Assembly (NCBI GenBank): GCA_024686575.1
Contig: GCA_024686575.1_4863.1
Direction: 5' to 3' (one strand)
From: a phage
DNA: 64,000 bases
Under the pieces are notes generated by a model. The model worked only from the letters and a program-made list of their open reading frames with translations. It searched no databases and was not told the DNA's origin. Both the position numbers and the translations under genes were made by a program. Below, one piece after another: positions 1 through 64,000 of this stretch. How positions within the stretch are numbered: position 1 is the stretch's first letter; each line of letters starts with the position of its first letter.

Positions 1-176
1 TTACTCTTATTAGTCAGCAAAGCACTTACACGACCGTCTGGTTCCGGCGGACCATAACTCTCCACACGGATACGTTCTGTGGTCAGGGGCGTATAAACGG
101 TTTCAGCATTAAAAGCATTGACTAAATCGAGCAAGGTTTGACTGTGATGGTGGTTAAAGTCAATAACAAAAGACAT
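1..176 (-). CDS. hypothetical protein, 3-prime partial (runs off window start)
   Basis: ATG at 176-174 preceded by AGGAG Shine-Dalgarno; open frame continues to position 1 (MSFVIDFNHHHSQTLLDLVNAF...). Confidence 0.45.
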   Translation of the reverse strand, partial: MSFVIDFNHHHSQTLLDLVNAFNAETVYTPLTTERIRVESYGPPEPDGRVSALLTNKS

Positions 177-221
177 GCCTCGCTCCTGGTATTTGATTAA
201 GGGGGGTCATAATACTTCACA

Positions 222-259
222 GGAAAATAATAAACAGTATAGGGGCCGAAGCCCCTATA
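222..259 (-). terminator. rho-independent terminator (UUCG-loop hairpin plus U-run)
   Basis: Stem TATAGGGGC/GCCCCTATA with CGAA loop on plus (UUCG in minus-strand RNA), followed on the minus strand by a T-rich run. Confidence 0.6.
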
Positions 260-267
260 CGCTGTGT

Positions 268-657
268 TTAGTAATCGTACAAAGGATACCGCGCGGAAAT
301 TTCTTTACCTACCCAAAAAGTTAACCGTAGGTTATTAACTCTGCAGTGTGTTCGTACTGACGGGGCAATTGTCGCTTTAACATTCGACGAACACGTACCC
401 GCATCTATTGGCTGGTACGTCTTGCGCTTTGTGTTAACGAGATAAAAGCCACCACCTGGACACAGTTCAGAACGTCCGTAGTTAACCACAGCAAACTCAC
501 CATTTTCCACCGTCACGACTGGTTCATCTTTGTCGCTGAATTTCACAGGTGCGTCAGTTTCCCACATTGGTTTGTATTGCGGGAAGTCCTGAACAGTAAA
601 CGCGTATACTGACGTAGTAACGCAAATTATAAACACAGCTAATACAGCACGCATCAT
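268..657 (-). CDS. hypothetical secreted protein with N-terminal signal peptide
   Basis: 129 aa ORF; hydrophobic N-terminus MMRAVLAVFIICVTTSVYA resembles a cleavable signal peptide; hairpin terminator immediately downstream. Confidence 0.6.
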   Translation of the reverse strand: MMRAVLAVFIICVTTSVYAFTVQDFPQYKPMWETDAPVKFSDKDEPVVTVENGEFAVVNYGRSELCPGGGFYLVNTKRKTYQPIDAGTCSSNVKATIAPSVRTHCRVNNLRLTFWVGKEISARYPLYDY

Positions 658-659
658 AT

Positions 660-1136
660 CTAGTCCTCTTCCAGATAGGGTAGAAGCCAGTCCATTTTCT
701 CCAAACGGTGAATCATGTTGCGAGTGTTTGGCGATACCTGTAAGGCATCGTGGAACTGTTTTTTGAAGTGATGCCAGTGATAAGAGAAAGGTTTAGTTGG
801 ATAGCCCGCTTCCTTGAGAACCTCTTCCCATTCCAACTTCTGGATAAGGTGTTCGTCAACCAAAACCACAACTAAAGCCTTCCAGGCACTCCGACGAAAA
901 TGCCGGGACAACCGATGTTTTAAATCGGCATAACTTTTTCTTTTACTGGACCGTATTGCTGGTGAAGTCTTACTGTGATGAAAAGAACGTCTCGTAAGAT
1001 TCAGAATCTTAACAGGAGTACCCCTAAGCGAACTGTCTGCAATATTCAGTTCATGCTGAGGAACAAGCTCCACACGGCGGATGACGTTTATACGGGTTCC
1101 ATCCGTATCTCGTGTTTCGTAAGCAACACGTATCAT
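660..1136 (-). CDS. hypothetical basic protein
   Basis: 158 aa ORF tightly packed between neighbouring minus-strand genes; His/Lys/Arg rich; no recognisable motif. Confidence 0.55.
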   Translation of the reverse strand: MIRVAYETRDTDGTRINVIRRVELVPQHELNIADSSLRGTPVKILNLTRRSFHHSKTSPAIRSSKRKSYADLKHRLSRHFRRSAWKALVVVLVDEHLIQKLEWEEVLKEAGYPTKPFSYHWHHFKKQFHDALQVSPNTRNMIHRLEKMDWLLPYLEED

Positions 1137-1153
1137 TATACACTCTCGCTCGT

Positions 1154-1639
1154 TTAGACGAATTGACCTTCTGCCATCGAAAGAAAAATGGGAACGCTTT
1201 CAGCGTAATGAGTTAAAAGCTTTTCCTCCGGTGGCGTGTGTGACGAAATAACATTGTAGTTCGTCATACGAAAATACCGTTGGCCGTCAGCAGCAATATA
1301 CCATCGGTCAATCTGGAAGCCTTGTTGGTGAAAGAATCCCAGCGCGGGAATGTTGGTCGGGTGAACACGACAGCTGACGTGTTTACGATCGGAGTTCTGC
1401 TGAAGATACTTAAGCATAAATCTACCGACGCCGCCGCGTCGCGATTCCTCGGGCACAACCATATAGACCAAATGGCCAGGTTCCCATGCCATGATTCCCC
1501 GCACGATATCATCCTCAACAAACATCGTGAGTTTAATAGGCTCCTCACGAATACTGTTTAAGTCGCGTACCCATTCAACCAGTTCAGGATAAACGTTCGC
1601 AGGAATCTTATCCTCGACCACATTAATAACAAGCATCAC
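1154..1639 (-). CDS. putative GNAT-family N-acetyltransferase
   Basis: 161 aa; segment VVPEESRRGGVGRFMLKYL fits the acetyl-CoA binding motif (R/Q-x-x-G-x-G/A) and is followed by a GFF..GF segment typical of the GNAT fold. Confidence 0.5.
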   Translation of the reverse strand: MMLVINVVEDKIPANVYPELVEWVRDLNSIREEPIKLTMFVEDDIVRGIMAWEPGHLVYMVVPEESRRGGVGRFMLKYLQQNSDRKHVSCRVHPTNIPALGFFHQQGFQIDRWYIAADGQRYFRMTNYNVISSHTPPEEKLLTHYAESVPIFLSMAEGQFV

Positions 1640-2274
1640 TTCTCTCCACTAAGCAGGTATATGGCTTCTGCCAATGACAGGGACGGTTTTAACAGCATGT
1701 GTAGCGGCAGGATTGTTGAACGGTGAAACTGTGCCGGTGTTTTTGCCAGGTGTTCCAGATAGCGATTGACCGACATTTCTTGCCAATCGATAGTAGGACG
1801 AACCCAGCTTATCTGTAACCATTTCCCCAATGAGACGTCACGCTTACCGCGTGGCATAATTATACTTAACTTGTACCCGTGGTCGAACTGACGCGGTGAA
1901 TGACCTGGTTCCCAAGGAACTTCGGGACCTAGCGAGTCTGCAAGAAACCCTTCTTTAATTAACACATTTCTGACGGCAGCGAATATCCGTCCTCGTTGCG
2001 CGGTGATCTCTTTGACATGCGCCATGGCATTTAGTTTACGTTTGGTAATCGCAGCGGAAAGCGCGCTGACAAACTGCCCTTCAACATACGGGGCGTTTAA
2101 GCTGCTACGAAACGGCACTACGTAAAACGCCTCCCACAATACTTCTTCGACTGCCGCCAATAACAATGCTTCTTTCTCAGCTGCAGTAAAATCCACAGAC
2201 AGCATTTTGGTAAACGAACCTAATATAGCGCTAAACGGTAGTAGTACAGACCGTTGACGAAATTGTAATTGCAT
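1636..2274 (-). CDS. hypothetical protein
   Basis: 212 aa ORF; AAAGGAAT Shine-Dalgarno upstream of ATG at 2274; 4-nt overlap with downstream gene. Confidence 0.6.
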   Translation of the reverse strand: MQLQFRQRSVLLPFSAILGSFTKMLSVDFTAAEKEALLLAAVEEVLWEAFYVVPFRSSLNAPYVEGQFVSALSAAITKRKLNAMAHVKEITAQRGRIFAAVRNVLIKEGFLADSLGPEVPWEPGHSPRQFDHGYKLSIIMPRGKRDVSLGKWLQISWVRPTIDWQEMSVNRYLEHLAKTPAQFHRSTILPLHMLLKPSLSLAEAIYLLSGEK

Positions 2275-2314
2275 TTTTATATTCCTTTTGGGTCGTGCTT
2301 ACACAGTAATTTAC

Positions 2315-2365
2315 GTAGACGTAATAAAAAAATAAGAAGCCTCTTCTCCCGGAGGAGAAGAGGGC
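2315..2365 (-). terminator. rho-independent terminator
   Basis: 12-bp GC-rich stem GCCTCTTCTCC/GGAGAAGAGGGC followed on minus strand by TTATTTTTTTATT. Confidence 0.7.
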
Positions 2366-2369
2366 TTAA

Positions 2370-2942
2370 TTACACTTTAGGTGCGGTAGTCTGTTGCTTC
2401 GCGTTGCTCTTATTCAGCTTGTATTCAACAACTTTGGCACCAATGGCCATCGAGTTATAAGCAAGCGTCTTAATCGGCCATGTAAAGAACACGGCCTGAG
2501 CAAACAAAGGTAAGAGCGCCGCAATCAGCACATCCGTTAACTCTTGTGGATAATGCAGGTGTGTGTCCCAGGCCATCACGCCAGTAATCACCACAGTGGT
2601 CAGCACCAACAAAACGATAAGGACTTTCTGCGGACCTTTCAAATTTGGCCACAGAGTCAATAACGTTTCTTTGGCGAGCTTTTCATCCATGCTTTCTACT
2701 GCGGCTTTTGCTTGCGATTCAAACGTTTTCGCCATGTTCCCCACCTGCTCAAGGATGAGGGGGCGTAAAGAAGTAAGAATCACGTTAGCAGGTTTAGTGA
2801 CATCAATTTCAACATCACTTCCCAAAGCGGTCTGGGCGGCTGTTTTTAGTCGTTTACTCTCTTCCAGGCTTAATTTATTGGTGCCCGCCTGGATAAGAAC
2901 ATCCAACACATCCGTCGAGGCTTCTTGCAAAGACTGCGACAT
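2370..2942 (-). CDS. hypothetical membrane protein
   Basis: 190 aa; two hydrophobic helices near C-terminus (VLIVLLVLTTVVITGVMAW and LIAALLPLFAQAVFFTW); terminator hairpin downstream. Confidence 0.6.
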   Translation of the reverse strand: MSQSLQEASTDVLDVLIQAGTNKLSLEESKRLKTAAQTALGSDVEIDVTKPANVILTSLRPLILEQVGNMAKTFESQAKAAVESMDEKLAKETLLTLWPNLKGPQKVLIVLLVLTTVVITGVMAWDTHLHYPQELTDVLIAALLPLFAQAVFFTWPIKTLAYNSMAIGAKVVEYKLNKSNAKQQTTAPKV

Positions 2943-2944
2943 CG

Positions 2945-3595
2945 CTATTTCCTCCGGCGTCTTCCTTTCCGCTTACCGGCCTTAGCTTTAGGAACTTTAA
3001 CCTTGGGCGGAAGAAGACTATTTAGGTTTAATAAGTTGACCCTGACGAAGATATTGCCCACCGCCACGGCATCGATACTGTGTTCATCCAATACCGATAA
3101 GTCGCACCGGGTATGGTTAGCGTAGAGCTTGGTAACCGCTTGCTGCATATGCGATTTATCAGTACCCTTTGCTTCCACACCAACGTACGACTTCACAATA
3201 ATAGGATTAAACCCATGGAGATATTTTTCGGGAAACACGTCCCAAAGCGTTCGCCGCAACATCAGTTGCAACTCCACCCCAGACTCGTACGCTGAGAGCT
3301 TAGCTCTTCGCATGAATGGAGTTTCGGTAGCGACAAAAGTCGGCCTTGCCAGTTTTAAAAACTCGCGAAAGCGTTCTTCTAATTCCACCAAACGCGCATC
3401 ACGTTTCCCTACGCACTCGCCAAAGGCGCTATTGTGCGTAGGGTCCGCAACATGAGCCGTTCCCGCCCAGACAACTTCACCTTGAGGTTGGCCAAATTCC
3501 CAGTCGATAACCGCCATCCCAAGATGGGCGGTACCGGGGTCAACAGCCGCAATCCTCACCATACTGTCGGGTAACCTCGGCTCAGGAATCAGCAT
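2945..3595 (-). CDS. ruvC: RuvC-like Holliday junction resolvase
   Basis: IAAVDPGTAHLGMAVI, VATETPFM, KSYVGVEAKGTDKSHMQQAV and DAVAVG align with the four conserved RuvC segments including catalytic acidic residues; Lys/Arg-rich C-terminal tail. Confidence 0.75.
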   Translation of the reverse strand: MLIPEPRLPDSMVRIAAVDPGTAHLGMAVIDWEFGQPQGEVVWAGTAHVADPTHNSAFGECVGKRDARLVELEERFREFLKLARPTFVATETPFMRRAKLSAYESGVELQLMLRRTLWDVFPEKYLHGFNPIIVKSYVGVEAKGTDKSHMQQAVTKLYANHTRCDLSVLDEHSIDAVAVGNIFVRVNLLNLNSLLPPKVKVPKAKAGKRKGRRRRK

Positions 3596-4482
3596 CAGTT
3601 AGCTGTCCCTAAGAACCACGGTGCTGGCTGGCCGATACGGATGGTCAGTGACAGACGATCGTTGGTCTGTGCCAGGTTAGTGAACAGAGAGATGTAGTAC
3701 AACGCTTGCACACCGATAGCTTCGTCGTAGCTGAACTGTGAACCGGTAGCCGACTCACCCGTTTCAGGGGTATCAACGCCAGAGCACAGCGCAATTTCAG
3801 AGATAATCGAACTGCGCGGCGTGCCACGTAGAATCGCCGTCACGTTCATGTATTCCTGAACATCAAACTCAGTCCATGGAATCACCAGGTCTGCGCCCGA
3901 TTCAACATAACGACCGTCGGGGATCTCTACAGTGCCGTCATCGTCGTAATCGTAGTCTGGGAGTTCTTTCGGTACCGGGTTCAGTTCCGCATCGGTATAG
4001 ACGAAATCTTTGACGGTTTCAACACCGTTTTCGCGAGTGATATCCAGGTCAGTGGTCTTCACTGCGCGCATATCGATACGTTTCAGATAGTACGCCCAGT
4101 AATCCCGCGCGCCGATAGTTTCACGAGTACGGAAAGCGTACTGTTTACGTTGCTCATCAGATAAGTCATTATCCAATGTACGCAGTACCAATGGAACGCG
4201 CGAGAACATCCCTGACGTAATCGGGGATTTCGCGACAGGAACAACGTCTGCCACAACATCAGACTGATCAACAATGTGTCCGCGATTGCCTACGCACATG
4301 TATCCTAAATGCGGGCGTGTAGCGCCATCGGGCACTTTCGAGGTCATGAGTTTATAAAACTCGTTCATCGTGGATTTCTGTGGGTACTGCACGTCAGCGC
4401 CTGTCAATAACGCGGTCGTAAGTCGCATCGCGTTAAGAGTCACTGTTGACAGTTTACCATCGTAAACTTTGGTGTTAGCCAT
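3595..4482 (-). CDS. hypothetical protein
   Basis: 295 aa ORF; start overlaps stop of upstream gene; no recognisable motif. Confidence 0.65.
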   Translation of the reverse strand: MANTKVYDGKLSTVTLNAMRLTTALLTGADVQYPQKSTMNEFYKLMTSKVPDGATRPHLGYMCVGNRGHIVDQSDVVADVVPVAKSPITSGMFSRVPLVLRTLDNDLSDEQRKQYAFRTRETIGARDYWAYYLKRIDMRAVKTTDLDITRENGVETVKDFVYTDAELNPVPKELPDYDYDDDGTVEIPDGRYVESGADLVIPWTEFDVQEYMNVTAILRGTPRSSIISEIALCSGVDTPETGESATGSQFSYDEAIGVQALYYISLFTNLAQTNDRLSLTIRIGQPAPWFLGTAN

Positions 4483-5002
4483 TTAAAAATTCTCCTGGGC
4501 GAAACCCGTCGAGTGCCCGTTTAGTTACCAGCTGCGCCAGCTTACGGGGAGTTGGGTCAACAAAAGTAATCGCAATCGTGCCTTTGAAAGATAGATGGTG
4601 CGGGATTAAGCGCGCCTCATACGATTCCATTTCTGGGGTAATCGGTTCAACCATGATATCGTAGGTGTCGAGCTGGAGACCCAGCTCATCGACAATATAC
4701 GGAACTAATTCATGGCTCCATTCCACCGCACCTTTCGGGACTTCAACCGTTACGTCTTTAAGTAACTTGTTTAAGTCCGCACGAGTCAGGTAAAACTCTT
4801 GGGTGCCGTGTACTCCATTTACAAAGCGCGCCGCAACTTTAGACTCCACGCCTTTAGCGCGTCGCTCTGCTTGGGTCAGCGGCCACACCCCACGTGGGTT
4901 AAACTCGTAGTTATTTTCACTATACGATAACTTAAAAACGTAATTGATTCTCTCAACCAGAATCTGTTTCGGGGTTTTTGATAAATCTATACGGTATCCC
5001 AT
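4475..5002 (-). CDS. hypothetical protein
   Basis: 175 aa ORF in operon-like array with 8-nt overlap to downstream gene. Confidence 0.6.
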   Translation of the reverse strand: MGYRIDLSKTPKQILVERINYVFKLSYSENNYEFNPRGVWPLTQAERRAKGVESKVAARFVNGVHGTQEFYLTRADLNKLLKDVTVEVPKGAVEWSHELVPYIVDELGLQLDTYDIMVEPITPEMESYEARLIPHHLSFKGTIAITFVDPTPRKLAQLVTKRALDGFRPGEFLNG

Positions 5003-5009
5003 AAGTCTC

Positions 5010-7205
5010 TCACTTTGGTAATTGGTCTAGCCGGAAGCCATCCATGTCACGGTCGGCCACGCGCTCGGCAAGCGTCCACTCCTCAAATGACGTCCGCACA
5101 CGGACAACGTCGATAGGCGGCTGTACCATATCGACCACAACATCCTGCTCGACCTTCACACGGATACCAGGGTAGACATTCATCCGCAACTTAATACGTT
5201 GCGGGATTGCCATTTCCTTTATCACGGGAGCGACAGGGATGGGCTTATCCGTCGTCATGAATGAACTACGGCTCACACGCTGCACGTCTGTCAGAGGGTA
5301 AATGATATTTGTTGTATCGGCAGCCTCTGTGAGAATATCATCCAGAATCGGGATGACTGGGTCGGTGACATCGTAGGTGTCAGAACCCATACGTGCGGCA
5401 AAATGGACAGTATACGACGAGAGTTTCGTCATTAACCGCACCATCGCGCGTTGTATTTCAGCTTGTGAGACAGACGCACGTGTTTCCAGATTAGTGGCCA
5501 CGTTTAGAGCGTCGGTGGCGATGTCCTGCCAGGTTTCCGCGGAGACTAACTCGTAATCAAAACCAAACGTTTTAAAGAACTCGTCGTAATCGCGGTAAGG
5601 TAGGTCAAGATCGCACTTATAGTCACGGTAATGGTAGGTAAACAGCATTGTGCCGGCAGCACGGTCGGCTAGCTTGTGTCGATTATACGAGTAACGGTAA
5701 CGACGACGCTTCTGCACCATGATTTCGCTAATTTCATCGTACAACTCATCTGCAGACATCAAATTACCGATAACTTCATGATGCGTGTCCGTGTAATAGT
5801 TAATCAACGCATTAAAACGGCCGGGCCATGAGCTTGGCAGATGCTGTTCCATCTCATCAAAACCAACCCAGCGTTTGATTAGCACACCAAACACATTCCA
5901 CACCGGGATTTTATCCAGTGCTACGCCAGAATAACCTTTGAAGCTCGCATACAAGAACAGTGCCAGCAGCTCTTTTGAAGTGAGCTTTAGCGTGTCCCCG
6001 TTCGTTGGGTTAAGAATTTCGTGGTAAATGTTGTACTGTCCACGTGCCACGATATGCATCCACTCGTTGAACAAGCCATGCATAAATTCCCAACGTTCGA
6101 TGGCCTCTGGGTCAATCGCCGTTACCTCAACTAACTTCGTTGGTAGGTTCGGATACTGCGTCAAGCTCAAACGCCGATCGAGGTCTTCCTGATAGTCAGG
6201 TTCGTGCACTGGGTTATTGTACGCCAGATTGATTTCTTTCTGGATGATGTCAGTTGTGCTAACAATGTCCAGGTCACGGCCCGAGTCACGTTCAGTATAG
6301 TTAAGCGACGACTGGTAGCCGATCGGGAGTGGTGTCAGGTCATCGTCGCTGCCCGTCGTCGGGTCGTGAATCTGCTGGGCGACCTTATATCCAACAGCAG
6401 GCATACCCCAACCTGTCAGCAGGGTGTCAATCATCCAAGTAAAGATTTCTTCCTTACCAGAGTTACGTTCCCAGTAACGGATATTGCGATACAGTGTGAA
6501 TTTCTGCTTGAGGGTCAGGTACGGCATGAACTCGTGCAGTTCTTGGTGCGAAGCCAAGAACTCGGTCACGTAGTAGGAGTGCGTTTCGGTCGTAAACTGT
6601 AATCGTTTGCGGATGTACATGATAAGCCCCGGCCACACCGGGTACTGCTGCATGTAAAAGGCCAGTACGAAACAGTCGTTGTGAACTTTCCAGCCATCGG
6701 CCATGAAACGTACATGTGCCGCACGAATAAAGTTCTCAATATGTGTAATTAACGACGTCTCCTGCGGTTCAACTAAAGCAGGATCGTAATACAAAATTGA
6801 GCAGTCATCGACACGTATCGCGTATGCAACATCAATCGGATTGAAAGTACCGCGAATATATACTGCGTAGTCCGGATACTCGGCGATTAAGTCGTCGATA
6901 TACTCCGGGTTAGAACGATATACGTTTGAGGTCTTTTTATGACGGGAGAGGTTCTGCGTCGTTAACTCTATCTGCTCTTGCGTGTCGAGTGACGTAATGT
7001 ATATCGGCTTGTCGATTGCATGTCGTTTACCTGCTAAGTGTAGGTAATACCGCCACGTCTCACGGTTCTCGGAAACGAAACCGCCGTTTTTGGTTATTGC
7101 CAGGTTCATCTGTTGGGCGATGCTCTCTGATTTGACAATCAGGGATTTCGCTAACTGGATAGCCTGGTCACGAAAAATGTTAAATCTCTGCATCGGAGAC
7201 CCCAA
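5010..7205 (-). CDS. hypothetical large protein
   Basis: 731 aa ORF; track start at 7205 is a TTG, first ATG is 4 codons in at about 7193; divergent from the plus gene starting at 7205. Confidence 0.7.
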   Translation of the reverse strand: MGSPMQRFNIFRDQAIQLAKSLIVKSESIAQQMNLAITKNGGFVSENRETWRYYLHLAGKRHAIDKPIYITSLDTQEQIELTTQNLSRHKKTSNVYRSNPEYIDDLIAEYPDYAVYIRGTFNPIDVAYAIRVDDCSILYYDPALVEPQETSLITHIENFIRAAHVRFMADGWKVHNDCFVLAFYMQQYPVWPGLIMYIRKRLQFTTETHSYYVTEFLASHQELHEFMPYLTLKQKFTLYRNIRYWERNSGKEEIFTWMIDTLLTGWGMPAVGYKVAQQIHDPTTGSDDDLTPLPIGYQSSLNYTERDSGRDLDIVSTTDIIQKEINLAYNNPVHEPDYQEDLDRRLSLTQYPNLPTKLVEVTAIDPEAIERWEFMHGLFNEWMHIVARGQYNIYHEILNPTNGDTLKLTSKELLALFLYASFKGYSGVALDKIPVWNVFGVLIKRWVGFDEMEQHLPSSWPGRFNALINYYTDTHHEVIGNLMSADELYDEISEIMVQKRRRYRYSYNRHKLADRAAGTMLFTYHYRDYKCDLDLPYRDYDEFFKTFGFDYELVSAETWQDIATDALNVATNLETRASVSQAEIQRAMVRLMTKLSSYTVHFAARMGSDTYDVTDPVIPILDDILTEAADTTNIIYPLTDVQRVSRSSFMTTDKPIPVAPVIKEMAIPQRIKLRMNVYPGIRVKVEQDVVVDMVQPPIDVVRVRTSFEEWTLAERVADRDMDGFRLDQLPK

Positions 7206-9946
7206 TGGAAGATATTAGTAAATTAACGGGCGACCCCGCGGTAGCTGCCATACTGCGTAAGTCCACGAGCCCGTCGGCTCAGCAGCAACGCGGTAAGCGT
7301 GAAGATGGCGGTGTTACACCAACCCGTACAGAACTCACAGGTATCGCGAGTAGCCGCATTCGCACCGTTAAAAATGCCGAACGTATCTTTGATGCGCTCC
7401 CTGAGTTAGAGGTCATTGTTACCATCGCGACCTCCTCGCTCCTGTCCACAAAAGATTTGATTAACACCACGCTGATTTACGACAACGTGGCGGATATCCC
7501 GATCGACCTGCGTCAACAGTTGTTAGAACCCGTGCGTGATTTCCATGACCACACGCGCCAGTTGCCCAACAAACTGTATCAGTGGATTTACGATGCACTG
7601 AAATCCAAAGGTGCGAGCCCAGTGTTGCTGATTTCAGATACCGGATTCGATGAACTCTTCGGCTTAAAGCCGTCTGTTGCAACCGAATCACTGCGCCGGA
7701 GCCAATCTGACTTCTTTGAACGTCAGTTGGGTATTCTAGGCAAGATTGGCGGTGAGAACAAACCGAAGGTTGGTGTAGAAAGTATTCTGGGCCGTGCACG
7801 TGGCGCTGACAAGCCCACCAAGCCACAAACCATTAAACTTAACTTTGCATCAGCCCCTAACAGTCCGTTTAAAGCAGACGGTATGTTAGCTTCCCTGGAT
7901 ATCGTTATCACCGACAACCCGCGTATTACCCTGTTACCAGAGGCTTATCGCCGTGTGGCACAGGAGAATGCTCGTACCGGCCTGTTCGGGCAGTTAGAGC
8001 AGTACGCATATGAACAACCTTCTACACCGACAGGTGCGTCAGCGTATAACGCTGACCAGTTCACTGACAGCGAACAAGAGAAGGCAAAACTCGGTTTAAT
8101 CAACATTGGCGACCTCAACGAAGCGTACCAGAAAACGCCTGAGCAAAAGCTTTACGGCGAAGTACCGAAGATGAGTTTCTCCGATGCTAACAAAATCGAA
8201 TACACGGAACGATTACTGCCAGCAGAGTCCACACTCCCGCTCGTTATCGGCGACGATGTTCGTAACCCCATAGGTTATCTGGCCATCGTTGACGAAATGG
8301 GTAACTTCATTAACTCGCGCTCCACACTTTACGGTGATGCGAACTTCATGAACTACCTGAACAACGACGGTATGGTGGATTCAACAATCAACCGTGCAAA
8401 TCTGGGGATGGGCAACACAACCCGAATCACACCAGACATTGCTAACCGCTTAACAGCGCGTTATGGTGAGATTGCTGAAGATCAGCTGACAAAAGCGTTG
8501 GGTGAGGCGTTGGGGGGTGCTGAGATTAGCATGACGGTAACCGAAACGTTCAGCCGTATCATGTTAGCGCGCCATCTGGCAAAACGTCATACGCAGGTTA
8601 TTTATATTCCTGCGGAAAACCTTTGCTACTTCGCCACGGACTTTGATGAAGATGGCATCGGTGTATCTATTACCGAACGTTCGTTCGTTATCTCTACTGT
8701 CCGTATGGCACTGTTGTTCGCTACCATGAACTCTGCGGTGTTAAACTCTGCGCGTCACATGCAGTACGACATTGAGTTGGCACCAGATGACATGAACGGT
8801 CAGAAAACAATTGACCAGTTGAAAACAGACATCATGAACTCCTATAACCGTCGTCAACCGATGTGGGGGGACATGAACGACACCTGGGCAATGACGACAA
8901 ACGCAGGTATTGCGTTCAACGTTATCGGTAACGACTACTACGGTAGTACCAAAGTGTCTGTGTCGGATACCACGCCGGATTATAAATATCCGGATAAGGA
9001 TTTCGACGAAGGTCTGTTACGTCGTACTTGTCACATCGCTGGCGTTGACCCTGACCTGGTAATGACCCCAGAGAACATCGAATTCGCTTCACAGATTTTC
9101 TCTAAATCGTTGCTGGTCACGCAACAAGTTGTTAAGAAGCAAGAGATTCTCTCTAAGCCACTGACACGTTATGTAGTCAATGGGATGTTGGCCTCCCCGT
9201 CGTTACAATCGGCGATGATTAAAATCATTGCAGAGTATATCAATGCTAACGGCAAAGGGATGACTACTGACCAGATTACGAAAAAGGTCTCTGAGTATCT
9301 GGCTGCCTTCATCAACGGTATGAAAGTAACCTTACCACCGCCAGACACCTCAGCAGCAGCCTCGCAGATGGAGTTGTTCGATAAACGTACTGAGTTCTTT
9401 GAGAAGCTGGCTGATCTGGTTGTAACGGATGACATTGCTGCGCAACTTCAGCAGGAAGGCATCTCGATGGACCCGAACGATCTGAAGACGATGATCAAAT
9501 CCTTCTATACGCGCAACTGGCTGCGTAAACAAGGCATTGAAACCGACTTCTTCGATCTGGTTTACGACGATAAATCTCGTCAAGACAACATTACCATGAT
9601 GACTGATGAAGCGATGGCTGCTTCGAAGACGCTGATTCAACTGGCGAAACGCTTTACAGGTCGTCTGGAAACGTTGGCGAAAAATGCTGACCTTGATCCT
9701 AATGATGCTTCCGGCGGATTCAGTGGTGGTTTTGATGCGGGCGGTGACACCGGTGGCGGTGAAGGAGATCTCGGTGGTGGGGGTGACGATGATTTAGACC
9801 TCGATCTCGATACGGATGACGGAACCGACGGGGATAGTACAGGGGAAACGACTGAGTCGACCGAAACCACGGATACAACCACCGAGGGAACGGAAGGCAC
9901 AGAAGACGAAGGGACTACCGACGACAACCCAGACAACGCCCTCTAA
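7205..9946 (+). CDS. hypothetical large protein with acidic Gly/Asp/Thr-rich C-terminal tail
   Basis: 913 aa ORF; GGAG Shine-Dalgarno 5 nt before ATG; C-terminus is low complexity (GGFSGGFDAGGDTGGGEGDLGGGGDDDLDLDLD...); strong terminator after stop. Confidence 0.75.
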   Translation: MEDISKLTGDPAVAAILRKSTSPSAQQQRGKREDGGVTPTRTELTGIASSRIRTVKNAERIFDALPELEVIVTIATSSLLSTKDLINTTLIYDNVADIPIDLRQQLLEPVRDFHDHTRQLPNKLYQWIYDALKSKGASPVLLISDTGFDELFGLKPSVATESLRRSQSDFFERQLGILGKIGGENKPKVGVESILGRARGADKPTKPQTIKLNFASAPNSPFKADGMLASLDIVITDNPRITLLPEAYRRVAQENARTGLFGQLEQYAYEQPSTPTGASAYNADQFTDSEQEKAKLGLINIGDLNEAYQKTPEQKLYGEVPKMSFSDANKIEYTERLLPAESTLPLVIGDDVRNPIGYLAIVDEMGNFINSRSTLYGDANFMNYLNNDGMVDSTINRANLGMGNTTRITPDIANRLTARYGEIAEDQLTKALGEALGGAEISMTVTETFSRIMLARHLAKRHTQVIYIPAENLCYFATDFDEDGIGVSITERSFVISTVRMALLFATMNSAVLNSARHMQYDIELAPDDMNGQKTIDQLKTDIMNSYNRRQPMWGDMNDTWAMTTNAGIAFNVIGNDYYGSTKVSVSDTTPDYKYPDKDFDEGLLRRTCHIAGVDPDLVMTPENIEFASQIFSKSLLVTQQVVKKQEILSKPLTRYVVNGMLASPSLQSAMIKIIAEYINANGKGMTTDQITKKVSEYLAAFINGMKVTLPPPDTSAAASQMELFDKRTEFFEKLADLVVTDDIAAQLQQEGISMDPNDLKTMIKSFYTRNWLRKQGIETDFFDLVYDDKSRQDNITMMTDEAMAASKTLIQLAKRFTGRLETLAKNADLDPNDASGGFSGGFDAGGDTGGGEGDLGGGGDDDLDLDLDTDDGTDGDSTGETTESTETTDTTTEGTEGTEDEGTTDDNPDNAL

Positions 9947-10013
9947 ACAAAAAAAAAGAAAAAGAAATAAGGTTTACCTCTCCCTTCGGGGAGAGGTACC
10001 TTTTCTTTTTTAA
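9947..10013. terminator. bidirectional rho-independent terminator
   Basis: Stem TACCTCTCCC/GGGAGAGGTA with TTCG loop, A-run upstream and T-run downstream; sits between convergent genes. Confidence 0.8.
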
Positions 10014-10312
10014 TCTTCTGTAGCAGCTTTAGGTTTATTAACCAGTTCGTCGAGCATGATACCAATCGCCAGAGGGTCGTTCTGGAAAGGTTCTAGCTTT
10101 TCCAATACCTTTGTATCCTTTGCTGCTTTTAACGCCTTCAGGAGGCCTTTACGGGCGTTATAGAAGATTTGCCAGCGACGCCCATGACTGATCGCGGTTT
10201 TGGCTTTGTGGAAGTCGGCTAAGAAAGCTTCAGTCGCTTTGTTTTCAGGTAACTCAAAGCGAAAACGCACACTACGCTCAAAATCCATGTTGACAACAAT
10301 GAACTTTACCAT
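10010..10312 (-). CDS. hypothetical protein
   Basis: 100 aa ORF; GAGG upstream of ATG; perfect palindrome TATAGAG-CTA-CTCTATA lies just upstream. Confidence 0.6.
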   Translation of the reverse strand: MVKFIVVNMDFERSVRFRFELPENKATEAFLADFHKAKTAISHGRRWQIFYNARKGLLKALKAAKDTKVLEKLEPFQNDPLAIGIMLDELVNKPKAATED

Positions 10313-10325
10313 GCTCGAACCTCAT

Positions 10326-10342
10326 TATAGAGCTACTCTATA
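10326..10342. repeat. perfect palindrome TATAGAG-CTA-CTCTATA
   Basis: 17-bp element with 7-bp perfect inverted arms in the 34-bp spacer between two small minus-strand genes; operator-like. Confidence 0.5.
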
Positions 10343-10346
10343 ATAA

Positions 10347-10613
10347 TTACGCCAGTGTAATGTGGTACTTATCAATGTCAGGGAATCGCTCTTTGATCAT
10401 CCCGCAGAACATATCTAGCACCGGATCAGTTTTTGCGGCCTTCTCCATCTCAGGAAAAATACTACGCAGTGGCACGCCAGGGTACAGTCCTGCCGTTTTC
10501 TTAAGCTCTTCTTTATACTTTGCCAACAGAGATTTAACCCCAGCTGTCTTCGGGAAGCCGCACCCTGCGACCCCATCGTTTTCAAAATAGATTACTGCTT
10601 CAACACTAGACAT
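10347..10613 (-). CDS. hypothetical small protein
   Basis: Track ORF 10347-10631; the second in-frame ATG (at 10613) has an AAGGAG Shine-Dalgarno 8 nt upstream, so the shorter 88 aa form is preferred. Confidence 0.55.
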   Translation of the reverse strand: MSSVEAVIYFENDGVAGCGFPKTAGVKSLLAKYKEELKKTAGLYPGVPLRSIFPEMEKAAKTDPVLDMFCGMIKERFPDIDKYHITLA

Positions 10614-10631
10614 TTTAATACTCCTTTTCAT

Positions 10632-10671
10632 GATAAAATAAAAAATAATAATAGGAGACCCGAAGGTCTCC
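10632..10671 (-). terminator. rho-independent terminator
   Basis: Hairpin GGAGACC-CGAA-GGTCTCC followed on minus strand by a long T/A-rich run. Confidence 0.65.
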
Positions 10672-10678
10672 GTATTAC

Positions 10679-12355
10679 TTAGTACAACACTGGTGCAGTT
10701 TTCTCACCATTGCTCAGAAGCAAGTAAGTGTGCTGCGGCAGCTGCATCAATACAATTGCATGTGGCACGTTTTCCTGTACTGCTTCGTAGATAGACACAA
10801 CCGGGTCTGCGGTATTGCCCAGAGACGCTACCGTAACTACGTCGTGTTTATCAACAGAATGGTACATGCCTGGAATCACGATGGTGAACTGGCTCTGAAT
10901 CAGATTAACCACCTTGCCAGAATCGCTCAGCTTGATAGTCAGTTTGCGCAGAGAGTTTGCTACCATCAGGAACAGGTCACGGAACCAGTCTTCATATTCA
11001 CTTACGCCGTTGTCGCCAGCGGTTGCTGTGAACAGATCTTTTACGAAGAAATCAATATCGCTGATTTTCCGTTCGAAATCGATAGCTTTGAACTTCGGCA
11101 CATCTTTACCACGCTTAGTGCCCAGCGACAGCGCGTTGTGTACCAGGAAAGTGATATTCGCCAGGTACGCATTAGCAAAGCGAGAAATTTCACTGATAAC
11201 CACTTCTGCTTCGCTGCTGTTCGCAATCGCATATTCGTGCAGTTCTTTCGTGTTCTTACGCAGTTCATCGATCGTGCGTTTCACCTTAGCCATGATAGTT
11301 TCAACATCTTCTACCAACGCCAAGTTGTCGAGATCGGATTTCAGTGCGTCGTGCTTAGCAACGAATTGTTTCATGCGTTCGCACATGTCAGTGTTAACAC
11401 CGACCAGATACGCGCGATAGCTATCCCGTGCACGCACAATCAGGTCAGCCCCGTCGTAGAAAACAACCTCTTCATTACCGTTAAAGATATCTTGCAACGG
11501 TGTAGCCCAATCACGCGTTTCCGCGTAAACAGATTGCTTAATGCGACTGTTAGCTTCCTTCGCTGGAATCGACATTTTAAGCTCGGGGGTTTTCAGCTCG
11601 TGAAGTGCGTAGTCTTCCATCAAATCAATCTCCTGCAGAATGTTGTTAATTGGGCCATTGGTAGTGTCCTTCTCGGTTTCTTCTGTTGCGCCGAGTGGGG
11701 AAAGCACTGGGTTATTAACTGTAGCATTAGACACCGGCATTGGTTGTACAGGCACCTGTGCTGGTTCAGGCTGGGGCTGTTGTGCTGTGGCTGGGACTAC
11801 TTGCGCCGGTTGTGGGTTCAGGATAGGATCACTAACCAGGTTAAGACCTGCACCGCCAGCAATCACGGTTAGTGCCGCATCCGTGTTACCAATCTTAACA
11901 CCACCGGATGGCGCAGAAGACATGGTCAAGCCATCAGTAACACGCACACCGCCAGAACTGTTACCGCCCAGTAACCCGCCTGCGTTGCTACCACCACCTA
12001 AACCACCACTGCCACCCAAACCGCCGGACTGCTGAGAACGAATTTCGGCAAGAATCTTACCGACTTGTTCCCAAGCATTAACCAGTTTGGTGTGACGATC
12101 GTCGTTATACGCGTCGCCCGCGTTATGCACCTGCTGATAGGCAGCTGCTTTATACGCGTCGACCGCATATGCGATAACCTGTGCTTCACTACCCCCTTTG
12201 GATGCTGCCCATGCCGCAACATACGTCGCAATCTTTAACGCCTGATCTGGCGGAATGCTACGACTACGCATCACGTTATTCAACTGCGACAGTACCGCGT
12301 CCTGATCGAGGTGTTTAACGATGACGTTTTTGATTTGTTCAACAGTAATGCTCAT
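10679..12355 (-). CDS. hypothetical protein with central Gly-rich and Pro/Gln-rich linker
   Basis: 558 aa; AAGGAG Shine-Dalgarno; internal low-complexity stretch GGLGGSGGLGGGSNAGGLLGG followed by PQPAQVVPATAQQPQPEPAQVPVQP; terminator downstream. Confidence 0.7.
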   Translation of the reverse strand: MSITVEQIKNVIVKHLDQDAVLSQLNNVMRSRSIPPDQALKIATYVAAWAASKGGSEAQVIAYAVDAYKAAAYQQVHNAGDAYNDDRHTKLVNAWEQVGKILAEIRSQQSGGLGGSGGLGGGSNAGGLLGGNSSGGVRVTDGLTMSSAPSGGVKIGNTDAALTVIAGGAGLNLVSDPILNPQPAQVVPATAQQPQPEPAQVPVQPMPVSNATVNNPVLSPLGATEETEKDTTNGPINNILQEIDLMEDYALHELKTPELKMSIPAKEANSRIKQSVYAETRDWATPLQDIFNGNEEVVFYDGADLIVRARDSYRAYLVGVNTDMCERMKQFVAKHDALKSDLDNLALVEDVETIMAKVKRTIDELRKNTKELHEYAIANSSEAEVVISEISRFANAYLANITFLVHNALSLGTKRGKDVPKFKAIDFERKISDIDFFVKDLFTATAGDNGVSEYEDWFRDLFLMVANSLRKLTIKLSDSGKVVNLIQSQFTIVIPGMYHSVDKHDVVTVASLGNTADPVVSIYEAVQENVPHAIVLMQLPQHTYLLLSNGEKTAPVLY

Positions 12356-12386
12356 TGTAAATAATACTCCTTAAGAGATGTAATAA

Positions 12387-14165
12387 TTAGCGGCCGATTT
12401 TAGCAATGTCTTCTTCGGTCGGTCTGATGTACGGGTCCAGTTTAGGATTCCGCATCATTACCAAACTTGGGTTGGTCTTCATGTACGGGTTGAGGATGTT
12501 TGCCTTAAACGGTGCCGACTTAGGAATATAGTAGACGTTACCGCATTCCAGATGCGACGCGGATGCGTGCTTAGTACGGTCGTTCAAGTTAACGGTCTTG
12601 CCTCCTTTCTTCGAACGCTTAGCATCGGTTTCGGTTTGACCGATGGCGTGCGTAGACACTGCCAATACCATTGATTCTGTAGAGGCATTGAAGAAACTGA
12701 TACCGCCGTTGCTCGTAATGGTGCGCATCACCAGATTGAGCACGATCTGTTTGTTCAGTGCGTCTCGAATAGACTTCGCCGCTGTCTCTGGAGTCCGATG
12801 TTCCAACTGCCCCAGCTTCCAACGTATTTTCGAGATCGTTGTGGTAAAGCCACGTTGACCCAACAGTAGGTAATCGGTTACCGTGAGACGTTTTCCGTAC
12901 ATAGACGGAATATCATCTTGCTTGGTAAGTCGAGTGCGTACCATCAGCTGCGTGGTATACCAGAGGAAATCAAACATATCCAAATCATCAGGGATGGACG
13001 GATCGTTTGCCATCAGCTCACCACGGAAGGTGCTGTTGACATAGCGTTCACATTCCTGGAAGTGGCTGTCCATACTGCGACTCAGTTCGATATCCGAAGG
13101 CTTCAGTCCGCGAATACTGCGGCCCAACACTTCACGCCAAGACGCTGCAGAGTTGAGGTTTGCAATATCTTCGTCCATTGCCATTTCATTAATCTGTGTA
13201 AACAGCCCCGGTAATGTTGGCGCACGACCGTTCTTACTGTTCTGTTTACCTGCGTAGTAGTGCGCTGCTTTGAAGAATGCGGCAGTCGCTACCAGCAACA
13301 GATGTTCGTTTTGATCCCAACGCCCTGCATCGGTGTTAGGCATATCTTCACGTTTAACCAACAGCACGTACTGGATGGTCTTCGCGAGTTGTGGCTCACC
13401 GGATTGAATCACCACATACTTCGTTAAGTCCACATCACGTACTTTAATCGCTGGCCAAATCGCCACATCAACGCCCGCATAACGCTTCACGGCTTGTTTA
13501 AAGCCATAACGCCCAAAGAGCCAATACATCAGTGGCTTCTCATCTGTGTCGTGTCCAATCTGTCCAGTGGAGACAAACAGATTCGATGTACCCGGCAAGA
13601 ACAGCTGCTCAGGGCGACCATTCACCAGAATCTTCGTTGGTTTCTTACAGAACTTGATAGACACCTTGCGAGTGAAGTCAAAGTTAATAAAGATACCGCC
13701 GTGCTCACGACATATACCAGGTTGATGGATTACAGGTGCTACGTGGTACGTTGTACCATAGTAGTTCATTAAGCCGCCACGACGAATAAACGGCAGGCTC
13801 ATTGGTCGTTGCACCGGGCGAGGATCACCTGGAACTCGGAACGAGGCCATTACCATATACGTGTCAGTGGATGAGATGTTAATAATTGACCGGCCACGAT
13901 TATTTCGTGAATTGTTATCCGACTTCGATAACTTAAAGATAAAAGCTTCAAACGGCGACATTTGGCGACAACCTAATACCGTTAACCCTTCTGGTAATTT
14001 CGGGTTATCGATTTCATCATACGTCAACTCACGACGTAGAATGGTTGCCACACGATCATGTATCCCATCTTTAGCTTGTGTGTACCCAACTCCTTCTGCA
14101 ATTGCACGATTAAAAGGCACTATTTCGCCTGCCTCTTTAATCTTCCTAATCGCATCTTTAAACAC
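12387..14165 (-). CDS. hypothetical protein
   Basis: 592 aa ORF; no recognisable motif by eye. Confidence 0.7.
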   Translation of the reverse strand: MFKDAIRKIKEAGEIVPFNRAIAEGVGYTQAKDGIHDRVATILRRELTYDEIDNPKLPEGLTVLGCRQMSPFEAFIFKLSKSDNNSRNNRGRSIINISSTDTYMVMASFRVPGDPRPVQRPMSLPFIRRGGLMNYYGTTYHVAPVIHQPGICREHGGIFINFDFTRKVSIKFCKKPTKILVNGRPEQLFLPGTSNLFVSTGQIGHDTDEKPLMYWLFGRYGFKQAVKRYAGVDVAIWPAIKVRDVDLTKYVVIQSGEPQLAKTIQYVLLVKREDMPNTDAGRWDQNEHLLLVATAAFFKAAHYYAGKQNSKNGRAPTLPGLFTQINEMAMDEDIANLNSAASWREVLGRSIRGLKPSDIELSRSMDSHFQECERYVNSTFRGELMANDPSIPDDLDMFDFLWYTTQLMVRTRLTKQDDIPSMYGKRLTVTDYLLLGQRGFTTTISKIRWKLGQLEHRTPETAAKSIRDALNKQIVLNLVMRTITSNGGISFFNASTESMVLAVSTHAIGQTETDAKRSKKGGKTVNLNDRTKHASASHLECGNVYYIPKSAPFKANILNPYMKTNPSLVMMRNPKLDPYIRPTEEDIAKIGR

Positions 14166-14176
14166 ACCGGCCTCCC

Positions 14177-15181
14177 TCAGAGAATCATCCCAACGAGTGC
14201 TACCCCTGCAGCCAAATACGCGGGAATGGATTTCAAGAACTCCGAGCTATCTTTTCGCTGATAAGCTCGGGACTCGTATTGGTCTTTACGAACATCGGAA
14301 CGCAACTTAAGCTCATTCGTCTGGATTGCGTTAAGGGTGTTAATCCTCTCCTTCTCCAGCGCCAGATTATTAAGTTGCGTACGATAATCGAGGTCTTGCC
14401 GATTCTTTTTCTCATCGAGATCTTGCAACTTGGCCTGATACGTGGCTTCCAGCTTCGCACGAACATCTCGCAACTCTGGAATGTTATCGAGCCACCGATA
14501 ACGCCTCGCTTCATCTTCAGATGCAAACGCCCGGAACGGGGACATCGGGTCATCGAAAGCGTACATTATCATCTTACCCCCTTCGACACACTCCGCACCA
14601 CCGATTACCATGTAAATACCCTCGTCGTAATACTTCGATCGAATCGGTTCGACTTCCAACATCGTTGTATAGAACCTCAGCCACTTTAAAGGTGCTGGGT
14701 CTTCGTACTTCTGCACAACTACCACGCCCAAGGCAAATTCTTTACGATCCCCTCCTGGCTTACCAATAACCTCAGAATCGAGTTTTACTGGTTGAGTAGA
14801 GAAAGCCATTCCTAGCTTCTTCAACACCACCAAGTCGCCTCGCATTAACGCACCGATATCATCAACTACATACATCAGCGTTGTTTCGCCGTTCGTAGTT
14901 AATTCCTTACATATCTGCGCATACTGCTTTGGCGAATGTGCGTCGCGCAAACCAGATAGGTTAGCACCGTTCGCAAACACCGTATAGGTCACGTAAATCA
15001 CAATCCCAAATTCCGCCGCTGTGGTGGACGACGGGGCTAAAACAAAATGCCCGCCACTGAGTTCAGTGACGTAAATGGGAAACCCGGTATTATTTTCGTA
15101 CGTGATAGTCTTCGACACGGCACCACGGTGCATGGGCCGCTGGGTTAGCGTTGGCTGAACGTCTAAATCATAACGGTTCAT
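14177..15181 (-). CDS. hypothetical coiled-coil protein with C-terminal hydrophobic anchor
   Basis: Track ORF begins at a TTG (15205); first ATG at 15181 (MNRYDL...); C-terminal region rich in heptad-like K/E/L/Q repeats, ending in AAGVALVGMIL. Confidence 0.6.
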   Translation of the reverse strand: MNRYDLDVQPTLTQRPMHRGAVSKTITYENNTGFPIYVTELSGGHFVLAPSSTTAAEFGIVIYVTYTVFANGANLSGLRDAHSPKQYAQICKELTTNGETTLMYVVDDIGALMRGDLVVLKKLGMAFSTQPVKLDSEVIGKPGGDRKEFALGVVVVQKYEDPAPLKWLRFYTTMLEVEPIRSKYYDEGIYMVIGGAECVEGGKMIMYAFDDPMSPFRAFASEDEARRYRWLDNIPELRDVRAKLEATYQAKLQDLDEKKNRQDLDYRTQLNNLALEKERINTLNAIQTNELKLRSDVRKDQYESRAYQRKDSSEFLKSIPAYLAAGVALVGMIL

Positions 15182-15220
15182 TGAGCATCCCAGTAATAAT
15201 ACCAAAAGAATTATTCACGT

Positions 15221-15235
15221 AGATAATATCTATCT
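15221..15235 (-). promoter_or_regulatory. conserved motif 2 (plus AGATAATATCTATCT; inverted repeat AGATA-N5-TATCT)
   Basis: Exact 15-mer present four times in the window; here about 45 nt upstream of the ATG at 15181. Confidence 0.5.
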
Positions 15236-15286
15236 CAGATTACTTTGGGCACGGGTTCATACCCAGTGCCCGTAACGTAAAAAACT

Positions 15287-15985
15287 TTAGGGTATTAGGC
15301 GTTGGGCTATTTCGCGGAGTTGGTCGCGGGTTAAATCAGCCAACTTCTGGTCGCCGAAGCCCAACTTCAGACCCAGCTCGTACCCAGCTTGCGGATACGT
15401 GTTCGTGTTTGCTACTGAGAGGAGTGCATCGGCTATCTTTACCATCGTTAACTCGAGAGACGCATACGGGGCGGGGATCGGCTGATTCACGATTTGGTAA
15501 TTATAACGCACTGCGGCGTTATCGTAGTCAAACTCCATCCTTCTGCCGAGAACGTTAAACGACTCCGCAGAATAACTACCAAGTGGGTGATTGGCTTTTT
15601 CCCACAAATCTTTCCGTTCAGTAAACCCAGTCGCGAAGTTCTGACGTATGGTGTCGAATATTTGCGTTGCCTGGCTAGGGTGTATATTTTTCAGCTCATT
15701 GTAGTCGTAGTCGGCGATGGAATATAGAGTGAACACAACACCGTTTATATTTAACTGCGGATAATCCATCCGCAGACTGTCATCACCTTGTAAATGAAGT
15801 TCCCACATCCTTACCCACTGCAATATCGCGCTTACCGCATCGTGACTGAGATAAAAATTAGTAGGTTCTTCAGGATTTTCACGGAAGGGAACAGAGCATT
15901 CCGATACAAAAAAGCCGGCTGCCATAAATCCTCTGCCGTCGAACATAGGCGCAACTAATCTTGATTTTTCTAAATTGATTACCAT
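15287..15985 (-). CDS. hypothetical protein
   Basis: 232 aa; AAGGAG Shine-Dalgarno 8 nt upstream of ATG; preceded by the AGATAGATATTATCT motif and the terminator of the upstream gene. Confidence 0.7.
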   Translation of the reverse strand: MVINLEKSRLVAPMFDGRGFMAAGFFVSECSVPFRENPEEPTNFYLSHDAVSAILQWVRMWELHLQGDDSLRMDYPQLNINGVVFTLYSIADYDYNELKNIHPSQATQIFDTIRQNFATGFTERKDLWEKANHPLGSYSAESFNVLGRRMEFDYDNAAVRYNYQIVNQPIPAPYASLELTMVKIADALLSVANTNTYPQAGYELGLKLGFGDQKLADLTRDQLREIAQRLIP

Positions 15986-16025
15986 TACTGTCTCCTTAAG
16001 TTAAAACCGAACGACTCTCTCCCTA

Positions 16026-16040
16026 AGATAATATCTATCT
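16026..16040 (-). promoter_or_regulatory. conserved motif 2, copy downstream of the 766 aa gene terminator
   Basis: Exact 15-mer 41 nt upstream of the ATG at 15985, immediately after the terminator U-run. Confidence 0.5.
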
Positions 16041-16089
16041 ATAAATTTTTAGAAAAAAAGAAAAAGCTTACTCCCCGAAGGGAGTAAGC
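16041..16089 (-). terminator. rho-independent terminator after the highly expressed 766 aa gene
   Basis: Stem GCTTACTCC/GGAGTAAGC followed on minus strand by TTTTTCTTTTTTTC. Confidence 0.8.
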
Positions 16090-16120
16090 TAATCTTAGGC
16101 AACGTAATCCTTACGGATTA

Positions 16121-18421
16121 TTAGCCGCCAGCGCCTTCACCGCCAGTACCTGGCTGGGTAGCACCGCCGCCAACATCACCAGCATTACCACCGTCAGTAC
16201 CGCCGGTACCGTTGGAAGTAGTAGTGACGTTGAACGCCAGTTTCTCTTCCACGAACTTGGTGATACCTTTAATCCAGATCAGACCAGTGATCGGGCAGTG
16301 GCAGATGTGCGCGTTACGAGGCTGTACTGCCAGCTCTTTGCTGGTAGCGCCGTTACGCTGGATGTTGATGTTGGTTACCATGATCGGAGACCAGAAGTGG
16401 TTACCCCAGTTCAGAACACAGTAAGAACCATCATCAGCGGTTGGAACTTTCAGAACCCACTGCAGGCGGCGAGTCCAGCTGCCGTCAGCTTCGTTCTTCA
16501 CACGCCAGCGGTCATCGTTGGTGGTGATAACTTCGTACTCGTAGCGATCGCCCAGCAGACGCTGGTCACCCTGAACCAGCAGCAGCATTGCAGCAGTCGG
16601 TTCGTCAGTTGCGATAACAACTTTCGGCAGTGCGTTCGGGTCCGCAGTCAGCAGGCGCAGAGCCGGCATGAAGCGAGAGTCCTGGATAGCACGAGTTACC
16701 TGGTCACCGATACGCTGTACCAGACCCTGACGGGCGTTGATGAGCGCATCTTTGGTATCCAGAGACTGGATCACTTTGTCCACTTCGTAGTCGCTTTCGC
16801 TGTACCACGGAGCAACCCAGTGACGGCCCAGGCCGCGGATAGCAGGTTTGTCCCACGGAGTGATCATGGACGCAGCTGCGTTCTTAACCGCTTCGGTGTA
16901 AGACAGAGTCTGAGTGATAGCCAGCATTTCGTTACGGATGTTAACCGCAGAAACGAGGTCGTCCAGACGTTCGGTGTCGTCGTATTCAACGCCAACCGGA
17001 GATTTGGTCATGATCGGAGAACCGTACTGCAGTTTGTAGTTCTCTTGTTCCCAAATCGGGTCGAGCAGAAGGCCCTGGGTTCTCCGGTTCTCGTTGGTAC
17101 GAGTACCGTCGAAGCGCCAGCCCAGCAGCTCCAGTTTCAGGTTGTCGATGATGACTTTGCCGGTGCCGCTTTCGATATCAACAGCAGTACCAGTTGCGTC
17201 GTACAGACCTTCGATTTCCAGAGACGGTGCAGTCACGTCAACACGACCAGAGAACTGACCATTGGTGAACAGAGACATGCTGATGTTCATGGAATAACGA
17301 ATGGTGTAATCGTTCTGTGCCAGAGCGGCCAGTGCCGGGATTTCAGCACCTTTCCAGTCCAGAGACTTGGCGTTCAGGGAGAACACAGTGCGACGGAACT
17401 GCAGGACCAGCTCACGGCCATCACCTTCAGGAGGACGCTGGAAGGTAGCGAACTGCATGTCGCGTACGTTCAGTTTGATCAGCGCACCATCTTTCGCTTC
17501 TTCGGCCGGCTTACGCACAGACAGCAGCAGGCTACCCAGCGCTGCACCCGGTGCGATTTCGTCGGTTTCATCGTAACCTTCCTGCACGATACCCGGATGG
17601 GCAGACAGCTGGAACAGGTTCAGACGACGCTCAGAGAAGCTCAGGTAGTTGGTCGGATACGCCGGCACACGACCCAGCTGAACGTTTTCGTTTTCGATGA
17701 TGTCTTCGGATACGAAGAACTTCGCGTTCTCACCGGTTTCCATCACGTAAGGTACGATACGGATAGCATCGTCCTGCAGGACTTTGTGGTTAGACAGCGC
17801 GTTATGCAGCGGCTGACGGTTGTCTTCAACCACGTCTTTGGTCAGCAGGGCGTTCAGGATACCACGAGTTACAGTAGTAACTTTGGTACGAACGGTGATC
17901 CCGACGTCGTTGGTGTCCACAGTGATGGTCGGGAACAGGGTTTCTGCAAACTTGGATTGAGTTTCCAGAGCACGCACGTTCAGCGTCCAGGTCAGACCCA
18001 GGTTTTTGTCCAGGTCTTTGTTGGTGTAGTATTCGGTTGCGACCAGCGGAGTTTTACCGTAGTCAGCAGCCAGGGATGCTGCACCAGAAATAGCGATCGG
18101 CATATAGCTGGCGTATTCCGGCTTCGCGCTCTCAGCAGCAACACGGGTCATGAAGTCATCTTCGTGACCGGCAGCAGCCAGAATCATCGCAGAAGCAACC
18201 TGAGCAGCGTGGCTCATGGTTTTGCCAGGGTTTACAGCTTCGTAGTGCTGCTGAGCAGTGTCACGCAGGTTGGTGAAGCCGGCAGCATTTTTACGTACAG
18301 ATTCGCCAACGGCTACGGTTTGCCATACGTCATTAGCGGAAGAGCCTGCCTTGGCAGCAGCGACCAGAGCATTGCCCTGCTGAACCAGCTGGTCCAGACT
18401 AGCGATACGGGTATCTTTCAT
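16121..18421 (-). CDS. highly expressed structural protein, candidate major capsid protein
   Basis: 766 aa; strong preference for GGT/CTG/CGT/AAC/ACC codons unlike most neighbours; strong terminator directly downstream; Gly-rich C-terminal tail. Capsid role is a guess from size and expression. Confidence 0.75.
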   Translation of the reverse strand: MKDTRIASLDQLVQQGNALVAAAKAGSSANDVWQTVAVGESVRKNAAGFTNLRDTAQQHYEAVNPGKTMSHAAQVASAMILAAAGHEDDFMTRVAAESAKPEYASYMPIAISGAASLAADYGKTPLVATEYYTNKDLDKNLGLTWTLNVRALETQSKFAETLFPTITVDTNDVGITVRTKVTTVTRGILNALLTKDVVEDNRQPLHNALSNHKVLQDDAIRIVPYVMETGENAKFFVSEDIIENENVQLGRVPAYPTNYLSFSERRLNLFQLSAHPGIVQEGYDETDEIAPGAALGSLLLSVRKPAEEAKDGALIKLNVRDMQFATFQRPPEGDGRELVLQFRRTVFSLNAKSLDWKGAEIPALAALAQNDYTIRYSMNISMSLFTNGQFSGRVDVTAPSLEIEGLYDATGTAVDIESGTGKVIIDNLKLELLGWRFDGTRTNENRRTQGLLLDPIWEQENYKLQYGSPIMTKSPVGVEYDDTERLDDLVSAVNIRNEMLAITQTLSYTEAVKNAAASMITPWDKPAIRGLGRHWVAPWYSESDYEVDKVIQSLDTKDALINARQGLVQRIGDQVTRAIQDSRFMPALRLLTADPNALPKVVIATDEPTAAMLLLVQGDQRLLGDRYEYEVITTNDDRWRVKNEADGSWTRRLQWVLKVPTADDGSYCVLNWGNHFWSPIMVTNINIQRNGATSKELAVQPRNAHICHCPITGLIWIKGITKFVEEKLAFNVTTTSNGTGGTDGGNAGDVGGGATQPGTGGEGAGG

Positions 18422-18433
18422 TTCAAGTTTACC

Positions 18434-18958
18434 TTATTTAGATAAATGACATGCGTACAACTGCGTCAGCACTTCGTGCGCAGCAAACTGCGTCGACGTA
18501 CTGAACGTATCATCCACGACACGAGTCTTGGGACGCATATATTTAAAAAGTTCTGCGCAGAACATCTTTTTCGCAGCGTGGTCTTCACTTAAAGAAAAAC
18601 CCGGTCCGGATTTAGCTTCTGCAAAAGACGCCACAACAACATCGCCACGTTGTGAGAACACCCAACGTAAACGACCGTCGAATGATTCCCCATATAAATC
18701 AGCAAGGGTTTCATTCGTACCTTTCTCAACCAGGTTTAAGACCTGGTCATAATAAAGAGTCGGAAGTGCAGGTGGTGCCATAATCGATTTATAAATCGAA
18801 ATAGGGTCACTCACTGGCAGTATGATGGAACTAAAGCCCGACGAGCAGTCATATAACCAGTTAAAGAAGCTTGCTTGGAGTTCCTCCAACTTTTTAACGC
18901 CAGCCCCTTTATCTATGTTAGATTGAACTTCCCACGGTGGACTAAAACGAATTTGCAT
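18434..18958 (-). CDS. hypothetical protein
   Basis: Track ORF 18434-19012; internal ATG at 18958 avoids a 40-nt divergent overlap with the plus gene at 18973; stop lies 12 nt upstream of the 766 aa gene start. Confidence 0.5.
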   Translation of the reverse strand: MQIRFSPPWEVQSNIDKGAGVKKLEELQASFFNWLYDCSSGFSSIILPVSDPISIYKSIMAPPALPTLYYDQVLNLVEKGTNETLADLYGESFDGRLRWVFSQRGDVVVASFAEAKSGPGFSLSEDHAAKKMFCAELFKYMRPKTRVVDDTFSTSTQFAAHEVLTQLYACHLSK

Positions 18959-18972
18959 TTTAAGGATGCTCC

Positions 18973-20535
18973 ATGAATAGTAAAATGATGTTGATAACCG
19001 CCTTAGCCGCACTGTATACAGAATCTATGCTGACGGACCCTAGCAAGGATCATGATGTCATAAGAAAAGTTCTGATGCAGATCAAGCTTCCGGAATATGC
19101 GGAAGATGGCGAAGAGCGCTTTGCACTCATCGAGATCAAGGACATTATCACATCTATCATAGACGGCGGCATGGAATACGACCACGCGAGCGTTATGAAG
19201 CGCTTGAAGCTGGCCACCACTCAAGTACGTCCTCTATACGATACGATTACCAAATTCCTCGAAGACGATTTGCCCGAGGAAGAAGACAAACGTACCGAGC
19301 ATCTTAATCGACAACTGTCTCAATATTATTTCCAATTACGTCAATGTTTACAGAGCGTCGAACTCAAAACAAAAATGGGTCGCGCGTTCGGAGCATTGAA
19401 TGGAACTGAGACACGTGTTGATCTGAACACCGCAGTGCTCGAACTCAAAGAGGCGTTATCTACGTTCGGTGAACGCTCTCATAATAAGATTCCATCATTG
19501 GTCGGTGAGCTGGTTACAGATAATCGTGCTCCGTTTGTTAAAGTGTTCGACTCGATTAACAAGAAAGCTGCAGGTAATGGTTTGCAGACGGGCTGGAAAG
19601 CCATTAACCAAATGCTCGGTTGTAACAAAGGGATTACCGAAGAACTGTGGCTAATGCCAGCGTTACCTTTTAACTGTAAGTCTTTGTTCAGTCTCTTGCT
19701 GAGCCTATCGATTCCTATCTTCAACACGCCTGAGAAAGTAATGGCGGATGTGAAGGGCACACTGCAACCAATTATTCTTGACTTGAGTTTAGAAAACGAA
19801 CTCGACGTTAACTTAGCTTACGGCTATCAAGCTCTGTACGGTCATTTTGAAGGACAAGTTCCACAGATGACCATTTCACAGGATGCAACCGCTGAAGAGA
19901 AGTTAGCACACACAACAGCAATGTCTGATTACCTCTGTGGTAAGATTCGCGCAAACGGTTGGGACTACGTTTTCCAAAAGCACACCAACTCTGATTTTAA
20001 AGTGCACTACATCAACGACCTTATTCTCGACTTACGTCGTCGCGGTTATCATGTTGTTGGCATTCGCGCAGACTACTTAGGCACAATCAGCAAAGCAGGA
20101 CACGGCAACGGTATTGCCGGGAGTGATATCAAAGAAATTTATCGTATTGCTCGTAACATTCAAGTGGTGCGCAACCGTGGGTTCTTAATTGCCCCACACC
20201 AGATTTCCCCAGAAGGTAAGCGCTTAAAAGCGTTAGACCCGGTAGGCTTCTGTAAGAACTTACCTGGTCGTGGTCTTTACGATAGTTGTTCGAGCCTTGA
20301 TAACGAGGCCGATGGTGAAATGTATTTTAACAAGCGTGTGGTCAACGGCCATAGCTTCTTAGAAGTTCAACGCGGTAAACACCGCACCATTATCGATACT
20401 AAAGAATCTTATCACTACACAGTGATACCTTTCCAGGATGTAGGCATCCTGCCTTGGGATTGTGATAAAGAAGAAACCGTAACAGCGTCGTCTATCAACT
20501 TCTTCACCGGTGGAATGGGTGATGATTTGTTCTAA
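18973..20535 (+). CDS. hypothetical protein
   Basis: 520 aa ORF; AAGGA Shine-Dalgarno 7 nt before ATG; hairpin after stop. Confidence 0.7.
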   Translation: MNSKMMLITALAALYTESMLTDPSKDHDVIRKVLMQIKLPEYAEDGEERFALIEIKDIITSIIDGGMEYDHASVMKRLKLATTQVRPLYDTITKFLEDDLPEEEDKRTEHLNRQLSQYYFQLRQCLQSVELKTKMGRAFGALNGTETRVDLNTAVLELKEALSTFGERSHNKIPSLVGELVTDNRAPFVKVFDSINKKAAGNGLQTGWKAINQMLGCNKGITEELWLMPALPFNCKSLFSLLLSLSIPIFNTPEKVMADVKGTLQPIILDLSLENELDVNLAYGYQALYGHFEGQVPQMTISQDATAEEKLAHTTAMSDYLCGKIRANGWDYVFQKHTNSDFKVHYINDLILDLRRRGYHVVGIRADYLGTISKAGHGNGIAGSDIKEIYRIARNIQVVRNRGFLIAPHQISPEGKRLKALDPVGFCKNLPGRGLYDSCSSLDNEADGEMYFNKRVVNGHSFLEVQRGKHRTIIDTKESYHYTVIPFQDVGILPWDCDKEETVTASSINFFTGGMGDDLF

Positions 20536-20543
20536 CGAACACT

Positions 20544-20561
20544 GGGGAGCTTAGGCTCCCC
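20544..20561 (+). terminator. hairpin after plus gene (weak terminator candidate)
   Basis: Stem GGGGAGC/GCTCCCC with TTAG loop 9 nt after the stop of 18973-20535; no clear U-run. Confidence 0.3.
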
Positions 20562-20851
20562 TACGGGCAGTTTATGCGTCCTGCCGAGATCAAAAAAAAT
20601 ACGACGAACTATTTATATGCGTGGAATTACCCGAGTGCTAGAACACTCGGGTATAATTATTCCAGGCAAATATTCCTGTTATCTCTTGTTGAGTATTATC
20701 TCACCTCCTAGTCCTTTAATGGTACGGGTGGAAGTCTGCGGTTGGCGGGTAACCTCTTGCAGACGTTGTTGAAAAGCGACTTGTTTCAGCTGTTGCTGAC
20801 GCAGTTGTTGCATAAAGGTATTCATGTTAACCTCTAGGTGGATGTGAATAA

Positions 20852-20890
20852 GCTCTCTCCTTCGGGAGAGAGCACCTTTTATTTTCTTTT
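20852..20890 (+). terminator. rho-independent terminator (plus strand)
   Basis: Stem GCTCTCTCC/GGAGAGAGC with TTCG loop followed by CCTTTTATTTTCTTTT. Confidence 0.65.
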
Positions 20891-20932
20891 CGGAAAATAA
20901 ATATAAAGCCCTCTTACCCGAAGGTAAGAGGG
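20880..20932 (-). terminator. rho-independent terminator (minus strand)
   Basis: Stem CCCTCTTACC/GGTAAGAGGG, UUCG loop in minus-strand RNA, T-rich run on minus strand; directly downstream of gene 20939-21799. Confidence 0.7.
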
Positions 20933-20938
20933 GTACTA

Positions 20939-21799
20939 CTACGGTTTATAATCAACTTCGTTGATCTCACCGCAAGCCGGACAAGCAATGTTCATTGTCT
21001 GCGAAGTGTAGCGATGGGTTCTCGGTACTGTAGCGACATGGTTGCGGTTACAGCCGGAACACGTCCAACCGACCACTGGTGCCTTCGATTGTTTCGGGGC
21101 AGGAGTGTCTTCTTTTAACAATGCGACTACCGCGTGAAATTTACGAAGTTCTGCGTTAACATGCGCTTCCCAGTCGGCGTCCAAACGCGCCGTGAACCAA
21201 CGTTGAATCTTCTGGCCAAGGCCGTCTTGATTTTCTTCTTCATGGGACATCACAAACTTGAGATTTGCGCGACCCCACTGCACAACGTTCTCTACTTTAA
21301 TCCCGTCTACGGTGTCGCTGATTGGCGTATAGTTAAAAGTTGGATAGGTGAGATAACAAGCTTCAGCTGTTGCAAAGACCGTATTGCCTTCAAACAGCGC
21401 CATGGCCTCATCGCCCTTAGCATCCTTCTGTGCGGCTTCCAATCGTGGGCAATGGAAACCTTCAAGTTGCTGGATTTTGGTCGTTAGCGCATTGATACCC
21501 TGCAGCACAGCGATACGCTTTTTGCTGTCTGTAATGGTTGCCATTACCTTGCACAACGCGCGCGAGATAGCGCTATACATTGACGTTTTGCGGTTTTCAT
21601 CGAGGAAACGCTCTTGCTGCTCCAGGTCGTAAGAAGACAGGCCGTAGCTCTGCCCTTCGACCAACACGACGTAAGTACGACGTTTGTCGCGGTCCAGCTG
21701 GACAATGGCCGCATCGGTTAACGGATCGCTAGCCAATACTTCGTGGTCGGGAGGTAGGGGGAAATCTGAACTTTTGATGAAATCAGTAATGCTGTACAT
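20939..21799 (-). CDS. hypothetical protein with C-terminal Cys4 zinc ribbon
   Basis: 286 aa; C-terminus WTCSGCNRNH...NIACPACGEI (CxxC-N19-CxxC); terminator immediately downstream. Confidence 0.7.
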   Translation of the reverse strand: MYSITDFIKSSDFPLPPDHEVLASDPLTDAAIVQLDRDKRRTYVVLVEGQSYGLSSYDLEQQERFLDENRKTSMYSAISRALCKVMATITDSKKRIAVLQGINALTTKIQQLEGFHCPRLEAAQKDAKGDEAMALFEGNTVFATAEACYLTYPTFNYTPISDTVDGIKVENVVQWGRANLKFVMSHEEENQDGLGQKIQRWFTARLDADWEAHVNAELRKFHAVVALLKEDTPAPKQSKAPVVGWTCSGCNRNHVATVPRTHRYTSQTMNIACPACGEINEVDYKP

Positions 21800-21801
21800 T
21801 T

Positions 21802-22218
21802 TTAGTCCTTAAGAGAGTTAATAAAGTCATCTAAACTAATATCACGGAATGGGAAGTAAACACCTTCAAGCGGGATCGTGTAGTGTTCACTAATGGCACG
21901 TTGCCAATCCAGAACAGTTGCGGGGTAGTTCACAACCTCAAAGTTAGGATGCGTAATTGGCGGAATTGCGTTGTAAACATAGCCGTTGATATTTTTCGAT
22001 GGGAACGCTGCACGGAACTTCGGCTCCATGTAGAACATTTCCTCTTTTACTTCCTGGCCTTCCCAGAAACGATAACCGCCCTTACCGTCAGGAATATAAA
22101 TCGCCTTGTCACGGGGTATAGGGGAATCCTTGGATAGCGGAACAAATCGTCCGTACTGGTCAAGAACCATCCAGTCGGTGTCATTCTTTAAATACTTTTG
22201 GAGCTTCTCATTAATCAT
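21802..22218 (-). CDS. hypothetical protein
   Basis: 138 aa ORF; AAGGAA Shine-Dalgarno upstream of ATG at 22218. Confidence 0.65.
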   Translation of the reverse strand: MINEKLQKYLKNDTDWMVLDQYGRFVPLSKDSPIPRDKAIYIPDGKGGYRFWEGQEVKEEMFYMEPKFRAAFPSKNINGYVYNAIPPITHPNFEVVNYPATVLDWQRAISEHYTIPLEGVYFPFRDISLDDFINSLKD

Positions 22219-22228
22219 TTTTCACGTT

Positions 22229-22264
22229 CCTTAGGCAAAAAATAATACCACCCGTAGGTGGTAT
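22229..22264 (-). terminator. rho-independent terminator
   Basis: Stem ATACCACC/GGTGGTAT followed on minus strand by TATTTTTTG; ends the three-small-gene operon. Confidence 0.7.
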
Positions 22265-22277
22265 TAAATTATCTATA

Positions 22278-22466
22278 CTACTTCTTCCCGAGTTCCCCAC
22301 GGAACTTCGCCAGCTCTTCTTTCCAGTCCGGCTTCGGTAGTGCGCTTTTCGGCCCCACGATAAATGTGCGTTCTGAGGTTTGTGGATTCACCTCTACTGT
22401 TTCGTTATCTTCCACTTCACGAAGCATGATTCCGTTTTTACCATCGTAATTAACTAAAACGCCCAT
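22278..22466 (-). CDS. hypothetical small protein
   Basis: 62 aa; AGGAG Shine-Dalgarno 8 nt upstream; start overlaps the stop of the upstream small gene (TAATG); terminator downstream. Confidence 0.5.
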   Translation of the reverse strand: MGVLVNYDGKNGIMLREVEDNETVEVNPQTSERTFIVGPKSALPKPDWKEELAKFRGELGKK

Positions 22467-22648
22467 TAGTAAATCTCCTGCTGCATTGGAAATACATTAC
22501 CTGTCGGTGAGACAAGTAAAACTTGCGCGGTAACGTGAACGATTTCTTCTTCGTCCTGACGACGAACACCGTTAGTGAGATTATCCCACTCACGTTTAAA
22601 ACGCGGGTGAGATAAGAACTCGGCAAACTCCGTATCAGAAAAGTCCAT
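22466..22648 (-). CDS. hypothetical small acidic protein
   Basis: Track ORF 22466-22666; the ATG at 22648 (MDFSD...) overlaps the stop of the upstream 47 aa ORF as TAATG, suggesting translational coupling. Confidence 0.45.
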   Translation of the reverse strand: MDFSDTEFAEFLSHPRFKREWDNLTNGVRRQDEEEIVHVTAQVLLVSPTGNVFPMQQEIY

Positions 22649-22791
22649 TAGCCGCGACCTGTACACATGGCAACAGAGTTACCGTTATCGATGCACTTGT
22701 TGTAATCTTGAGTTACAGTGATGGACAGTACCGCGAAAGCAACAACAGCAACGATGGCAAAGATGGCACGTTTATGGTTACGAGTTAACAT
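22648..22791 (-). CDS. hypothetical small membrane protein (below ORF-track size cutoff)
   Basis: 47 aa hand-translated ORF MLTRNHKRAIFAIVAVVAFAVLSITVTQDYNKCIDNGNSVAMCTGRG; AAGGAG Shine-Dalgarno 8 nt upstream; conserved promoter-like motif about 55 nt upstream. Confidence 0.4.
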   Translation of the reverse strand: MLTRNHKRAIFAIVAVVAFAVLSITVTQDYNKCIDNGNSVAMCTGRG

Positions 22792-22842
22792 GGCAATACT
22801 CCTTTAGATTAATAGTCGATTGAGTTGATAGATTGTCTTCTA

Positions 22843-22868
22843 TCACCTAGGTAATATATATCTGAAAT
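22843..22868 (-). promoter_or_regulatory. conserved promoter-like motif 1 (minus-strand reading contains TATATATTACCTAGGTGA)
   Basis: 26-nt exact repeat TCACCTAGGTAATATATATCTGAAAT shared with 31344-31369; lies between a terminator and the first gene of a small-gene operon. Confidence 0.55.
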
Positions 22869-22984
22869 TATTTTTATTCAGAGTACACCCTCTATAACGC
22901 TCTCAAACGCGTTTTGAGAGCTTTTATCACTATAGAGGGCGTTCTACCGTTAGAGTGGCTTTAGAAGGTTGTGAGTGCGTTTAG
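22869..22984 (-). other. structured non-coding region with nested palindromes (regulatory element or small RNA candidate)
   Basis: CCCTCTATA...TATAGAGGG encloses the palindrome GCTCTCAAACGCGTTTTGAGAGC; followed by three TTAGAG-type repeats; sits between a terminator and promoter motif 1. Confidence 0.4.
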
Positions 22985-23025
22985 AGGGCTAAAATAAAGA
23001 GACCTGGTCTCACAAGGAGACCAGG
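22985..23025 (-). terminator. rho-independent terminator
   Basis: Stem CCTGGTCTC/GAGACCAGG followed on minus strand by TCTTTATTTTAG. Confidence 0.65.
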
Positions 23026-23032
23026 CACACAT

Positions 23033-23830
23033 TTACATCAAATCCAGGCTCTGTGAGACCGCAACTTCCGGTTCACTGATACCGCTGGTCACTGACAATG
23101 TAAAGCGACGATCGTTAATCACTTCAACTGCTTCGCTCGCACGCAGTGAATACTTGTCGGCGATTGGCAGTACACTGTTATCGTTCTGCGGCGGCAGAAT
23201 CTGTGCCGGGAACGGAATGTACGAGTTGAAAGTGATATACGGACCGACCTGCATCATCGGGAACACTTCGTTCACGTTATTTGACATCCCTTCATCCGAA
23301 GAGATAACGGAGTGACGCAGACAGGCACGCAGGCCAACGGTGTACTCCGGATCGCGCGATTCGCCGATCAGTGCGAAACGGAACACATTGAAATCGTAGT
23401 CGTCTGCAGCGAAGTGTTCTGGCAGGATACGCTGTACGTATTCAGGGTAAGTGGTCACGTCACCCGGAATAACATTCACGGCGAGTTTCTGTGCCAGGAA
23501 ATACGCATTCGCGAAACCATACTGACCCGCCAGCGCGGCTGAAATCGGTGCAGTGGTTACGCAGTGCAGGAACAAGTGATAACCCAGCCCGCCTTTATCT
23601 TCGATTGCCAGGTCCTTCTTACTCTGCACACCGTCAGCAGTATAAATAACTGCCACTGTCTTATCCAACGTCGACGCCATGACAAAATCCAACTGCACCT
23701 CACCGCTCTGCGGTAGTACCTTAACCAGACGATCCCAGAGCTTGGTCGGTTTGGTGAAGTTAGCGGCTTCGTACGCATCAATGTCGAGAACAGTTTGGCC
23801 GGTCATGCGAAAGGTGTGAATCGCTTTCAT
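23033..23830 (-). CDS. hypothetical protein
   Basis: 265 aa ORF; AAGGAA Shine-Dalgarno; terminator downstream. Confidence 0.7.
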   Translation of the reverse strand: MKAIHTFRMTGQTVLDIDAYEAANFTKPTKLWDRLVKVLPQSGEVQLDFVMASTLDKTVAVIYTADGVQSKKDLAIEDKGGLGYHLFLHCVTTAPISAALAGQYGFANAYFLAQKLAVNVIPGDVTTYPEYVQRILPEHFAADDYDFNVFRFALIGESRDPEYTVGLRACLRHSVISSDEGMSNNVNEVFPMMQVGPYITFNSYIPFPAQILPPQNDNSVLPIADKYSLRASEAVEVINDRRFTLSVTSGISEPEVAVSQSLDLM

Positions 23831-23873
23831 TGCAATATTTTCCTTAAGGTTACTTACGGGTCATACTAGATGA

Positions 23874-25187
23874 CTAAGCTGTAAATTTTTCATCTTTGAG
23901 CCAAAGACTCAGTTGTGATTGGGTGTTATAGCGTCCTGATGCCATCGTTTGACCATCGACAGCGGACTGGAACACTTCACCCACCAACGTGCCGTAGCGG
24001 GTATAGACCCCATACTCGTTGGCAAAAACGTATTTTACTGGCATACCGGGATATAGGATGCCGTGCGTTGAACGGTTCCAGGTTGTTTGCACAATCGTAC
24101 CCAGACCCATCTCCAGTTTAGACCGCTGCGGTTTATCGGTATCACTAAAGTGTTTATCAGGATCGATTGGTGCGTTAACCACGCCGCCTGGATACGCAGC
24201 AGGGTCGGCCTGCGCCACAAACTTATCAGGTGTGGTCATACTGATGTCGCCAGGCGTAAATGAACTACTACGCCCATCCAACACACGTACAGACCCTACC
24301 CTGTAACCCGTACCGTGGTTAAGCGCGGCCTGGTCACGGTATTCCAAACTACTGGTGTCGCCGCCACAAATCAGATAGATAACATTACCCGCGATATCGG
24401 TGGTGCGGTCAATGTGAGCAGCCTGTTCACGAGGCAGATTATAGATGACCAGTTTAGGCTTCGTTGTGTTATTAAACTTCAACGAGTCCCAGGGCCGATA
24501 CAGATACCAGCGCTGCAAGTATTGGAAGACCCCAATACCTTTGCTGTAAACACCGTAATGGTTCTGCAGATAATCAAACACGCTTAAGAAGTCTTCGGAG
24601 TCCGGTATAACGATATCACGATATGCCTGCTGTTCTTCCTCGTCGTATTCAATTCCTTTCAACTGCCCCTCTGCAGCCACCCCGTCCGGCAACGTATCCG
24701 CCAGTATCGAGCGTGCCACTGTTAACCCATCGGTTTCGTGGTAGATACCGCCCACTTGACGGTTACGCAGGAACCACATCGACTCATCCATCAGCTCCAA
24801 TGTTACCAAAGCGATAGATTTCTCATCAGACTGACTCAAGAACATCGTCGGTGTTTCCGCGTTGTGGTCGCGGTTATTTATCACGATGCCGCGGTAGTTA
24901 AAGACCCCCGCGATTTTCTGTCCACGACGCAATAACAGCTTTACCTTCAAATCCCCTTCTGCGGACGATGTGATCATTCGCATGTGGCTGTAGGGTATAG
25001 CCAAGGTGAGATGTGTCAATAAACAGATATCGCGCGTAAAGTGACCCGTGTGGATGATAGACAGCATCTTCAACACCGTCACTGGGGCACCGTGCACCGT
25101 GAGGAATATCCCGTAGTCGATAGCCGGTAACCCCCGAGCATTAGCGATGTGACCGTTCGCCATCTGTTGTAACCGACCAAACGACAT
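23874..25187 (-). CDS. hypothetical protein
   Basis: 437 aa ORF in tightly packed minus-strand array 23033-28561. Confidence 0.7.
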   Translation of the reverse strand: MSFGRLQQMANGHIANARGLPAIDYGIFLTVHGAPVTVLKMLSIIHTGHFTRDICLLTHLTLAIPYSHMRMITSSAEGDLKVKLLLRRGQKIAGVFNYRGIVINNRDHNAETPTMFLSQSDEKSIALVTLELMDESMWFLRNRQVGGIYHETDGLTVARSILADTLPDGVAAEGQLKGIEYDEEEQQAYRDIVIPDSEDFLSVFDYLQNHYGVYSKGIGVFQYLQRWYLYRPWDSLKFNNTTKPKLVIYNLPREQAAHIDRTTDIAGNVIYLICGGDTSSLEYRDQAALNHGTGYRVGSVRVLDGRSSSFTPGDISMTTPDKFVAQADPAAYPGGVVNAPIDPDKHFSDTDKPQRSKLEMGLGTIVQTTWNRSTHGILYPGMPVKYVFANEYGVYTRYGTLVGEVFQSAVDGQTMASGRYNTQSQLSLWLKDEKFTA

Positions 25188-25726
25188 TAGCGACCTCCTC
25201 GGGCTCTATAAGCGTACTCAATACGTTTCATAATCGTATCATTAAAACGGTGGAGTTTAGACTCCAGGCGGACCTGCCCAAATAACGACTGAACACAGTC
25301 CGCCATCGTTGCCGTGGGTTTCTTGAAATACCCGTAGCGGTTAGCCACAGGAAACAGTTTCGAAGCCAGCACATTGAACTGACGCAACCCTTCGATAGGG
25401 ACTTCCCGGTAAATCAGCGTCGGGTTCTCCAGATAGTTCAGCCAGTCCGCAAGGTGTTCCATAATCCACCCGTACACTTTAATCCCGTCATGCGGGTCGT
25501 GTACATCTAACGCACCACCGGTCGCTAAATACTCAGCAGCTTCTGAGGGGTGCAGATAGATAGGCTTCATGTTCAGTAACAACGCTTGTCGTTTCTTCGG
25601 GTCTTCTGGCAAGAACAATCCGTGTTCCTGACTGGCGTAGGTTGTGATGGTTGCGTATTCCGGTACCCGGAAGAACACCCACGCTTTAAACAGCATAAAT
25701 GCTGCACTGCGCTTCTTCTCCGACAT
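25187..25726 (-). CDS. hypothetical protein
   Basis: 179 aa ORF; start/stop overlap with neighbours. Confidence 0.65.
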   Translation of the reverse strand: MSEKKRSAAFMLFKAWVFFRVPEYATITTYASQEHGLFLPEDPKKRQALLLNMKPIYLHPSEAAEYLATGGALDVHDPHDGIKVYGWIMEHLADWLNYLENPTLIYREVPIEGLRQFNVLASKLFPVANRYGYFKKPTATMADCVQSLFGQVRLESKLHRFNDTIMKRIEYAYRARGGR

Positions 25727-25728
25727 TA

Positions 25729-27084
25729 CTACCTCGCGTATTTCAAAATCACGTAGACCATCGGGACGTAATAGAACTGACTGTCCTTCGGTAAAGCCAG
25801 CACCAATTCTGCTAAACGCGCAGCCACTTCACTAGGTACCGGTTGTTTGTTCAGATACAGGTACAAACAATGCTCCAGAACCGAGCTGTACGAGCCGCTA
25901 TAGAACGTTTCGCTTAACAGGTAGGGTTTATACGTCAACGGCAGAAAAGCCACCATATCCTCGCCTGCGTTGCCCTGATACTCAGGGAACATAACCGGTT
26001 CGAATGCTTCGAACTCTGGCCACTCCCCATCGTACGTTGCCAACTGACGAATCTGTGATGTAAAGAAGCGCGTTGAACTGAACTGTGACCACGCGATGGT
26101 GTTGCGGGTCTGCATCGTTCTGAAAGTGCGCGGGTTAACTGCGCTGCATTCTTTCTCGACGTACGGTAGTAGTCCTGGCTGTTGATTTAACAACACCGTG
26201 AACAGCGTTTCGATATCTTGCACAGGTTTCGGCGGGTGTGGGTAAATACGGATATCTTTACCAACGGTTCGAAGGCCGATAGCCTTCACAAACATCGCCA
26301 AGAAGACGTCGTAGTAGCCACCTGCCTTTAACCCGTCGAGTTTCCAGTCGCGTGGATAAGCAAGGGTTTCTAAACTGGTATCGTAGAAACGGCGAACAAA
26401 CGTCGTCTCAATGTCCTTAATGCGGTCTCCCAGCTCCAGGAACGTACGATACTCGTTGGGGGTCAGTAAGGTATCACCACCGGTCCACGCGCGCTCACGG
26501 ACGTAATGGAGCGTTCTCACAGTGCACAGACGAATCGTCTCTGCAATCTGCGGTGTAATCTCGTACAACATCGTGTAACGTATCTGGTACGTTGCAATTT
26601 TGTTGTTCGACATTCGGGTAACGGCAGTGATGTTAAACAGTCCGTGTCGATGGTCGCCTATCGGCGCAACAAAGAAGTCACCCTCGTTCGGTGTAATCGA
26701 TGCTACCAGGGTCGACGTCCCGGTCAGTTCGAAAGTCTTACGTTGTTCGTCCTGCGTACGGTCGAGCGGTGCGTTAACACGTAATGACAGATTAACAATC
26801 TTAAGCAGCTGTTGCGTAGGGCTGTCATTCTGAGTATCGAACATCGTCTTCGGATCGTTGCGACCCGACAACGCGTGATAAAAATCAACCGGCCATTCAG
26901 AACCTTCGTTGTATTGCAGGAGATACTGTTTCGGAATCCTGTCGAAGTCCGTTACCGTGGTGCGGGTTGGAATCGTTACCAAGTTGCTGGCTTCTTTTAC
27001 CCCGTCCTGCGGTTTATTGATAATCGGAATCTCAGGTTCAACAGGAACGAATTTAGTATCACCCCTCTTGTTCGCCTTGAGCAT
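25729..27084 (-). CDS. hypothetical protein
   Basis: 451 aa ORF; overlaps upstream gene by 26 nt. Confidence 0.7.
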   Translation of the reverse strand: MLKANKRGDTKFVPVEPEIPIINKPQDGVKEASNLVTIPTRTTVTDFDRIPKQYLLQYNEGSEWPVDFYHALSGRNDPKTMFDTQNDSPTQQLLKIVNLSLRVNAPLDRTQDEQRKTFELTGTSTLVASITPNEGDFFVAPIGDHRHGLFNITAVTRMSNNKIATYQIRYTMLYEITPQIAETIRLCTVRTLHYVRERAWTGGDTLLTPNEYRTFLELGDRIKDIETTFVRRFYDTSLETLAYPRDWKLDGLKAGGYYDVFLAMFVKAIGLRTVGKDIRIYPHPPKPVQDIETLFTVLLNQQPGLLPYVEKECSAVNPRTFRTMQTRNTIAWSQFSSTRFFTSQIRQLATYDGEWPEFEAFEPVMFPEYQGNAGEDMVAFLPLTYKPYLLSETFYSGSYSSVLEHCLYLYLNKQPVPSEVAARLAELVLALPKDSQFYYVPMVYVILKYAR

Positions 27085-28561
27085 TATCGGCTCCTCTGAT
27101 GGCTATAATCGTGGTATTAAATTGCGTCAACAGGACACGGCGATAGAACTTCGTGATTTCACCAATCACACTTGGTGGTAACACAGGTTTATCCCACCAC
27201 CAATCCGGGCAATCCCAATCTGGGAATAACCACTCAATAAGCACTTTTGCCGCTTTTGGATAAAGATGCAGTGGCCATAAGTCCATATTACGCCAGTCGT
27301 GTATTGCCGACTCTGTTAAGTAGTACGCTTTCTCGACATGAACTTCACGGTTACGTAGCGAGAAGACGCCGTTTTCCCAATGGTAGAAACGTGGTTCAAT
27401 GATTTGACCGTTCTCGAACAATTCCATACGGATAATGCCCGTCTGACCTGTCGGGTCTATCGTGCGACAGTGCTCGATATAAGGAACCACGTCGGCATTC
27501 CAGACATACGGTAAATCATCGATACTACAAACCTCAGGGTCGATCATGTTTTCTTCACCGAAGGCTACATCGGTGCCGAACACATGCAGAAGCTTTGCTT
27601 TTAGCGGCGAGTGTGTACGTTCGAACTGTTCTGTCGGTGACAGCAGATACGGTAGGCGTAAGAACTGGCGAGATTCATTAATCCACCAAGTGCCGTCGAG
27701 GTTCTTTTGCTGTTGGTGACGTTGCACACCCTCTTCATTACTCACAAACGGTGGGTCTATCTCAGGCCACCATTCATCGGGCAACGGTGTCTGGTTGATG
27801 ATGTACGGGTAGGTAATCACCACCTCTTCGGGTCGCTGATACGAGAAGCGTATAACGAAGCTGGTCTCGTAATGGTTTTCGTCGTTATCCCAGGTAGGAG
27901 AGATAACATCGTAAACCGTCTCGATACGGGTTGGTGCATAACGCACCGCTAAGACATTCTGGCCACCGGCGACATTGCCTGTGGTGAAAACGTCGGGTGT
28001 GAAATGTGCCTTTAGATAGGCTTTAAAGTCATCGTATTTCGGCACACGGGTCCCTGCGGCAATATAGCATTCGTTCAATAGCTTAAGCGCAGGCTTTGGA
28101 ATCAGGTAGTACGCTTCGGATTCCGTCATGGTCGAATAGCGACCCATGTCGATAAGTGAATCCAAGCGGTTTGCCCAACGTAACAATTCGTCACGCGATG
28201 GGCCGACACGCCGTAGCGTGATGGTCACGTTATACATTACGCGGACAGGAGCAGCGCGTACTTGGTCTTCGGGGTTATGGAAGAATGGAATCTCTGCCGC
28301 TAACCCAACTTGACGGTTAATGCGTGCACGTTCATCACGTTCTTCTTCCACTTCGACGTAGACACGGTTCGGTGCTGAATAGTCCACCGGTGTCTCATCG
28401 CCGAGCGTAGAGCCTGGCTGATGGGCGGTGTTGAAGCTATCCGTGAAAACAACACTGGCACGTTCAATACCAGATTCGTTTAGCACACGTTCTACGACGC
28501 CGTCGACCACAGCTTTGCGCATGGTCTTGTCCAACGATGGAATTTCAAAATACTGTTGCAT
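27059..28561 (-). CDS. hypothetical protein
   Basis: 500 aa ORF; GAGGGA Shine-Dalgarno upstream of ATG at 28561. Confidence 0.7.
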   Translation of the reverse strand: MQQYFEIPSLDKTMRKAVVDGVVERVLNESGIERASVVFTDSFNTAHQPGSTLGDETPVDYSAPNRVYVEVEEERDERARINRQVGLAAEIPFFHNPEDQVRAAPVRVMYNVTITLRRVGPSRDELLRWANRLDSLIDMGRYSTMTESEAYYLIPKPALKLLNECYIAAGTRVPKYDDFKAYLKAHFTPDVFTTGNVAGGQNVLAVRYAPTRIETVYDVISPTWDNDENHYETSFVIRFSYQRPEEVVITYPYIINQTPLPDEWWPEIDPPFVSNEEGVQRHQQQKNLDGTWWINESRQFLRLPYLLSPTEQFERTHSPLKAKLLHVFGTDVAFGEENMIDPEVCSIDDLPYVWNADVVPYIEHCRTIDPTGQTGIIRMELFENGQIIEPRFYHWENGVFSLRNREVHVEKAYYLTESAIHDWRNMDLWPLHLYPKAAKVLIEWLFPDWDCPDWWWDKPVLPPSVIGEITKFYRRVLLTQFNTTIIAIRGADNAQGEQEG

Positions 28562-28599
28562 TAGCTGTCCCTCGTTGTAGTCATATCACTGGCCTAAAA

Positions 28600-28630
28600 C
28601 GCAAAAAAAAGAAAGGGAGCCGAAACTCCC
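28600..28630 (-). terminator. rho-independent terminator
   Basis: Stem GGGAG/CTCCC with CCGAAA loop, followed on minus strand by TTTCTTTTTTTT. Confidence 0.65.
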
Positions 28631-28638
28631 TTCGTGTT

Positions 28639-28968
28639 TTAGTGGGCCAGCCAAGCCAGCTGCCACTTCTTACATTTTATTCCGCTGTGTCCAACCGGAT
28701 TGCGGATAATGTCCATCGTTTGCCCGACAACGAATTCAATCATCTTGTCTGATAACCTTTTACCCATCGCGATAGAGAGGGCTGTAATTTGATCAGGGTC
28801 ATCGATGTACGCATAGACCGGCTCATTACTGCCGAAGATAAGATAGAAGGAACCCTCGCACGCCACGATTGAGGTCAGTGGCACGATACACCCGGTATAC
28901 TCTCTCGCCAGTTCAGCCGCATTTGGGGTTACTTCCATTACGTAACCTTTAACAGATTTCTTTTCCAC
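28639..28968 (-). CDS. hypothetical protein
   Basis: 109 aa ORF immediately downstream of the DHFR gene; terminator after stop. Confidence 0.6.
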   Translation of the reverse strand: MEKKSVKGYVMEVTPNAAELAREYTGCIVPLTSIVACEGSFYLIFGSNEPVYAYIDDPDQITALSIAMGKRLSDKMIEFVVGQTMDIIRNPVGHSGIKCKKWQLAWLAH

Positions 28969-28969
28969 T

Positions 28970-29521
28970 TTAAACTCCAGCGATACGATTTAAAATTTGA
29001 TACGTCCAACGGTGCGTGTGTTTCTGGCCGTCGGGTAAATGAGTCATGGTGTAGTCGACTTGAAAAACATCTCTGTCGATTTCTGGGAAGAATGCATCTG
29101 CACCTTCAACAGCAATGTCAATACGCGATAGATAAATACGATCCGCACGAGCGAGGGTTTGTTGATAAACTGATGCGCCGCCAATAATCATCACCTCTTG
29201 CTCTTTTCCGGTATCTTTCTCGATACGTTCCAGAGCCTTGATGGCTAAATCAATACTCGTGTGAAACGTCACCAAACGCATGTCGGTGTGTTCTTCCCGG
29301 CCATTGATGTACCCTTCTGGGTTACGAGTAACAATTAAGTTACCGCGGTTAGGCAAAGGACGACAACCTAACGATTCCCAGGTCTTACTACCCATGATAA
29401 CGTTCTTCCCTGTGGTAATTGCCTTAAAGTTAGCCAGGTCGGCAGGCAGACGCCACGGCAGTTCATTGTTTTTACCGATGGCGTTGTTGCGGTCCATCGC
29501 GACGATAATAGAGAGTTTCAC
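28970..29521 (-). CDS. folA: dihydrofolate reductase
   Basis: 183 aa; aligns along full length with bacterial and T4 DHFR (IIVAMDRNNAIG, LPWRLPADLANFK, VIMGSKTWESLG, RPLPNRGN, MIIGGASVYQ, YLSRIDIAVEGADAFFP); GTG start. Confidence 0.85.
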   Translation of the reverse strand: MKLSIIVAMDRNNAIGKNNELPWRLPADLANFKAITTGKNVIMGSKTWESLGCRPLPNRGNLIVTRNPEGYINGREEHTDMRLVTFHTSIDLAIKALERIEKDTGKEQEVMIIGGASVYQQTLARADRIYLSRIDIAVEGADAFFPEIDRDVFQVDYTMTHLPDGQKHTHRWTYQILNRIAGV

Positions 29522-29892
29522 GGTTTGCTCCTACGGGCTTTAGATAATTCTTTCATTGCGTGGCGTAAATGGCGACTAAATTCAAGACGGCTATACGAGA
29601 ATGTCACCGGATAGTCCAGAATCACCGACAGTGATACCGTTCTGGCATCCACTTCGACCAACAGACTGTTCGTACAGCAACCTGCAAACATCCCACTACC
29701 AACCAACGGCCTCTTAAGCCTAATAGTTAGCGTACCAAGCCATTCCCTGTCGCCGAGCAGCAACAAGGCCTCTGCCAGGTCTTCTTCAACTACCGCTAGA
29801 CAGTATTCGTCATCTCGTACACGGAGGCGAATCTGCGGTTCTACGTTTGCGATTTCTGGCGTCATCTCAAATTTAAATTTATCGGTCATCAA
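29518..29892 (-). CDS. hypothetical protein
   Basis: 124 aa ORF; stop overlaps DHFR start; gene begins directly after a terminator hairpin. Confidence 0.6.
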   Translation of the reverse strand: MMTDKFKFEMTPEIANVEPQIRLRVRDDEYCLAVVEEDLAEALLLLGDREWLGTLTIRLKRPLVGSGMFAGCCTNSLLVEVDARTVSLSVILDYPVTFSYSRLEFSRHLRHAMKELSKARRSKP

Positions 29893-29928
29893 ACAATCCC
29901 AAAAAAGAAGGTGGCATGTTAGGCCACC
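29893..29928 (-). terminator. rho-independent terminator or attenuator
   Basis: Stem GGTGGC/GCCACC followed on minus strand by TTCTTTTTTGGG; next gene starts immediately after, so readthrough is likely needed. Confidence 0.6.
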
Positions 29929-29936
29929 TTATTAAA

Positions 29937-30482
29937 TCATTGAACCATACGCTGCGCGTCGTAAGACGGTGCGAGGTTCACAACACGACCATGTAGAGTT
30001 TGCTCTGCTTCGTCTAACAGGTCATCGCGTACGAGCGTCTGGCGAATGTAAAGCGTTGCACGTATCCCCTCAGCGCTGTAAGGCGCGGTGACCATTTTGG
30101 TCTGGTAACCATCAATCGTCACCGGAACACGCTCACCGTTACGACGAACAAAATGCTCCAACTTACCGTAATCGTGACTACAGACTTTAGACATGTCGGA
30201 CAATCCCGCATCGATTAAGTATTTCCAAAGACCGATGATGCTCTCCGAGCAATGTTTGTTAAGTTCACCTTCGACGACAAACTCGTACCCACCGTACGTT
30301 AGAATGTGCGTGCCTGCTGCACGACGATCACATTCTAAAATGAATACGCCCAGACCAATCATAACTGGACGCGGGATTGTCATGACACTGGTACTAAATT
30401 GCAGCGTAGTAACCTCATCCCAAAGGGGCGATGATTTATCGTTACTTACGCTAATAATATCTTTAAGATTGACACGTTTCAT
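29937..30482 (-). CDS. hypothetical protein
   Basis: 181 aa ORF; AAGGAG Shine-Dalgarno 9 nt upstream; terminator downstream. Confidence 0.65.
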   Translation of the reverse strand: MKRVNLKDIISVSNDKSSPLWDEVTTLQFSTSVMTIPRPVMIGLGVFILECDRRAAGTHILTYGGYEFVVEGELNKHCSESIIGLWKYLIDAGLSDMSKVCSHDYGKLEHFVRRNGERVPVTIDGYQTKMVTAPYSAEGIRATLYIRQTLVRDDLLDEAEQTLHGRVVNLAPSYDAQRMVQ

Positions 30483-30540
30483 TATAAATACTCCTTAAGA
30501 TTAATGGTCGATTACATACGGTTTCAGGCTAACGTAATAT

Positions 30541-31302
30541 TTACGCTGCTGGTTCTTCAGCGGTTTTCACTTCAACTGGTTTCATCAGCGAGTTCGCACA
30601 GTCGAAGATAGCATCCAGGAAACCACGGAACGGCTTCATGGCTTCACGCTGGGCGTTCTGACGTTCTTCTTCAATTGCTTCTTCTTGCGCCTGAATTTCT
30701 TCAGCAGTCAGCTCCGGGTGTTCCGTCATGCTTTCTGCCAGGGTCATCACTTTCGGCTGCGCATTCCGAATCGGAATACGGCGGATGACCTTGGTGATAT
30801 TCCCGAGCTTCATGCCACCCAGCGCGGTTTCGAACAGCGTACCGAAATCTTGCAGTGGGTCTTCGCTGATTTCCAGTACCGCCGGAGTCGCAACCAGACC
30901 AAAGGCAATGACCAATTCAACAGCAGTGTCGGTGACGTGCACAGCGAACGGGGTGTCTTCCATCTGCAGGTAATTGTTACCATTATAGGTCACCGGAATG
31001 AATTTGATTTCTTCCCCTTTCTTCAGGCGCAGTGTGTCGACTGCGGCTTTGTACTGAACTTCGTACAGTTCCGGTTTAACACCGTCAACGTTATCCAGTG
31101 TAAAGAGCAGGTCGCCAACCGCCATACGGCGCGGCAGTTTGCGTTTGTTGATTTCGCGCAGCCAGACTTGTAAGCCGGTGAATTGAATTGGGGACAGTAT
31201 AATTTTAAAGCCGTTGGTTGCTTGCAGGATAGCACCGTCGTCTTCGCTACGTTCGATAGAGCCATTAGCCAGAGTAAGCAGATTGATAGTTTTCATTTTC
31301 AT
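30541..31302 (-). CDS. hypothetical protein
   Basis: 253 aa ORF; AAGGAA Shine-Dalgarno; conserved promoter-like motif about 50 nt upstream of ATG. Confidence 0.7.
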   Translation of the reverse strand: MKMKTINLLTLANGSIERSEDDGAILQATNGFKIILSPIQFTGLQVWLREINKRKLPRRMAVGDLLFTLDNVDGVKPELYEVQYKAAVDTLRLKKGEEIKFIPVTYNGNNYLQMEDTPFAVHVTDTAVELVIAFGLVATPAVLEISEDPLQDFGTLFETALGGMKLGNITKVIRRIPIRNAQPKVMTLAESMTEHPELTAEEIQAQEEAIEEERQNAQREAMKPFRGFLDAIFDCANSLMKPVEVKTAEEPAA

Positions 31303-31343
31303 ATTCCTTAAGTGATAGTCGGTTAAAAGATTACCAATGCAAT

Positions 31344-31369
31344 CTCACCTAGGTAATATATATCTGAAA
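31344..31369 (-). promoter_or_regulatory. conserved promoter-like motif 1, second copy
   Basis: Identical 26-mer, with partial conservation of the next 15 nt; located after the paralog-1 terminator and about 50 nt upstream of the ATG at 31302. Confidence 0.55.
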
Positions 31370-31385
31370 TCTTTTCTAATCTGAG

Positions 31386-31426
31386 ACAAAAAAAGAAAGG
31401 GTAAATCCCCCACCGAAGTGGGGGAT
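31386..31426 (-). terminator. rho-independent terminator after paralog 1
   Basis: Stem ATCCCCCAC/GTGGGGGAT, UUCG loop in RNA, followed on minus strand by CTTTCTTTTTTT. Confidence 0.8.
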
Positions 31427-31438
31427 TCGCCAGTCTAA

Positions 31439-32698
31439 TTACTTAGACTTTTCGTACGCACCGATACCGGCGCTGATGTAGCCGTTAACGCCGGCGATCA
31501 GGTTTTTCTGGCCAGTTGCAACGCAACGTTCGGTCCAGGAGATGTACTGGTTCGCAACGGTGATTGCACGACGTGCAACACGGACGTTGGAAGTCAGTTC
31601 AGCGTTGTCGTCGATCTTCACGCCGTCGATACGTTTCAGCAGCGCCTCAATAGCCCGCTCGTACGATTCTTGAGCCTGGTTATTTTTGTGGTACGCTTTC
31701 ACGTTCTCTTCGACTGCTTTACCCAGCTGGTTGAAGAACGCAACCAGAGAAGACAGCGTCTGAGCAGACGGAGTAGAAACAGATTTTTCTACGCTGCCTT
31801 CAGCATCGATAACGGTGAAGGAAGCTTCCAGGTCATCCCCGTTCACTTTCACGTCAGCTTTACCGATCTGGTTACCCAGCAGTTGAACTTCGCCCGCTTT
31901 GCCTGCAGTGGCTTTGTTAACCGCTGCTGCGAAGCCGCTGTTCAGTTTCCCGCCTTCAACTGCGCTGACCATGCTGGTTGCAGCTTTGACCACTGCATCC
32001 TGCTCGCCGTAGATGCTGCCGATAGTAGACAGAACACCTTTCAGGACGTTGATGTCGTTACCGACGAACTTACCACCGGTGGTCAGGTTCTTAATGAACC
32101 CACCGCTAACGGTGTCTTTCTTCTGCTTGCCCAGACCACGCAGAGCCGCGTCATATTTCTTAGCGCGCGCCTGAATGGATTTACCCTGGTTGCTGAACTT
32201 GAGCCAGCGATCTTTGATTTTACGGCCTTGTTCTTTCAGCCAGTCGAAGATACGCTGCAGGAACGCTTTGATGTCGTCCCACAGTGATTCACGAGCAACC
32301 TGACGGCGTTTACGTGCGCCGTAAGATTCCTGCGCAACGCTTACGCGGTGATCGAATGCCCAACGTTTACGGATAGATTCCTGCGCAACGTCCAGCTGCT
32401 CAGCAGCTTCGTCAGGCATATCTTCTTCCACTTCCATTGGCTCTTCGCCATCTTCGCCTTCGCCGTCAGCAGCGGCTTCAGCAGCATCAACTGCATCCAG
32501 CTGTGCATCAGTTTCGTCACCGTCTTCTGCCAGCACGTCTGCTTCTGCGTCCAGCTGGTCGATCGGTTTGGTGTCGTGCTCGATGTCAGCCAGAGTACCT
32601 TCCACGGACTCAGCCGGCAGCTCGATGCCATCTGGAACGACAGTGCCTGCGCCTTCGACAGATTCACGAGCGAGTTTACTTTTTACAAAGTTAGCCAT
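31439..32698 (-). CDS. abundant protein, paralog 1 of tandem pair (candidate head or scaffold-like structural protein)
   Basis: 419 aa; strongly biased codon usage; N-terminus MANFVKSKLARESVE and C-terminus GAGIGAYEKSK shared with the adjacent gene; acidic N-terminal region; terminator downstream. Confidence 0.8.
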   Translation of the reverse strand: MANFVKSKLARESVEGAGTVVPDGIELPAESVEGTLADIEHDTKPIDQLDAEADVLAEDGDETDAQLDAVDAAEAAADGEGEDGEEPMEVEEDMPDEAAEQLDVAQESIRKRWAFDHRVSVAQESYGARKRRQVARESLWDDIKAFLQRIFDWLKEQGRKIKDRWLKFSNQGKSIQARAKKYDAALRGLGKQKKDTVSGGFIKNLTTGGKFVGNDINVLKGVLSTIGSIYGEQDAVVKAATSMVSAVEGGKLNSGFAAAVNKATAGKAGEVQLLGNQIGKADVKVNGDDLEASFTVIDAEGSVEKSVSTPSAQTLSSLVAFFNQLGKAVEENVKAYHKNNQAQESYERAIEALLKRIDGVKIDDNAELTSNVRVARRAITVANQYISWTERCVATGQKNLIAGVNGYISAGIGAYEKSK

Positions 32699-32714
32699 CT
32701 TTTTCTATCCTCTA

Positions 32715-32735
32715 GGCGGTACGCCGTGTACCGCC
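32715..32735 (-). other. intergenic hairpin between the tandem paralogs
   Basis: 8-bp stem GGCGGTAC/GTACCGCC with 5-nt loop and no U-run, between the stop of paralog 2 and the Shine-Dalgarno of paralog 1. Confidence 0.45.
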
Positions 32736-32775
32736 ATTAATGATTTGTCAACTGACGTTCAGTACGTAAAGCGGA

Positions 32776-34053
32776 TTATGCTTTAGACTTTTCGTACGCG
32801 CCAATACCAGCGCCGATGTAGCCGTTCAGGCCGCTGATAACAGTGTTACCAACGTGAGCCACAGCACGGTTCAGAGTCTGGTAGTTACGCACAGCCTGGT
32901 CAGCTGCAGTGCGTGCATTACGCAGCGCTTCCCACTCGCCTTCGTCGTTGGATTTTTTCAGAGCGGCAGCAGCTTTGGCAGCAGCCTCTTCCAGTTTCTC
33001 AACGTCAGCGTCGTAGCTGCGGAAGTCTTGCAGGACTTTCTCGAAGCCTTTACCGATAACGTCCAGGGCAGACGCAGCAGATGCCAGTGCAGAAATAGCC
33101 GGAGTAGCGATTTCTTTCGTTTCAGAAACGTCACCCGTCGACAGGAAGGCCACTGCGGTGAATTCCTGACCGCCTGCCAGAGTTTTGGTGCCGGTCTGTA
33201 CATAGGCGTTGCCTGGCAGTGCCAGAACTTTCTGACCGCCTTCGCCGTCTTCGAATTGCGGCAGTGCGCGCAGTTTCTTCGCAGCGGTACCAAACAGGGC
33301 AACGTCAACAGCGCCTTTAGCAGCGGTTGCGGTACCGTCTGAAGTTTTGGTGATCGCTACAGCAGAGTCAGCCGCCTGAGAGGACAGCTTGTTGATAGCA
33401 TCTTTCGCTTTACCGCCGGTCAGCTCTTTCGCGATAGCGATAGAGTTGGCCACATCGAATTCACCTTCGATAGACAGTTTGCTAATAAAGCCACCAGAAA
33501 TGTTTTCTTTCTTCTGTTTGCCGAGCTTACGCAGCATCTCCTGGTAAGCTTTCGCACGTTTCTGCGCGGACTTACCAACGTTGATGTACTTCAGTTTCAG
33601 CTCTTTCGCTTTCGCGATAACTGCTTTACACAGTTCAACGAAGCGTTCGAACAGATCTTTCAGGGTTTCTTTCCAGCCTTCCTGAGCTGCTTTGGTCATG
33701 CCACGGCCACGGCGATAAGATTCGCGTGCCAGTTTGGTACGATCGATAGCCCAACGCTTACGGATAGATTCCTGCGCCACCTCGGTGTGAGCGATGGCTT
33801 CTTCAGGCATCTCTTCACCGTTTTCGATTTTTTCGTCAGCAGCGTCGATAGCAGCTTCGGTACGCTCGGTATCAGCAGCCAGAGTTTCCTGGTCACCATC
33901 GAGCTGTTCCAGCTGACCGTCGATAGACGCAACTTCTGCCAGCTGAACGTCGATGTTCTCTTCTGCCGGTTCAACGTTGCTCAGACCGTCGATTACGTCG
34001 CCGGTAGCTTCAACGGACTCGCGGGCGAGTTTACTTTTTACAAAGTTTGCCAT
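32776..34053 (-). CDS. abundant protein, paralog 2 of tandem pair (candidate head or scaffold-like structural protein)
   Basis: 425 aa; same N-terminal 15 residues and C-terminal motif as paralog 1; biased codon usage; AAAGGAA Shine-Dalgarno. Confidence 0.8.
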   Translation of the reverse strand: MANFVKSKLARESVEATGDVIDGLSNVEPAEENIDVQLAEVASIDGQLEQLDGDQETLAADTERTEAAIDAADEKIENGEEMPEEAIAHTEVAQESIRKRWAIDRTKLARESYRRGRGMTKAAQEGWKETLKDLFERFVELCKAVIAKAKELKLKYINVGKSAQKRAKAYQEMLRKLGKQKKENISGGFISKLSIEGEFDVANSIAIAKELTGGKAKDAINKLSSQAADSAVAITKTSDGTATAAKGAVDVALFGTAAKKLRALPQFEDGEGGQKVLALPGNAYVQTGTKTLAGGQEFTAVAFLSTGDVSETKEIATPAISALASAASALDVIGKGFEKVLQDFRSYDADVEKLEEAAAKAAAALKKSNDEGEWEALRNARTAADQAVRNYQTLNRAVAHVGNTVISGLNGYIGAGIGAYEKSKA

Positions 34054-34109
34054 TTGTTTCGGTTCCTTTGGTTATAACCCAATTACACGCCCCTAGATAA
34101 GGGGCCCCC

Positions 34110-34667
34110 TTAGGGACGTGCGATTTTTAAAAACACTGCTAACGACGAGATCATATCGGATAACCCGTTCGGACGTGTCAACCAACGTGCCAGCAGTTCG
34201 TGGTCTGCATAAGATAATAGACGCCGGTCAGGCGTGTACGTCTGATGCGCAGTTCCCATTTGGCGAACTTGCCCACTACGGCCGTAAGCCGCAGCAAGAA
34301 GTCGTGAGCCCAGGGAACCGGTTCGCTCTACTTGCTTGGTAGAGTGGATATCGTTCATGTACGATACCAGAAGAACGGACCACTGTCCTGTTGACACTGT
34401 ACGGCGTTTACCGTCAAGTATGAACGATGCAGTTTCGTTATAGAACGTATTAAACGTAAAACCGACCTGCGGATATTCGTCATATAATACTTGTTGGACA
34501 GAGTCAGCGCCCATCATGCGGAAATACGGCAGCACGACGGCTGCAGCTTCCAGGGTTTCATGTATCAGTTCGTCGTCATGAACCAGCACGGGGTTTTGGG
34601 TCAGTTTCGCCATGTAGTTTTTAATCAACTTCTCGGCGAGGTTAAAATTCTGGTCATTGTCAAACAT
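34110..34667 (-). CDS. hypothetical protein
   Basis: 185 aa ORF upstream of the paralog pair; structured GC-rich hairpin just downstream of stop. Confidence 0.65.
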   Translation of the reverse strand: MFDNDQNFNLAEKLIKNYMAKLTQNPVLVHDDELIHETLEAAAVVLPYFRMMGADSVQQVLYDEYPQVGFTFNTFYNETASFILDGKRRTVSTGQWSVLLVSYMNDIHSTKQVERTGSLGSRLLAAAYGRSGQVRQMGTAHQTYTPDRRLLSYADHELLARWLTRPNGLSDMISSLAVFLKIARP

Positions 34668-34690
34668 GAGACTCTCCTGATAATACGGCC

Positions 34691-35668
34691 TTAAACCAGA
34701 CCGTATTTTTTCTCCAGACGTTCACGTTTGTACTTGAGTTCCATCAAGCGCTTTTCGTGCGCTTCGATGAGTTTCTCAATGTGCACGTCCCCTTCACCGG
34801 CAGCCAGTTGTTTCTTGTACAACAGAATACGCAGTTCAGTCGCTTTCGCGGCTTCCACGCACTCGTCATAACGATCCATTTGCCATTCTGCAATATTCAG
34901 ACGCACGCGGTAGACGATCGACAGCGGGAACGGGACGGAGGACATGCCCAGCGGGTCAGTGGTGTTCGAACCGAACTGCTGAACCAATTGGCTATATGTC
35001 TCTTCGTCAAACACCGCTTCGGGTATCTCAGCGTAGTCTGCTTTCAGTTTGGTAATGGGGGTTGCCAGGACGCGCACCGCAATACAGAAAGACGTCTTAC
35101 GAGTTTGCAGATACTGAAGGTCTTTCGGACCGATTCCCTTCACTGCAATGTTCGAGTCTTGTACAGCGGCAATCTCTTCGGCCGTGATGTAGTTAATCAG
35201 GGTGCTAGCGTAACCGACGAAGAATTCGATCATATCCAGCAACTGCAACACGGTTTGTTTGTTGAACGTTAGAGATGATGTCACCAACGTCTTCCCGATG
35301 TCACGGTCGATACACTGCTCCAGGAAAGGTCGCAGCGCCTGTACGTTCTGCATAGACGCGATGACGTACTCCAGCATACTTGCGTTACGTAACCCTTTAA
35401 CTTCCAAACCGGAGCTATGCAGGTACTTAACGATTTCAGTAGAAAGGTCTGCAACAGGCTTCGCTTTAAATGGCTTACCCTGGATACTTCCTACCAGTTC
35501 CTGGAGGTTCTGGAACTGTGGCTCTAACGCAGCAATCGAGTCGCAGTTAGATGACAGTTGATTTTTTAAGTTGGTGGCTTCGAAGCTCGGCAGCAACATC
35601 GCCAACATATTCGGAATCGGCATTCTTTTCCCCTTACAGTACCGGATTCGCGCCAGCGCGATAGGCAT
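34691..35668 (-). CDS. hypothetical protein
   Basis: 325 aa ORF; C-terminal coiled-coil-like region. Confidence 0.7.
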   Translation of the reverse strand: MPIALARIRYCKGKRMPIPNMLAMLLPSFEATNLKNQLSSNCDSIAALEPQFQNLQELVGSIQGKPFKAKPVADLSTEIVKYLHSSGLEVKGLRNASMLEYVIASMQNVQALRPFLEQCIDRDIGKTLVTSSLTFNKQTVLQLLDMIEFFVGYASTLINYITAEEIAAVQDSNIAVKGIGPKDLQYLQTRKTSFCIAVRVLATPITKLKADYAEIPEAVFDEETYSQLVQQFGSNTTDPLGMSSVPFPLSIVYRVRLNIAEWQMDRYDECVEAAKATELRILLYKKQLAAGEGDVHIEKLIEAHEKRLMELKYKRERLEKKYGLV

Positions 35669-36752
35669 CGATGATTTTGTTTACATCGCCGCTACCGGAC
35701 TTCGCCTTGCTAAAGTCTGATTTGTCGAGTTCTTGAGACCCGGTCTGACCACGCGTATAAATGGTTACACGGTTCCAGGTCTGGTCGACAACCACGTAGT
35801 AAACAGTCAGGGTGTCTTTGAACACACGCTGGCGGATATTGTAATCATCGAAGTCACCGCCCAGCTGAGCAGTCAGATCGTCGATAGTTTCTTGAGAAAC
35901 CACCATAACCGAAGACGCGTTGTTGATGGATGGGCTCAGTGTCAGCAGGCCAGACAGCCAGTTGGCGTTTTTCTTCTCCATCATCTTGCGGTAATAACCG
36001 GACTTATCACGGAAGCGGTTCTTACGGTATTCTTCGATAAGGTCATTACACAGCGCGATATCTTTCGCGTAGCTGAGAGAACCGACCTTCGCGCGCAGCA
36101 CACGTTCCCAGAAGGTTTTGGTTTGATCGCTGAACGCGATGAGCGTTTTCATTTCGTCGGTCGGCAGAGACTTCACATCAAGACGCAGACGCATCGGCAG
36201 CTCGACTTTATTACCGTCACGTTCGAAGGTAACAGAGAACACTTTACCGTTGGACAGACCTTCTTGATCATGCAGGAGCTTCAGCGTGTTGTTCGGCAGC
36301 ACAGAACCTGCGGACGATTCAGTCGCTACTTTGTTATCGGATTTCTGGCGACGGGATTCACCGACCGCAAGCCCGATTTTATCGTATGACGGCAGCGTGT
36401 GACGGGAGGACTCGCCGATTGCGAAAGACGCTAAGCGAGAACCCGAACGTGCAGCCGCGTCGAGGGCATTACGACGGGTGCTAACCTGGTCAAGCGTACC
36501 AAGGATATCAACCTCAGGAACACCTACCAGAATTGAGATGGCGGTAAGTTGGTTGCCCGCGAGCAGGATTTGGATTTTCTCCAGAATACCTGGCAGGTAA
36601 TCTAAGCCCAACAGACTTTGTTCAACCAGCGTGGTGTGCTCGTTGTACAGCACAGAGTTGAATTCTTCCGTCGATTCCGCCCGCTGGCGAAGCAGCATGG
36701 GAAACTTAGAAAGAAAGGAGACGAGCGATGTCTCAAATGTTTTTTCTGCCAT
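35634..36752 (-). CDS. hypothetical protein
   Basis: 372 aa ORF; divergent from plus gene 36775; 12-bp palindrome AACTCCGGAGTT between the two starts supplies GGAG on both strands. Confidence 0.7.
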   Translation of the reverse strand: MAEKTFETSLVSFLSKFPMLLRQRAESTEEFNSVLYNEHTTLVEQSLLGLDYLPGILEKIQILLAGNQLTAISILVGVPEVDILGTLDQVSTRRNALDAAARSGSRLASFAIGESSRHTLPSYDKIGLAVGESRRQKSDNKVATESSAGSVLPNNTLKLLHDQEGLSNGKVFSVTFERDGNKVELPMRLRLDVKSLPTDEMKTLIAFSDQTKTFWERVLRAKVGSLSYAKDIALCNDLIEEYRKNRFRDKSGYYRKMMEKKNANWLSGLLTLSPSINNASSVMVVSQETIDDLTAQLGGDFDDYNIRQRVFKDTLTVYYVVVDQTWNRVTIYTRGQTGSQELDKSDFSKAKSGSGDVNKIIDAYRAGANPVL

Positions 36753-36761
36753 TTTTAACTA

Positions 36762-36773
36762 AACTCCGGAGTT
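36762..36773. promoter_or_regulatory. palindromic shared ribosome-binding element AACTCCGGAGTT
   Basis: Perfect 12-bp palindrome centred between divergent start codons (36752 and 36775), giving GGAG on both strands. Confidence 0.45.
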
Positions 36774-36774
36774 A

Positions 36775-38037
36775 ATGATGAGTAACGAGACCGATAAGAA
36801 CGATCCGGGGTATGACCCGAATACCGACTACGACAATTCGTATCAAAACCCGAATAATATCGATGCAGTACCATCGGTCGCCGACTACTTTGACCGTCGA
36901 CTGTCCGATGCGAAACCCACCACGGCGTACAACGTTAATGATGAGTTATCGGGTTGGAATGACCGTATCCGTCTTACGTTAGGTTTGGGTCTGGCTGCGC
37001 AGCGTGTGACCAACCCCTACATGGGGTTCAACCATATGATGGCGTCGAACCCGACGCCTGTTAACCGTGAGTACGGTGGTCTAACCTTTATTACCCGCCC
37101 TGACTTCAACTTGTGCTTTGACAACATTGCCAACTCGCGCAAGATGTCGAACATGGCTTCTCAGCCGAAATCGTCACTCGACTATTCCATTCTGGCAGCG
37201 TTAGACCCAGATTTTGAATTGGGGTTCTCTGATTCACCGATGGAAGATGGGCGAAGAAAGAACCGTTTGGGCACGCCATTCATGAAGGACATTATGTTTG
37301 ACAATCTTCAGGCATTCATACCATTGCTGAGTACACAGATGCTGAGCCTCTCGGGGATGCCTGACCAGTCTGTCGATAACTGGATGTCTGAAGAAGGTTT
37401 GATGCGCGAACAGTGGGGTATGGTTGACTCCACACATGAAATCAATAACCAGTACAGCATGTCGATGTCGCTGAACAACCCATACGGCAACCCTATCATG
37501 CGAATGATGGGTGTGTGGCTGGAGTATATGTCCGGCATTAAAATGGGTAAGTTCAAACCGAAGATGCGTAACTCCATCCAACGTCGCATTGACTACCAGT
37601 CAAGGATGTACGGGTTTAAATACGACGCACTCGGAAACATTACCCGTTTCTGGACAGCGTGTGTTTGTTGGCCGATGAACGATAACGCCGGTCAAATGGC
37701 GAACGTCGATAACACCAAGCCTCAATTAAATGACGACACCACAATTAACCTCAACTGGCAATGCATCGGGGCGCGCTTCGATGACCCATTGTACATGGAG
37801 ATGTTCAACTTGACGGTGTCTATGTTTAACCCGGATATGATGCCGCAACCAGGGAGTGTTGCAGCGGGCAACTTTATCCCGATTGCCGAAGACCAGCTTG
37901 TGCCGATTGCACCACAGCTACTACCGCTGTTCAACTACTACGGCTATCCGCACATCGACTCCCTGCGTCGTAAGCTGACCTGGTATGTTTATCAGGCAGA
38001 TTACCAATTCATCCTTAAACGAGCGGGCTTACTGTAA
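36775..38037 (+). CDS. hypothetical protein
   Basis: 420 aa ORF; GGAG upstream; tandem ATG ATG start; stop overlaps start of next gene. Confidence 0.7.
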   Translation: MMSNETDKNDPGYDPNTDYDNSYQNPNNIDAVPSVADYFDRRLSDAKPTTAYNVNDELSGWNDRIRLTLGLGLAAQRVTNPYMGFNHMMASNPTPVNREYGGLTFITRPDFNLCFDNIANSRKMSNMASQPKSSLDYSILAALDPDFELGFSDSPMEDGRRKNRLGTPFMKDIMFDNLQAFIPLLSTQMLSLSGMPDQSVDNWMSEEGLMREQWGMVDSTHEINNQYSMSMSLNNPYGNPIMRMMGVWLEYMSGIKMGKFKPKMRNSIQRRIDYQSRMYGFKYDALGNITRFWTACVCWPMNDNAGQMANVDNTKPQLNDDTTINLNWQCIGARFDDPLYMEMFNLTVSMFNPDMMPQPGSVAAGNFIPIAEDQLVPIAPQLLPLFNYYGYPHIDSLRRKLTWYVYQADYQFILKRAGLL

Positions 38038-40997
38038 TGACTACGAAAACGTACGACGCATTATCGAAAGACTTGCTACTGATGGCACATAACCCATCAG
38101 CAATGCAGTCGTTAATGCTGAACCAGCTCCAAGACGTGCAGGACGCCGACGGGCAAATCCTGCTACGTGACCCGACCGACCCGGTGGTCTACATGACCGA
38201 AGTCGGAATTACGATGGGCCACACGATTATCCAGGGCGATCGGGACACCATTCCGAAAATGTTCCCCTCTATGGCACAAACTCACGATGATCTGTTCCGC
38301 CACATGTCTGACGTGGATTATGTCGATGTTTTTGCCCAGCCATCACAAGCGACCTTACTGCTGCTTCTAGATGTCGACTCTCTATTAGCGAAGGCGATGC
38401 CGTTAAACGTGGCAGGTATTCGTAAAGTAGTGATTCCGCGGGATACCGTCTTTACTGTTTCAGGTTACAACTTTGCCATTCAGTATCCCATCGAAATTCG
38501 AGTGCTGCCGTATGGTACTGTTGATAATCCAGCCTTCCAGGTCTTGTGGATTACCGAAACCCAGTCACCGATATCGCCCGTAACCACTAACGCGTTGGAC
38601 TGGGAACTGACAAGTGTTCCCAGCACACCGTCGCAGATACTGGCTATCCGTATTCCGGTGATGCAGTACAGTGTAAAGGACGAGAACGATACGTTGTTGG
38701 GGCAGAACACGTTTGTGATGACGCGCACGTTCACCAACAAGTTCTTCTACGCACGGGTGTGGAATAAACCGTCCAATTCAAACACCTGGACAGAAATCCA
38801 TCACACGCACAGTCGTGACGTTTACGATCCAAACACACCTACGGCGCTGATTCAAGTCGTTAACCAGTCCATTCGCTGTACGATACCGTCTATCTACATG
38901 GCGAAGAACCTGGTAAGTGGTGAAATCCGCATGGACGTATATACGACCATCGGGCCACTCGACCTCGACGTTTCTGCATTTCCGGCGGACGAGTACACCT
39001 TCTCATTGCGCGACTTGAACGGTGAATACGATGCGGGATACATCAACCCGTTGAAATCATTCTCCATCAAAATGCTGGTTGCTGAAGAAGGCAGTTACGC
39101 CACCGGGGGGCGTACACAACTTTCGTTTGATGAGTTGCGTGACCGTGTGGTAAATAACGCTGTGGGGATTCGCAAACTGCCTGTAACGGAAAAGCAGTTA
39201 GAAGCCACCGTATCGGATTACGGTCTAACGTTATCGAAGCCAAACGATTACGTAACTGGGCGTACTTACTTCCTGACTGCGCCGATGCCGGAGTCCACGT
39301 TATCTAAAGTGAGTTCCCCTATCGGAACCATCACCGCCCCGCTGTACTTTAGCTGGGATGAACTGGTGAAACTGCCGACGGTCCGTATTAACGGCAACCG
39401 TTTGACGATTGAGCCGGATACGCTGTATCGCTTTACGGATACCAGTCTGCAAATCGATGCGGAGATGACCATCCTTGCGAAGACCATGCGTAAAGAAGAT
39501 TTGGTTAACGCGGGTAACACTAACCGTTACCTGTTCACACCGTTCCATTACGTGGTGGACATTAACAACAAATCTTGCGATGTTCGTATTTACCAACTCG
39601 ATAAACCGCAGTTGAACTCAAAACGTTTCGTTAGCACCAACGTGACAACGGAGCTGAGTGTTGTCACTGCAGATTATCAGATTGAGAAAACGAGCGAAGG
39701 TTATATCCTGCGCACTGTGACTAAGTCAGAACCGCCATACCAGGCGTTAAGTGATGACCAAGTCTTTGCGCAGATTTCCTTCTCGCCACGCAACGCAGAC
39801 GGTAAGTTGGCGTACATCAACGGCACCTTAGTGGGTCGTCAAGGTTCGGAGCGTGTATGGGAATTCTTGTTGAAAACCAATCTCGATGTTGACCGTAACG
39901 ATGAGCTGATTATCAACAACACCCGAATCACCACCGAAGTGGATGTGGACACACCTGCACCGTTGTTAACCGAGTATAACGTGTTCTACGGCTGTACGGG
40001 TTACTACCCCGGTAATTACGAACGCGCTGAAATGGATACAATGATTGTACCGCCTGCGCGCGATGGTATTGGGATTACTCATGAGATTTTCAAAATCGAG
40101 CTGGGTAAAGCCATGTCCTATTACTGGCGAAAAGCACGTGCAGTAACGGACAGCATCAACTACGAATACTACCAGAAGGACGTTCTGGCGTATTGGGAAA
40201 AGGATGTTATTAAAACCAAAGAAGATGGTGTAACGCCTGAGTATACGTACGACCCTAATGCTGTTCCACCGTTGCAAATCACGTACCTGCATCGCAAAGG
40301 CGATCCGAAAATAGACCCGGTCACCGGTGAACAAGAAATCGCACACCACGTTGGGGAGCAAATCTTCGACGGGAACGGTCAGCCTATTATTGCGAAACCG
40401 CGCAGTATTAAGTTCCGTAGTGAAATGGCTGTCTTTGATGCCCGTTATAAGTTCGCAACCTCGAAAGCGGTTAAAACGTACCTTGATAGCGTAATTGACA
40501 ACATCATCAACTATGTTACGGTGGTACTGCCTAATCTGAAACCGCTGCTGTTGGAGCAAACTGAAGGCTTCTTTGTTCCTATCACCACGATGGGTTATAT
40601 CGACGTACGTACCGAAGACGGGGTTGTGTCACCGTTGCCTGCTGAAAACCAGTTCACTGTCAAATATTACCTCACGGCAGCGAACCGCGCAAACAGCGAG
40701 CTTCTGGCACAAATCCGGAAACGGACTTCGCAAGTCATTAACGATTATCTGTCAACACATCTGACCGTTTCAGCAACCGAGATTGGTAATGCGCTACGCA
40801 CCACGCTTAACGATGCCATTATCGGTGTTGAACTCGACGACATGGGGCCAGATAAAGACCTGCGACTGTTCACTGTCATTACCGAAGCGGCACGTGCCAC
40901 GATTGGTAAGAAGCTCGATATCGAAGCCAATGGCGACATCGGTTTGAAAGATGACATCGTACTGTCGTACAACCGTCACGATACCGAAAAAGAATAA
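38037..40997 (+). CDS. hypothetical large protein (possible virion component)
   Basis: 986 aa ORF; start overlaps upstream stop; strong bidirectional terminator after stop. Confidence 0.75.
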   Translation: MTTKTYDALSKDLLLMAHNPSAMQSLMLNQLQDVQDADGQILLRDPTDPVVYMTEVGITMGHTIIQGDRDTIPKMFPSMAQTHDDLFRHMSDVDYVDVFAQPSQATLLLLLDVDSLLAKAMPLNVAGIRKVVIPRDTVFTVSGYNFAIQYPIEIRVLPYGTVDNPAFQVLWITETQSPISPVTTNALDWELTSVPSTPSQILAIRIPVMQYSVKDENDTLLGQNTFVMTRTFTNKFFYARVWNKPSNSNTWTEIHHTHSRDVYDPNTPTALIQVVNQSIRCTIPSIYMAKNLVSGEIRMDVYTTIGPLDLDVSAFPADEYTFSLRDLNGEYDAGYINPLKSFSIKMLVAEEGSYATGGRTQLSFDELRDRVVNNAVGIRKLPVTEKQLEATVSDYGLTLSKPNDYVTGRTYFLTAPMPESTLSKVSSPIGTITAPLYFSWDELVKLPTVRINGNRLTIEPDTLYRFTDTSLQIDAEMTILAKTMRKEDLVNAGNTNRYLFTPFHYVVDINNKSCDVRIYQLDKPQLNSKRFVSTNVTTELSVVTADYQIEKTSEGYILRTVTKSEPPYQALSDDQVFAQISFSPRNADGKLAYINGTLVGRQGSERVWEFLLKTNLDVDRNDELIINNTRITTEVDVDTPAPLLTEYNVFYGCTGYYPGNYERAEMDTMIVPPARDGIGITHEIFKIELGKAMSYYWRKARAVTDSINYEYYQKDVLAYWEKDVIKTKEDGVTPEYTYDPNAVPPLQITYLHRKGDPKIDPVTGEQEIAHHVGEQIFDGNGQPIIAKPRSIKFRSEMAVFDARYKFATSKAVKTYLDSVIDNIINYVTVVLPNLKPLLLEQTEGFFVPITTMGYIDVRTEDGVVSPLPAENQFTVKYYLTAANRANSELLAQIRKRTSQVINDYLSTHLTVSATEIGNALRTTLNDAIIGVELDDMGPDKDLRLFTVITEAARATIGKKLDIEANGDIGLKDDIVLSYNRHDTEKE

Positions 40998-41043
40998 AAA
41001 GCACTACCCTCTCCCGAAGGAGAGGGTAGCCTTTTATTTTATT
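40985..41043. terminator. bidirectional rho-independent terminator
   Basis: 11-bp stem CTACCCTCTCC/GGAGAGGGTAG flanked by A-run upstream and TTTTATTTTATT downstream, between convergent genes. Confidence 0.8.
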
Positions 41044-42772
41044 CGCCGTCAAGCATATTTTTGCGATTATTGCCTTTCACCAACGGGTTACGTTTGGCCA
41101 GGTTCAGTATCGTCTGCAGTGTAGCGGCAGCACCGCAACAACGACGCACCAAAGACAGGTTACGTCGCAAGCCGACGAAGAGGTCTTCATCCCCGTCTGG
41201 GGAGAATAACACCATCGAGAGTTCACGACCGTCGGTACGCAGGCCAGAAGGCTGATTAAGCTCATTCATGATGACTTCGCTAATCAGGTTAACGTATTCA
41301 ACGTTATCCTTGGTTGCTTTCTGGAACTGCTCCAACACTTTAATCGTGTTGTTAACCGCCTTATCCAGTGCACTGTAACGATTCAGGTTAGTCGCAGCGG
41401 TGTCGTTGGTAAAGCCTTGTTTACCTAACGTTACCACTACAGCCAGCAACTCACGTTCGTCACCAACCGATAACGTGCCTGCCTGACGCATTTGCTCTAA
41501 ACACTCGCGTCCCAAGAACGCAGATGCTTGTGCGTTGACCAATACCTTACCAGGCACGAAGTCCACACCATCGTCATGACCCACCAAACCACGAACTTTG
41601 TTTTCTGGGATAACGACCAAAGGTGCAGTAGCGTATTCGAATCCTTTGCGGGAAACGTCGCTGATGATGAAGTTCATCGTGGTGTTCAGCTGCGCTAACG
41701 CCTGACCGAAAATAAGCGCGGTGTCGTGTGCTGCTTTGTTAACTTGCTTACCGTTGTGCGTGGTGGTTGAACCTTGCTGATTCTTAAAACCTTCGGCGAC
41801 GCTTGGGTCAATCATCGCTTTAAAGGCACTCTGGAGCGAGCCAAAGTAACCGATAAGTTCGCTGGCAACATTCGACATCTGATGGAAGTTCAACAGGTTC
41901 GGAATACGCACACCGGCTTCGCGAGCAGACTTCGGTAACGCCTGCCAGGCTTTCTTACCCACTTCAATCGGGTAGATACCGTACGTCACGTTGTGTTGTA
42001 ACAGGGTGTCTAACAGATCGTGAATAACCTGCTGGCTTGACTGACGTTTCTTAGTGTAGCCTTTGAACAACTCAGTGAACGGCGAACGACCCAGCGCGCT
42101 GCTCAAGTCGTTCAGATACTCTTCCGCGTTCATGTTCGTAAACACTTCGTCGGCCATCGCGATAGCCAAGTTCAGGTTTTCCAGATCACGACCTTTCAGA
42201 CCCTTAGAGGCTTCGATGTATGCATCTTTCACTGCGCTGATTTTCAACTGACCGATGATAGTGTTTTCGGTCTGGGAGAAACTCTCTGCTTTTTCGCCGA
42301 CTTTCTCAGCGTAACCTTCGCCGTCGAATTCGCCATTACCAGCAAACCCGTTACCGTTGCTGATAATCCAACCGATGATTTTGATAATCGCGGTCATGAT
42401 CAACACAACCAATCCCACTTTACCTGCATTTGCCCAGGATTCGAGCGCAACAATAGTCTCTTTCTGGTGCGTGCGGGTATAGTTCGAGGTCAGGATTTTG
42501 CGAACGGCTTCGGGAATTGTACCTGGGCGAGAAGATTCAACAGCGACAGCGACATCTTTCGACAGACCTGCGCGACGCACTTCGTCAAGAATCGCGTCAA
42601 TTTGCAGAATCAGTCGAGAGCCGTAGATTAAGTCAGCTTCGTTGCGTTGCATGTACAGATTGAGCTGGTTGACAGAATCAATACGCTCGGCCATACGTGA
42701 ACGCAGGACTTCACCGATCTCCCCCAAACGCCATTTGGGGTGGGTGGCGTTACCTGTCATTTCCATGCTCAT
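41039..42772 (-). CDS. hypothetical protein with one predicted transmembrane segment
   Basis: 577 aa; hydrophobic segment GKVGLVVLIMTAIIKIIGWII near residue 120-140. Confidence 0.7.
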   Translation of the reverse strand: MSMEMTGNATHPKWRLGEIGEVLRSRMAERIDSVNQLNLYMQRNEADLIYGSRLILQIDAILDEVRRAGLSKDVAVAVESSRPGTIPEAVRKILTSNYTRTHQKETIVALESWANAGKVGLVVLIMTAIIKIIGWIISNGNGFAGNGEFDGEGYAEKVGEKAESFSQTENTIIGQLKISAVKDAYIEASKGLKGRDLENLNLAIAMADEVFTNMNAEEYLNDLSSALGRSPFTELFKGYTKKRQSSQQVIHDLLDTLLQHNVTYGIYPIEVGKKAWQALPKSAREAGVRIPNLLNFHQMSNVASELIGYFGSLQSAFKAMIDPSVAEGFKNQQGSTTTHNGKQVNKAAHDTALIFGQALAQLNTTMNFIISDVSRKGFEYATAPLVVIPENKVRGLVGHDDGVDFVPGKVLVNAQASAFLGRECLEQMRQAGTLSVGDERELLAVVVTLGKQGFTNDTAATNLNRYSALDKAVNNTIKVLEQFQKATKDNVEYVNLISEVIMNELNQPSGLRTDGRELSMVLFSPDGDEDLFVGLRRNLSLVRRCCGAAATLQTILNLAKRNPLVKGNNRKNMLDGE

Positions 42773-43212
42773 GAAATTTGCCCTTTCAGTTCTGCCATGT
42801 AGAAACCAACCACTTCCATAAAGCGGCTAATCCACAGACCGACGGTTTCCCAGATATCTTCACCGAGCGCCTGGTTGAAGATTTCACGAACAGAGAAACT
42901 TTCCAGGGCTTTAGCGCCGCCATACACGTTGCAGTAACGATTGCAGTACAGACCCACGGTCATGTCCTCAATCACGCCCAAATCAACACAGTACAGCTCG
43001 TTAACGTCGGAGACGATATTACGCATTACCGGACGTAAAAACGTCCCAGCGGCCTCTGCAGCGCCATATTGGCCATTATCAGCCAGTACCGCGTTATACG
43101 CCAGTGAGAAAGCAACCAGACCAGTCAAAGCACGCTGGGCGTGTACGCCTTTCCCTTCGTTGGTACGTTTGAAATCCAGTACCAGGTTATTTAAAGAAAC
43201 TTTGTGCGTCAT
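42769..43212 (-). CDS. hypothetical protein
   Basis: 147 aa ORF; 4-nt overlap with downstream gene. Confidence 0.65.
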   Translation of the reverse strand: MTHKVSLNNLVLDFKRTNEGKGVHAQRALTGLVAFSLAYNAVLADNGQYGAAEAAGTFLRPVMRNIVSDVNELYCVDLGVIEDMTVGLYCNRYCNVYGGAKALESFSVREIFNQALGEDIWETVGLWISRFMEVVGFYMAELKGQIS

Positions 43213-43227
43213 GTTAAGTACCCTTAC

Positions 43228-44580
43228 TTAGGAAGAAGTCGCCTGACTAAGCTTCGCAGAAGCCACACGCAGGTCATTAGAAAGATAGCGCTCCATCGTA
43301 CGCTGATAATCCACCCCAGCACGCTCACGGCGACCGCCAGGGGTCAGCGTTTTCATGATGAAGCTAAAGACGTTGTCTTTGTCTTTCACGGTTTTCAGTA
43401 GTTCGTCGATAGACGCAATGCCCTGCAGAATACGTTTACGATGTTCGTTCGCTTCTTTCGTGGTGCTGCCTTTTAAGGTGTTCAGCTCCTCCACTAAGTT
43501 ACGGCGCATCGTCTCAAAACGTTCCTGCGGCGGATCGTAGATGGTGTTGCGTGGGTCGTTCACAATCAGGCCGAACGCGACTGAGATAGTCGTGAAGAAC
43601 AGACCAACTGGATTAGTCGAAGCCACAATCAGCAGCGAAACGTTAAGCATCTCCAGCATCAGATGCACACCGTAGTTCATGTACGACGCGTTCCGGCAGA
43701 GATAGAATTGGGACGTTTCGATTTTGTACAAGGCTGACGCCAGGTACGGGGCTGCACCAAAGCGAGCTGCGAAGTCATCTGCAGCACGTTCCCAGGTACG
43801 GTTAGCGAACCCTTCCGAACCGGTAACAAACGGACGCTCAAGCAGAATGTCTGTCACCAGATGCATGTAGATGTTCTCTTTAGACATCTCTTTGCAGATA
43901 GTTTCCGGCTGATTCACTTTGGTGTTCAGCATACGTTCAACGTCTTTTACGACTTTTAAACGCACTGTCGGGTCTTCTGTTTGCATCATGCGGTTCGCTG
44001 CAGCATCCGCAATCAGGTTCGTTACCACCGTACGCATCAAGGTACGGAAATAGTAATAGACGTGACCGACTTCATGTAGAATAATCGCCGCGACTTCTAA
44101 ATCCGTTAACTCGATACCTGTCAGTAGTTTCGGGGTCAGCCAAAGTGGGGACGGCACCTTGCTGAGTTCGCCTGAAAGCTTCGCATTTTTATCGTCGAAC
44201 TCGCCGTTCAGCTCGTTCTCTTTTAAGAACTTACTGTAGACATCCAGGTCGGTGTTACCCTGCACCATCTTGCGTTGCAGGTCGGCGATGATTGGGTTGT
44301 TCGCGTCGAGCTTCGGTGGCTCCACACCCGCAAACACAACGTCCGCCACACCTAAGTCGGACCCGTTACGAGGCAGGACTGTAATACCGTTGTTGTCAAA
44401 GACCCAGGCAGCAATACCAGAACTCTGATAACCCGCTGGCGAGAAGTCGCCCGCATCACGGAACTTACGTACCACTTCCGCCAAAGAGGCGAGTTTCTTT
44501 TTATCTTGGAATCCGATGGACTCCGAGGCCACGGCTTTCGCGTCGGCCAACGAGGTTATGTGCTTTTGCCAGTGTCCCAT
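43228..44580 (-). CDS. putative membrane-associated zinc metallopeptidase (HExxH, M48/M56-like)
   Basis: 450 aa; AAIILHEVGHVYY contains HExxH; downstream TWERAADDF resembles the E-x-x-A-D third-ligand motif; hydrophobic stretch LLIVASTNPVGLFFTTISVAFGLIV. Confidence 0.65.
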   Translation of the reverse strand: MGHWQKHITSLADAKAVASESIGFQDKKKLASLAEVVRKFRDAGDFSPAGYQSSGIAAWVFDNNGITVLPRNGSDLGVADVVFAGVEPPKLDANNPIIADLQRKMVQGNTDLDVYSKFLKENELNGEFDDKNAKLSGELSKVPSPLWLTPKLLTGIELTDLEVAAIILHEVGHVYYYFRTLMRTVVTNLIADAAANRMMQTEDPTVRLKVVKDVERMLNTKVNQPETICKEMSKENIYMHLVTDILLERPFVTGSEGFANRTWERAADDFAARFGAAPYLASALYKIETSQFYLCRNASYMNYGVHLMLEMLNVSLLIVASTNPVGLFFTTISVAFGLIVNDPRNTIYDPPQERFETMRRNLVEELNTLKGSTTKEANEHRKRILQGIASIDELLKTVKDKDNVFSFIMKTLTPGGRRERAGVDYQRTMERYLSNDLRVASAKLSQATSS

Positions 44581-44650
44581 TTAGACGTTCCTTTTAGAAA
44601 ATACGTTACCCACAAATCAGTATAGCAGACACCATATTTGAGAGTAGACC

Positions 44651-46435
44651 ATGGAAATCAATACCTATTACGCACCCGAGGATGTCATCGCTAAAGAGTG
44701 CAAGCACGTCGCTTATGCGACGGACGAAGAAAAAGAAAATGACTTTGTCCTCATCAAAGAGGTCATCCATACTAAGGATGGCAGGCTTATCCCGCGCTTG
44801 GTAATGCGTGAGAATTTAAAGCGTCCGGTGTACGTTACCCGTGAAGAATATCGTAACCACCAGGAGAAAAAGGAGTTCGAAGAAAAAGGAAAATGTCAAG
44901 AACTCTGGACTACTGATGCGCAGATGGCGAAGACGTTGCAGATGGGTTTAGGTGCACGTTTCCCTGACCCGAAAAAGAACCTGAGGCGTGTTTGTACTAG
45001 CCCGTACGTTTATTGGGCCGACTTACCGATTACCAGCTGGATTAAACAGAAATACTTAAAGCGTTGGCCAAACAACATCAGTCCTAACCGTCTTTGTGTA
45101 TACGACGTAGAGACCAACGAAATGGACGGCACGAAGGAACCGTGGATCGTGTCATTTATCTTAGACGACGAAATCCATTTCTTTGGTGCTAAGAACTACA
45201 TGGACCGCATCGGTAAAAACGCGGAAGAAGTCATTCTCAAAAAAGCGCAGGAACTCTTAAGCAAAATCGAATTCGATGAGAAAGACAAAAAGACTGGCGA
45301 AAAGGTGACAAAGACCAAAGACATTATCAGTGGTTATAAAATCTTCACCTATACCTGCGCTACAGCAGGGCAGTGCATCGTCAGGATGTTCGAAGAAATT
45401 CATCCGCGTCTTCCTGATTTGCTGGTCGCATGGAACCACCAGTTCGATATTTCACGCATGTTAGAAACCTTGCAGAAAGAAGGCATCGATCCACTGGGCG
45501 TCTTTAACCATCCGGATGTGCCGGAGAAATACCGTCGTCTGTGGTTTAAAGAAGACCAGGCGAACAAAAAGACAGAATCCAAGTCACTCACCAAAGCACC
45601 GTCACAACAGTGGCACGTACTCTACTGTACTGCGTCTTTCTACTGTGTGGATGCCATGGTGTTATTCCGTTCGTTGCGTGTCCACGAAGGCCAACGTCCT
45701 TCGTACAAGTTATCTGCCATACTGTACACCGAACTCGGTTTACACAAACTCGACATTCCTGGCCTGCCGTATGAAGATAACCTGCAATGGCACATAAAAG
45801 CACAACGGGACTACCCTGCCGAATACGCCGTATACAACATGATGGATAACTTGTTAATTGTGTTGTTGGATAAGAAGACGAACGACTTGTCTTCAGCAAT
45901 ATCCATTCTGGCAGGTTTCTCGATGTACGATATCTTCCCGTCGCTACCAAAACGTATCTGTGTGGCCTTTACCTATTATCTGTATGACAAAGGATACGTC
46001 ATCGGCTCCGTAGGATCTGCAATGCGTAACGATTACGATGAAGAGGTTATCGGTACAGACGGTTGGATTGTTACCCTGACAGCATGTATGAATGCTGAGA
46101 ACGGTCTGAATAACATTCTGGAGGAGATTGACGAATATTACTCTGCGTTCCGTGGTCAAACTGCGGATGCGGACTTAACCCAGGCCTACCCTTCGGCCAC
46201 AAACATGATGAACCAGTCTCGTGAGACCACACTCATTGAACTGCTGTCCATCAATGGGGTTAGTGAAGAGATTCGACGTCGCACGGGCGTCAACTTAACT
46301 GCTGGGCGAGTTAATGCCATGGAAATAGCGACAGACTTCTTCTGCTTACCGGACAAAGACACTGTCCTGTCTACGTTCTTACGTAAGCAAGGGGAAGTAG
46401 TGACAGAGCCTATGGAGTACATCTGCGGGTTCTAA
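44651..46435 (+). CDS. family-B DNA polymerase N-terminal fragment (3-5 exonuclease domain plus motif A)
   Basis: 594 aa; Exo I-like VYDVETNE, Exo II-like VAWNHQFD, Exo III-like YCVDAM, and polymerase motif A-like DLTQAYPS; motifs B and C (KxxxNSxYG, YGDTDS) not found, so the rest of the polymerase is encoded elsewhere. Confidence 0.65.
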   Translation: MEINTYYAPEDVIAKECKHVAYATDEEKENDFVLIKEVIHTKDGRLIPRLVMRENLKRPVYVTREEYRNHQEKKEFEEKGKCQELWTTDAQMAKTLQMGLGARFPDPKKNLRRVCTSPYVYWADLPITSWIKQKYLKRWPNNISPNRLCVYDVETNEMDGTKEPWIVSFILDDEIHFFGAKNYMDRIGKNAEEVILKKAQELLSKIEFDEKDKKTGEKVTKTKDIISGYKIFTYTCATAGQCIVRMFEEIHPRLPDLLVAWNHQFDISRMLETLQKEGIDPLGVFNHPDVPEKYRRLWFKEDQANKKTESKSLTKAPSQQWHVLYCTASFYCVDAMVLFRSLRVHEGQRPSYKLSAILYTELGLHKLDIPGLPYEDNLQWHIKAQRDYPAEYAVYNMMDNLLIVLLDKKTNDLSSAISILAGFSMYDIFPSLPKRICVAFTYYLYDKGYVIGSVGSAMRNDYDEEVIGTDGWIVTLTACMNAENGLNNILEEIDEYYSAFRGQTADADLTQAYPSATNMMNQSRETTLIELLSINGVSEEIRRRTGVNLTAGRVNAMEIATDFFCLPDKDTVLSTFLRKQGEVVTEPMEYICGF

Positions 46436-46490
46436 AACAAAAAAAGAAAGGCCTCTCTACCCTAGGGTAGAGAGGTACTTTTATTTAGCC
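46436..46490. terminator. bidirectional rho-independent terminator
   Basis: Palindromic stem CCTCTCTACCC/GGGTAGAGAGG flanked by A-run and T-run, between convergent genes. Confidence 0.8.
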
Positions 46491-46985
46491 GCCAAAGGCG
46501 TGCATAACCAGCGAACGGAGGTCCGGGTCGTTCAAGCGACGGGCCAGACGGTCAACATCGTTGGTATCACGGAAACGACCTTTATCGGCGCAGCGTGCGT
46601 AACGAATCAGCATGTTAATAAAGATAACGAAGACTTCACGCTCGTCACGATTCGGGAAGTTCTCACTGATACGGTTATTAGCAGCCGGTGCGTAGAAAAT
46701 ACCGTTACGGTGCTTATTAGCCGCTTCTACAAAGGCGTAGAAACCATCCAGGAAGGCCTGACCGCGCAGTTTAAACAGCTCACGGAAAGAGTGATGCAGC
46801 TTATTATACGCATCTTTCTCAGCCTGGGTACCAGATGCTTTACGTGGGCCGGCGTTGTTACCTGCTTCATCGAGCATCGTGGTGATCAGTTTAACACGAT
46901 ATTGGTCGTCGTTGCTGTAAGAAGCGCTATCACGGACCACGCCTTCTGTACGCGGGTCAAGGGTAGTAGTGTCTTTCTTAGTCAT
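46485..46985 (-). CDS. hypothetical protein
   Basis: Track ORF 46485-47060; internal ATG at 46985 has an AAGGA Shine-Dalgarno and avoids 62-nt overlap with the upstream gene. Confidence 0.55.
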   Translation of the reverse strand: MTKKDTTTLDPRTEGVVRDSASYSNDDQYRVKLITTMLDEAGNNAGPRKASGTQAEKDAYNKLHHSFRELFKLRGQAFLDGFYAFVEAANKHRNGIFYAPAANNRISENFPNRDEREVFVIFINMLIRYARCADKGRFRDTNDVDRLARRLNDPDLRSLVMHAFGG

Positions 46986-46998
46986 GAGGAAACAATCC

Positions 46999-48297
46999 TT
47001 AGGTGATGTGGAATTTAGGGATGTACTCTTTAACCACGGTTTCACGACCGTGCATCGCACCCATTGCAGTGGTCATAACGTTCGAGAAGCCGGATGAGAT
47101 ATCCGCAGCGATTGCCCGTGGCTCTTCTGCTTTGTGTGCAGAGGCGCACGCCGCACAACAGTCTACGTGACCTTGCTGACATAAGATGGGTCGGCGGAGT
47201 CGAACAACTTTACCGAATTGCGTTTTCAAATACTCTTCGGTGAGTTGGGTAACTTTACCGTTAATCATCGCGTTCATGCCAACATAACGCTTGTAGTTAT
47301 ACTGGTTAATTACAAGTGCATGAGTCAGTTTTGTCCCGCAATCTCCAGGCACGATTTTGTGGTTCTGGAAGATCATCTGGATGATACGTACCTGCTCACC
47401 ACCCTTAGCGGTTTCTGCACCACGCATGAAGGAACCTTCACGAGTGTCATTGAACTTCTCTACCAGGTACTTCATCCCGGTCTGATCAACTTCCATCAGA
47501 CTCGTTGGGATTAAGGTAAAATCTGCACCTTCTTTAAAAGCGGTCTGAATACCATACATCAGCATCAGCTTACGGCGACGCATACGCGCTTTAGGCGAGC
47601 TGTAGAACTCAACGGACTGGTCGCCACTCAACCACTCTTTATCAAGTTCGTCGAGAGCTTTTTCAATCATAACGATAACCGCAGGGTTATCCAGTTCGTC
47701 TTTGTGCTTCAACAGCAACGCATCACGTACCTTATACGCGTCAGGATGCGTTGTAAGGCTTCTAATTGTTCCTGTTGGGGCAATCCCACGACACAACGGA
47801 GCAAGCTCGTGTAGACCCCCTACAAAGCGTCCTATCATGTATGGCCGAATCGCGTCTTCGTTGTCTGGATCGGTGTCATCGTATTCCACACATCGTTCGT
47901 ACATCTCCTTACGGTAGGCTAGCGGGTCACGGGACTCTGCCAGATACGGGAGACGGGTACCGAATGCGTAATAGATAGCAATCCAGTTAAAGACATAGCG
48001 ACCCACGGTAGTCGGAATGGGACCAGCTAGACCTGGGTACATCTCAGGACGCAATTCAAACTGCTCTTCCGGCACGAACAGCTCTTCATCTTTTTTGCAC
48101 CCTTCAATCGGCACCCATTTAATTTCTTCGTTTTCCCAGTAGTGGGGCAAGCCGTCAATGTAGTTCAGGTCGTATTGCTCAGGTGGCTCACCTTTTTCAT
48201 TAAAGATTGCCACGTTGAAAACCGCAATACGCCACACCAGTCTACGCCAAGCTTCTGCTTTACACGCAGCGACCAGATAATCAATCTTGTTCATCAT
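46999..48297 (-). CDS. hypothetical protein with C-terminal cysteine cluster
   Basis: 432 aa ORF; C-terminal HVDCCAACASAH cluster; no confident family assignment. Confidence 0.7.
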   Translation of the reverse strand: MMNKIDYLVAACKAEAWRRLVWRIAVFNVAIFNEKGEPPEQYDLNYIDGLPHYWENEEIKWVPIEGCKKDEELFVPEEQFELRPEMYPGLAGPIPTTVGRYVFNWIAIYYAFGTRLPYLAESRDPLAYRKEMYERCVEYDDTDPDNEDAIRPYMIGRFVGGLHELAPLCRGIAPTGTIRSLTTHPDAYKVRDALLLKHKDELDNPAVIVMIEKALDELDKEWLSGDQSVEFYSSPKARMRRRKLMLMYGIQTAFKEGADFTLIPTSLMEVDQTGMKYLVEKFNDTREGSFMRGAETAKGGEQVRIIQMIFQNHKIVPGDCGTKLTHALVINQYNYKRYVGMNAMINGKVTQLTEEYLKTQFGKVVRLRRPILCQQGHVDCCAACASAHKAEEPRAIAADISSGFSNVMTTAMGAMHGRETVVKEYIPKFHIT

Positions 48298-49165
48298 CTA
48301 CCTCCGCGTCCCCACTAGCGTATATGACTTTCAACGCTTCCAATCCTTTCCGCAAGATTTCTCCAGGCGGGACGTTGTCGACGTTCAACAGGGCAAGGTT
48401 CTTTTCTAAGTCACCGTAAGCCCCATCAAACTCCGCATGAGGAATAATCGATAAGCCCACCGCATACATCGTCAGCAAATCAATTTCGCTAACATCTTCT
48501 ACGCGAAACTCTAACGACTGCTGCACCACCGTTAAGTCTGGCTCAGCAGGCAGATTCATAAAGACAAACGCTGACGGGTTCTCAGGGAACAACCGCAAGT
48601 AAGCGACGATACGCTCTTGGCGCTCATCGTCGCTGTTTCGTTTCTGGCTTTCCAACGACTCTGCTGCTAAGAAGTTTTCCATCACGGTAAGCACGCGTGG
48701 GCTGACAACAGTAATCAGGTCTTCGAAGTGCAGGTTTTCGTCACCGTAAACATAACGACACATGTTCTCCAGGATATACTCTGGTGTCTCACCAGAGGAG
48801 ACAATCCCGTAAAGGGCATCACTGTCTTCGAACTCCTCGAAGGCTTCCAACACACCGTGAAGGATACGTACGGTTTCTTTCGGTTTCTGGAAGACGATTT
48901 GTGGATTAAGTCCGATACCGAGGCGGTTGCCTAATCCAACCGCTACCTTCACGATAATGGATTCCAGACGGACAGTTTCGTCCGCGTGGTCAGACAACGG
49001 GTTGCTATAAACATCGGATAACGCCACATCGTAACCGTAATCCATACCGAGCGTCACTAAATCTAGCATCGGTGCTGCACGACCTTCGTGACGGTTGACT
49101 GTCAATACAGCCGCATAGTCGGTATAAATATCAATCATGGCTCTGTTCCATAGTGAAAAGGGCAT
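48281..49165 (-). CDS. hypothetical acidic protein
   Basis: 294 aa ORF; alternative ATG 9 codons in (about 49138). Confidence 0.6.
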   Translation of the reverse strand: MPFSLWNRAMIDIYTDYAAVLTVNRHEGRAAPMLDLVTLGMDYGYDVALSDVYSNPLSDHADETVRLESIIVKVAVGLGNRLGIGLNPQIVFQKPKETVRILHGVLEAFEEFEDSDALYGIVSSGETPEYILENMCRYVYGDENLHFEDLITVVSPRVLTVMENFLAAESLESQKRNSDDERQERIVAYLRLFPENPSAFVFMNLPAEPDLTVVQQSLEFRVEDVSEIDLLTMYAVGLSIIPHAEFDGAYGDLEKNLALLNVDNVPPGEILRKGLEALKVIYASGDAEVDDEQD

Positions 49166-49177
49166 TCATACCAAGGC

Positions 49178-49210
49178 GAATAAAAAAAAGAAAACGGGGC
49201 CGAAGCCCCG
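49178..49210 (-). terminator. rho-independent terminator
   Basis: Stem CGGGGC/GCCCCG with CGAA loop followed on minus strand by TTTTCTTTTTTTTATT. Confidence 0.7.
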
Positions 49211-49218
49211 AATTTCTA

Positions 49219-49590
49219 TTAATGTCCCGTCAGATCTTTCTCCAGCTCCTTTAACGCACGTTCACCTGCCACCTGCTCGCCGGCTTTGGCGATAATCGCT
49301 TTGCGACGACGGATATTGTCGAGCATCAGCAGTATCTGCCAGCGGGGGCGGTCGAGGAACTCGTCTATCGACATCCGGTAGTTTTCACCGACCTCTTCAC
49401 GTAAGTAAGTGGCGTACCAGATATCGTAAAGACTACCGTATACCGGGTTTTCAAAATCCGACAATCCTACCTGATGGTCGCCGGTATTAAGAGCCAGTGT
49501 ACGGTCATACGCTTCCAGAAGCTCGTTATGGGCTTCCTGATACGTAATAGGACGTGTGCTACGCTGCTTGAAGAGAGAGGTGGTATCCAT
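49219..49590 (-). CDS. hypothetical protein
   Basis: 123 aa ORF; terminator immediately downstream. Confidence 0.6.
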   Translation of the reverse strand: MDTTSLFKQRSTRPITYQEAHNELLEAYDRTLALNTGDHQVGLSDFENPVYGSLYDIWYATYLREEVGENYRMSIDEFLDRPRWQILLMLDNIRRRKAIIAKAGEQVAGERALKELEKDLTGH

Positions 49591-49634
49591 CTTGAGCGTT
49601 GTAATGATTTGCTCGGACGGAACGTCTTCCTGGT

Positions 49635-51605
49635 CTAGCCAATATCGGCGTATTGATCCAGCAAGAATTTCTGAATCTCGGACACCACTCGAGAGAGCAC
49701 GAAAAAAACCCTGTCCGGACTGATGGTAACAATACCGCGATACAGACCGTCTTTCTCGCCGTGTGTTTTACCACACGCCGGGCAGCGTTTACCCATGTAA
49801 CCGAATACCGCTAAACGTGTACGTTCGTTGTATTCAGCAATCGCGTTTTCAAACTGACCAACGTAGATACGGTCGGAAGACAGCTCTTCCAGCATCTCAA
49901 CGATTTTCGCTGTGTCGGTTTCAGTTTGTGGGATAACCTGCATTTCACCGTTTACTTCACGTTGCTCATTAACGGTGATAGATTTCACCATGTGAGCGTA
50001 ACGCGTTAAGCGACGGGCTTCTGCAGTTAAACGCATATGGGATTCACGTTCACGCTCGGTAGCAAATTCAGACAGCGCTGCCGTAGTTGACGCGTTAACG
50101 TCTTCAATCCACTTCTCGGTGGAGTCAAAGAAGCTACCCAGGGTAGAACGGCCAAATTCAACACGCACGTCGTGGTATTCAAATACCGAAGATGGGTCAA
50201 CCTGATGCGCTGCGATATATTCGCGCTGTTCTGCAATAGAAATCACTGGACGCTCAGTACCGCGTTGACGTGCCCACAGTTGTTTCTGCAGGTCGCTAAA
50301 CAGACCGGAACCGAAACGGATACAGCGTGCGATATTCAGCTTCACATCTTCCTGCTGGTTGCAGCCGTCTTCGCCACACATCAGCGTCCATGGAATACCA
50401 GACGGCCACTTCGCCTGCAACGGACCCAGAATAACCAGCCAGTAGTCAGCCAGATCAATGGTATCCAACAGCACCGTACGCAGATCGTTACCCGCACAAT
50501 CGATGGTTGCTTCGGTAACAAACTGAAGTGCGAATTCAACCATGTGGCGCATGTACACGCCAGAAGACGACGACAGCATCAAACCATAGGTCTGCATACC
50601 GATGGTCGCAGTTTCCAGCGTTAGACGCATGTCGAAGTCACAAAGGTCGCGTTCATGCGGTGCGCGGAAGCCCACGTAGATACCTGTGGCCGGCAACCAA
50701 ACCATGTTCGGAATACCCGACTTACGTACACGACGCAAAGCAGCCAGCGCGCCAGTGTGCATATTGTCACGCGGTGCAATAGCACCAGATGCCTTGCCGT
50801 CCGGCAACATCACGCGCTGTTCCCAAGCGGTATCACCACGATCCAGTGCACCAGCAAATGCCGGTACGCCGTCCTGTAGACGTGGCGGGGTCATGTTCAA
50901 AGCACGATAGATGTCGTCGTAAACCTGTTGCTGTTCAGGGCTTTCGAATAGCAGCCGACCGTCTTTCGGTGAACGTTTAATGTTACCGAGGAACTTTTGC
51001 AGGGAGTCTGCAATGATGTTAGGGTCTTGTTTCAGACCAATCAACATCTTCGACTGTGTCAGAATACGATCGGCTTCATCCTCACCCATTTCGGCGGTTT
51101 CAGCTAAATGGGTATTACCGAAGTCAATCTCACGCATCTGTTGTTGTTCCGGAACCTTCGGTGCAGCATCTTCCATTTCTTTTACAGCCGGCTGTGCCGG
51201 TGCAACCGCTTCCGGAGCTTTTGGCTGCGGAGCAGGTTCTACCACAGGCGCTTTCTCTACTACCGGTTCCGGGGCACGATGTAGGTGCTCCTGCACCTGT
51301 TCAGAGAAAGTCTGAGCTGCCGGTGGTACAGGCGCAGCAGGTTCAGGCAACGCCTCTTCTACAAACGTCGGACGCTCAAGCTTAGGCTCCGGACGATGAT
51401 AGTGTTGGTGATAAACTTCTTCTGCACGGGCAAAAGAAAAATCGGGATTGGCTTGTTTAATAGCCATGATGATTGCATCCGAGGTCGCGTCATCAGGCAC
51501 GGTCGGAAGAATCATCTCTTGTTGGGTAGCAGCCGCCACAGGGGCTGGCTGGTCGGGATTAGGGCGACGGGCATTACCCGGACGCTGATCTTGGATCTCA
51601 GACAT
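49635..51605 (-). CDS. hypothetical protein with Pro-rich N-terminal region and C-terminal CxxC pair
   Basis: 656 aa; residues about 60-140 are Pro/Ala/Glu/Val rich (PEPAAPVPPAAQ...PAPQPKAPEAVAPAQPA); C-terminal GKRCPACGKTHG. Confidence 0.7.
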   Translation of the reverse strand: MSEIQDQRPGNARRPNPDQPAPVAAATQQEMILPTVPDDATSDAIIMAIKQANPDFSFARAEEVYHQHYHRPEPKLERPTFVEEALPEPAAPVPPAAQTFSEQVQEHLHRAPEPVVEKAPVVEPAPQPKAPEAVAPAQPAVKEMEDAAPKVPEQQQMREIDFGNTHLAETAEMGEDEADRILTQSKMLIGLKQDPNIIADSLQKFLGNIKRSPKDGRLLFESPEQQQVYDDIYRALNMTPPRLQDGVPAFAGALDRGDTAWEQRVMLPDGKASGAIAPRDNMHTGALAALRRVRKSGIPNMVWLPATGIYVGFRAPHERDLCDFDMRLTLETATIGMQTYGLMLSSSSGVYMRHMVEFALQFVTEATIDCAGNDLRTVLLDTIDLADYWLVILGPLQAKWPSGIPWTLMCGEDGCNQQEDVKLNIARCIRFGSGLFSDLQKQLWARQRGTERPVISIAEQREYIAAHQVDPSSVFEYHDVRVEFGRSTLGSFFDSTEKWIEDVNASTTAALSEFATERERESHMRLTAEARRLTRYAHMVKSITVNEQREVNGEMQVIPQTETDTAKIVEMLEELSSDRIYVGQFENAIAEYNERTRLAVFGYMGKRCPACGKTHGEKDGLYRGIVTISPDRVFFVLSRVVSEIQKFLLDQYADIG

Positions 51606-52218
51606 TAGCCGCTTCCTCGGTTTCTACTACAACGTCATTGTGATCGACGATGGCGTTTTTAGGGAGTTCCTTCGAATTATTAGCCAGAGCTTCAGCCAAC
51701 AGAACTTCGGCTTGTTCCACGGTATGACCGTTATTCAGCGCCTGCTTCACGAACTTCACTTTCGCGTTATACGTGGAGAAGATTTCGATACTGGTGCCCT
51801 GAATATCCATCGCAAGCATGTTTGCCCGCTGGTCAATCAGGGACAGTTCGGTGTGGTCGACGTGGAACTGGTCTTTGATTTCTTTCCACGTTTTGCTGTT
51901 ATCGTTCAGCATGTCAAACACCGGCACAGCCTTAGCATCTGCCTCAACAATCAGTTTACCGAACAGCTCTTTGCCTTGCTGACACATGCCAAGGAAAGCC
52001 GCCTGTGCTTCATCCAGCGCTTTCAACGTAAAGGCTTTCAGCTCTTCGTGCGTAATGGCTTCAGTTACTTCACGCTCCCGATCAATTTTGCCTGACAGGA
52101 ATTCGGTACTTTCGATAAACACAGCTTGTTTTTTCAACACAGACTGCATCATCGCCTTGACGAAATCGCGGGCGTCTTTACGTGGGTTATAAGCGGGTTT
52201 CTTTTTGCGACGACTCAT
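51598..52218 (-). CDS. hypothetical protein with basic N-terminus
   Basis: Track ORF begins at a TTG (52260); ATG at 52218 (MSRRKKKPAYNPRK...) has an AAAGGA Shine-Dalgarno 9 nt upstream. Confidence 0.6.
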   Translation of the reverse strand: MSRRKKKPAYNPRKDARDFVKAMMQSVLKKQAVFIESTEFLSGKIDREREVTEAITHEELKAFTLKALDEAQAAFLGMCQQGKELFGKLIVEADAKAVPVFDMLNDNSKTWKEIKDQFHVDHTELSLIDQRANMLAMDIQGTSIEIFSTYNAKVKFVKQALNNGHTVEQAEVLLAEALANNSKELPKNAIVDHNDVVVETEEAANV

Positions 52219-52278
52219 CGTAATAATCCTTTTGAAATTAGGGGTTGGGTGTATACACAATATACACCCAAAACGTGA

Positions 52279-52662
52279 TTAACTTGCATCGTGTGGAACA
52301 GTCACCCAATCGTGCCATTTTTCAGAGTAAAGACGATAAGCCATCTTTGGATTCTGATCGACACTACCGGCCGGGTTCTCATTCCACAACACGTACGTAT
52401 ATAACTCGTACGACGAAGTGTTACGGATACTTGACGTGCGGGTGACGTAGTACGTCAACCCGCGTTGGTTAAGGAACAGGCCGCTGTAATGTTCAGTGAC
52501 CATGTAGTAGTGAAACGCCTGGTTGATAGTGGCGTCGGTACAGAGTTTCTTAGCGACGTCTTCTACGCCGGGATACGCCTTTAGAATGTTTTCGAGAAAA
52601 CTTGCTAAAGTCATTCCGATGTAGGGTGGCAGCGGCTCTGCTGGACGCGGCGGAGTGAGCAT
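52279..52662 (-). CDS. hypothetical protein
   Basis: 127 aa ORF with AAGGAA Shine-Dalgarno before ATG at 52662; overlaps the 3-prime end of the helicase ORF by about 113 nt in another frame. Confidence 0.5.
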   Translation of the reverse strand: MLTPPRPAEPLPPYIGMTLASFLENILKAYPGVEDVAKKLCTDATINQAFHYYMVTEHYSGLFLNQRGLTYYVTRTSSIRNTSSYELYTYVLWNENPAGSVDQNPKMAYRLYSEKWHDWVTVPHDAS

Positions 52663-55294
52663 GTGATTTCCTTACAACGTAGGGGGATGTCGCAATACGG
52701 AACGACAATACGACATCCTTGAGTGATTTCTGACGGGCATTCAGGTAATTGCAATGCTTCGGTACGTTATACGCATGGAATAACCACACCGTTGGGTCTA
52801 TTTCACCCCATTCGTTGTGGAGAATCTTACGTGGACGACCGGCCATCTGTTCGTTCAGTTGCTGGTCTTCTACCGGGGTTGAGATGTACATGTGTACCAA
52901 CCCAGGTTTATCGACCGCAGTCCCCGCTTTCCCCGGTGTGGAGATAGAGAAGTCTGCTTGGATAAAGTCGTCATACGAATCGCCTGCATTATATTTCGCC
53001 ACCATCAGTGGATGGAATACAGGGTCACGCGATAACTTATCTTTCACATACTCGGTAAAGAACTCACACATCGCTACCGTAGCAAAGAGTATCAAACATT
53101 TTTGGCCAGGCTGATACCGTTTAAGAAACGATTTCTCAACCACATCCCAGATCATGTTTGCGTATTCTAAATGCAAGTTCTCTTTAATCAGCTTCCCTTC
53201 GAAGAGCTTGTGGTTATACGGCGTCATCTTCGACGCCCACCACGCAAACTTCTTATCATCCAGTCGATAGTACAACGCCTTCACGTCAACCACCGGAATG
53301 ATTGGAATACTGATTCGGTACTCCATTGGGAAACGTTCTAAATACCGCTCCGCGATAAAGGCTTTACTGCTACCCGGCTTAAGAGTTGCAGACATCTCTA
53401 TCGATGCCGGCGGATTCAACATTATACCAGCCATGTAAACGAGGTGAAAATGCTCGTGCACCTCATCCATCGCCACCAGACCCACACCCAGAACATCATA
53501 AAACGTATCCAGGTCCACAGGGTTAGTCGCAGCAGTGTTAATGTACTCCTTCAGGAAACGCTGTAGAGAGACCGTGGGGAGGATTATTACCTTAATACCA
53601 CGACTATCTAGCTCTCCCGACTTACCCATCTCCAGTGCGTCGTAAATCGCCTGTACGCCTGTACAAACTAACACCTCGTCACGAAGTATACGAAGTCCTG
53701 TTTCATCATCACAGACGTCAAACAGCCATTTGGGAACGTACGACGGACGGTGAATCAATGCGGTACGGGTTCCCCGTTTAACCATCGACTTCATACAGGT
53801 CTTGGTGTTGTGCGTAACAATCCACTGTCCCAGAACGTACAGATGTTCATCGTTGTCGACAGTAATGCACGAACCATGACTCTTCCCAACATACACGATA
53901 GACTTAACACGGAGTTTCAGTGTATCGTTGTATTGACCGTTGTCGCGACACAGCGCTTTCTTACGCGGGAGGTTGAACAGCATTGAAGGTGTCTTGTGCC
54001 TAATGAACACCATATAAGCCAATTTACCTTCTCTACGTTCTCCTTTGTAAGTAAAGAACGGACGTTTTGTGGATATAGTTGCAATACCACCTAACGATCT
54101 CACCAACTCCTGGACGCCCAACGCCAGCGACTCGCTGGTGCTACAATACGACGGCTGCCCTCCATCTTTATTCACGGTTCCGTCCGTGTCCATTAAACCG
54201 CGCAGCAGCTCCCAGCGTTGCTCAATCGAGCCTTCAAAATATTCATCCGGAATATATTTTCTATCAGACCCTTTCCCTAGAAGACCGTGGTCCTGCAAAT
54301 AGAGCGGCCAGGACATCGGCACTTCACGTCTGCGACGACGCATTCTATACTGATAACGATCGGCGGGAACCATCTCGGTATCGTCAGGTAAATACTTCCT
54401 CACCAGCTCGACAGTTTCTGGATCGGCTGATGTGAAGCCTACCGCGCCATTTTCACAGGCGTGGCCGTTTCCCAAGAATGCCCCCATGAGATACGGATGT
54501 ATTTTAAAGCACTTTTCACTTGTCTCTTCCGGTTCAGGTAACGGAATGTAGACTCGCGGGTTCGGCATTGCAATCAGTCGCTGAATTTCTTCCGTACTTC
54601 TTACCTGCCACCGAGTGTTTGGTGTGGTATTGACGTAGTAGGATTGCCAGAGATGCTCTTTACCGACCACAGTCTTACGTCCGTCAGCAAAAGTTATCTC
54701 GTAAAAATCCCAATCTTCATGCGGGTACACCGCCGTCACATTCGTCGGCTTCCCATCCCTACCGATTACCACATCCCCGACTTCTAGCTCTCCATGTAAT
54801 TTCCACCCACCAGGAATCCTTACACGCTGATCCCATCTACAGACCTTTCCTCTTCCTGTTTGTATCGCGAAAACCGTTTGTGAACGCGATGGATCTGTTG
54901 CGGCGGCTACGACTTCATTCTGATAATAGAAACGCGACTCTGGGTCTGTTTCTTCCATCTTGAATCCGTAATTATCAAACGTGCACTTATAAGGTTCTGC
55001 ACGTTCAGGATGGTGCTCTGTTAGCTTGTACTGAAAAGCGTATTCAATTGCTGCTCGTTGGAGGATATGTTTAATCTTCTCAGCGAACACTTTATGGAAA
55101 ATGAACGTCCTTAAAGACGGAATGTGAGCGTAGTACGCGTCACCGCGTTCCGTAGTTATTCGTCCATGTTGCTTGCCCATCTTTGGGGCGTGCATATTCT
55201 CTTCGGCCCACGCGAGTATGGCCCTTTCAGCCTGGCGGATAGGGACTTCAACCCGTACCCCCATACTCGTGTAAGTCATTTGAATTTCTACCAT
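52550..55294 (-). CDS. DExH-box (SF2-type) helicase/ATPase interrupted by an intein
   Basis: 914 aa from ATG at 55294 (GAGG Shine-Dalgarno; track N-terminal extension rejected); Walker-A-like AIQTGRGKV, motif II AMDEVHEH, motif III SAT; about 345 aa intein inserted after GRGKV. Confidence 0.75.
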   Translation of the reverse strand: MVEIQMTYTSMGVRVEVPIRQAERAILAWAEENMHAPKMGKQHGRITTERGDAYYAHIPSLRTFIFHKVFAEKIKHILQRAAIEYAFQYKLTEHHPERAEPYKCTFDNYGFKMEETDPESRFYYQNEVVAAATDPSRSQTVFAIQTGRGKVCRWDQRVRIPGGWKLHGELEVGDVVIGRDGKPTNVTAVYPHEDWDFYEITFADGRKTVVGKEHLWQSYYVNTTPNTRWQVRSTEEIQRLIAMPNPRVYIPLPEPEETSEKCFKIHPYLMGAFLGNGHACENGAVGFTSADPETVELVRKYLPDDTEMVPADRYQYRMRRRRREVPMSWPLYLQDHGLLGKGSDRKYIPDEYFEGSIEQRWELLRGLMDTDGTVNKDGGQPSYCSTSESLALGVQELVRSLGGIATISTKRPFFTYKGERREGKLAYMVFIRHKTPSMLFNLPRKKALCRDNGQYNDTLKLRVKSIVYVGKSHGSCITVDNDEHLYVLGQWIVTHNTKTCMKSMVKRGTRTALIHRPSYVPKWLFDVCDDETGLRILRDEVLVCTGVQAIYDALEMGKSGELDSRGIKVIILPTVSLQRFLKEYINTAATNPVDLDTFYDVLGVGLVAMDEVHEHFHLVYMAGIMLNPPASIEMSATLKPGSSKAFIAERYLERFPMEYRISIPIIPVVDVKALYYRLDDKKFAWWASKMTPYNHKLFEGKLIKENLHLEYANMIWDVVEKSFLKRYQPGQKCLILFATVAMCEFFTEYVKDKLSRDPVFHPLMVAKYNAGDSYDDFIQADFSISTPGKAGTAVDKPGLVHMYISTPVEDQQLNEQMAGRPRKILHNEWGEIDPTVWLFHAYNVPKHCNYLNARQKSLKDVVLSFRIATSPYVVRKSHAHSAASSRAAATLHRNDFSKFSRKHSKGVSRRRRRR
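53807..54841 (-). mobile_element. intein with LAGLIDADG homing-endonuclease domain
   Basis: Starts with Cys after the P-loop and ends VLGQWIVTHN followed by Thr; LAGLIDADG-like motifs YLMGAFLGNGHA and LLRGLMDTDGTV; in frame within the helicase ORF. Confidence 0.7.
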
Positions 55295-55304
55295 GCTGCC
55301 CCTC

Positions 55305-55337
55305 TTCGCACAAAAAAAGAGGGGCGCAAGGCCCCTC
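55305..55337 (-). terminator. rho-independent terminator or attenuator between RNAP genes and helicase gene
   Basis: Stem GAGGGGC/GCCCCTC followed on minus strand by TTTTTTTGTG; helicase Shine-Dalgarno and ATG follow within about 12 nt. Confidence 0.65.
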
Positions 55338-55340
55338 GGT

Positions 55341-57446
55341 TTACAACTCAATTACCACAGCGGCTCCTAGGTCATCGTACAACGATGCCGGGATTTTGTA
55401 CTCGGTATAAAAACCAACGCGATCGATATTCCCCTGCTGTCCTTCAAACAACAACATCGGAATTGCCGAGCGCAAACTAATGAGCGTGTTGTGATCGACA
55501 AACCGTTTCCCTGTAGCGTTAGTAGAATCCTCACTGTCAAATCCTACTGCCGGGAACGGATTGGTTGGCGACTCTACACGAGATATCGCCAACATAATCG
55601 CAATGTGCGTCATCGGTATACCACTCAGCTTACGCTGGATATACTTAAACGTGTCCATCAACGCATAAGTACACTGTTTCTCTGTAGCACCACCCATTTC
55701 AACCAACGTCACCGGTTTCACACGACCTTGTTTCTTGTTCAGCTTCACAGTCGAGGCTGTGTTGATGATTTCCACAATGTCTTCGTTCTTATCGGCAGCA
55801 ATCGAACGGAGCTTGGTTTCTAAGCCGGCTACGAACTCCGCCATCGATTCAGAACGGTTGGTGTAGACCAGGACCGGGTGTTTCGGGTTCCATCCTTTTA
55901 AGGGGATTTCTACCGTCTTCTTCTCGATACGAATGTTCGCTCGTTGTTTCAAGAAGTAGTGCAGGAACGGTTTAGAGAAGTTCCCACAAACACCCATTCG
56001 CACATCGATAGAATCCGCAGCGATTATCTGCCCATCTTCTAAACGACGTTGGAAAGTTAAGTCGGTGATTTCTGGTAATGCCGTTTCATCAATTGCATCG
56101 AGATCTTCATGATACGCAATCTGGCTCAGCTCCGAATAAACTTTGTCGGTAACAACCAACTCGTATTCTGACCAATTCCCACGCTGTGGTTTTGGCAGCA
56201 AGCACAACCCTTTCAGAGAGTTATGTTTGTATTCGGTCATATACTCACGCATACGTGGGGTGAGTACCAGGTTGAGCAGATAACGCAAGAAGTCAAGGTG
56301 CTTGGTAGAGAGAATTCCCTGTGTACCCTTTTCCGAGATGGACGTGGATGCCAGGTGACCTGGTGACGTACCTTCAGAGAGGTTATAAATCAAATCCCCC
56401 ATACAGGTCGCACAGATGGACTGATTCGCCATCTCTTTACAGGTCATGGCACTACGGAAGACCAGCGGTTTGCCAACCAGGTCTGCGTATCCGCCTTTCT
56501 CAAATCGCAACCACGGACCATTATCGCCTTCTAAACGATAACGCATCCCCACCATCGCTTTATAGGCACGCTCATCCAGCTGCGTATCCTTAAACGTGTA
56601 GCGGTGTGCGTGTGTTGTACCGCAGTCGTCGTACGTGAAATACATCAGTACGTTTGCTGCCAGCTGCAGTTTACGTGAGGCGTATTCTGCTTCGGCAATC
56701 TTGTCAGTGTTGTACAGGTGGGAACGTGAAGTTGCACCAGATTCTTTCAAACGCGAAATAACCGAATGCATTCCGGTAAAGAAGCCTTCCCACACCTGAT
56801 TGGTGTATACACGTGAGTCAATTTCTGACGTTTTGCCGCGCACGAACGCTTGCAGTACCTGGTTCATCTTCACGGTACCGTCCAGTACCGACATTACGAC
56901 TGGGTTATACCGCAGCGCAGGGTCTTTGAAGATTTTCTCGATAAGCTTATACGCTTCTTCAACCATATCCTGACCATCTTCATCGTAGCCAGTAGGATAC
57001 TGCACTTCCCACTGACGGATGAGTTCGAAGTTCGGGTGGTCGTAGATCTCCATCATCGTATCAAAGTCGATTGTCGTACAATAGGACAGCAAGTTCTTCA
57101 CTGTCATGTTGAACGCATCGGCGTAGACATGTTGACTCAGGATATAACGCGTTTCAGCAAGGTCGACACCTGCTTTACGGGCCAGTACCGCTGCTTCCGA
57201 CATAAAGTCCAGATGCAGGTCATCTGTTGCTACCTGACCTGGACGATACGCCATGGTCGATGGAGTGGGCACCTGCGGATACAGACGCGACACACCCCAA
57301 TACGGCCAGCTGAGTTTGATGTGGCGACTAGACATTTCCAACGACTTACCATCGTCGAAAGTCACGTAATAACGCCCGCGTAGTTTCCACACCTGATCAG
57401 AGTTAAGCATACGCAAATCACGTACGTGTACAGAACGACCCGCCAT
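55341..57446 (-). CDS. multisubunit RNA polymerase beta-prime-like subunit, C-terminal part
   Basis: 701 aa; ASTSISEKGTQGILSTKH matches the beta-prime trigger-loop signature AAQSIGEPGTQLTMRTFH; preceded by a Cys cluster (C-x8-C-x2-C) as in the C-terminal Zn site of beta-prime. Confidence 0.7.
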   Translation of the reverse strand: MAGRSVHVRDLRMLNSDQVWKLRGRYYVTFDDGKSLEMSSRHIKLSWPYWGVSRLYPQVPTPSTMAYRPGQVATDDLHLDFMSEAAVLARKAGVDLAETRYILSQHVYADAFNMTVKNLLSYCTTIDFDTMMEIYDHPNFELIRQWEVQYPTGYDEDGQDMVEEAYKLIEKIFKDPALRYNPVVMSVLDGTVKMNQVLQAFVRGKTSEIDSRVYTNQVWEGFFTGMHSVISRLKESGATSRSHLYNTDKIAEAEYASRKLQLAANVLMYFTYDDCGTTHAHRYTFKDTQLDERAYKAMVGMRYRLEGDNGPWLRFEKGGYADLVGKPLVFRSAMTCKEMANQSICATCMGDLIYNLSEGTSPGHLASTSISEKGTQGILSTKHLDFLRYLLNLVLTPRMREYMTEYKHNSLKGLCLLPKPQRGNWSEYELVVTDKVYSELSQIAYHEDLDAIDETALPEITDLTFQRRLEDGQIIAADSIDVRMGVCGNFSKPFLHYFLKQRANIRIEKKTVEIPLKGWNPKHPVLVYTNRSESMAEFVAGLETKLRSIAADKNEDIVEIINTASTVKLNKKQGRVKPVTLVEMGGATEKQCTYALMDTFKYIQRKLSGIPMTHIAIMLAISRVESPTNPFPAVGFDSEDSTNATGKRFVDHNTLISLRSAIPMLLFEGQQGNIDRVGFYTEYKIPASLYDDLGAAVVIEL

Positions 57447-59683
57447 TATTTATCCTCCCGAATTGGACGCACTAATTCAAAACCTTCACAGCGATGGATG
57501 TTACGTATCATCCTGTCAATCTGCGAATCACCCATTGGCAGTTTCTTACGATCGACCAGCACCCCTGGATTGGTTGGTGTTGGCGAGTTATACAGCCCCG
57601 TTACGATCGCACGGTGTACCGCAGGGTTATTAGCGCGGTCATGAGTTTCGGGGAAGTTGCCCGGACCAAAGCCGTCGGTAAGACGCTGCTCGGAAGGACC
57701 ACCCCACTTCAACCCTTTCAGGTTAATCGGATATGAACCACGTCCTTGGTTGGATGCATCAATACAACCCAAATAGTTCGTGTACATCGACGAGATACTG
57801 GAGAACTCACGACCGGTTTTATCCAGGCGCAGAGTCTCTACCATGCCGACGTAAAACTGGTTCTTCGTCCACTCTTTCTCACCCTGATAGTTAGTAATCA
57901 GTAGCTTAGACTTGCGTGGTGCATACTCGCCTAGAGCACGGCAGATTTCTACCTGGGTAGCATTCAATTCGTGGGGAAGCCAGATACGAATCGTGAAGTC
58001 GTAAATCTCTTTAAAGAGTTCCAGACGTGACCCAGTATCCGGGTGACTGGCATTGAGATAGAATGTCCAGCGTGGGTTATAGCGATCGATATAGTCCATC
58101 AGGATTTCCCAGGCTTCATCAACCTGGTTGGCGGCAAGTAAAGGTTTCAACCGCATCTTCAACTGCTCGGATGCAGCAGACCAATACATGTGGAACAGCG
58201 CAGCATAAGTCGAACGACGAATTACGGCGTTCATGGAACGAATGACATGCACACGTTCTCCGAACTCGTTAATCGGCATTTCTTCATCAGGCCGCACTGC
58301 GCCCACGATACCTTTTGTACCTGAACGGTCGGTGATTTTCGATGAGACGGTAACTGGGATTGGATAACGTACCACGATGCGTATCGTGTAACTACCAATT
58401 GGGTCCCAGAGACCACGCTGAACCGGCTGCGCCAGTTTGTTTAACACGTTCTTATCAGCAGAACGGTTATACTCGCCTTTACGCATGGCTTCATCGTATT
58501 CACGACCAATCTCTTCACGGAAGTCGTTATAGACTTCATACGTCTCAGAACAGAACGCCTTGTCAAGAATCTCAAACGCTTTCGGTGACCAGACGATATT
58601 CTTGTCCTTGGACATCGCAAAATAGAACCGTACGATATCATTGTAAAAACGTTTCAAAGCGTTCGCGTAGTGATCTAACTCGCGTTTGTTCTCTTCGGTA
58701 CATGCGATATTGTTAACACCACGATCGCATTTGGTTTCGTCCCGCCATACCTGAATATCAACGACACGAGAACCGGTACGTTCCATCTTTTCAAAGTCGC
58801 CAGCCAGTCGCGCTTTGTAATGCTCAGGGTCGGCATCAACATACTCACAACGGTCGAAGTGCGGAGAGACATGTTGTGTTTCACCTACGTGCGAGTCAAT
58901 GGCTGCCCATAGCTTATCGAAACGGCGCGCGGCAATAACCAACCCATCATCACGAATTGCCTGTCCTTTATTGGGCAGGTACTGTGGTCGACGAACGCCA
59001 TCAATACCCGTTGTCCCATACGTATCAAGCAGGTACTCGTCGTCGCGCAAGGTAAAGTCGATTGCACGCAAACCATAAGCGTGCATCGCTTTCGCTGCAG
59101 TTTCGGAGATGGTGTACGAGTCCTCGATAATGTCCGGGTGCGACATCGTCACGGTGTGCAGGTTGACCCCATCGACAAACTCACCGTCTTTCTGTGCCGG
59201 CAGCACGGTAAGCATTTCATCTTTTTCCAGGTGCTGCGTCTGCCCGCGCAGCAACGCCTGAAGTTTCCCAGTAGCCTCTTTCTTAGACGAGAAAATGTTA
59301 TCGTGGTTGGTGTAATACTTAATATCGATTACATCAATCATCACTTTGCGCTGGTTGGTTAAATCTGCGCGCGTGAAGAAGATAACATGTTGGAGCGGTT
59401 CGTGATCCCCTTCACGACCATAGCGTGCAAAAACAGCTGCACGAGTAACACCTTCTTTGGTTGTGTAACTGCACACGGTACCACTGTCTTCCACGATATC
59501 GTTAAAACAATAATCGTGGTAGTTCACATCAGCGCCGGTAAAATGGATAGTCGGATCTGGATTGTCCAGTGGTACCGCCGACTTCATATGTCCACCCACC
59601 ATTGAGGCACGTGCCCCAGATACGCCAGTGATATTCACCTCACGGTCAGCAACGCTTGACATGAGTTCGACTGGTGTTTTCAT
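57446..59683 (-). CDS. multisubunit RNA polymerase beta-like subunit, C-terminal part
   Basis: 745 aa; ITDRSGTKGIVGAVRPDEEMP matches the beta signature [20 protein letters not shown]; C-terminal GGPSEQRLTDGFG resembles GGQRFGEMEVWA; stop overlaps the start of the beta-prime-like gene. Confidence 0.7.
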   Translation of the reverse strand: MKTPVELMSSVADREVNITGVSGARASMVGGHMKSAVPLDNPDPTIHFTGADVNYHDYCFNDIVEDSGTVCSYTTKEGVTRAAVFARYGREGDHEPLQHVIFFTRADLTNQRKVMIDVIDIKYYTNHDNIFSSKKEATGKLQALLRGQTQHLEKDEMLTVLPAQKDGEFVDGVNLHTVTMSHPDIIEDSYTISETAAKAMHAYGLRAIDFTLRDDEYLLDTYGTTGIDGVRRPQYLPNKGQAIRDDGLVIAARRFDKLWAAIDSHVGETQHVSPHFDRCEYVDADPEHYKARLAGDFEKMERTGSRVVDIQVWRDETKCDRGVNNIACTEENKRELDHYANALKRFYNDIVRFYFAMSKDKNIVWSPKAFEILDKAFCSETYEVYNDFREEIGREYDEAMRKGEYNRSADKNVLNKLAQPVQRGLWDPIGSYTIRIVVRYPIPVTVSSKITDRSGTKGIVGAVRPDEEMPINEFGERVHVIRSMNAVIRRSTYAALFHMYWSAASEQLKMRLKPLLAANQVDEAWEILMDYIDRYNPRWTFYLNASHPDTGSRLELFKEIYDFTIRIWLPHELNATQVEICRALGEYAPRKSKLLITNYQGEKEWTKNQFYVGMVETLRLDKTGREFSSISSMYTNYLGCIDASNQGRGSYPINLKGLKWGGPSEQRLTDGFGPGNFPETHDRANNPAVHRAIVTGLYNSPTPTNPGVLVDRKKLPMGDSQIDRMIRNIHRCEGFELVRPIREDK

Positions 59684-59713
59684 TCGTAAATGCTCCTTTT
59701 GGTTACCTCGGTA

Positions 59714-59728
59714 AGATAATATCTATCT
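59714..59728. promoter_or_regulatory. conserved motif 2 in divergent intergenic region
   Basis: Exact 15-mer between the RNAP beta-like gene start (59683) and the plus gene start (59750); could serve either or both. Confidence 0.5.
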
Positions 59729-59749
59729 GTTTTATTTTAAGGAGAGACG

Positions 59750-60073
59750 ATGCTAGATAAATTTGCTACCTTATCCGAAATAATACCTTCGCCTGATTCG
59801 ACCAAGTATAAGGTGTTGCATGACTATACAGACTTCCTTCGCAAACACCCAGATACTACAGAAGAAGTTGTTGACCCAAAATATGCCTACCCAGAGGTAC
59901 ACAGTTTCTACGCGTACTGTCGTCTCAAACAGTACGATAATAGTATTATTTATCCGATGATGTTAATGAACGGAATTTCTACTCCGTTCGATTTCACGCC
60001 AGAGATAAGAACCTTATTGGTTCCTAGTGTCGGTGTGGTAAGTAACATCTTATCGACTATCGTAGAATCTTGA
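59750..60073 (+). CDS. hypothetical protein
   Basis: 107 aa ORF; AAGGAGAG Shine-Dalgarno; the AGATAATATCTATCT motif lies 21 nt upstream; bidirectional terminator after stop. Confidence 0.65.
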   Translation: MLDKFATLSEIIPSPDSTKYKVLHDYTDFLRKHPDTTEEVVDPKYAYPEVHSFYAYCRLKQYDNSIIYPMMLMNGISTPFDFTPEIRTLLVPSVGVVSNILSTIVES

Positions 60074-60105
60074 AAAAAAGAAGGGACGCCCAGTCCCTTC
60101 TTTCT
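60072..60105. terminator. bidirectional terminator
   Basis: Stem GAAGGGAC/GTCCCTTC with A-run upstream and short T-run downstream, between convergent genes. Confidence 0.65.
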
Positions 60106-60110
60106 AACGC

Positions 60111-61478
60111 TTAACGTAAATTAGCTGATGAGAATGGTAGGTTGCCTAAACTGCTGCTACTTCCGCCACCTAAACCACCCAGACCACCTAACACGTCACT
60201 ACTCCCTCCTAAGAGGTTGGTGCTACCGCCGCCCAACTGCGTGCTACCCCCCAAGAGATTATTACTACTTCCCAGCAAACCAGAACCCAGACCACTTTCT
60301 TTCGTCACCGCATTACCACGCAGCGCTTCACCGAGAGACAGTTCTTTAATTGTCCCTTTCGGTAAATGGCCGTTGTTCTCACGCAGCGCTTCCTGAATCT
60401 TCGGTGCTAACGCATTGAAGCTATTAGCCGAAGACGCCTGTTGCGCTTTCTTCGCACGGAAATAGTTTACCGGATCATTGAGATCAAGATTTTCCTGCGG
60501 AGCTTGTTGAGAAGCTAAAGCAACGACCGGCTTTGTGCCGGCAGGTGTACGCCCGATACGGAAATCTGTTGCGGTGGTGTCTGTTGCCTGATCGTTACGT
60601 GGGCCGGTATTATACGGCAGAGTTTGGATAACGTTATCATAAACGCTCATGTTATCCAGTTGGCCAATCCATTCTTCTTCTAACGGACGCAGTGGAGTGT
60701 GGTCACGCAGACCACGAACCACTTGATTGTAGTTGGTCACGTATTGTGCCCAACCGCGTGCCAAAGAACCGAAGTACGGACGCGGATCGTTAGAACCAGT
60801 AACCGAAGGATACCAACCAAACACTGCAGTTAGCAGGTTAAAGATAATGACCTTATCCTGCTTACGCTGGAGCTTGGCACCGAAGAATGTTGCCGTACCA
60901 TCCAGTGACTCTTCTTCAAACATGTGTTTGTAGTTCGCCACGCGGATATATTTGATACCCTCAATGGTCATATCGCTGGAGATGAAGATACTGGTGATCT
61001 TTGTCTTTTTATCTTCTTCCAGCAAACCGTAAACATAGTTCTTCACCGCTTGCCAGCTCTGAACCAGTTTCTTATCCATCGTCGGATCTTTCAGGTCAGC
61101 ACAAACCACATCGCTTAAAAACTTCTTGTAAGCTGCCAGACGGATATTCTTTCCTTCGGCTGCTGTTTCCAAAATAGCATCGATTAGCTCGAAGCTTTTC
61201 AGGAAGAGGTTCGCGTTGATGGCTTTCTTCAGGAAGCGAATCGTTCCAGATTCGCCAGCCAGTACCGATTCACACAGTGGGTGGAACGCATGACACTCAC
61301 TACCTTCATCGTCTTCCAACCCACGCTTAATCATCGCTGCAGTTGGAAGCACCAAGCGGCGCTTCACTTTGTTGTAGGTGAACATTGCTGGATGACCATC
61401 ATCGATAGTCAGCATGTCACCTTCGAATCCGTATCCGAGAGAGGTCAGAAACGAACGGTAGAATTCAATCAATTTCAT
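60111..61478 (-). CDS. hypothetical protein with Gly/Leu/Ser-rich C-terminal tail
   Basis: 455 aa; C-terminus LGSGLLGSSNNLLGGSTQLGGGSTNLLGGSSDVLGGLGGLGGGSSSSLG; terminator downstream. Confidence 0.7.
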   Translation of the reverse strand: MKLIEFYRSFLTSLGYGFEGDMLTIDDGHPAMFTYNKVKRRLVLPTAAMIKRGLEDDEGSECHAFHPLCESVLAGESGTIRFLKKAINANLFLKSFELIDAILETAAEGKNIRLAAYKKFLSDVVCADLKDPTMDKKLVQSWQAVKNYVYGLLEEDKKTKITSIFISSDMTIEGIKYIRVANYKHMFEEESLDGTATFFGAKLQRKQDKVIIFNLLTAVFGWYPSVTGSNDPRPYFGSLARGWAQYVTNYNQVVRGLRDHTPLRPLEEEWIGQLDNMSVYDNVIQTLPYNTGPRNDQATDTTATDFRIGRTPAGTKPVVALASQQAPQENLDLNDPVNYFRAKKAQQASSANSFNALAPKIQEALRENNGHLPKGTIKELSLGEALRGNAVTKESGLGSGLLGSSNNLLGGSTQLGGGSTNLLGGSSDVLGGLGGLGGGSSSSLGNLPFSSANLR

Positions 61479-61490
61479 GGTTAATAATCC

Positions 61491-63191
61491 TTAATCAATG
61501 AGACCGTTGCCGAGTCCGTTTCCGCCTATACCGCCTAAGCCACCACCCAGGTCAAGACCTCCAAGAGGATCTAAGCCACCTGTGTTAGTTGGAATGTTAG
61601 ATAGCATTCGACCCCGGCCTTGGCCTTTCTCGAATTCTGTATAACCTTCTTCCACGGCTTTCAGCAGCGTTGCAGTGTTCTGTGCCAGCTCACCAACGTA
61701 TTTGAGATCGGTGGTGTTGCCGGTATGGAGACGGAATTGCATAAACGACGCGTAGGTGTAATATTCCAGCGGTTCGTCGTCGACACGGATTTCAATACGA
61801 GTAACGGTCCCCAACAATGCGGTGACCAGCATGTGACAGCGAATATGGTTATGTTTAGTAACCTGAACCATCGCTTCTTTCATGTTCTGCAAGAAACGAC
61901 GACCTAATGCAGCAGGTAACTGATGATGTGTGATGCTGCTGACTGAGTTAGGAATAACTTCCAACGTAGGCTCTATCATGATATCCGTGTTACGGTTATC
62001 AAAGACAAAGCTCACTTCGCCAATCAGGTTACGTGACATAATCGGCCCGATAGACATAGCCAGATCATACGCAACTAGACTACCCTGAGTAGAAAAGCCG
62101 TTACGTCCAATCCAGTGGTCGGTTTGGTTAACCAGCCCTGCACCCAACCCACGGCGACTTGCCAGCGCCAGCGATTCACGGATACATTCATCCAACCGCA
62201 TTGGGTTGACAATCGCATTACGCAAATCAGCCAAACGGAACGTCGCCTTACTGGTTGCTTTCCAACCGCCAGATACATCAGACATCCCGTTCTGGAGTGC
62301 TTGACGCATCGCAGCAATCAGTTCGTGGTTGCTGTAGTTACGGATAACACCACGCTGCTTCAATTCAGATTCAACGCCGATGGAGTTATTACCTGCAAAG
62401 AAGCTTTCCACGCTACCGAGTTCGGTATCTACCCCAGAGCTTGCCAGATACGCATTACTGATTGCAGATACGTAGTTTTCCGGACGCTGGAGTTGGGATA
62501 CCATCAACTGTGGTGCAGAGCTACTGGTTGCGGATAGCACAGAGTCGCTCGTTGGAACGAACTTCTCACCGCTATTCATTTCAATACGTTTTACCATATC
62601 CGCTGCTTTCGCGATCGAAATGATATCTACCGTACTTTCTGTTTGACCTTCAACAGACAGCGCTTTCGATAAAACGTAGTTATCCAGTAGACGGAATGAG
62701 TCTGGGTTCAATGTTTTGCCGCCCAGGGCATCGTGTGTATACGTTGCCTGTAAGCCGTAGATGTCGTTAATGTACAACACCATATCGTCCGGCAGCAGGC
62801 TACCCAGGCTGGTTTCTGCCTGACTGGTATAACCGGAGACGATGTATTGCGTTTCCTGAGTGCGTGTTGCATTCAGAGGTTTAGCAATAAACACCGCCAC
62901 GAAGTTAAAGATACCGGTATCACGTGATTCCCATTGGAACTGTACAGGACGATTGTCATCATCGGACACGTTGATGAATGGACGCTCAAAACCGTTCTGG
63001 GTGCCATCGAAGCCCACGATGGCAGATAATGCTTCTTGATACTGCTGTGTTCCCACAGCTTTTTCCCCGCCCAGTTCAACCGCTGCTGCTAAGTCATCCA
63101 GTGCACCCGTCGATGCGTTAAAGCCGATGCGGCGACGAACTTGCTCTGGAACATCGTAGACCGGATACATCAGTAGATTTACAAGCTGCAT
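61491..63191 (-). CDS. hypothetical protein with Gly/Leu-rich C-terminal tail
   Basis: 566 aa; AAGGAG Shine-Dalgarno 9 nt upstream; C-terminus GGLDPLGGLDLGGGLGGIGGNGLGNGLID. Confidence 0.7.
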   Translation of the reverse strand: MQLVNLLMYPVYDVPEQVRRRIGFNASTGALDDLAAAVELGGEKAVGTQQYQEALSAIVGFDGTQNGFERPFINVSDDDNRPVQFQWESRDTGIFNFVAVFIAKPLNATRTQETQYIVSGYTSQAETSLGSLLPDDMVLYINDIYGLQATYTHDALGGKTLNPDSFRLLDNYVLSKALSVEGQTESTVDIISIAKAADMVKRIEMNSGEKFVPTSDSVLSATSSSAPQLMVSQLQRPENYVSAISNAYLASSGVDTELGSVESFFAGNNSIGVESELKQRGVIRNYSNHELIAAMRQALQNGMSDVSGGWKATSKATFRLADLRNAIVNPMRLDECIRESLALASRRGLGAGLVNQTDHWIGRNGFSTQGSLVAYDLAMSIGPIMSRNLIGEVSFVFDNRNTDIMIEPTLEVIPNSVSSITHHQLPAALGRRFLQNMKEAMVQVTKHNHIRCHMLVTALLGTVTRIEIRVDDEPLEYYTYASFMQFRLHTGNTTDLKYVGELAQNTATLLKAVEEGYTEFEKGQGRGRMLSNIPTNTGGLDPLGGLDLGGGLGGIGGNGLGNGLID

Positions 63192-63203
63192 TTTAAATAC
63201 TCC

Positions 63204-64000
63204 TTAAGAATTAAACCATTCAACTTCTTCTAACTTGCGACGTGCATTCAACACCATAAACTCCGCCAGGCTATTGTGCAGTGACAAGTGAGGTATATAG
63301 TTTGGCTGATCCGTCTCACACTTCAGCAGCGCAGCTGCTTCTGGTGTAGCCCTGAGATGGAACAGATACGGGTTGATGTGATCCTTGTGTAACAAGGTCA
63401 GTGATTCCCGTGGTGTAGATTGCGGTTCGAGATTACGCGGGTTGCGATACTCCTGAAGATAATATCTATCTAAATCTGCTTTGAGTTCAGATCGAATTGG
63501 GTCGGCTGCATAACCGGCAGACATCTCAGAACGCACCATATTGCAACTTAACAGTTGCGCAACGTCATACATTCCATAATTGAGATAAGTTGCCTGTGCT
63601 AACGCCATGCCGTAGCGAAACGCTTCTGGTCCACATTCGGTATACGTCTTATAATGCGCGCTACGATGGAGTGCTAATGCGACTAACCATTCGTGGAGCG
63701 TATAGACAGGACCGTCGTGTGTTGCCAGTTGCGAATCAATCAATAACTTAACATCTGCTGGAGCGGCATTATCCAGGCGCATTGTTTTCAAGAAAGAGCG
63801 GTATTCTTTAAATACGTACTCGGTACGGACGTATTCTTTCATCTGGGCAGGAGAACGTGCCTGCACCAAATCCATGGCGTTTATCTTACCCTTTTCGCCA
63901 TTGAATATCACACTTTCTGGATGCGCTTTTAACAGCACCGGCTGGTTAGAGATTTTGTTTGCAAAACCTGTTTCAATCTCTTGTTTAACCAGAAAATACA
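63204..64000 (-). CDS. hypothetical protein, 5-prime partial (continues beyond window end)
   Basis: Track ORF starts at a GTG at 63938, but the frame stays open to the window end; contains an internal copy of the AGATAGATATTATCT motif. Confidence 0.55.
   Translation of the reverse strand, partial: YFLVKQEIETGFANKISNQPVLLKAHPESVIFNGEKGKINAMDLVQARSPAQMKEYVRTEYVFKEYRSFLKTMRLDNAAPADVKLLIDSQLATHDGPVYTLHEWLVALALHRSAHYKTYTECGPEAFRYGMALAQATYLNYGMYDVAQLLSCNMVRSEMSAGYAADPIRSELKADLDRYYLQEYRNPRNLEPQSTPRESLTLLHKDHINPYLFHLRATPEAAALLKCETDQPNYIPHLSLHNSLAEFMVLNARRKLEEVEWFNS
63457..63471 (-). promoter_or_regulatory. conserved motif 2, intragenic copy
   Basis: Exact 15-mer inside the coding sequence of 63204-64000 (encodes DRYYL), about 270 nt upstream of the next gene start at 63191. 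Confidence 0.35.

Follow-up and report, generated by a model that had tools for sequence, protein, structure and literature searches.

The 64 kb stretch of DNA that was analysed (the window) belongs to an SPN3US-like (Seoulvirus) Salmonella jumbo phage: it is 98.7% identical to Salmonella phage SPN3US, of which it covers roughly 24.7-87.9 kb in reverse orientation, and its segment 59200-60300 shows 100% identity to Salmonella phage SaP7. SPN3US is one of the jumbo phages related to phiKZ; it forms a phage nucleus and has two multisubunit RNA polymerases (RNAPs). SPN3US-like phages are in use as a genetic model of jumbo phages and are being considered for Salmonella control.

The 66-nt intergenic region 59684-59749 separates two divergent genes and contains the 15-mer AGATAATATCTATCT (59714-59728, plus strand), which reads AGATAGATATTATCT on the strand of the RNAP gene. 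The motif lies 30 nt from the ATG of the minus-strand RNAP gene (59684-59713) and 21 nt from the ATG of the small plus-strand gene (59729-59749); a previous sequence-only reading of this DNA had given 31 nt for the first distance and the correct value for the second. That reading had also assigned a Shine-Dalgarno sequence to each gene and described the motif as near-palindromic. Both features are present: AAGGAG is found upstream of the minus-strand gene and again at 59739-59744 on the plus strand, and the motif has the arms AGATA and TATCT around 5 nt, with GATAATATC forming a 9-bp palindrome. It had further been proposed that the motif could drive both genes and so couple the expression of an RNAP subunit to that of the small gene. 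The features discussed below are listed in Table 1.

Table 1. Positions of genes, predicted promoter features and motif copies in the window.
Feature	Position	Strand	Basis or remark
SPN3US gp35 homolog, non-virion RNAP beta'-like	55341-57446	-	phrog_3015, E 6e-241
SPN3US gp34 homolog, 745 aa, non-virion RNAP beta-like	57446-59683	-	phrog_3295, E 4e-268; PHIKZ071 homolog
Predicted 5' UTR of RNAP gene	59684-59708	-	26 nt counting start G; AAGGAG 59693-59698
Predicted transcription start, G then A, of gp34-gp35 mRNA	59709	-	6 nt past 13-mer AGATAGATATTAT
Full oriented element, putative promoter	59709-59738	-	23-site SPN3US alignment; 37.0 bits
Core 15-mer of putative promoter	59714-59728	-	exact copy of consensus AGATAKATATTAYCT
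SPN3US gp33 homolog, 107 aa, probable small inner-baseplate (upper wedge) protein	59750-60073	+	phrog_3455, E 3e-35
G+C-rich hairpin between convergent gp33 and gp32	60077-60103	both	folding; conserved in relatives
Exact motif copy, 43.2 bits, predicted +1 at 15216	15221-15235	-	heads gp76-gp77 operon
Exact motif copy, 42.9 bits, predicted +1 at 16021	16026-16040	-	40 nt upstream of ORF 15287-15985
Variant motif copy AGATATATATTACCT, 42.2 bits, predicted +1 at 22844	22849-22863	-	heads small-gene run, SPN3US gp66 onward
Variant motif copy AGATATATATTACCT, 43.1 bits, predicted +1 at 31346	31351-31365	-	heads gp55 operon
Exact motif copy, 34.6 bits, predicted +1 at 63452	63457-63471	-	inside gp30 homolog CDS

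The assignment of the minus-strand gene as RNAP beta-like was borne out by profile and structure comparisons. When gp34 was compared with solved structures, the best match was to PHIKZ071 (chain C in 7ogp, the non-virion RNAP of phiKZ), with an E value of 2e-29. The gp34 stop codon and the gp35 start codon overlap by 1 base, and the two genes are therefore probably co-transcribed.

The cluster of non-virion RNAP genes is split into two units, each headed by the motif: gp30-gp32 and gp34 onward. The gp31-gp32 pair is preceded by gp30, whose product is homologous to the sigma-like fifth subunit, PHIKZ068. An ORF at 63204-63938 (244 aa, GTG start) was considered as a truncated gp30 and rejected: the frame is open to the edge of the window, as in SPN3US, and since the translated frame runs on to this edge, the short ORF is an edge effect of the ORF list.

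Between the two units lies the hairpin at 60077-60103, with folding energies of -17.3 and -19.3 kcal/mol on the two strands and z-scores of about -4 for both. In the RNA of the minus strand the hairpin (-19.3 kcal/mol, z = -4.0) is followed by UUUUUUU, and by this folding model it would terminate the gp30-gp32 operon. Because the hairpin and U-tract would end that operon, a fresh promoter is needed for gp34. A simple terminator consensus scan of 59300-60300 missed this hairpin, which is clear by folding.

The small plus-strand ORF, gp33, is a real, conserved gene. Orthologs sharing 25 invariant residues occur in nine of nine phages of four genera, and in the window the gene has a good Shine-Dalgarno sequence (AAGGAGAG, 59739-59746), abutting the upstream end of the promoter, and a hairpin after its stop codon. 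The family profile matches Goslar gp172, annotated 'Inner Baseplate Protein', with an E value of 1.5e-4 over 80/107 positions. The cryo-EM study of Goslar assigns gp172 to the inner baseplate, where it sits in the upper wedge against the last tail sheath layers; its gene occupies the same antisense slot, adjoining the RNAP beta gene gp171. Unannotated gp33 homologs were found in the same slot in PhiPA3 and, in phiKZ, at NC_004629 62670-63044 on the minus strand.

Other searches with gp33 were less productive. The structure predicted from a shallow alignment had moderate confidence (pLDDT 73), and Foldseek of this model against the PDB returned no significant match, the top one being a phage P1 baseplate chain (E 1.5, TM 0.50). 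A Pfam search gave no match, and a word-indexed protein search returned only close relatives. As fold and Pfam searches were unproductive, the baseplate call, a weak one, rests on the Goslar gp172 match and on gene order, which make gp33 a probable baseplate protein. As a structural protein it would be expected late, transcribed by the non-virion RNAP, which is the opposite of co-expression with the RNAP genes.

The motif was next considered as a family. The window holds four exact copies of the 15-mer and two copies of a variant, AGGTAATATATATCT (the 22849 and 31351 copies in Table 1). When up to three mismatches were allowed, 7 matches were obtained, compared with 0.92 +/- 0.95 in shuffled sequences, and none of 100 shuffles reached 7; about 1e-4 exact 15-mers would be expected by chance in the window, as an arithmetic estimate. 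All six copies share one orientation, towards the minus strand, a point absent from the sequence-only reading. Five of the six lie upstream of a minus-strand gene. The 16026-16040 copy is located directly past the capsid gene terminator, the gp55 operon headed by the 31351 copy includes the dihydrofolate reductase gene gp58, and the product of gp77 (12387-14165), homologous to PHIKZ123, is a non-virion RNAP subunit. The copies are not all typical: the one at 63457 lies within a coding sequence, far from the next start codon (about 265 nt upstream of the gp31 start).

The whole SPN3US genome was then scanned for sequences with up to three mismatches to AGATAKATATTAYCT, followed by a position-weight matrix. 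This yielded 23 sites, all on the coding strand of the following gene; no independent site pointing opposite to the following gene was found in the whole SPN3US genome. The distance from the end of the core to the start codon was 30-139 nt with two exceptions: the copy internal to gp30 (265 nt) and the copy at 72486 (237 nt), where SPN3US is without an ORF that the window has and the corresponding distance in the window is 40 nt. All but one of the 23 copies (22/23) are intergenic, and several lie directly past terminator hairpins.

These observations bear on the idea that the motif is a repeat with no role in transcription, such as a mobile-element remnant or a recombination site. Two copies do flank a 646-nt segment (window 15296-15941) that is missing from SPN3US, and the 63457 copy is inside a gene. 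Such elements would not account for copies that are intergenic, co-oriented, mostly 30-139 nt from a start codon and in several cases right after terminator hairpins, nor for the close resemblance to experimentally defined promoters of related phages described below, and we regard this explanation as extremely unlikely.

Alignment of the 23 SPN3US sites revealed an oriented element of about 30-33 nt, larger than the 15-mer, composed of an A-tract, a T-tract, C, AGATAKATATTAYCT, N4, G and A. An A at position -9 is present in 23/23 sites and opens an A-rich run (-9 to -4); it is followed by a T-rich run (-3 to -1) and by C at position 0 in 16/23 sites. Within the core, position 10 is T in all 23 sites. 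Past the 15-mer, four variable bases precede a G at position 20 (23/23), followed by A at position 21 in 20/23 sites. The 13-mer AGATAKATATTAY, conserved in 16-23 of the 23 sites at each position, spans -19 to -7 from the invariant G, and this G lies exactly 6 nt past the 13-mer in 23/23 SPN3US sites, 6/6 window sites and 9/9 orthologs of the site studied here. The latter reads, on the minus strand, A-tract, T-tract, C, AGATAGATATTATCT, TACC and G, and its limits are set by the invariant A at -9 (59738) and the invariant G (59709).

The matrix separated the sites well from the rest of the genome. The 23 sites scored 28-44.5 bits (21-43 bits in leave-one-out scoring), and the next best matches in 480 kb, both strands included, were only reverse readings of true sites, with at most 21.8 bits. 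The six window sites, all on the minus strand, scored 34.6-43.2 bits.

The architecture of the element is that of a known promoter class. Early promoters of phiKZ-like phages, which are read by a multisubunit virion RNAP injected with the DNA, have an extended (about 10-13 nt), AT-rich and highly conserved core centred near -10 (PMC7598289, PMC5312081). Such elements are detectable bioinformatically in every phiKZ-like phage and proved to be early promoters wherever tested (PMC7598289). In phage AR9 the experimentally supported early consensus is AAATATATATTAT-(6N)-G+1, and the early transcription starts of AR9, phiKZ and phiR1-37 are located 6 nt downstream of the conserved element (PMC5312081). 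Early promoters control the genes for the non-virion RNAP subunits of phiKZ (PMC13282480).

The genes that follow the SPN3US copies agree with such an assignment. They encode small hypothetical proteins, nucleotide-metabolism proteins and non-virion RNAP subunits, and each of the five non-virion RNAP homologs (gp23, gp30, gp34, gp35 and gp77) is the first or second gene past a copy. The gene clusters with the virion RNAP genes, which we take, from Thomas et al. 2016, to include gp42, gp218, gp240 and gp241, have none of the 23 sites upstream of them. The gene cluster with gp244, a virion RNAP gene confirmed in the literature (PMC7598289), likewise has no copy upstream.

The element is also retained at the orthologous position in relatives. 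Nine of nine phages of the genera Seoulvirus, Erskinevirus, Machinavirus and Wellingtonvirus keep the order RNAP gene (minus), small gene (plus), next gene (minus), with an intergenic region of 66-71 nt, and in all nine, across the four genera, the core ATAKATATTATC and the G are directed towards the RNAP gene. The leader stretch GTAACCAAAAGGAG is kept in these relatives. phiKZ and PhiPA3 also carry an element of this class at the corresponding place, upstream of the PHIKZ071 homolog. In Goslar the intergenic region is only 31 nt long and no such element was found there.

Sequence and conservation make the motif a very probable promoter element, and the RNAP beta-like gene is very probably under its control, as the sequence-only reading had proposed for this direction. 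More specifically, we consider it, with a probability of roughly 0.8, to be the oriented core of an early promoter of the virion-RNAP class, acting one way and starting the gp34-gp35 mRNA at 59709. In the literature that could be searched, no transcript mapping, timing data or in vitro transcription was found for SPN3US-like phages; a text search gave no relevant match for the motif strings and nothing on SPN3US gp33 or gp34. The reading polymerase, the start site and the early timing are predicted by analogy with phiKZ and AR9. On this analogy, the invariant G at 59709, which corresponds to position 28988 of SPN3US, would be the first base of the transcript.

A host promoter was considered as well, with TATTAT serving as the -10 hexamer for the sigma-70 RNA polymerase of Salmonella. 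TATTAT is one position away from TATAAT, and the region upstream is A+T-rich; a sigma-70 consensus scan of 59300-60300, however, found nothing in the intergenic region, and neither a conserved -35 hexamer nor a TG extension is present. Conservation over some 30 bp with an invariant G 6 nt past the 13-mer is unlike sigma-70 promoters, and phiKZ-like phages transcribe without the host RNAP. There is thus hardly any likelihood that the motif is a sigma-70 promoter.

The partial symmetry of the motif could also have reflected an operator, that is, a binding site for a dimeric phage DNA-binding protein, for instance one that silences early promoters later in infection. The most common variant holds an 11-bp near-palindrome, AGATA(T)TATCT; SPN3US gp101, itself headed by the motif, is annotated as a 'putative transcriptional regulator'; and early promoters must be silenced once new virion RNAP is made late (PMC5312081). 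The symmetry, however, is not conserved: the T-variant AGATATATATTACCT, seen for example in the copy at 22849-22863, and the Machinavirus sequence GAATATATATTATCT are not palindromic. The most strongly conserved positions fall outside the palindrome, in a one-sided pattern (A at -9, G at +20), and strict co-orientation and a fixed distance to the G are properties of promoters and not of operators. An operator function, alone or in addition, is in our view very improbable.

We return to the early promoter and to the question of whether it works in one direction or in two. Scored with the matrix towards the small gene, the site reaches at most 3.5 bits, in a register that would put +1 at 59742, within the ribosome-binding site; in the register offset by the palindrome it scores -7.9 bits, with +1 at 59729. 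True sites score at least 28 bits (at least 21 bits in leave-one-out scoring). Two invariant bases, A at -9 and T at position 10, are missing from the reverse reading, which also differs at the near-invariant positions 3, 4 and 21. Judged by the matrix and by the invariant positions, the determinants of the promoter are found at 59709-59738 in one orientation and not in both. In AR9, a predicted early promoter one position off the consensus had no associated transcription start (PMC5312081).

A truly bidirectional early promoter, from which the same polymerase would start both ways and co-express the small gene, draws on several features of the site. The reverse reading matches 10/11 of the palindromic positions 5-15, there is a G at the +1 of the offset register, which would give a plausible 20-nt leader with a Shine-Dalgarno sequence, and the 66-nt region yielded no other promoter for the small gene. 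The match is built into the core: except for its central base, the stretch from position 5 to 15 in the common variant (AGATATTATCT) is an 11-bp palindrome, and for this reason the reverse reading at a 4-nt offset always matches 10/11 positions. The base at the reverse +1 varies among the nine relatives (G, G, G, A, A, G, G, C, G), whereas the forward G is present in all nine and in all 23 SPN3US sites.

Seven of the 23 sites (AGATATATATTACCT or AGATATATATTACTT) are not palindromic, and the orthologous Machinavirus sites, GAATATATATTATCT or GCATATATATTATCT, have lost one arm of the palindrome. This makes the symmetry incidental to a core that is AT-rich and alternating. Moreover, 17/23 sites have no opposite-strand gene start within 150 nt and so no opposite gene to serve, and the small gene here probably encodes a virion baseplate protein. 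We consider a bidirectional early promoter quite improbable at this site. Elsewhere in the SPN3US genome two-way pairs may exist, because the site at 191602 (outside the window, between the divergent genes gp220 and gp221) gives a reverse reading of 21.8 bits with a G at +1.

Hence, of the two directions proposed for the motif, the one towards the RNAP gene is very probable, and orientation, asymmetry, matrix score and relatives all speak against the one towards the small gene, which the 59714 copy is unlikely to serve. The two-way, co-regulating reading is unsupported, and so is a coupling of RNAP subunit expression to the small gene, given that the latter is a probable baseplate gene, presumably late. 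Some use of the region in the plus direction may nevertheless occur, because the footprint fills the available space and no other promoter was found: since 59709-59738 occupies the stretch from the Shine-Dalgarno sequence of gp33 to the leader of the RNAP gene, the start of the small-gene transcript must lie in the footprint or upstream of it.

Promoters of a second class, resembling those read by the non-virion RNAP of phiKZ, are expected for a baseplate gene such as gp33. In the SPN3US genome GTATGA and TTTAC were enriched in oriented upstream regions, and the combination TTTAC-N15-T(A/G)TG occurred 26 times at the N15 spacing, compared with 1-7 times at each other spacing from N11 to N20. 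In 15 of the 26 cases the final G lies 15-80 nt before a co-oriented start codon. In the window, minus-strand copies of this combination have their final G at 2302, 15258, 23862 and 30515. No match to TTTAC-N15-T(A/G)TG or to TATG was found on the plus strand 20-80 nt upstream of 59750, and the same place in relatives offered no consistent candidate (TTATGG in Asesino and phiEaH2; TTTG, CTTG or CGTG elsewhere). The searches for sigma-70 promoters, TTTAC-N15-TRTG and GTATGA, and the comparison with relatives, thus gave no promoter of its own for gp33.

The following sequence of events may be proposed. The virion RNAP, injected with the DNA, would read the 59714 copy early, beginning transcription at the G at 59709 and producing a 26-nt leader that carries AAGGAG. 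The resulting mRNA would cover gp34 and gp35 and probably further genes downstream. The second, non-virion polymerase would thereby be made early and would then transcribe middle and late genes. Between the gp30-gp32 terminator and the early promoter, gp33 would form a separate unit; the non-virion polymerase would transcribe it later, starting at a point that overlaps the early promoter footprint or lies upstream of it.

A further possibility is that the back-to-back genes, instead of sharing a promoter, form a conserved temporal switch. SPN3US-like phages, Erwinia phages of three genera, phiKZ and PhiPA3 all have a small baseplate-type gene directly against the early promoter of the RNAP beta gene; the two genes are 66-71 nt apart in the SPN3US-like and Erwinia phages and 68 nt apart in phiKZ. 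Read on its reverse strand, the phiKZ early element contains CTATGAT, which includes a TATG of the late type and lies 36 nt upstream of the small, unannotated ORF. If such a switch exists, late transcription of the baseplate gene would begin within, or extend across, the early promoter and the leader of the RNAP gene. It could then block the early promoter or yield RNA antisense to the leader. Synthesis of the non-virion polymerase would then be turned down once this polymerase is active, a negative feedback through overlapping opposite promoters. We consider this switch unlikely.

The 59714 copy is an ordinary member of a known promoter class, and the accepted picture of phiKZ-like transcription is unchanged by it. 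The analysis provides a usable oriented model of the early promoter of SPN3US-like phages, with 23 sites and their predicted starts, and this model predicts early operons, including those of all five non-virion RNAP subunit genes. It also corrects the notion that the partial symmetry of this motif implies two-way use. Of wider interest are the way in which a late structural gene is expressed against an early promoter and the possible regulatory role of an arrangement found family-wide.

Among known systems, bidirectional or overlapping divergent promoters resemble the site in that two divergent genes share 66 nt and the central element is partly symmetric; they differ in that the conserved features are one-sided here and the reverse reading fails the family's own matrix. 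With the middle and late promoters of phiKZ, whose signatures are TAC(T) near -22 after an A-rich run (middle) and T-3ATG+1 (late), the comparison is to the second class: TTTAC-N15-T(A/G)TG resembles both signatures combined, whereas the 15-mer motif is not of the non-virion RNAP class.

The early promoters of phiKZ (28-32 copies) were mapped by primer extension, RNA-seq and dRNA-seq, whereas the SPN3US-like elements are known from sequence. The consensus also differs, being AGATCTATATTAC-like in phiKZ and AGATAKATATTAYCT here. In both, tens of copies head early operons, including those of non-virion RNAP subunits. The element GAGATCTATATTAC lies 33 nt upstream of PHIKZ068, and AGATAKATATTAY stands here before its homolog gp30; AAGATCTATATCAT is found in the homologous 68-nt region before PHIKZ070.1/071, and AGATAKATATTAY stands here before gp34. 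The leaders are alike as well, TTACCCAAAAGGAGG in phiKZ being the counterpart of GTAACCAAAAGGAG.

Phage AR9 is only distantly related, with uracil-containing DNA and no phage nucleus, and its motif was confirmed by dRNA-seq and primer extension, whereas the SPN3US-type motif was derived from sequence alone. The two elements nevertheless have the same length and architecture, a 13-mer followed by six variable bases and a G start. They are identical at 11/13 core positions when the T-variant AGATATATATTAC is compared, and the positions that match the mismatch-sensitive AR9 consensus are near-invariant in the SPN3US family.

Analysis of the whole SPN3US genome (genome pieces L003-L007) suggested a second promoter-like class, TTTAC-N15-T(A/G)TG, defined by its spacing: 26 occurrences were found with 15 nt between the two elements, against 1-7 at each of the other spacings from 11 to 20 nt. 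In 15 of these 26 occurrences the final G lies 15-80 nt upstream of a co-oriented start codon. Several genes, among them gp76, gp99 and gp125, carry both this motif and the early motif. The copies located in the window are listed in the table.

Positions of the TTTAC-N15-T(A/G)TG copies and of the homologs of the 107-aa gene
Feature	Record	Position	Strand
TTTAC-N15-T(A/G)TG copy	window	TTAC first base 2324, final G 2302	minus
TTTAC-N15-T(A/G)TG copy	window	TTAC first base 15280, final G 15258	minus
TTTAC-N15-T(A/G)TG copy	window	TTAC first base 23884, final G 23862	minus
TTTAC-N15-T(A/G)TG copy	window	TTAC first base 30537, final G 30515	minus
107-aa gene homolog	L016, relative	3932-4285	
107-aa gene homolog	L017, relative	about 3930-4300	+
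107-aa gene homolog	L018, phiKZ	10671-11045	-

Among the sites of this genome, the strongest candidate for a genuine two-way promoter pair lies beyond the limits of the window, where gp220 and gp221 diverge (SPN3US 191602-191620; L006 41602-41620). The reverse reading of this promoter site, GGATAGATAATATCT followed by G at +1, is 31 nt from the gp220 start and scores 21.8 bits, far above all other reverse readings.

The promoter core recurs exactly, and with complete flanks (34.6 bits), at window 63457-63471, minus strand, within the coding sequence of gp30, the PHIKZ068 homolog, where it encodes ...DLDRYYLQE...; the gp31 start follows about 265 nt downstream, and this copy may serve gp31-gp32 as an internal promoter. 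The ORF list gives a 244-aa GTG ORF at 63204-63938. A truncated gp30 was rejected as its explanation: the frame stays open up to the end of the window, just as it does in gp30 of SPN3US (535 aa), and the listed GTG start is an edge effect.

Differences from SPN3US include two segments of the window. The first, 646 nt long (15296-15941), is replaced in SPN3US by 39 unrelated bases; it holds most of ORF 15287-15985 (232 aa, phrog_15414), for which a Pfam search yielded no match, and is flanked by two exact early-promoter copies (16026 and 15221). Both of these promoters, together with the leader of the missing ORF, are kept in SPN3US. The second is a 1.2-kb in-frame segment (53675-54911), in place of 199 nt of SPN3US, within the helicase gene (ORF 52550-55351, minus strand), which codes for 933 aa compared with 568 aa in SPN3US gp36; by gene order, the phiKZ counterpart is PHIKZ075. 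Residues 380-429, within the insert, match a homing-endonuclease domain of the LAGLIDADG type (PF14528, E 1e-9), and the segment looks like an intein.

Sequence comparison identified the 107-aa gene (59750-60073, plus strand) as a probable distant homolog of Goslar gp172, an inner-baseplate (upper wedge) protein. The gene occupies the same antisense position, with the PHIKZ070-like gene on one side and the PHIKZ071-like (RNAP beta) gene on the other, in Seoulvirus, three Erwinia phage genera, Goslar, PhiPA3 and phiKZ. The copies in phiKZ and PhiPA3 are without annotation in the RefSeq records.

In phiKZ, the 68-nt region homologous to the window intergenic region (L018 11034-11101; NC_004629 about 63033-63100) contains AAGATCTATATCATAGTTTT, directed at PHIKZ070.1/071. 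The opposite-strand reading of this element, AAAACTATGAT, carries a late-type TATG and lies 36 nt upstream of the unannotated small ORF. The region may hold an overlapping promoter pair of opposite directions and different temporal class.

Ahead of the RNAP beta gene, the leader sequence GAGGTAACCAAAAGGAG (window 59684-59708, minus strand) is conserved in the Erwinia phages, and GTTA(A/C) occurs 5-9 nt downstream of the predicted start in several other SPN3US early leaders; this may represent a downstream element of the promoter or of the leader. The phiKZ leader CAATTACCCAAAAGGAGG (L018 11078-11098) resembles that of the window. TTTAC-N15-T(A/G)TG, for its part, looks like two phiKZ signatures joined together, that of middle promoters (TAC near -22) and that of late ones (TATG).

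Follow-up and report, generated by a model that had tools for sequence, protein, structure and literature searches.

The importer that brings proteins into the phage nucleus is PicA/Imp1, which is essential and gathers in puncta on the nuclear shell (PMC12571901), and both the puncta and the need for this protein in selective cargo import have been described for phiKZ, PhiPA3 and 201phi2-1. PhiPA3 gp63 (PicA), gp64 and gp61 all localise to the nuclear shell (PMC10643120). The last of these, ChmC (PhiPA3 gp61, phiKZ gp67, Imp6), has a C-terminal Asn/Gly-rich IDR that drives the formation of RNA-protein condensates (PMC11077065); in this protein an N/G-rich stretch and then a Ser/Asp/Glu cluster are carried on an RNA-binding Whirly domain. 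Flexible terminal segments of chimallin (ChmA), namely NTS, CTS1 and CTS2, mediate assembly at the same structure (PMC9365700). In the FG-nucleoporins, one repeat type (FG, GLFG, FxFG or SxFG) is common to several proteins of one transport machine, whose disordered chains combine short hydrophobic stickers with uncharged Gly/Ser/Asn/Gln/Thr spacers in the setting of selective transport into a nucleus.

Here we analysed a window of 64,000 nucleotides of DNA from a giant, SPN3US-like chimallivirus. Three of the encoded proteins, gp31, gp32 and gp78, carry segments that resemble FG-nucleoporin domains in each of these respects, the disorder being predicted and the compartment nucleus-like, and sister lineages have literal FG repeats (SFGSFGSFG, xFGG x9, SMFGNN x9). 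The two systems also differ: the sticker in the window is Leu (GGL/LLGG) and not Phe; the gp31, gp32 and gp78 segments measure 31, 67 and about 30 aa and hold 4-10 repeats, where nucleoporin domains extend over hundreds of residues; and for the phage segments no transport receptor is known and no pore containing them has been seen. Their being far shorter than FG-nucleoporin domains counts against the explanation that we favour below. By analogy, it is possible that the phage segments work like FG-nucleoporin domains; neither membership of that family nor common ancestry is implied.

The likeness to ChmC lies in a shared gene block, a shared set of shell-associated proteins and a Gly-rich disordered C-terminus. 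The tail of the ChmC orthologue, SPN3US gp29, which is encoded just beyond the window, reads GGxYGRGGY..GGGYQQQ followed by an acidic-hydrophobic end. However, the ChmC tail has a G/N/Q/Y/R composition with an acidic end in every lineage, is devoid of Leu/Phe repeats and has RNA as its partner, whereas the segments of gp31, gp32 and gp78 have Leu as the sticker, lack an acidic cluster and are joined to folded domains unrelated to that of ChmC. The chimallin segments differ in being single, ordered docking segments resolved by cryo-EM, while those described here are repeated, of low complexity and located on accessory proteins; the matching motif of chimallin sits in its unresolved N-tail and not in NTS. 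In the literature searched, including 2025 and 2026 reviews, a disordered tail is described for ChmC alone, and the co-variation of the gp31, gp32 and gp78 segments is unreported. The features of the window are collected in Table 1.

Table 1 Position, strand and assignment of the features considered in the 64,000-nucleotide window.
Feature	Coordinates	Strand	Assignment
gp31, 566 aa	61491..63191	(-)	PicA/Imp1 (phiKZ gp69) orthologue by profile and synteny; putative phage-nucleus protein importer
gp31 C-terminal tail, residues 536-566, NTGGLDPLGGLDLGGGLGGIGGNGLGNGLID	61494..61586	(-)	Putative GGL sticker-spacer segment
gp32, 455 aa	60111..61478	(-)	phiKZ gp70 / PhiPA3 gp64 orthologue by sequence
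gp32 C-terminal tail, residues 389-455, (L)LGG repeats, end = ...LGNLPFSSANLR	60114..60314	(-)	
gp78, 558 aa	10679..12355	(-)	N-domain, Gly-Leu linker, Pro/Gln linker, C-domain
gp78 internal linker, residues 107-136, SQQSGGLGGSGGLGGGSNAGGLLGGNSSGG	11948..12037	(-)	
gp77, non-virion RNA polymerase (nvRNAP) subunit (phiKZ gp123 family)	12387..14165	(-)	phrog_2943, E 7.9e-188
Two nvRNAP beta/beta' genes, downstream of gp32	55341..59683	(-)	SPN3US counterparts annotated as RNA polymerase beta subunits
gp30, 3' part, runs past window edge	63204..63938	(-)	Likely phiKZ gp68 (nvRNAP subunit) counterpart, by position
Major capsid protein gp75, C-terminal tail, ~residues 737-766, G/T/A/N/D-rich	~16124..16213	(-)	
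Portal gp81, C-terminal acidic Gly/Asp/Thr/Glu tail, ~residues 833-913	~9701..9943	(+)	

The initial annotation had pointed to Gly-rich segments in five otherwise dissimilar proteins and had suggested that they form a common interaction, targeting or assembly signal. Translation places all five segments where they had been reported, and a six-frame scan of the window finds at least 8 Gly per 20 aa in these five ORFs only, with 12 Gly in 20 aa in both the gp31 tail and the gp78 linker. In all five, the Gly density exceeds that of the shuffled protein (P <= 0.006; 0/5000 shuffles in three). The GGL/LGG repeats attributed to three of the proteins are likewise present, with 8 such tripeptides each in gp31 (566 aa) and gp32 (455 aa) and 6 in gp78 (558 aa) (0/5000 shuffles for every one of the three), compared to 2 in the portal, 0 in the capsid protein and at most 1 in all other ORFs of at least 100 aa. 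The 766-aa structural protein is a phiKZ-type major capsid protein (PF25620, E 7.6e-226), and the DLDLD run noted in the 913-aa protein is confirmed. The five proteins belong to five different PHROG families and are therefore dissimilar, as had been stated; no Pfam match was obtained for gp31, gp32, gp78 or the portal. When the complete SPN3US genome is scanned for GL/LG density, counted per 40 aa, the top three proteins are gp32 (10, the genome maximum), gp31 (9) and gp78 (7), against at most 5 elsewhere. A scan of the CR5 genome finds more than one NPF only in the gp78 and gp32 orthologues, with 4 each. The Gly-rich segments are thus of three unrelated kinds, of which the GGL/LGG kind is found on gp31, gp32 and gp78.

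At the level of sequence profiles, gp31 is a member of the PicA/Imp1 family and belongs over its full length to the same family as phiKZ gp69: its residues 1-535 match positions 4-505 of the 510 positions of phrog_3141 (E 6.6e-157), and phiKZ gp69 matches positions 1-508 (E 2.7e-179). Pairwise BLASTP between gp31 and phiKZ gp69 returns no match, and the orthology is therefore taken from PHROG profiles, synteny and fold matches. The gene order is that of phiKZ gp68-69-70, with gp31 between gp68-like and gp70-like genes and upstream of nvRNAP beta/beta', and the AF2 model of gp31 matches proteins of ~500 aa from other jumbo phages (E 1e-15 to 1e-21). This nvRNAP-ChmC-PicA block is conserved, with equal gene order in phiKZ, PhiPA3, RAY, Psa21, Noxifer and FLC9. 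By position, gp30 is likely the counterpart of phiKZ gp68, since SPN3US 23886-25493 precedes gp31 as gp68 precedes gp69. The gp31 tail lies outside the phrog_3141 profile (pLDDT ~33-36 for residues 532-566). Across lineages the PicA tail spans only 23-52 aa, and RAY and KpHz_2 have a PicA that lacks it, so it cannot be required universally.

For gp32, BLASTP against phiKZ gp70 gives E 4e-13, with the homology located in the ~300-aa N-terminal domain; both proteins fall into phrog_3520, and PhiPA3 gp64 is found by tblastn. On these matches gp32 is the orthologue of phiKZ gp70 and PhiPA3 gp64, and we call it a putative nuclear-shell protein from the localisation of PhiPA3 gp64; phiKZ gp70 is listed among nuclear proteins. 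The folded domain of gp32 (residues 1-283) is modelled at pLDDT ~90, and a Foldseek search of the PDB finds nothing below E 0.37, so that the fold gives no functional hint. Its tail (388-455) has a pLDDT of ~35 (33-36) and holds a single Phe. A profile search for the gp70-like family yielded 979 matches at E <= 0.001. Among 142 of the best 150 representatives of these, the last 70 aa are of low complexity (entropy 3.3 vs 3.9 bits) and enriched in G/S/N/Q/P/T/A (fraction 0.64 vs 0.37), with tails such as SMFGNN x9, NNPFGNS x7 and GWG/GWN. Upon co-expression in E. coli, phiKZ gp70 was not pulled down with Imp1; a pull-down might lose weak tail contacts. The hits named in the main text of the ASO screen include phiKZ 067-069 and not phiKZ070 (PMC12571901).

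The third protein, gp78, is 100% identical to SPN3US gp78 (tblastn) and belongs to phrog_8185. In the amber mutant 78(am3) virion proteins are undetectable; gp78 is essential and is not part of the virion (PMC5105663). The gene directly upstream is gp77, whose family phrog_2943 also includes phiKZ gp123. Searching IMG/VR with a seven-sequence alignment retrieved 4 gp78 loci only, and orthologues were reached via loci anchored on the capsid gene; the linker window was picked by G/S/N density. At the equivalent position phiKZ encodes gp124, which has a Met/Gly/Gln/Pro segment resembling the gp70 tail. Homology between gp78 and gp124 was considered and rejected, as hhalign with the gp78 alignment gives a probability of 0.06, which makes the two proteins positional analogues. 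Structure models predict that the segments of gp31, gp32 and gp78 are disordered, the gp31 and gp32 tails having a pLDDT of 33-35 beside folded domains at ~80-90.

Comparison across lineages shows that the repeat type switches in concert in these three proteins, and specifically in them. All three carry GGL in SPN3US, EaH2 and Asesino. In two metagenomic lineages PicA reads SFGSFG..GFGAFG, gp32 has 6-9 xFG(G) and gp78 has TFGG/NFG/VFGG. In Caitlin/ChrisDB, PicA has GNSLLD x2, gp32 combines GNSLL, SLLD and RLGGLGG, and gp78 has RLGGLGG. Wellington and lineage L022 are of the GSLLGG type, CR5/Derbicus/Phobos present GF/FSFG in PicA and NNPF x4-5 in gp32 and gp78 alike, and in L029 and L030 PicA and gp32 are both Arg/Asp-rich. 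The gp78 linker accordingly turns into FG, RLGGLGG, GSLLGG or NNPF, matching gp32.

In permutation tests that treat lineages as independent, while the truly independent switches number ~4-6, the centred compositions correlate over 11 lineages for PicA-gp32 (r=0.55, P=1e-4), gp32-gp78 (r=0.50, P=2e-4) and PicA-gp78 (r=0.34, P=0.003). The control tails of ChmC, capsid and portal exhibit no co-variation in the same 11 lineages, with P >= 0.09 in 12/12 pairings. Over 18 lineages, under the same treatment, PicA-gp32 reaches r=0.57 (0/20000 permutations) and the ChmC controls r ~0. Such a joint change of repeat type in gp31, gp32 and gp78 would be difficult to account for if the three did not act together.

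Repeat type tracks phage phylogeny and not host: four types (GGL, NSLLD, SLLGG and NPF) occur among phages of Erwinia amylovora, and host as the driver is therefore rejected. A genome-wide compositional bias is ruled out by the ChmC, capsid and portal controls together with GC content (0.45-0.52 at the locus in the SPN3US-like clade). Segments from different lineages cannot be aligned, even close relatives differ freely in how many repeats they have and how these are spaced, and most tails end in hydrophobic residues with or without an acid (GLID, NSLLD, GFKL, NFKL, FQVL, LGLL). Gly richness as such does not hold up as the conserved property, as the low-complexity segment of homologues may be Phe-Gly, NNPF, Met/Gln/Pro, Trp-Gly or Arg/Asp-rich. 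As to the proposal that homologues might lack the segments, they are retained in gp32, gp78 and the portal and missing from the phiKZ capsid protein and from PicA of RAY and KpHz_2. For the three GGL/LGG proteins, whose repeat types co-vary, the data support a common segment for interaction or targeting; they do not support its extension to the capsid and portal tails.

At the DNA level, TRF at a minimum score of 30 detects no repeat array, the sole trace being a 9-nt x 2.6 unit in the gp32 tail, and a repeat search of the segments gives pairs of 10-11 nt only. Gly and Leu codons are mixed under the segments, and in SPN3US, CR5 and an FG lineage the segments have no more DNA in common than a synonymous-recoding null predicts (P 0.10-1.0). 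An origin by tandem repeats, shared DNA or gene conversion is ruled out by these results. Leu is encoded by TTA/TTG in 13/25 cases in the segments of the window, compared to 82/312 overall; these codons are one step from those of Phe, so L/F switches are mutationally easy.

Our best explanation, which we advance tentatively, is that GGL/LGG is the local version of a co-evolving, disordered sticker-and-spacer set on gp31, gp32 and gp78. The stickers would be hydrophobic (Leu in the window; Phe, Met, Trp or Tyr in other lineages) and the spacers Gly/Ser/Asn. The segments may bind one another through contacts that are weak and multivalent, and probably also bind a matching motif in the flexible N-tail of chimallin, and these contacts would gather gp31, gp32 and gp78 at import/export sites of the phage-nucleus shell, much like cohesive FG domains. 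The disordered N-tail of chimallin carries PLGG(LG) in GGL lineages, PSFGG together with NAFGG in each of the two FG lineages and GFSVG where the repeat is NPF, and thus shows the same L-to-F change as gp31, gp32 and gp78; the lineages Huxley and L018 lack the motif. The N-tail of 201phi2-1 chimallin is dispensable for shell incorporation (PMC9365700). Contact of the segments with one another, or of all of them with one partner that is possibly the chimallin N-tail, is our inference, as is a role of this contact in transport.

A common receptor would account for the co-variation equally well. Here the repeats would be short linear motifs in a co-evolving pocket of one folded partner, for which chimallin is the obvious candidate, and PicA, gp32 and gp78 would be anchored by their tails within or upon its lattice and not to each other. 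Some versions do look like discrete motifs (GNSLLD twice, NNPF 4-5 times, RLGGLGG), the hydrophobic ends of most tails fit docking, SPN3US chimallin itself ends in NFKL, and chimallin self-assembles via N- and C-terminal segments docked on its neighbours (PMC9365700). However, the free repeat number and spacing in close relatives fit multivalent low-affinity contacts better than one pocket, neither a candidate pocket nor a compensating receptor change was identified, and the chimallin motif does not lie in its docking segment. We consider docking on one receptor somewhat unlikely.

The sticker-and-spacer explanation can be extended, in a form that we regard as doubtful, to a phage-nucleus analogue of the FG-nucleoporin barrier, in which PicA/Imp1, the gp70-like protein, gp78 and the chimallin N-tails would form a self-recognising, lineage-specific phase. 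This phase would occupy discrete sites of the shell, with proteins imported and mRNA exported through it, and its dialects would be GGL, FG, NSLLD, NNPF, Met/Gln, Trp-Gly and Arg/Asp. If this is true, the repeat dialect must change in all components at once, resulting in a built-in incompatibility barrier between co-infecting chimalliviruses.

The segments might instead be passive, entropic linkers and tails with no specific partner, their likeness within a lineage reflecting mutational or solubility constraints shared by proteins made together in time and place. Low-complexity segments are fast-evolving and often neutral, and the tail-less PicA of RAY and KpHz_2, the lack of alignability between lineages and the mutational ease of the L/F switch all agree with this. 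On the other hand, the low-complexity tails of ChmC, capsid and portal in the same genomes do not switch, specific motifs (NNPF, RLGGLGG, GNSLLD), and not merely composition, are met again in two or three of the proteins, the motif is confined to these proteins in genome-wide scans, DNA repeats or gene conversion have left no trace that could be found, and the low-complexity C-terminus is kept across the gp70-like family (in the 142 examined of the best 150 of 979 matches at E <= 0.001). Passive spacers are thus an improbable explanation.

Acidic, flexible C-terminal tails are common in phage portal proteins, and that of gp81 (G/D/T/E-rich, with the DLDLD run) is of a kind conserved to phiKZ gp129, with which gp81 shares phrog_3004; its acidic G/D character (DDGLGGDD-like) is kept in every lineage and in phiKZ. 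It differs in being confined to the portal and unconnected to the GGL set, and represents a different class. The capsid gp75 tail is clade-specific and also a different class: the members of the SPN3US/Erwinia clade have kept its motif GGNAGDV, and the phiKZ capsid protein has no C-terminal tail. A single Gly-rich module acting as one assembly or targeting signal on all five proteins, capsid and portal included, has in its favour that every segment is Gly-rich and probably flexible. It is largely refuted, and we think it very improbable, as the capsid and portal tails are acidic or Thr-rich with 0 and 2 GGL/LGG, keep their own composition in all lineages without co-varying with gp31, gp32 and gp78, and diverge in phiKZ, where the portal tail is still acidic and the capsid tail missing. 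The removal reported for gp75 concerns the N-terminal 130 aa only (PMC5694885), and the propeptide reported for gp81 the N-terminal 254 aa only (PMC10052503).

Finally, although many SPN3US head proteins are processed and slippage is a frequent origin of low-complexity runs, we give hardly any credence to the tails being propeptides cleaved by the prohead protease (gp245) or recent DNA expansions by replication slippage: removal by the protease is rejected by the absence of the A-x-E cleavage motif in or beside all five segments and by gp75 and gp81 cleavages that are all N-terminal, gp78 is reported as non-virion, gp31 and gp32 are not named in the main text of the virion proteomics papers (PMC10052503, PMC5105663), and against slippage the TRF array is absent and the codons are diversified.

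How proteins and mRNA get across the closed shell of chimallin is the leading question in work on the phage nucleus, and genetics has shown PicA/Imp1 to be essential for import. The co-switching described here makes gp78 and the gp70-like protein candidate components of one machine with PicA, and it offers a physical hypothesis for how this machine may work, by multivalent sticker contacts or by docking of the tails on chimallin.

The initial annotation had described Gly-rich segments in five proteins, three of them of the GGL/LGG kind. All five segments are present as described in the translations, and a six-frame scan of the whole window finds at least 8 Gly per 20 aa in these five ORFs and no others (P <= 0.006 for Gly density against per-protein shuffling). 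Tripeptide counts confirm the trio: GGL/LGG occurs eight times in gp31, eight in gp32 and six in gp78; the portal has two, the capsid protein none and no other ORF more than one. In AF2 predictions, gp32 residues 1-283 form a folded domain (pLDDT about 90), and the tails of gp32 (388-455) and gp31 (532-566) have a pLDDT of about 35 and about 33, respectively.

Coordinates of the proteins, segments and side features; window positions unless another genome is named
Feature	Coordinates	Strand	Segment	Identity or remark
gp31, 566 aa	61491-63191	minus	tail, 61494-61586	PicA/Imp1 orthologue
gp32, 455 aa	60111-61478	minus	tail, 60114-60314	phiKZ gp70 / PhiPA3 gp64 orthologue
gp75, 766 aa	16121-18421			major capsid protein
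gp78, 558 aa	10679-12355	minus	internal linker, 11948-12037	essential non-virion protein (PMC5105663)
gp81, 913 aa	7205-9946			portal
Tandem DNA repeat	32324-32391			inside 419-aa ORF 31439-32698
gp29	SPN3US 23070-23723 (L004)		tail	ChmC/Imp6 orthologue
Chimallin	SPN3US 15768-17621		N-tail	locus tag ACQ60_gp244
Two small ORFs	SPN3US NC_027402 about 143409-144229 (L006:4710-5530)			Cys/Ser/Gly/Thr repeats
725-aa protein	SPN3US 133169-135346		internal Gly runs	
2372-aa protein	SPN3US 205209-212327		internal Gly run	
phiKZ gp124	L059:5877-8042		Met/Gly/Gln/Pro segment	gene at gp78 position

Tandem-repeat and repeat searches found no DNA repeat array under the segments, Gly and Leu codons are mixed within them, and the coding segments of gp31, gp32 and gp78 share no stretch beyond a synonymous-recoding null (P = 0.86, 0.93, 0.10); likewise, no DNA is shared between the segments beyond the recoding null in CR5 and one FG lineage. 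The repeats are therefore a feature of the protein level only. TTA/TTG make up 13 of the 25 Leu codons in the three segments versus 82 of 312 in five whole genes, where CTG dominates; these codons lie one third-position change from Phe codons, so the L-to-F switches of sister lineages are mutationally easy. The sole sizeable tandem DNA repeat of the window lies in the 419-aa ORF (26-nt unit, 2.7 copies, 66% matches, score 71).

Against Salmonella phage SPN3US and its close relatives (Seoulvirus) the region shows 99.2-99.3% identity, and the 455-aa and 558-aa proteins are 100% identical to those of SPN3US (tblastn). Gene numbers follow the SPN3US record and the published numbering (capsid gp75, portal gp81, vRNAP gp42). 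Pairwise BLASTP found nothing between gp31 and phiKZ gp69; both match phrog_3141 over its full length (E 6.6e-157 and 2.7e-179), and structure comparison with the gp31 AF2 model hits ~500-aa proteins from many other jumbo phages. gp32 matches phiKZ gp70 by BLASTP (E 4e-13), with which it shares phrog_3520, and PhiPA3 gp64 by tblastn. Gene order around gp31/gp32 is that of phiKZ gp67-68-69-70-nvRNAP.

The phiKZ protein gp69, PicA/Imp1, is an essential import factor of the phage nucleus (PMC12571901), and the PhiPA3 proteins that localise to the nuclear shell include gp61 (ChmC), gp63 (PicA), gp64 and the portal (PMC10643120). The ChmC orthologue of SPN3US, gp29 (phrog_3284), lies just beyond the window; its GGGSFGRGGYGGGQGGGQRSGGGYQQQQ tail, ending in SYDEFL, is Gly-rich as well, so that among the consecutive genes gp29-gp32 three out of four have Gly-rich disordered C-terminal tails. 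gp78 comes after the nvRNAP subunit gp77 (phrog_2943), and virion proteins are undetectable in its amber mutant (PMC5105663). In the SPFM5-SPFM20 Salmonella phage records, some gp31, gp32 and gp78 homologues (P0029, P0030, P0033, P0034, P0063, P0064, P0067, P0075, P0076, P0086-P0088) carry segments in scrambled order and appear as 5-7 short pieces in tblastn, probably as assembly or consensus artefacts of those records.

Orthologues were collected from the protein database, metagenomic contigs, IMG/VR loci and annotated phages, and tails were taken as the sequence beyond trimmed core profiles. The low-complexity segment is kept across relatives, and its repeat type varies jointly in PicA, gp32 and gp78.

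Repeat type of the three segments by lineage (L numbers denote compared lineages)
Lineages	PicA	gp32	gp78
SPN3US, EaH2, Asesino-like	GGL	GGL / LLGG	GGL
Two metagenomic lineages	SFGSFG...GFGAFGE	xFG(G) x6-9	TFGG / NFG / VFGG
Caitlin, ChrisDB, L018	GNSLLD x2	GNSLL, SLLD, RLGGLGG	RLGGLGG
L022, Wellington	Gly-Leu (GGSLL, GLGGLGL), not GSLLGG	GSLLGG	GSLLGG / GLLGG
CR5, Derbicus, Phobos	GF / FSFG	NNPF x4-5	NNPF x4-5
L029, L030 (distant)	Arg/Asp-rich	Arg/Asp-rich	

Unbiased scans of two genomes single out the same proteins: gp32, gp31 and gp78 have the top three GL/LG densities in SPN3US, and in CR5 more than one NPF occurs only in the gp78 and gp32 orthologues. Repeat type tracks phage phylogeny, not host, and GC differs little within this clade (0.45-0.52).

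Elsewhere in SPN3US, two radical-SAM genes, both also present in CR5, adjoin a pair of small ORFs whose Cys/Ser/Gly/Thr repeats are extreme (e.g. SSSCTGCSSSCSGGCSGTCTGSCSGGCGKSCS), and together these look like a peptide-modification cassette. The 725-aa protein has internal Gly runs (GGGGGGDYYAF..GGAGGAPLGPG), as does the 2372-aa protein (GGAGSGDEEMGPPRPGGSGGGKRRR), which the record annotates as tail fiber and PMC5694885 as tape measure (gp239); neither is of the GGL type.

A profile search of the gp70-like family, to which gp32 belongs, returned 979 proteins. In 142 of the best 150 representatives, the last 70 residues are of low complexity, with an entropy of 3.3 vs 3.9 bits and a G/S/N/Q/P/T/A fraction of 0.64 vs 0.37. 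The C-terminus takes two forms, either hydrophobic or aromatic stickers with polar spacers (SMFGNN x9, NNPFGNS x7, GWG/GWN, QGYPQQ) or Arg/Asp mixed-charge repeats; in phiKZ and PhiPA3 it is Met/Gln/Pro-rich. The Gly-Leu tail of gp32 is one local version of a deeply conserved feature. phiKZ gp124 consists of an N-domain, a Met/Gly/Gln/Pro segment resembling the phiKZ gp70 tail, and a C-domain. Profile comparison found no homology between gp124 and gp78; gp124, whose knock-down alters phage transcription (PMC12571901), may be an analogue of gp78 diverged past recognition.

We correlated the centred amino-acid composition of the segments across lineages, with permutation P values, which ignore phylogeny and therefore overstate the independence of the lineages. 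Across 11 lineages, all three pairs correlate (PicA-gp32, r 0.55, P 1e-4; gp32-gp78, r 0.50, P 2e-4; PicA-gp78, r 0.34, P 0.003), and across 18 lineages PicA-gp32 reaches r 0.57 (0/20000 permutations). The controls lie on the same tree as the test segments and show no correlation: pairing the trio with the ChmC, capsid or portal tail (12 comparisons, 10-11 lineages) gives r -0.18 to 0.18 (P >= 0.09), and in 18 lineages ChmC correlates neither with PicA (r -0.01, P 0.54) nor with gp32 (r -0.13, P 0.92). At the same loci, the composition of the ChmC tail does not change (GGxYGRGGY...QQ, followed by an acidic-hydrophobic end), the gp29 type being constant in all lineages; in the capsid tail, G/T/A/N/D and the motif GGNAGDV persist, and the portal tail remains acidic and DDGLGGDD-like.

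The initial proposal of one shared Gly-rich module is thus supported in part: gp31, gp32 and gp78 co-vary, whereas capsid and portal keep their own composition. The tails of gp75 and gp81 are separate, ordinary features. In phiKZ the capsid protein has no tail of the gp75 kind, and the portal tail is of an acidic Gly/Asp/Glu type. The only propeptides given for these two proteins in published proteomics are N-terminal, of 130 aa in gp75 (PMC5694885) and 254 aa in gp81 (PMC10052503), and none of the five segments has an A-x-E protease motif in or beside it.

Because the repeat type switches concertedly, protein-specifically and at motif level, the pattern in the trio would be best explained by segments that touch each other or one common partner. 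We favour weak multivalent contacts between stickers, which would co-assemble PicA with gp32 and gp78 at the transport sites of the nuclear shell, with the N-tail of chimallin perhaps serving as the partner carried by the lattice. The data fit almost as well if the repeats dock in a pocket on a folded receptor, e.g. chimallin. That the segments are passive linkers under parallel drift is unlikely in view of the ChmC, capsid and portal controls.

With respect to a partner, ACQ60_gp244 is the named chimallin homologue (PMC9365700), and its disordered N-tail contains PLGGLG. Aligned positions read PSFGG and NAFGG in FG lineages and GFSVG in NPF lineages, with no clear motif in the N-tails of the Huxley and L018 lineages; this gives a thin hint that the tail switches with the trio. 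The N-tail of 201phi2-1 chimallin (residues 1-47) is unresolved, and incorporation into the shell does not require it (PMC9365700). C-termini also recur, namely NFKL in SPN3US chimallin and Wellington PicA, GFKL in CR5/Phobos PicA, LGLL in PhiPA3 PicA and gp64, and FGLL in Noxifer PicA; those of PicA, gp70-like proteins and chimallin may form a common terminal docking motif.

Some findings weigh against a strong claim of any kind: PicA lacks a tail in RAY and KpHz_2, phiKZ gp70 was not co-purified with Imp1 in E. coli, and phiKZ070 is absent from the ASO hits named in the main text of PMC12571901.

Any likeness of the trio segments to FG-nucleoporin domains is limited to function and architecture; the segments of this window have neither the Phe-Gly stickers nor the long domains of strict members. 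The ChmC tail, from the same gene block, is a published condensate former (PMC11077065), but differs from the trio in composition and does not co-vary with it. Full-text literature searches turned up no paper that connects the phage nucleus with FG repeats or nucleoporins, and neither the PicA and Imp1 papers nor two reviews refer to a disordered tail on PicA or on gp70. What is new is a co-evolving repeat 'dialect' common to the orthologues of the phage-nucleus importer and of a shell-associated protein and to the essential gp78.

Follow-up and report, generated by a model that had tools for sequence, protein, structure and literature searches.

The 15-nt sequence AGATAGATATTATCT that lies within the reading frame of a predicted RNAP subunit gene of a Salmonella jumbo phage is, in our judgement, probably a working and conserved internal early promoter of the class used by the virion RNAP. 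It would most likely give a separate early transcript to the two phage-nucleus genes just downstream. Purifying selection on the site at the nucleotide level, the copy statistics, the orientation of the copies and the match to mapped promoters of related phages were all observed directly and are set out below. The window analysed here, a stretch of 64,000 nucleotides, corresponds in reverse complement to the left part of the genome of an SPN3US-like Salmonella jumbo phage (genus Seoulvirus), and its 59-64 kb portion shares 99.1% identity with NC_027402.

As the preliminary description of this DNA had claimed, exact copies of AGATAGATATTATCT number four in the window; all are on the minus strand (Table 1). 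None appeared in 100 dinucleotide-preserving shuffles of the window, which puts the chance expectation at about zero. Two more minus-strand copies have the variant form AGATATATATTACCT. Five of these six copies are intergenic and stand about 30-70 nt upstream of minus-strand start codons, most of them preceded by a hairpin and/or an A/T-rich run. The remaining copy is found in the last sixth of the gp68-like gene, whose ORF runs on the minus strand to its stop at 63204 and is cut by the window end at 64000. It is read in frame as (TT)A GAT AGA TAT TAT CT(T), encoding L-D-R-Y-Y-L, and the reported peptide DRYYL is indeed spelled by GAT AGA TAT TAT CTT. The distance to the next gene start at 63191, given earlier as about 270 nt, is also right: counted back from that ATG, the motif's 3' end lies at 266 nt and its 5' end at 280 nt.

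Table 1 Features of the gp68-like locus and of the motif copies, in window coordinates
Feature	Position	Strand	Basis or remark
3' part of the host gene, SPN3US ACQ60_gp236 (535 aa), phiKZ gp68 homolog	63204..64000	minus	
First downstream gene, 566 aa, Gly/Leu-rich C-terminal tail, PicA/Imp1 (gp69) homolog	61491..63191	minus	
Second downstream gene, 455 aa, LGG-repeat C-terminal tail, phiKZ gp70 homolog	60111..61478	minus	
Putative intragenic early-promoter core AGATAGATATTATCT, 15 nt	63457..63471	minus	exact match, codon conservation
Predicted transcription start G (+1), six bases past ...ATATTAT	63452 (= NC_027402 position 25245)	minus	inferred
A/T-rich upstream flank tcAAAgcagaTTT, including Lys codon AAA at 63480-63482	63472..63490	minus	flank score, orthologs
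Exact promoter copy	59714..59728	minus	30 nt upstream of the non-virion RNAP beta-like gene 57446-59683
Exact intergenic copy	15221..15235	minus	
Exact intergenic copy	16026..16040	minus	upstream of the variable 232-aa gene 15287-15985
Intergenic variant copy AGATATATATTACCT	22849..22863	minus	
Intergenic variant copy AGATATATATTACCT	31351..31365	minus	

Homology searches place the host gene in the phiKZ gp68 family, and membership of its product in the RNAP complex, as the fifth subunit of the non-virion enzyme, is predicted from this assignment. The host protein and phiKZ gp68 fall into the common family phrog_3209 and match each other by BLASTP (E=2e-13), and a profile of the host protein matches the PHIKZ068 chains in the PDB structures of the phiKZ non-virion RNAP (7OGP, 7OGR, 8QUE; E=2e-17). 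Among the phiKZ proteins, gp68 forms the fifth subunit of the non-virion RNAP, gp67 is Imp6, gp69 is PicA/Imp1, an essential import factor associated with the nuclear shell, and gp70 is a nuclear-localised protein (PMC11087766; bioRxiv 10.1101/2024.03.27.586873).

The 566-aa protein encoded directly downstream of the host gene has phrog_3141 (6.6e-157) in common with phiKZ gp69 (2.7e-179). Since a pairwise BLASTP of the two proteins gave no significant match, their homology rests on the PHROG profile together with synteny; the protein thus belongs to the PicA/Imp1 family at the profile level, and its import function is predicted. Its start codon is served by a strong ribosome-binding site, AAGGAG, seven bases before the ATG. 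The 455-aa protein that follows belongs with phiKZ gp70 to phrog_3520 and is 25% identical to it (BLASTP, E=4e-13). The order of the locus (SbcD, gp66, gp67, gp68, gp69, gp70, then the RNAP beta-like genes) is common to SPN3US and phiKZ, in agreement with the gp68 assignment of the host gene.

To count the motif family, the whole SPN3US genome was assembled with its annotation. The family has about 23 members, each on the coding strand of the gene directly downstream. All are intergenic except two, namely one that overlaps a stop codon and the copy in the gp68-like gene; no other member lies deep inside a gene. Copies stand in front of the gp68-like gene, the RNAP beta-like genes and the gp244/gp243 block; those upstream of non-virion RNAP genes are at SPN3US positions 23810, 28969 and 15614/15707. 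The host gp68-like gene itself has a promoter copy 76 nt upstream. The extended consensus is AAaaaaTTTC-AGATAGATATTATCT-a.GTGA, and among its flank positions the most informative over the 21 intergenic SPN3US copies is the G that follows ATATTAY at exactly 6 nt (1.6 bits). This G, 5 nt past the 15-mer, is also present at the intragenic copy.

Such an arrangement is familiar from mapped promoters of other jumbo phages. Early promoters of phage AR9, determined by dRNA-seq and primer extension and insensitive to chloramphenicol, have the form AAATATATATTAT-(6N)-G(+1), and transcription in phiKZ and phiR1-37 likewise starts 6 nt past the element (PMC5312081). According to a review, each jumbo phage that encodes its own RNAPs has an AT-rich motif centred near -10 upstream of its early operons (PMC7598289). 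The early promoters of phiKZ, 28-32 sites, consist of an extended -10-like box and a T-rich stretch upstream of -19 (PMC8244752, PMC10914365).

The element found here, AGATAKATATTAY-(6N)-G, matches the AR9 early promoter AAATATATATTAT at 11 of 13 positions (PMC5312081). It has in common with AR9 both the 6-nt spacing to the G start and the use in front of early operons, those of the non-virion RNAP genes among them. AR9, however, infects Bacillus, has uracil DNA and belongs to another phage lineage, and its promoters were mapped experimentally, whereas those of the SPN3US clade are predicted here from sequence. The likeness extends to phiKZ. Ceyssens et al. (2014) reportedly gave TATATTAC as the idealised core of the phiKZ early promoters. 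This sequence is contained in the window's variant copies AGATATATATTACCT, and it occurs in phiKZ 41 nt upstream of gp68, a place homologous to that of the SPN3US promoter at 23810.

The preliminary description had left two possibilities, an internal promoter or a regulatory site embedded in coding sequence, and the data support this view of the copy while favouring the promoter. Compared with a generic regulatory site, a promoter is favoured by three considerations: the copies all point towards their downstream genes, the family matches the early promoters of AR9, phiKZ and phiR1-37 down to the G at six bases, and copies precede the genes of the non-virion RNAP. These genes would need the virion enzyme because their own product is absent at the start of infection.

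Bacterial-type signals were also sought. A sigma-70 promoter (TTGACA / TATAAT, 16-18 nt apart) was ruled out by a consensus scan of positions 59500-64000 and of the SPN3US locus, in which counts were at shuffle expectation and no hit fell at the motif; likewise, no -35-like element was found at the motif copies. A scan for intrinsic terminators over the same two regions gave nothing above shuffle expectation, and a search of the whole window against Rfam gave no family match at or above the gathering score.

Within the family, the intragenic copy scores low. Its full PWM score of 22.5 bits is the lowest of the credible sites (intergenic leave-one-out range 16.8-50.3 bits), and its flanks alone reach the 99.5th percentile of random genome positions, which is the bottom of the intergenic range. 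The flanks match the consensus in part: past the core stands GGAG, as against GTGA in the consensus, and upstream tcAAAgcagaTTT represents part of the A/T run. In view of the low score and the partly matching flanks, the internal promoter may be a weak one. The virion RNAP of AR9 is reported to be sensitive to some deviations from its consensus (PMC5312081).

A protein other than the virion RNAP might bind the site instead, be it a repressor, an activator or a genome-organising factor, so that the copy would be an operator, a roadblock or a pause site. The element is a near-palindrome, AGATA-N5-TATCT, whose 5-nt inverted arms would suit a dimer, and the intragenic copy of Erskinevirus, GGATA-GATAT-TATCC, is again palindromic; conservation of nucleotides, moreover, demonstrates a function at the DNA or RNA level of whatever kind. 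The arms are broken, however, in the common variant AGATATATATTACCT and in a number of intergenic copies from relatives (e.g., Kwan, gaaATAGATATTATCatc). Furthermore, the roughly 23 SPN3US copies all have one orientation relative to the downstream gene, which a symmetric operator does not need, and the flanks are asymmetric in the way of mapped virion-RNAP promoters, an A/T run preceding the element and a G following at exactly 6 nt. We therefore regard binding by another protein as unlikely.

The preliminary description had also suggested checking whether orthologous genes in related phages keep the motif despite their freedom at synonymous sites. We compared the loci of nine cultured relatives (STsAS, pEa_SNUABM_29, phiEaH2, Asesino, pEa_SNUABM_10, ChrisDB, Kwan, CR5 and Phobos), whose gp68-like proteins are 84% to 37% identical to that of SPN3US, and 16 IMG/VR contigs, of which 11 represent additional genomes; 21 genomes were examined in all. 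The motif is indeed kept. The core was present in all 21 genomes, down to 37% protein identity, if variants that match or approach the local promoter forms are included. All nine fetched loci have the same three-site layout as SPN3US, with one copy upstream of the gp68-like gene, one inside it and one upstream of the RNAP beta-like gene, and in the nine relatives about 270 nt of the gp68-like gene remain past the internal site. In each of the 16 contigs, both the intragenic site and the copy upstream of the gene are retained.

Conservation at this site concerns the nucleotides. In the ten-genome set, the eight phages that encode DRYY, which span four genera and reach down to 47% amino acid identity, all write it as GAT AGA TAT TAT C. 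The resulting 13-nt run, GATAGATATTATC, is the longest invariant one in the 1.6-kb codon alignment, the next longest being 5 nt. A single codon was kept in only 15 of 131 (11%) degenerate columns with an invariant amino acid, and D, R, Y and Y make up four consecutive ones. AGA accounts for 3.1% of the Arg codons in large SPN3US genes, and other DRY or RYY peptides in these genes used CGN in 12 of the 12 cases sampled. The probability of these four codons, given DRYY, is 0.0027. Outside the core, all orthologs have AAA as the upstream Lys codon, and the predicted +1 base is G in all of them, at the first position of a codon whose residue varies between E, A and D.

Where the core does differ, the differences match or approach promoter variants of the same phages, apparently at the protein's cost. 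Derbicusvirus has ATATATGTTATC at its intergenic sites and (A/C)ATATATTATC inside the gene, where R is changed to I. Two IMG/VR contigs, L023 and L035, carry GATAGATTTTATC inside the gene (Y to F), with the same A-to-T variant as in their own upstream promoter. This co-variation of core and promoter is not strict, as L024 and the pEa_SNUABM_10 group have T upstream and A inside.

More distant relatives have no copy inside the gp68-like gene; this was the case for phiKZ, Klebsiella phage Eowyn, Vibrio phage pVp-JHP1101 and Erwinia phage pEa_SNUABM_54. All four have an early motif of their own upstream of the gp68-like gene, and all except phiKZ have one upstream of the RNAP beta-like gene as well. 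The peptide at the homologous place in distant relatives is E/D-x-Y-P-H, which argues that D-R-Y is not required by the protein. Given that these relatives lack the copy, the internal site is, judging by its distribution, an innovation of the clade of SPN3US and the Erwinia phages.

The same comparison bears on another idea, in which promoter copies served as short homologies for the swapping of cassettes and the intragenic one is left over from module exchange, marking an old recombination joint without any transcriptional role today. Promoter-flanked cassettes do vary, since a 232-aa gene lies between two promoter copies in most Seoulvirus isolates and is missing from SPN3US, where the two flanking copies are 198 nt apart. 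A relic would be expected to decay, yet the 13-nt core is invariant while synonymous sites are near saturation (the 11% of codons noted above). The codons that flank the core differ between genera, which rules out a recent transfer of the segment, and all relatives, also those that lack the site, are collinear in gene order and in the gp68-like gene. A relic of module exchange is accordingly even less probable than the binding of another protein.

It is very improbable, and largely refuted, that the match is a coincidence of protein constraint and codon choice, with DRYY needed by the protein and its codons kept for translation (e.g., because the rare AGA makes the ribosome pause). In favour of this idea, residues Y450 and Y451 do not vary in the clade, D448 hardly does and AGA is rare. 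Against it, several saturated lineages have in common codons expected with P=0.0027 in each, the fold of distant homologs does without D-R-Y, the changes from R to I and from Y to F keep or approach the promoter variants of the phages concerned, an exact 15-mer equal to the intergenic promoter is expected about zero times by chance, and a pause codon leaves the invariant upstream AAA and downstream G unexplained. DRYY written with CGN or TAC codons, which would have spoken for such a coincidence, occurs in none of the 21 genomes examined; the finding that the preliminary description had named as refuting a promoter or regulatory role, one peptide in differing codons, was not made.

Returning to the internal promoter, we infer initiation at the site, its start base, the polymerase and the timing as follows. 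Early in infection, the virion-packed RNAP, injected with the DNA, would recognise AGATAGATATTATCT and begin transcription on the minus strand, its first base being the G six bases past ...ATATTAT. The transcript would begin with a leader of about 261 nt, formed by the 3' end of the gp68-like gene, and continue into the genes for the PicA/Imp1 and gp70 homologs. These two genes would thus be transcribed from two promoters, the internal one and, by read-through, the one ahead of the gp68-like gene. The effect would be to raise the dosage of the PicA and gp70 homologs above that of the polymerase subunit, or to decouple the two. The PicA-like gene is presumably the main target.

In all relatives, only about 11-40 nt separate the gp68-like gene from the PicA-like one; such a short junction would account for the placement of the promoter within codons. 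The protein, in turn, would carry D-R-Y-Y because the promoter is written into its coding sequence. Between the upstream promoter and the PicA-like gene no terminator was found on the sense strand, so the internal promoter would add to read-through and not replace it, and a restart of transcription past a terminator can be ruled out for the same reason. A short C-terminal isoform of the host protein was also rejected, as the sole downstream in-frame Met lies 18 codons before the stop and its ribosome-binding site is poor.

Several points count against the internal promoter or its necessity. Its predicted leader, about 261 nt, far exceeds the 30-70 nt seen at intergenic copies. As a promoter already stands 76 nt ahead of the host gene, with no terminator found before the downstream genes, an internal one is not strictly needed, and phiKZ, Eowyn, JHP1101 and pEa_SNUABM_54 do without it. 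Taking all this together, we lean, with less assurance than for the promoter itself, towards the fuller proposal that a virion-RNAP promoter is embedded in the gp68-like reading frame of at least five genera, gives the import genes an early transcript of their own and dictates the DRYY peptide as well as the changes from R to I and from Y to F.

Both the promoter class and internal promoters as such are already known. AR9 offers a precedent in the early promoter of g190, which lies inside an intron of the late gene g189 (PMC5312081); in contrast to this intron-borne promoter, the putative internal promoter of the SPN3US clade lies in translated codons. The layout of the locus resembles that of phiKZ (gp67-gp68-gp69-gp70-gp71..74), but phiKZ gp68 has no early element at the corresponding place. 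The proposed promoter also resembles the iTSS class of phage and bacterial operons, in which a promoter within an upstream gene provides an extra transcript for the downstream cistrons (dRNA-seq, PMC8244752). Whereas that class is defined by mapped RNA ends, the case made here is one of nucleotide conservation and of changes in the host protein that match or approach promoter variants. Our literature search returned no report of the motif string or of the internal site, and matches to the string were unrelated.

If the reading holds, the SPN3US/Erwinia jumbo-phage clade has an extra early transcription unit for PicA/Imp1 and its gp70-like neighbour, and with it possibly a point at which the balance between import machinery and polymerase is controlled. 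It would also be a clean natural case of promoter-protein co-evolution on the same bases. The rule known from AR9 and phiKZ (an AT-rich element, six bases, then G) would extend to a clade for which our literature search found no transcriptome. On a practical level, mutations, deletions or recoding at the 3' end of the gp68-like gene could alter PicA expression, and knock-down or complementation work at this locus should allow for an internal start. The site further provides a compact example of overlapping constraint, in which 15 bases would serve both as a promoter and as codons.

The segment between two of the early promoter copies, 15-nt motifs matching the promoters of the virion RNA polymerase, differs among relatives. 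The 232-aa gene that it holds is absent from the related phage SPN3US, where the corresponding two promoter copies lie just 198 nt apart, and is present in most other Seoulvirus isolates (SPLA3, SEGD1, and the SPFM series). Proteus phage 7 and MET_P1_082_240 carry a different insert of similar length in its place. Judged from these sequence comparisons, the segment looks like a variable cassette flanked by promoters.

SPN3US has one further promoter-like copy, the divergent GGATATATGTTATCA, upstream of gp003 at position 238181, which lies beyond the window. It scored 27.6 bits in the scan with a position weight matrix of the extended motif, and was not picked up by a motif search of SPN3US allowing three mismatches.

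Several genes share a second short motif, (C/T)AATCGACTATT, in their 5' leaders, where it is usually preceded by a small hairpin and followed about 10-20 nt further on by the ribosome-binding site. Four of its five SPN3US occurrences closely follow an early promoter copy (the exception is 167591); within the window alone, its frequency showed no excess over chance. The leader of the gp68-like gene, a homolog of a phiKZ non-virion RNA polymerase subunit, reads gcaatcgactattcgcggag and is kept between Seoulvirus and Erskinevirus.

Features and their coordinates in the window and in SPN3US
Feature	Sequence	Position	Strand	Remark
232-aa gene, phrog_15414	window	15287-15985	minus	flanked by two exact promoter copies (15221-16040)
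(C/T)AATCGACTATT motif	window	22811-22821		
(C/T)AATCGACTATT motif	SPN3US	23830, 65454, 94279, 167591, 223317		five occurrences
933-aa ORF	window	52550-55351	minus	from ORF list
gp70-like gene, C-terminal end	window	60111-60400		low-complexity tail
PicA-like gene, C-terminal end	window	61491-61600		G/L-rich tail

In the place of the 933-aa ORF, the SPN3US annotation has only a 568-aa 'DNA helicase' (33403-35109) and a short overlapping gene; this strain and the annotation may therefore disagree in start codon or gene model.

Every gp70-family protein compared terminates in a low-complexity tail of lineage-dependent composition. The SPN3US, phiEaH2, and Kwan lineages have LGG repeats there; the tail of CR5 is rich in NPF/G, that of phiKZ in Met, Gln, and Pro, that of a Vibrio phage in Arg and Asp, and that of Eowyn in Pro and Gln. 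Going by sequence, proteins of the phage-nucleus import locus with such a putatively disordered tail may be of interest. The PicA-like proteins (phiKZ gp69 homologs) of SPN3US and phiEaH2 also carry a G/L-rich tail, of which that of Kwan shows a much shorter trace.
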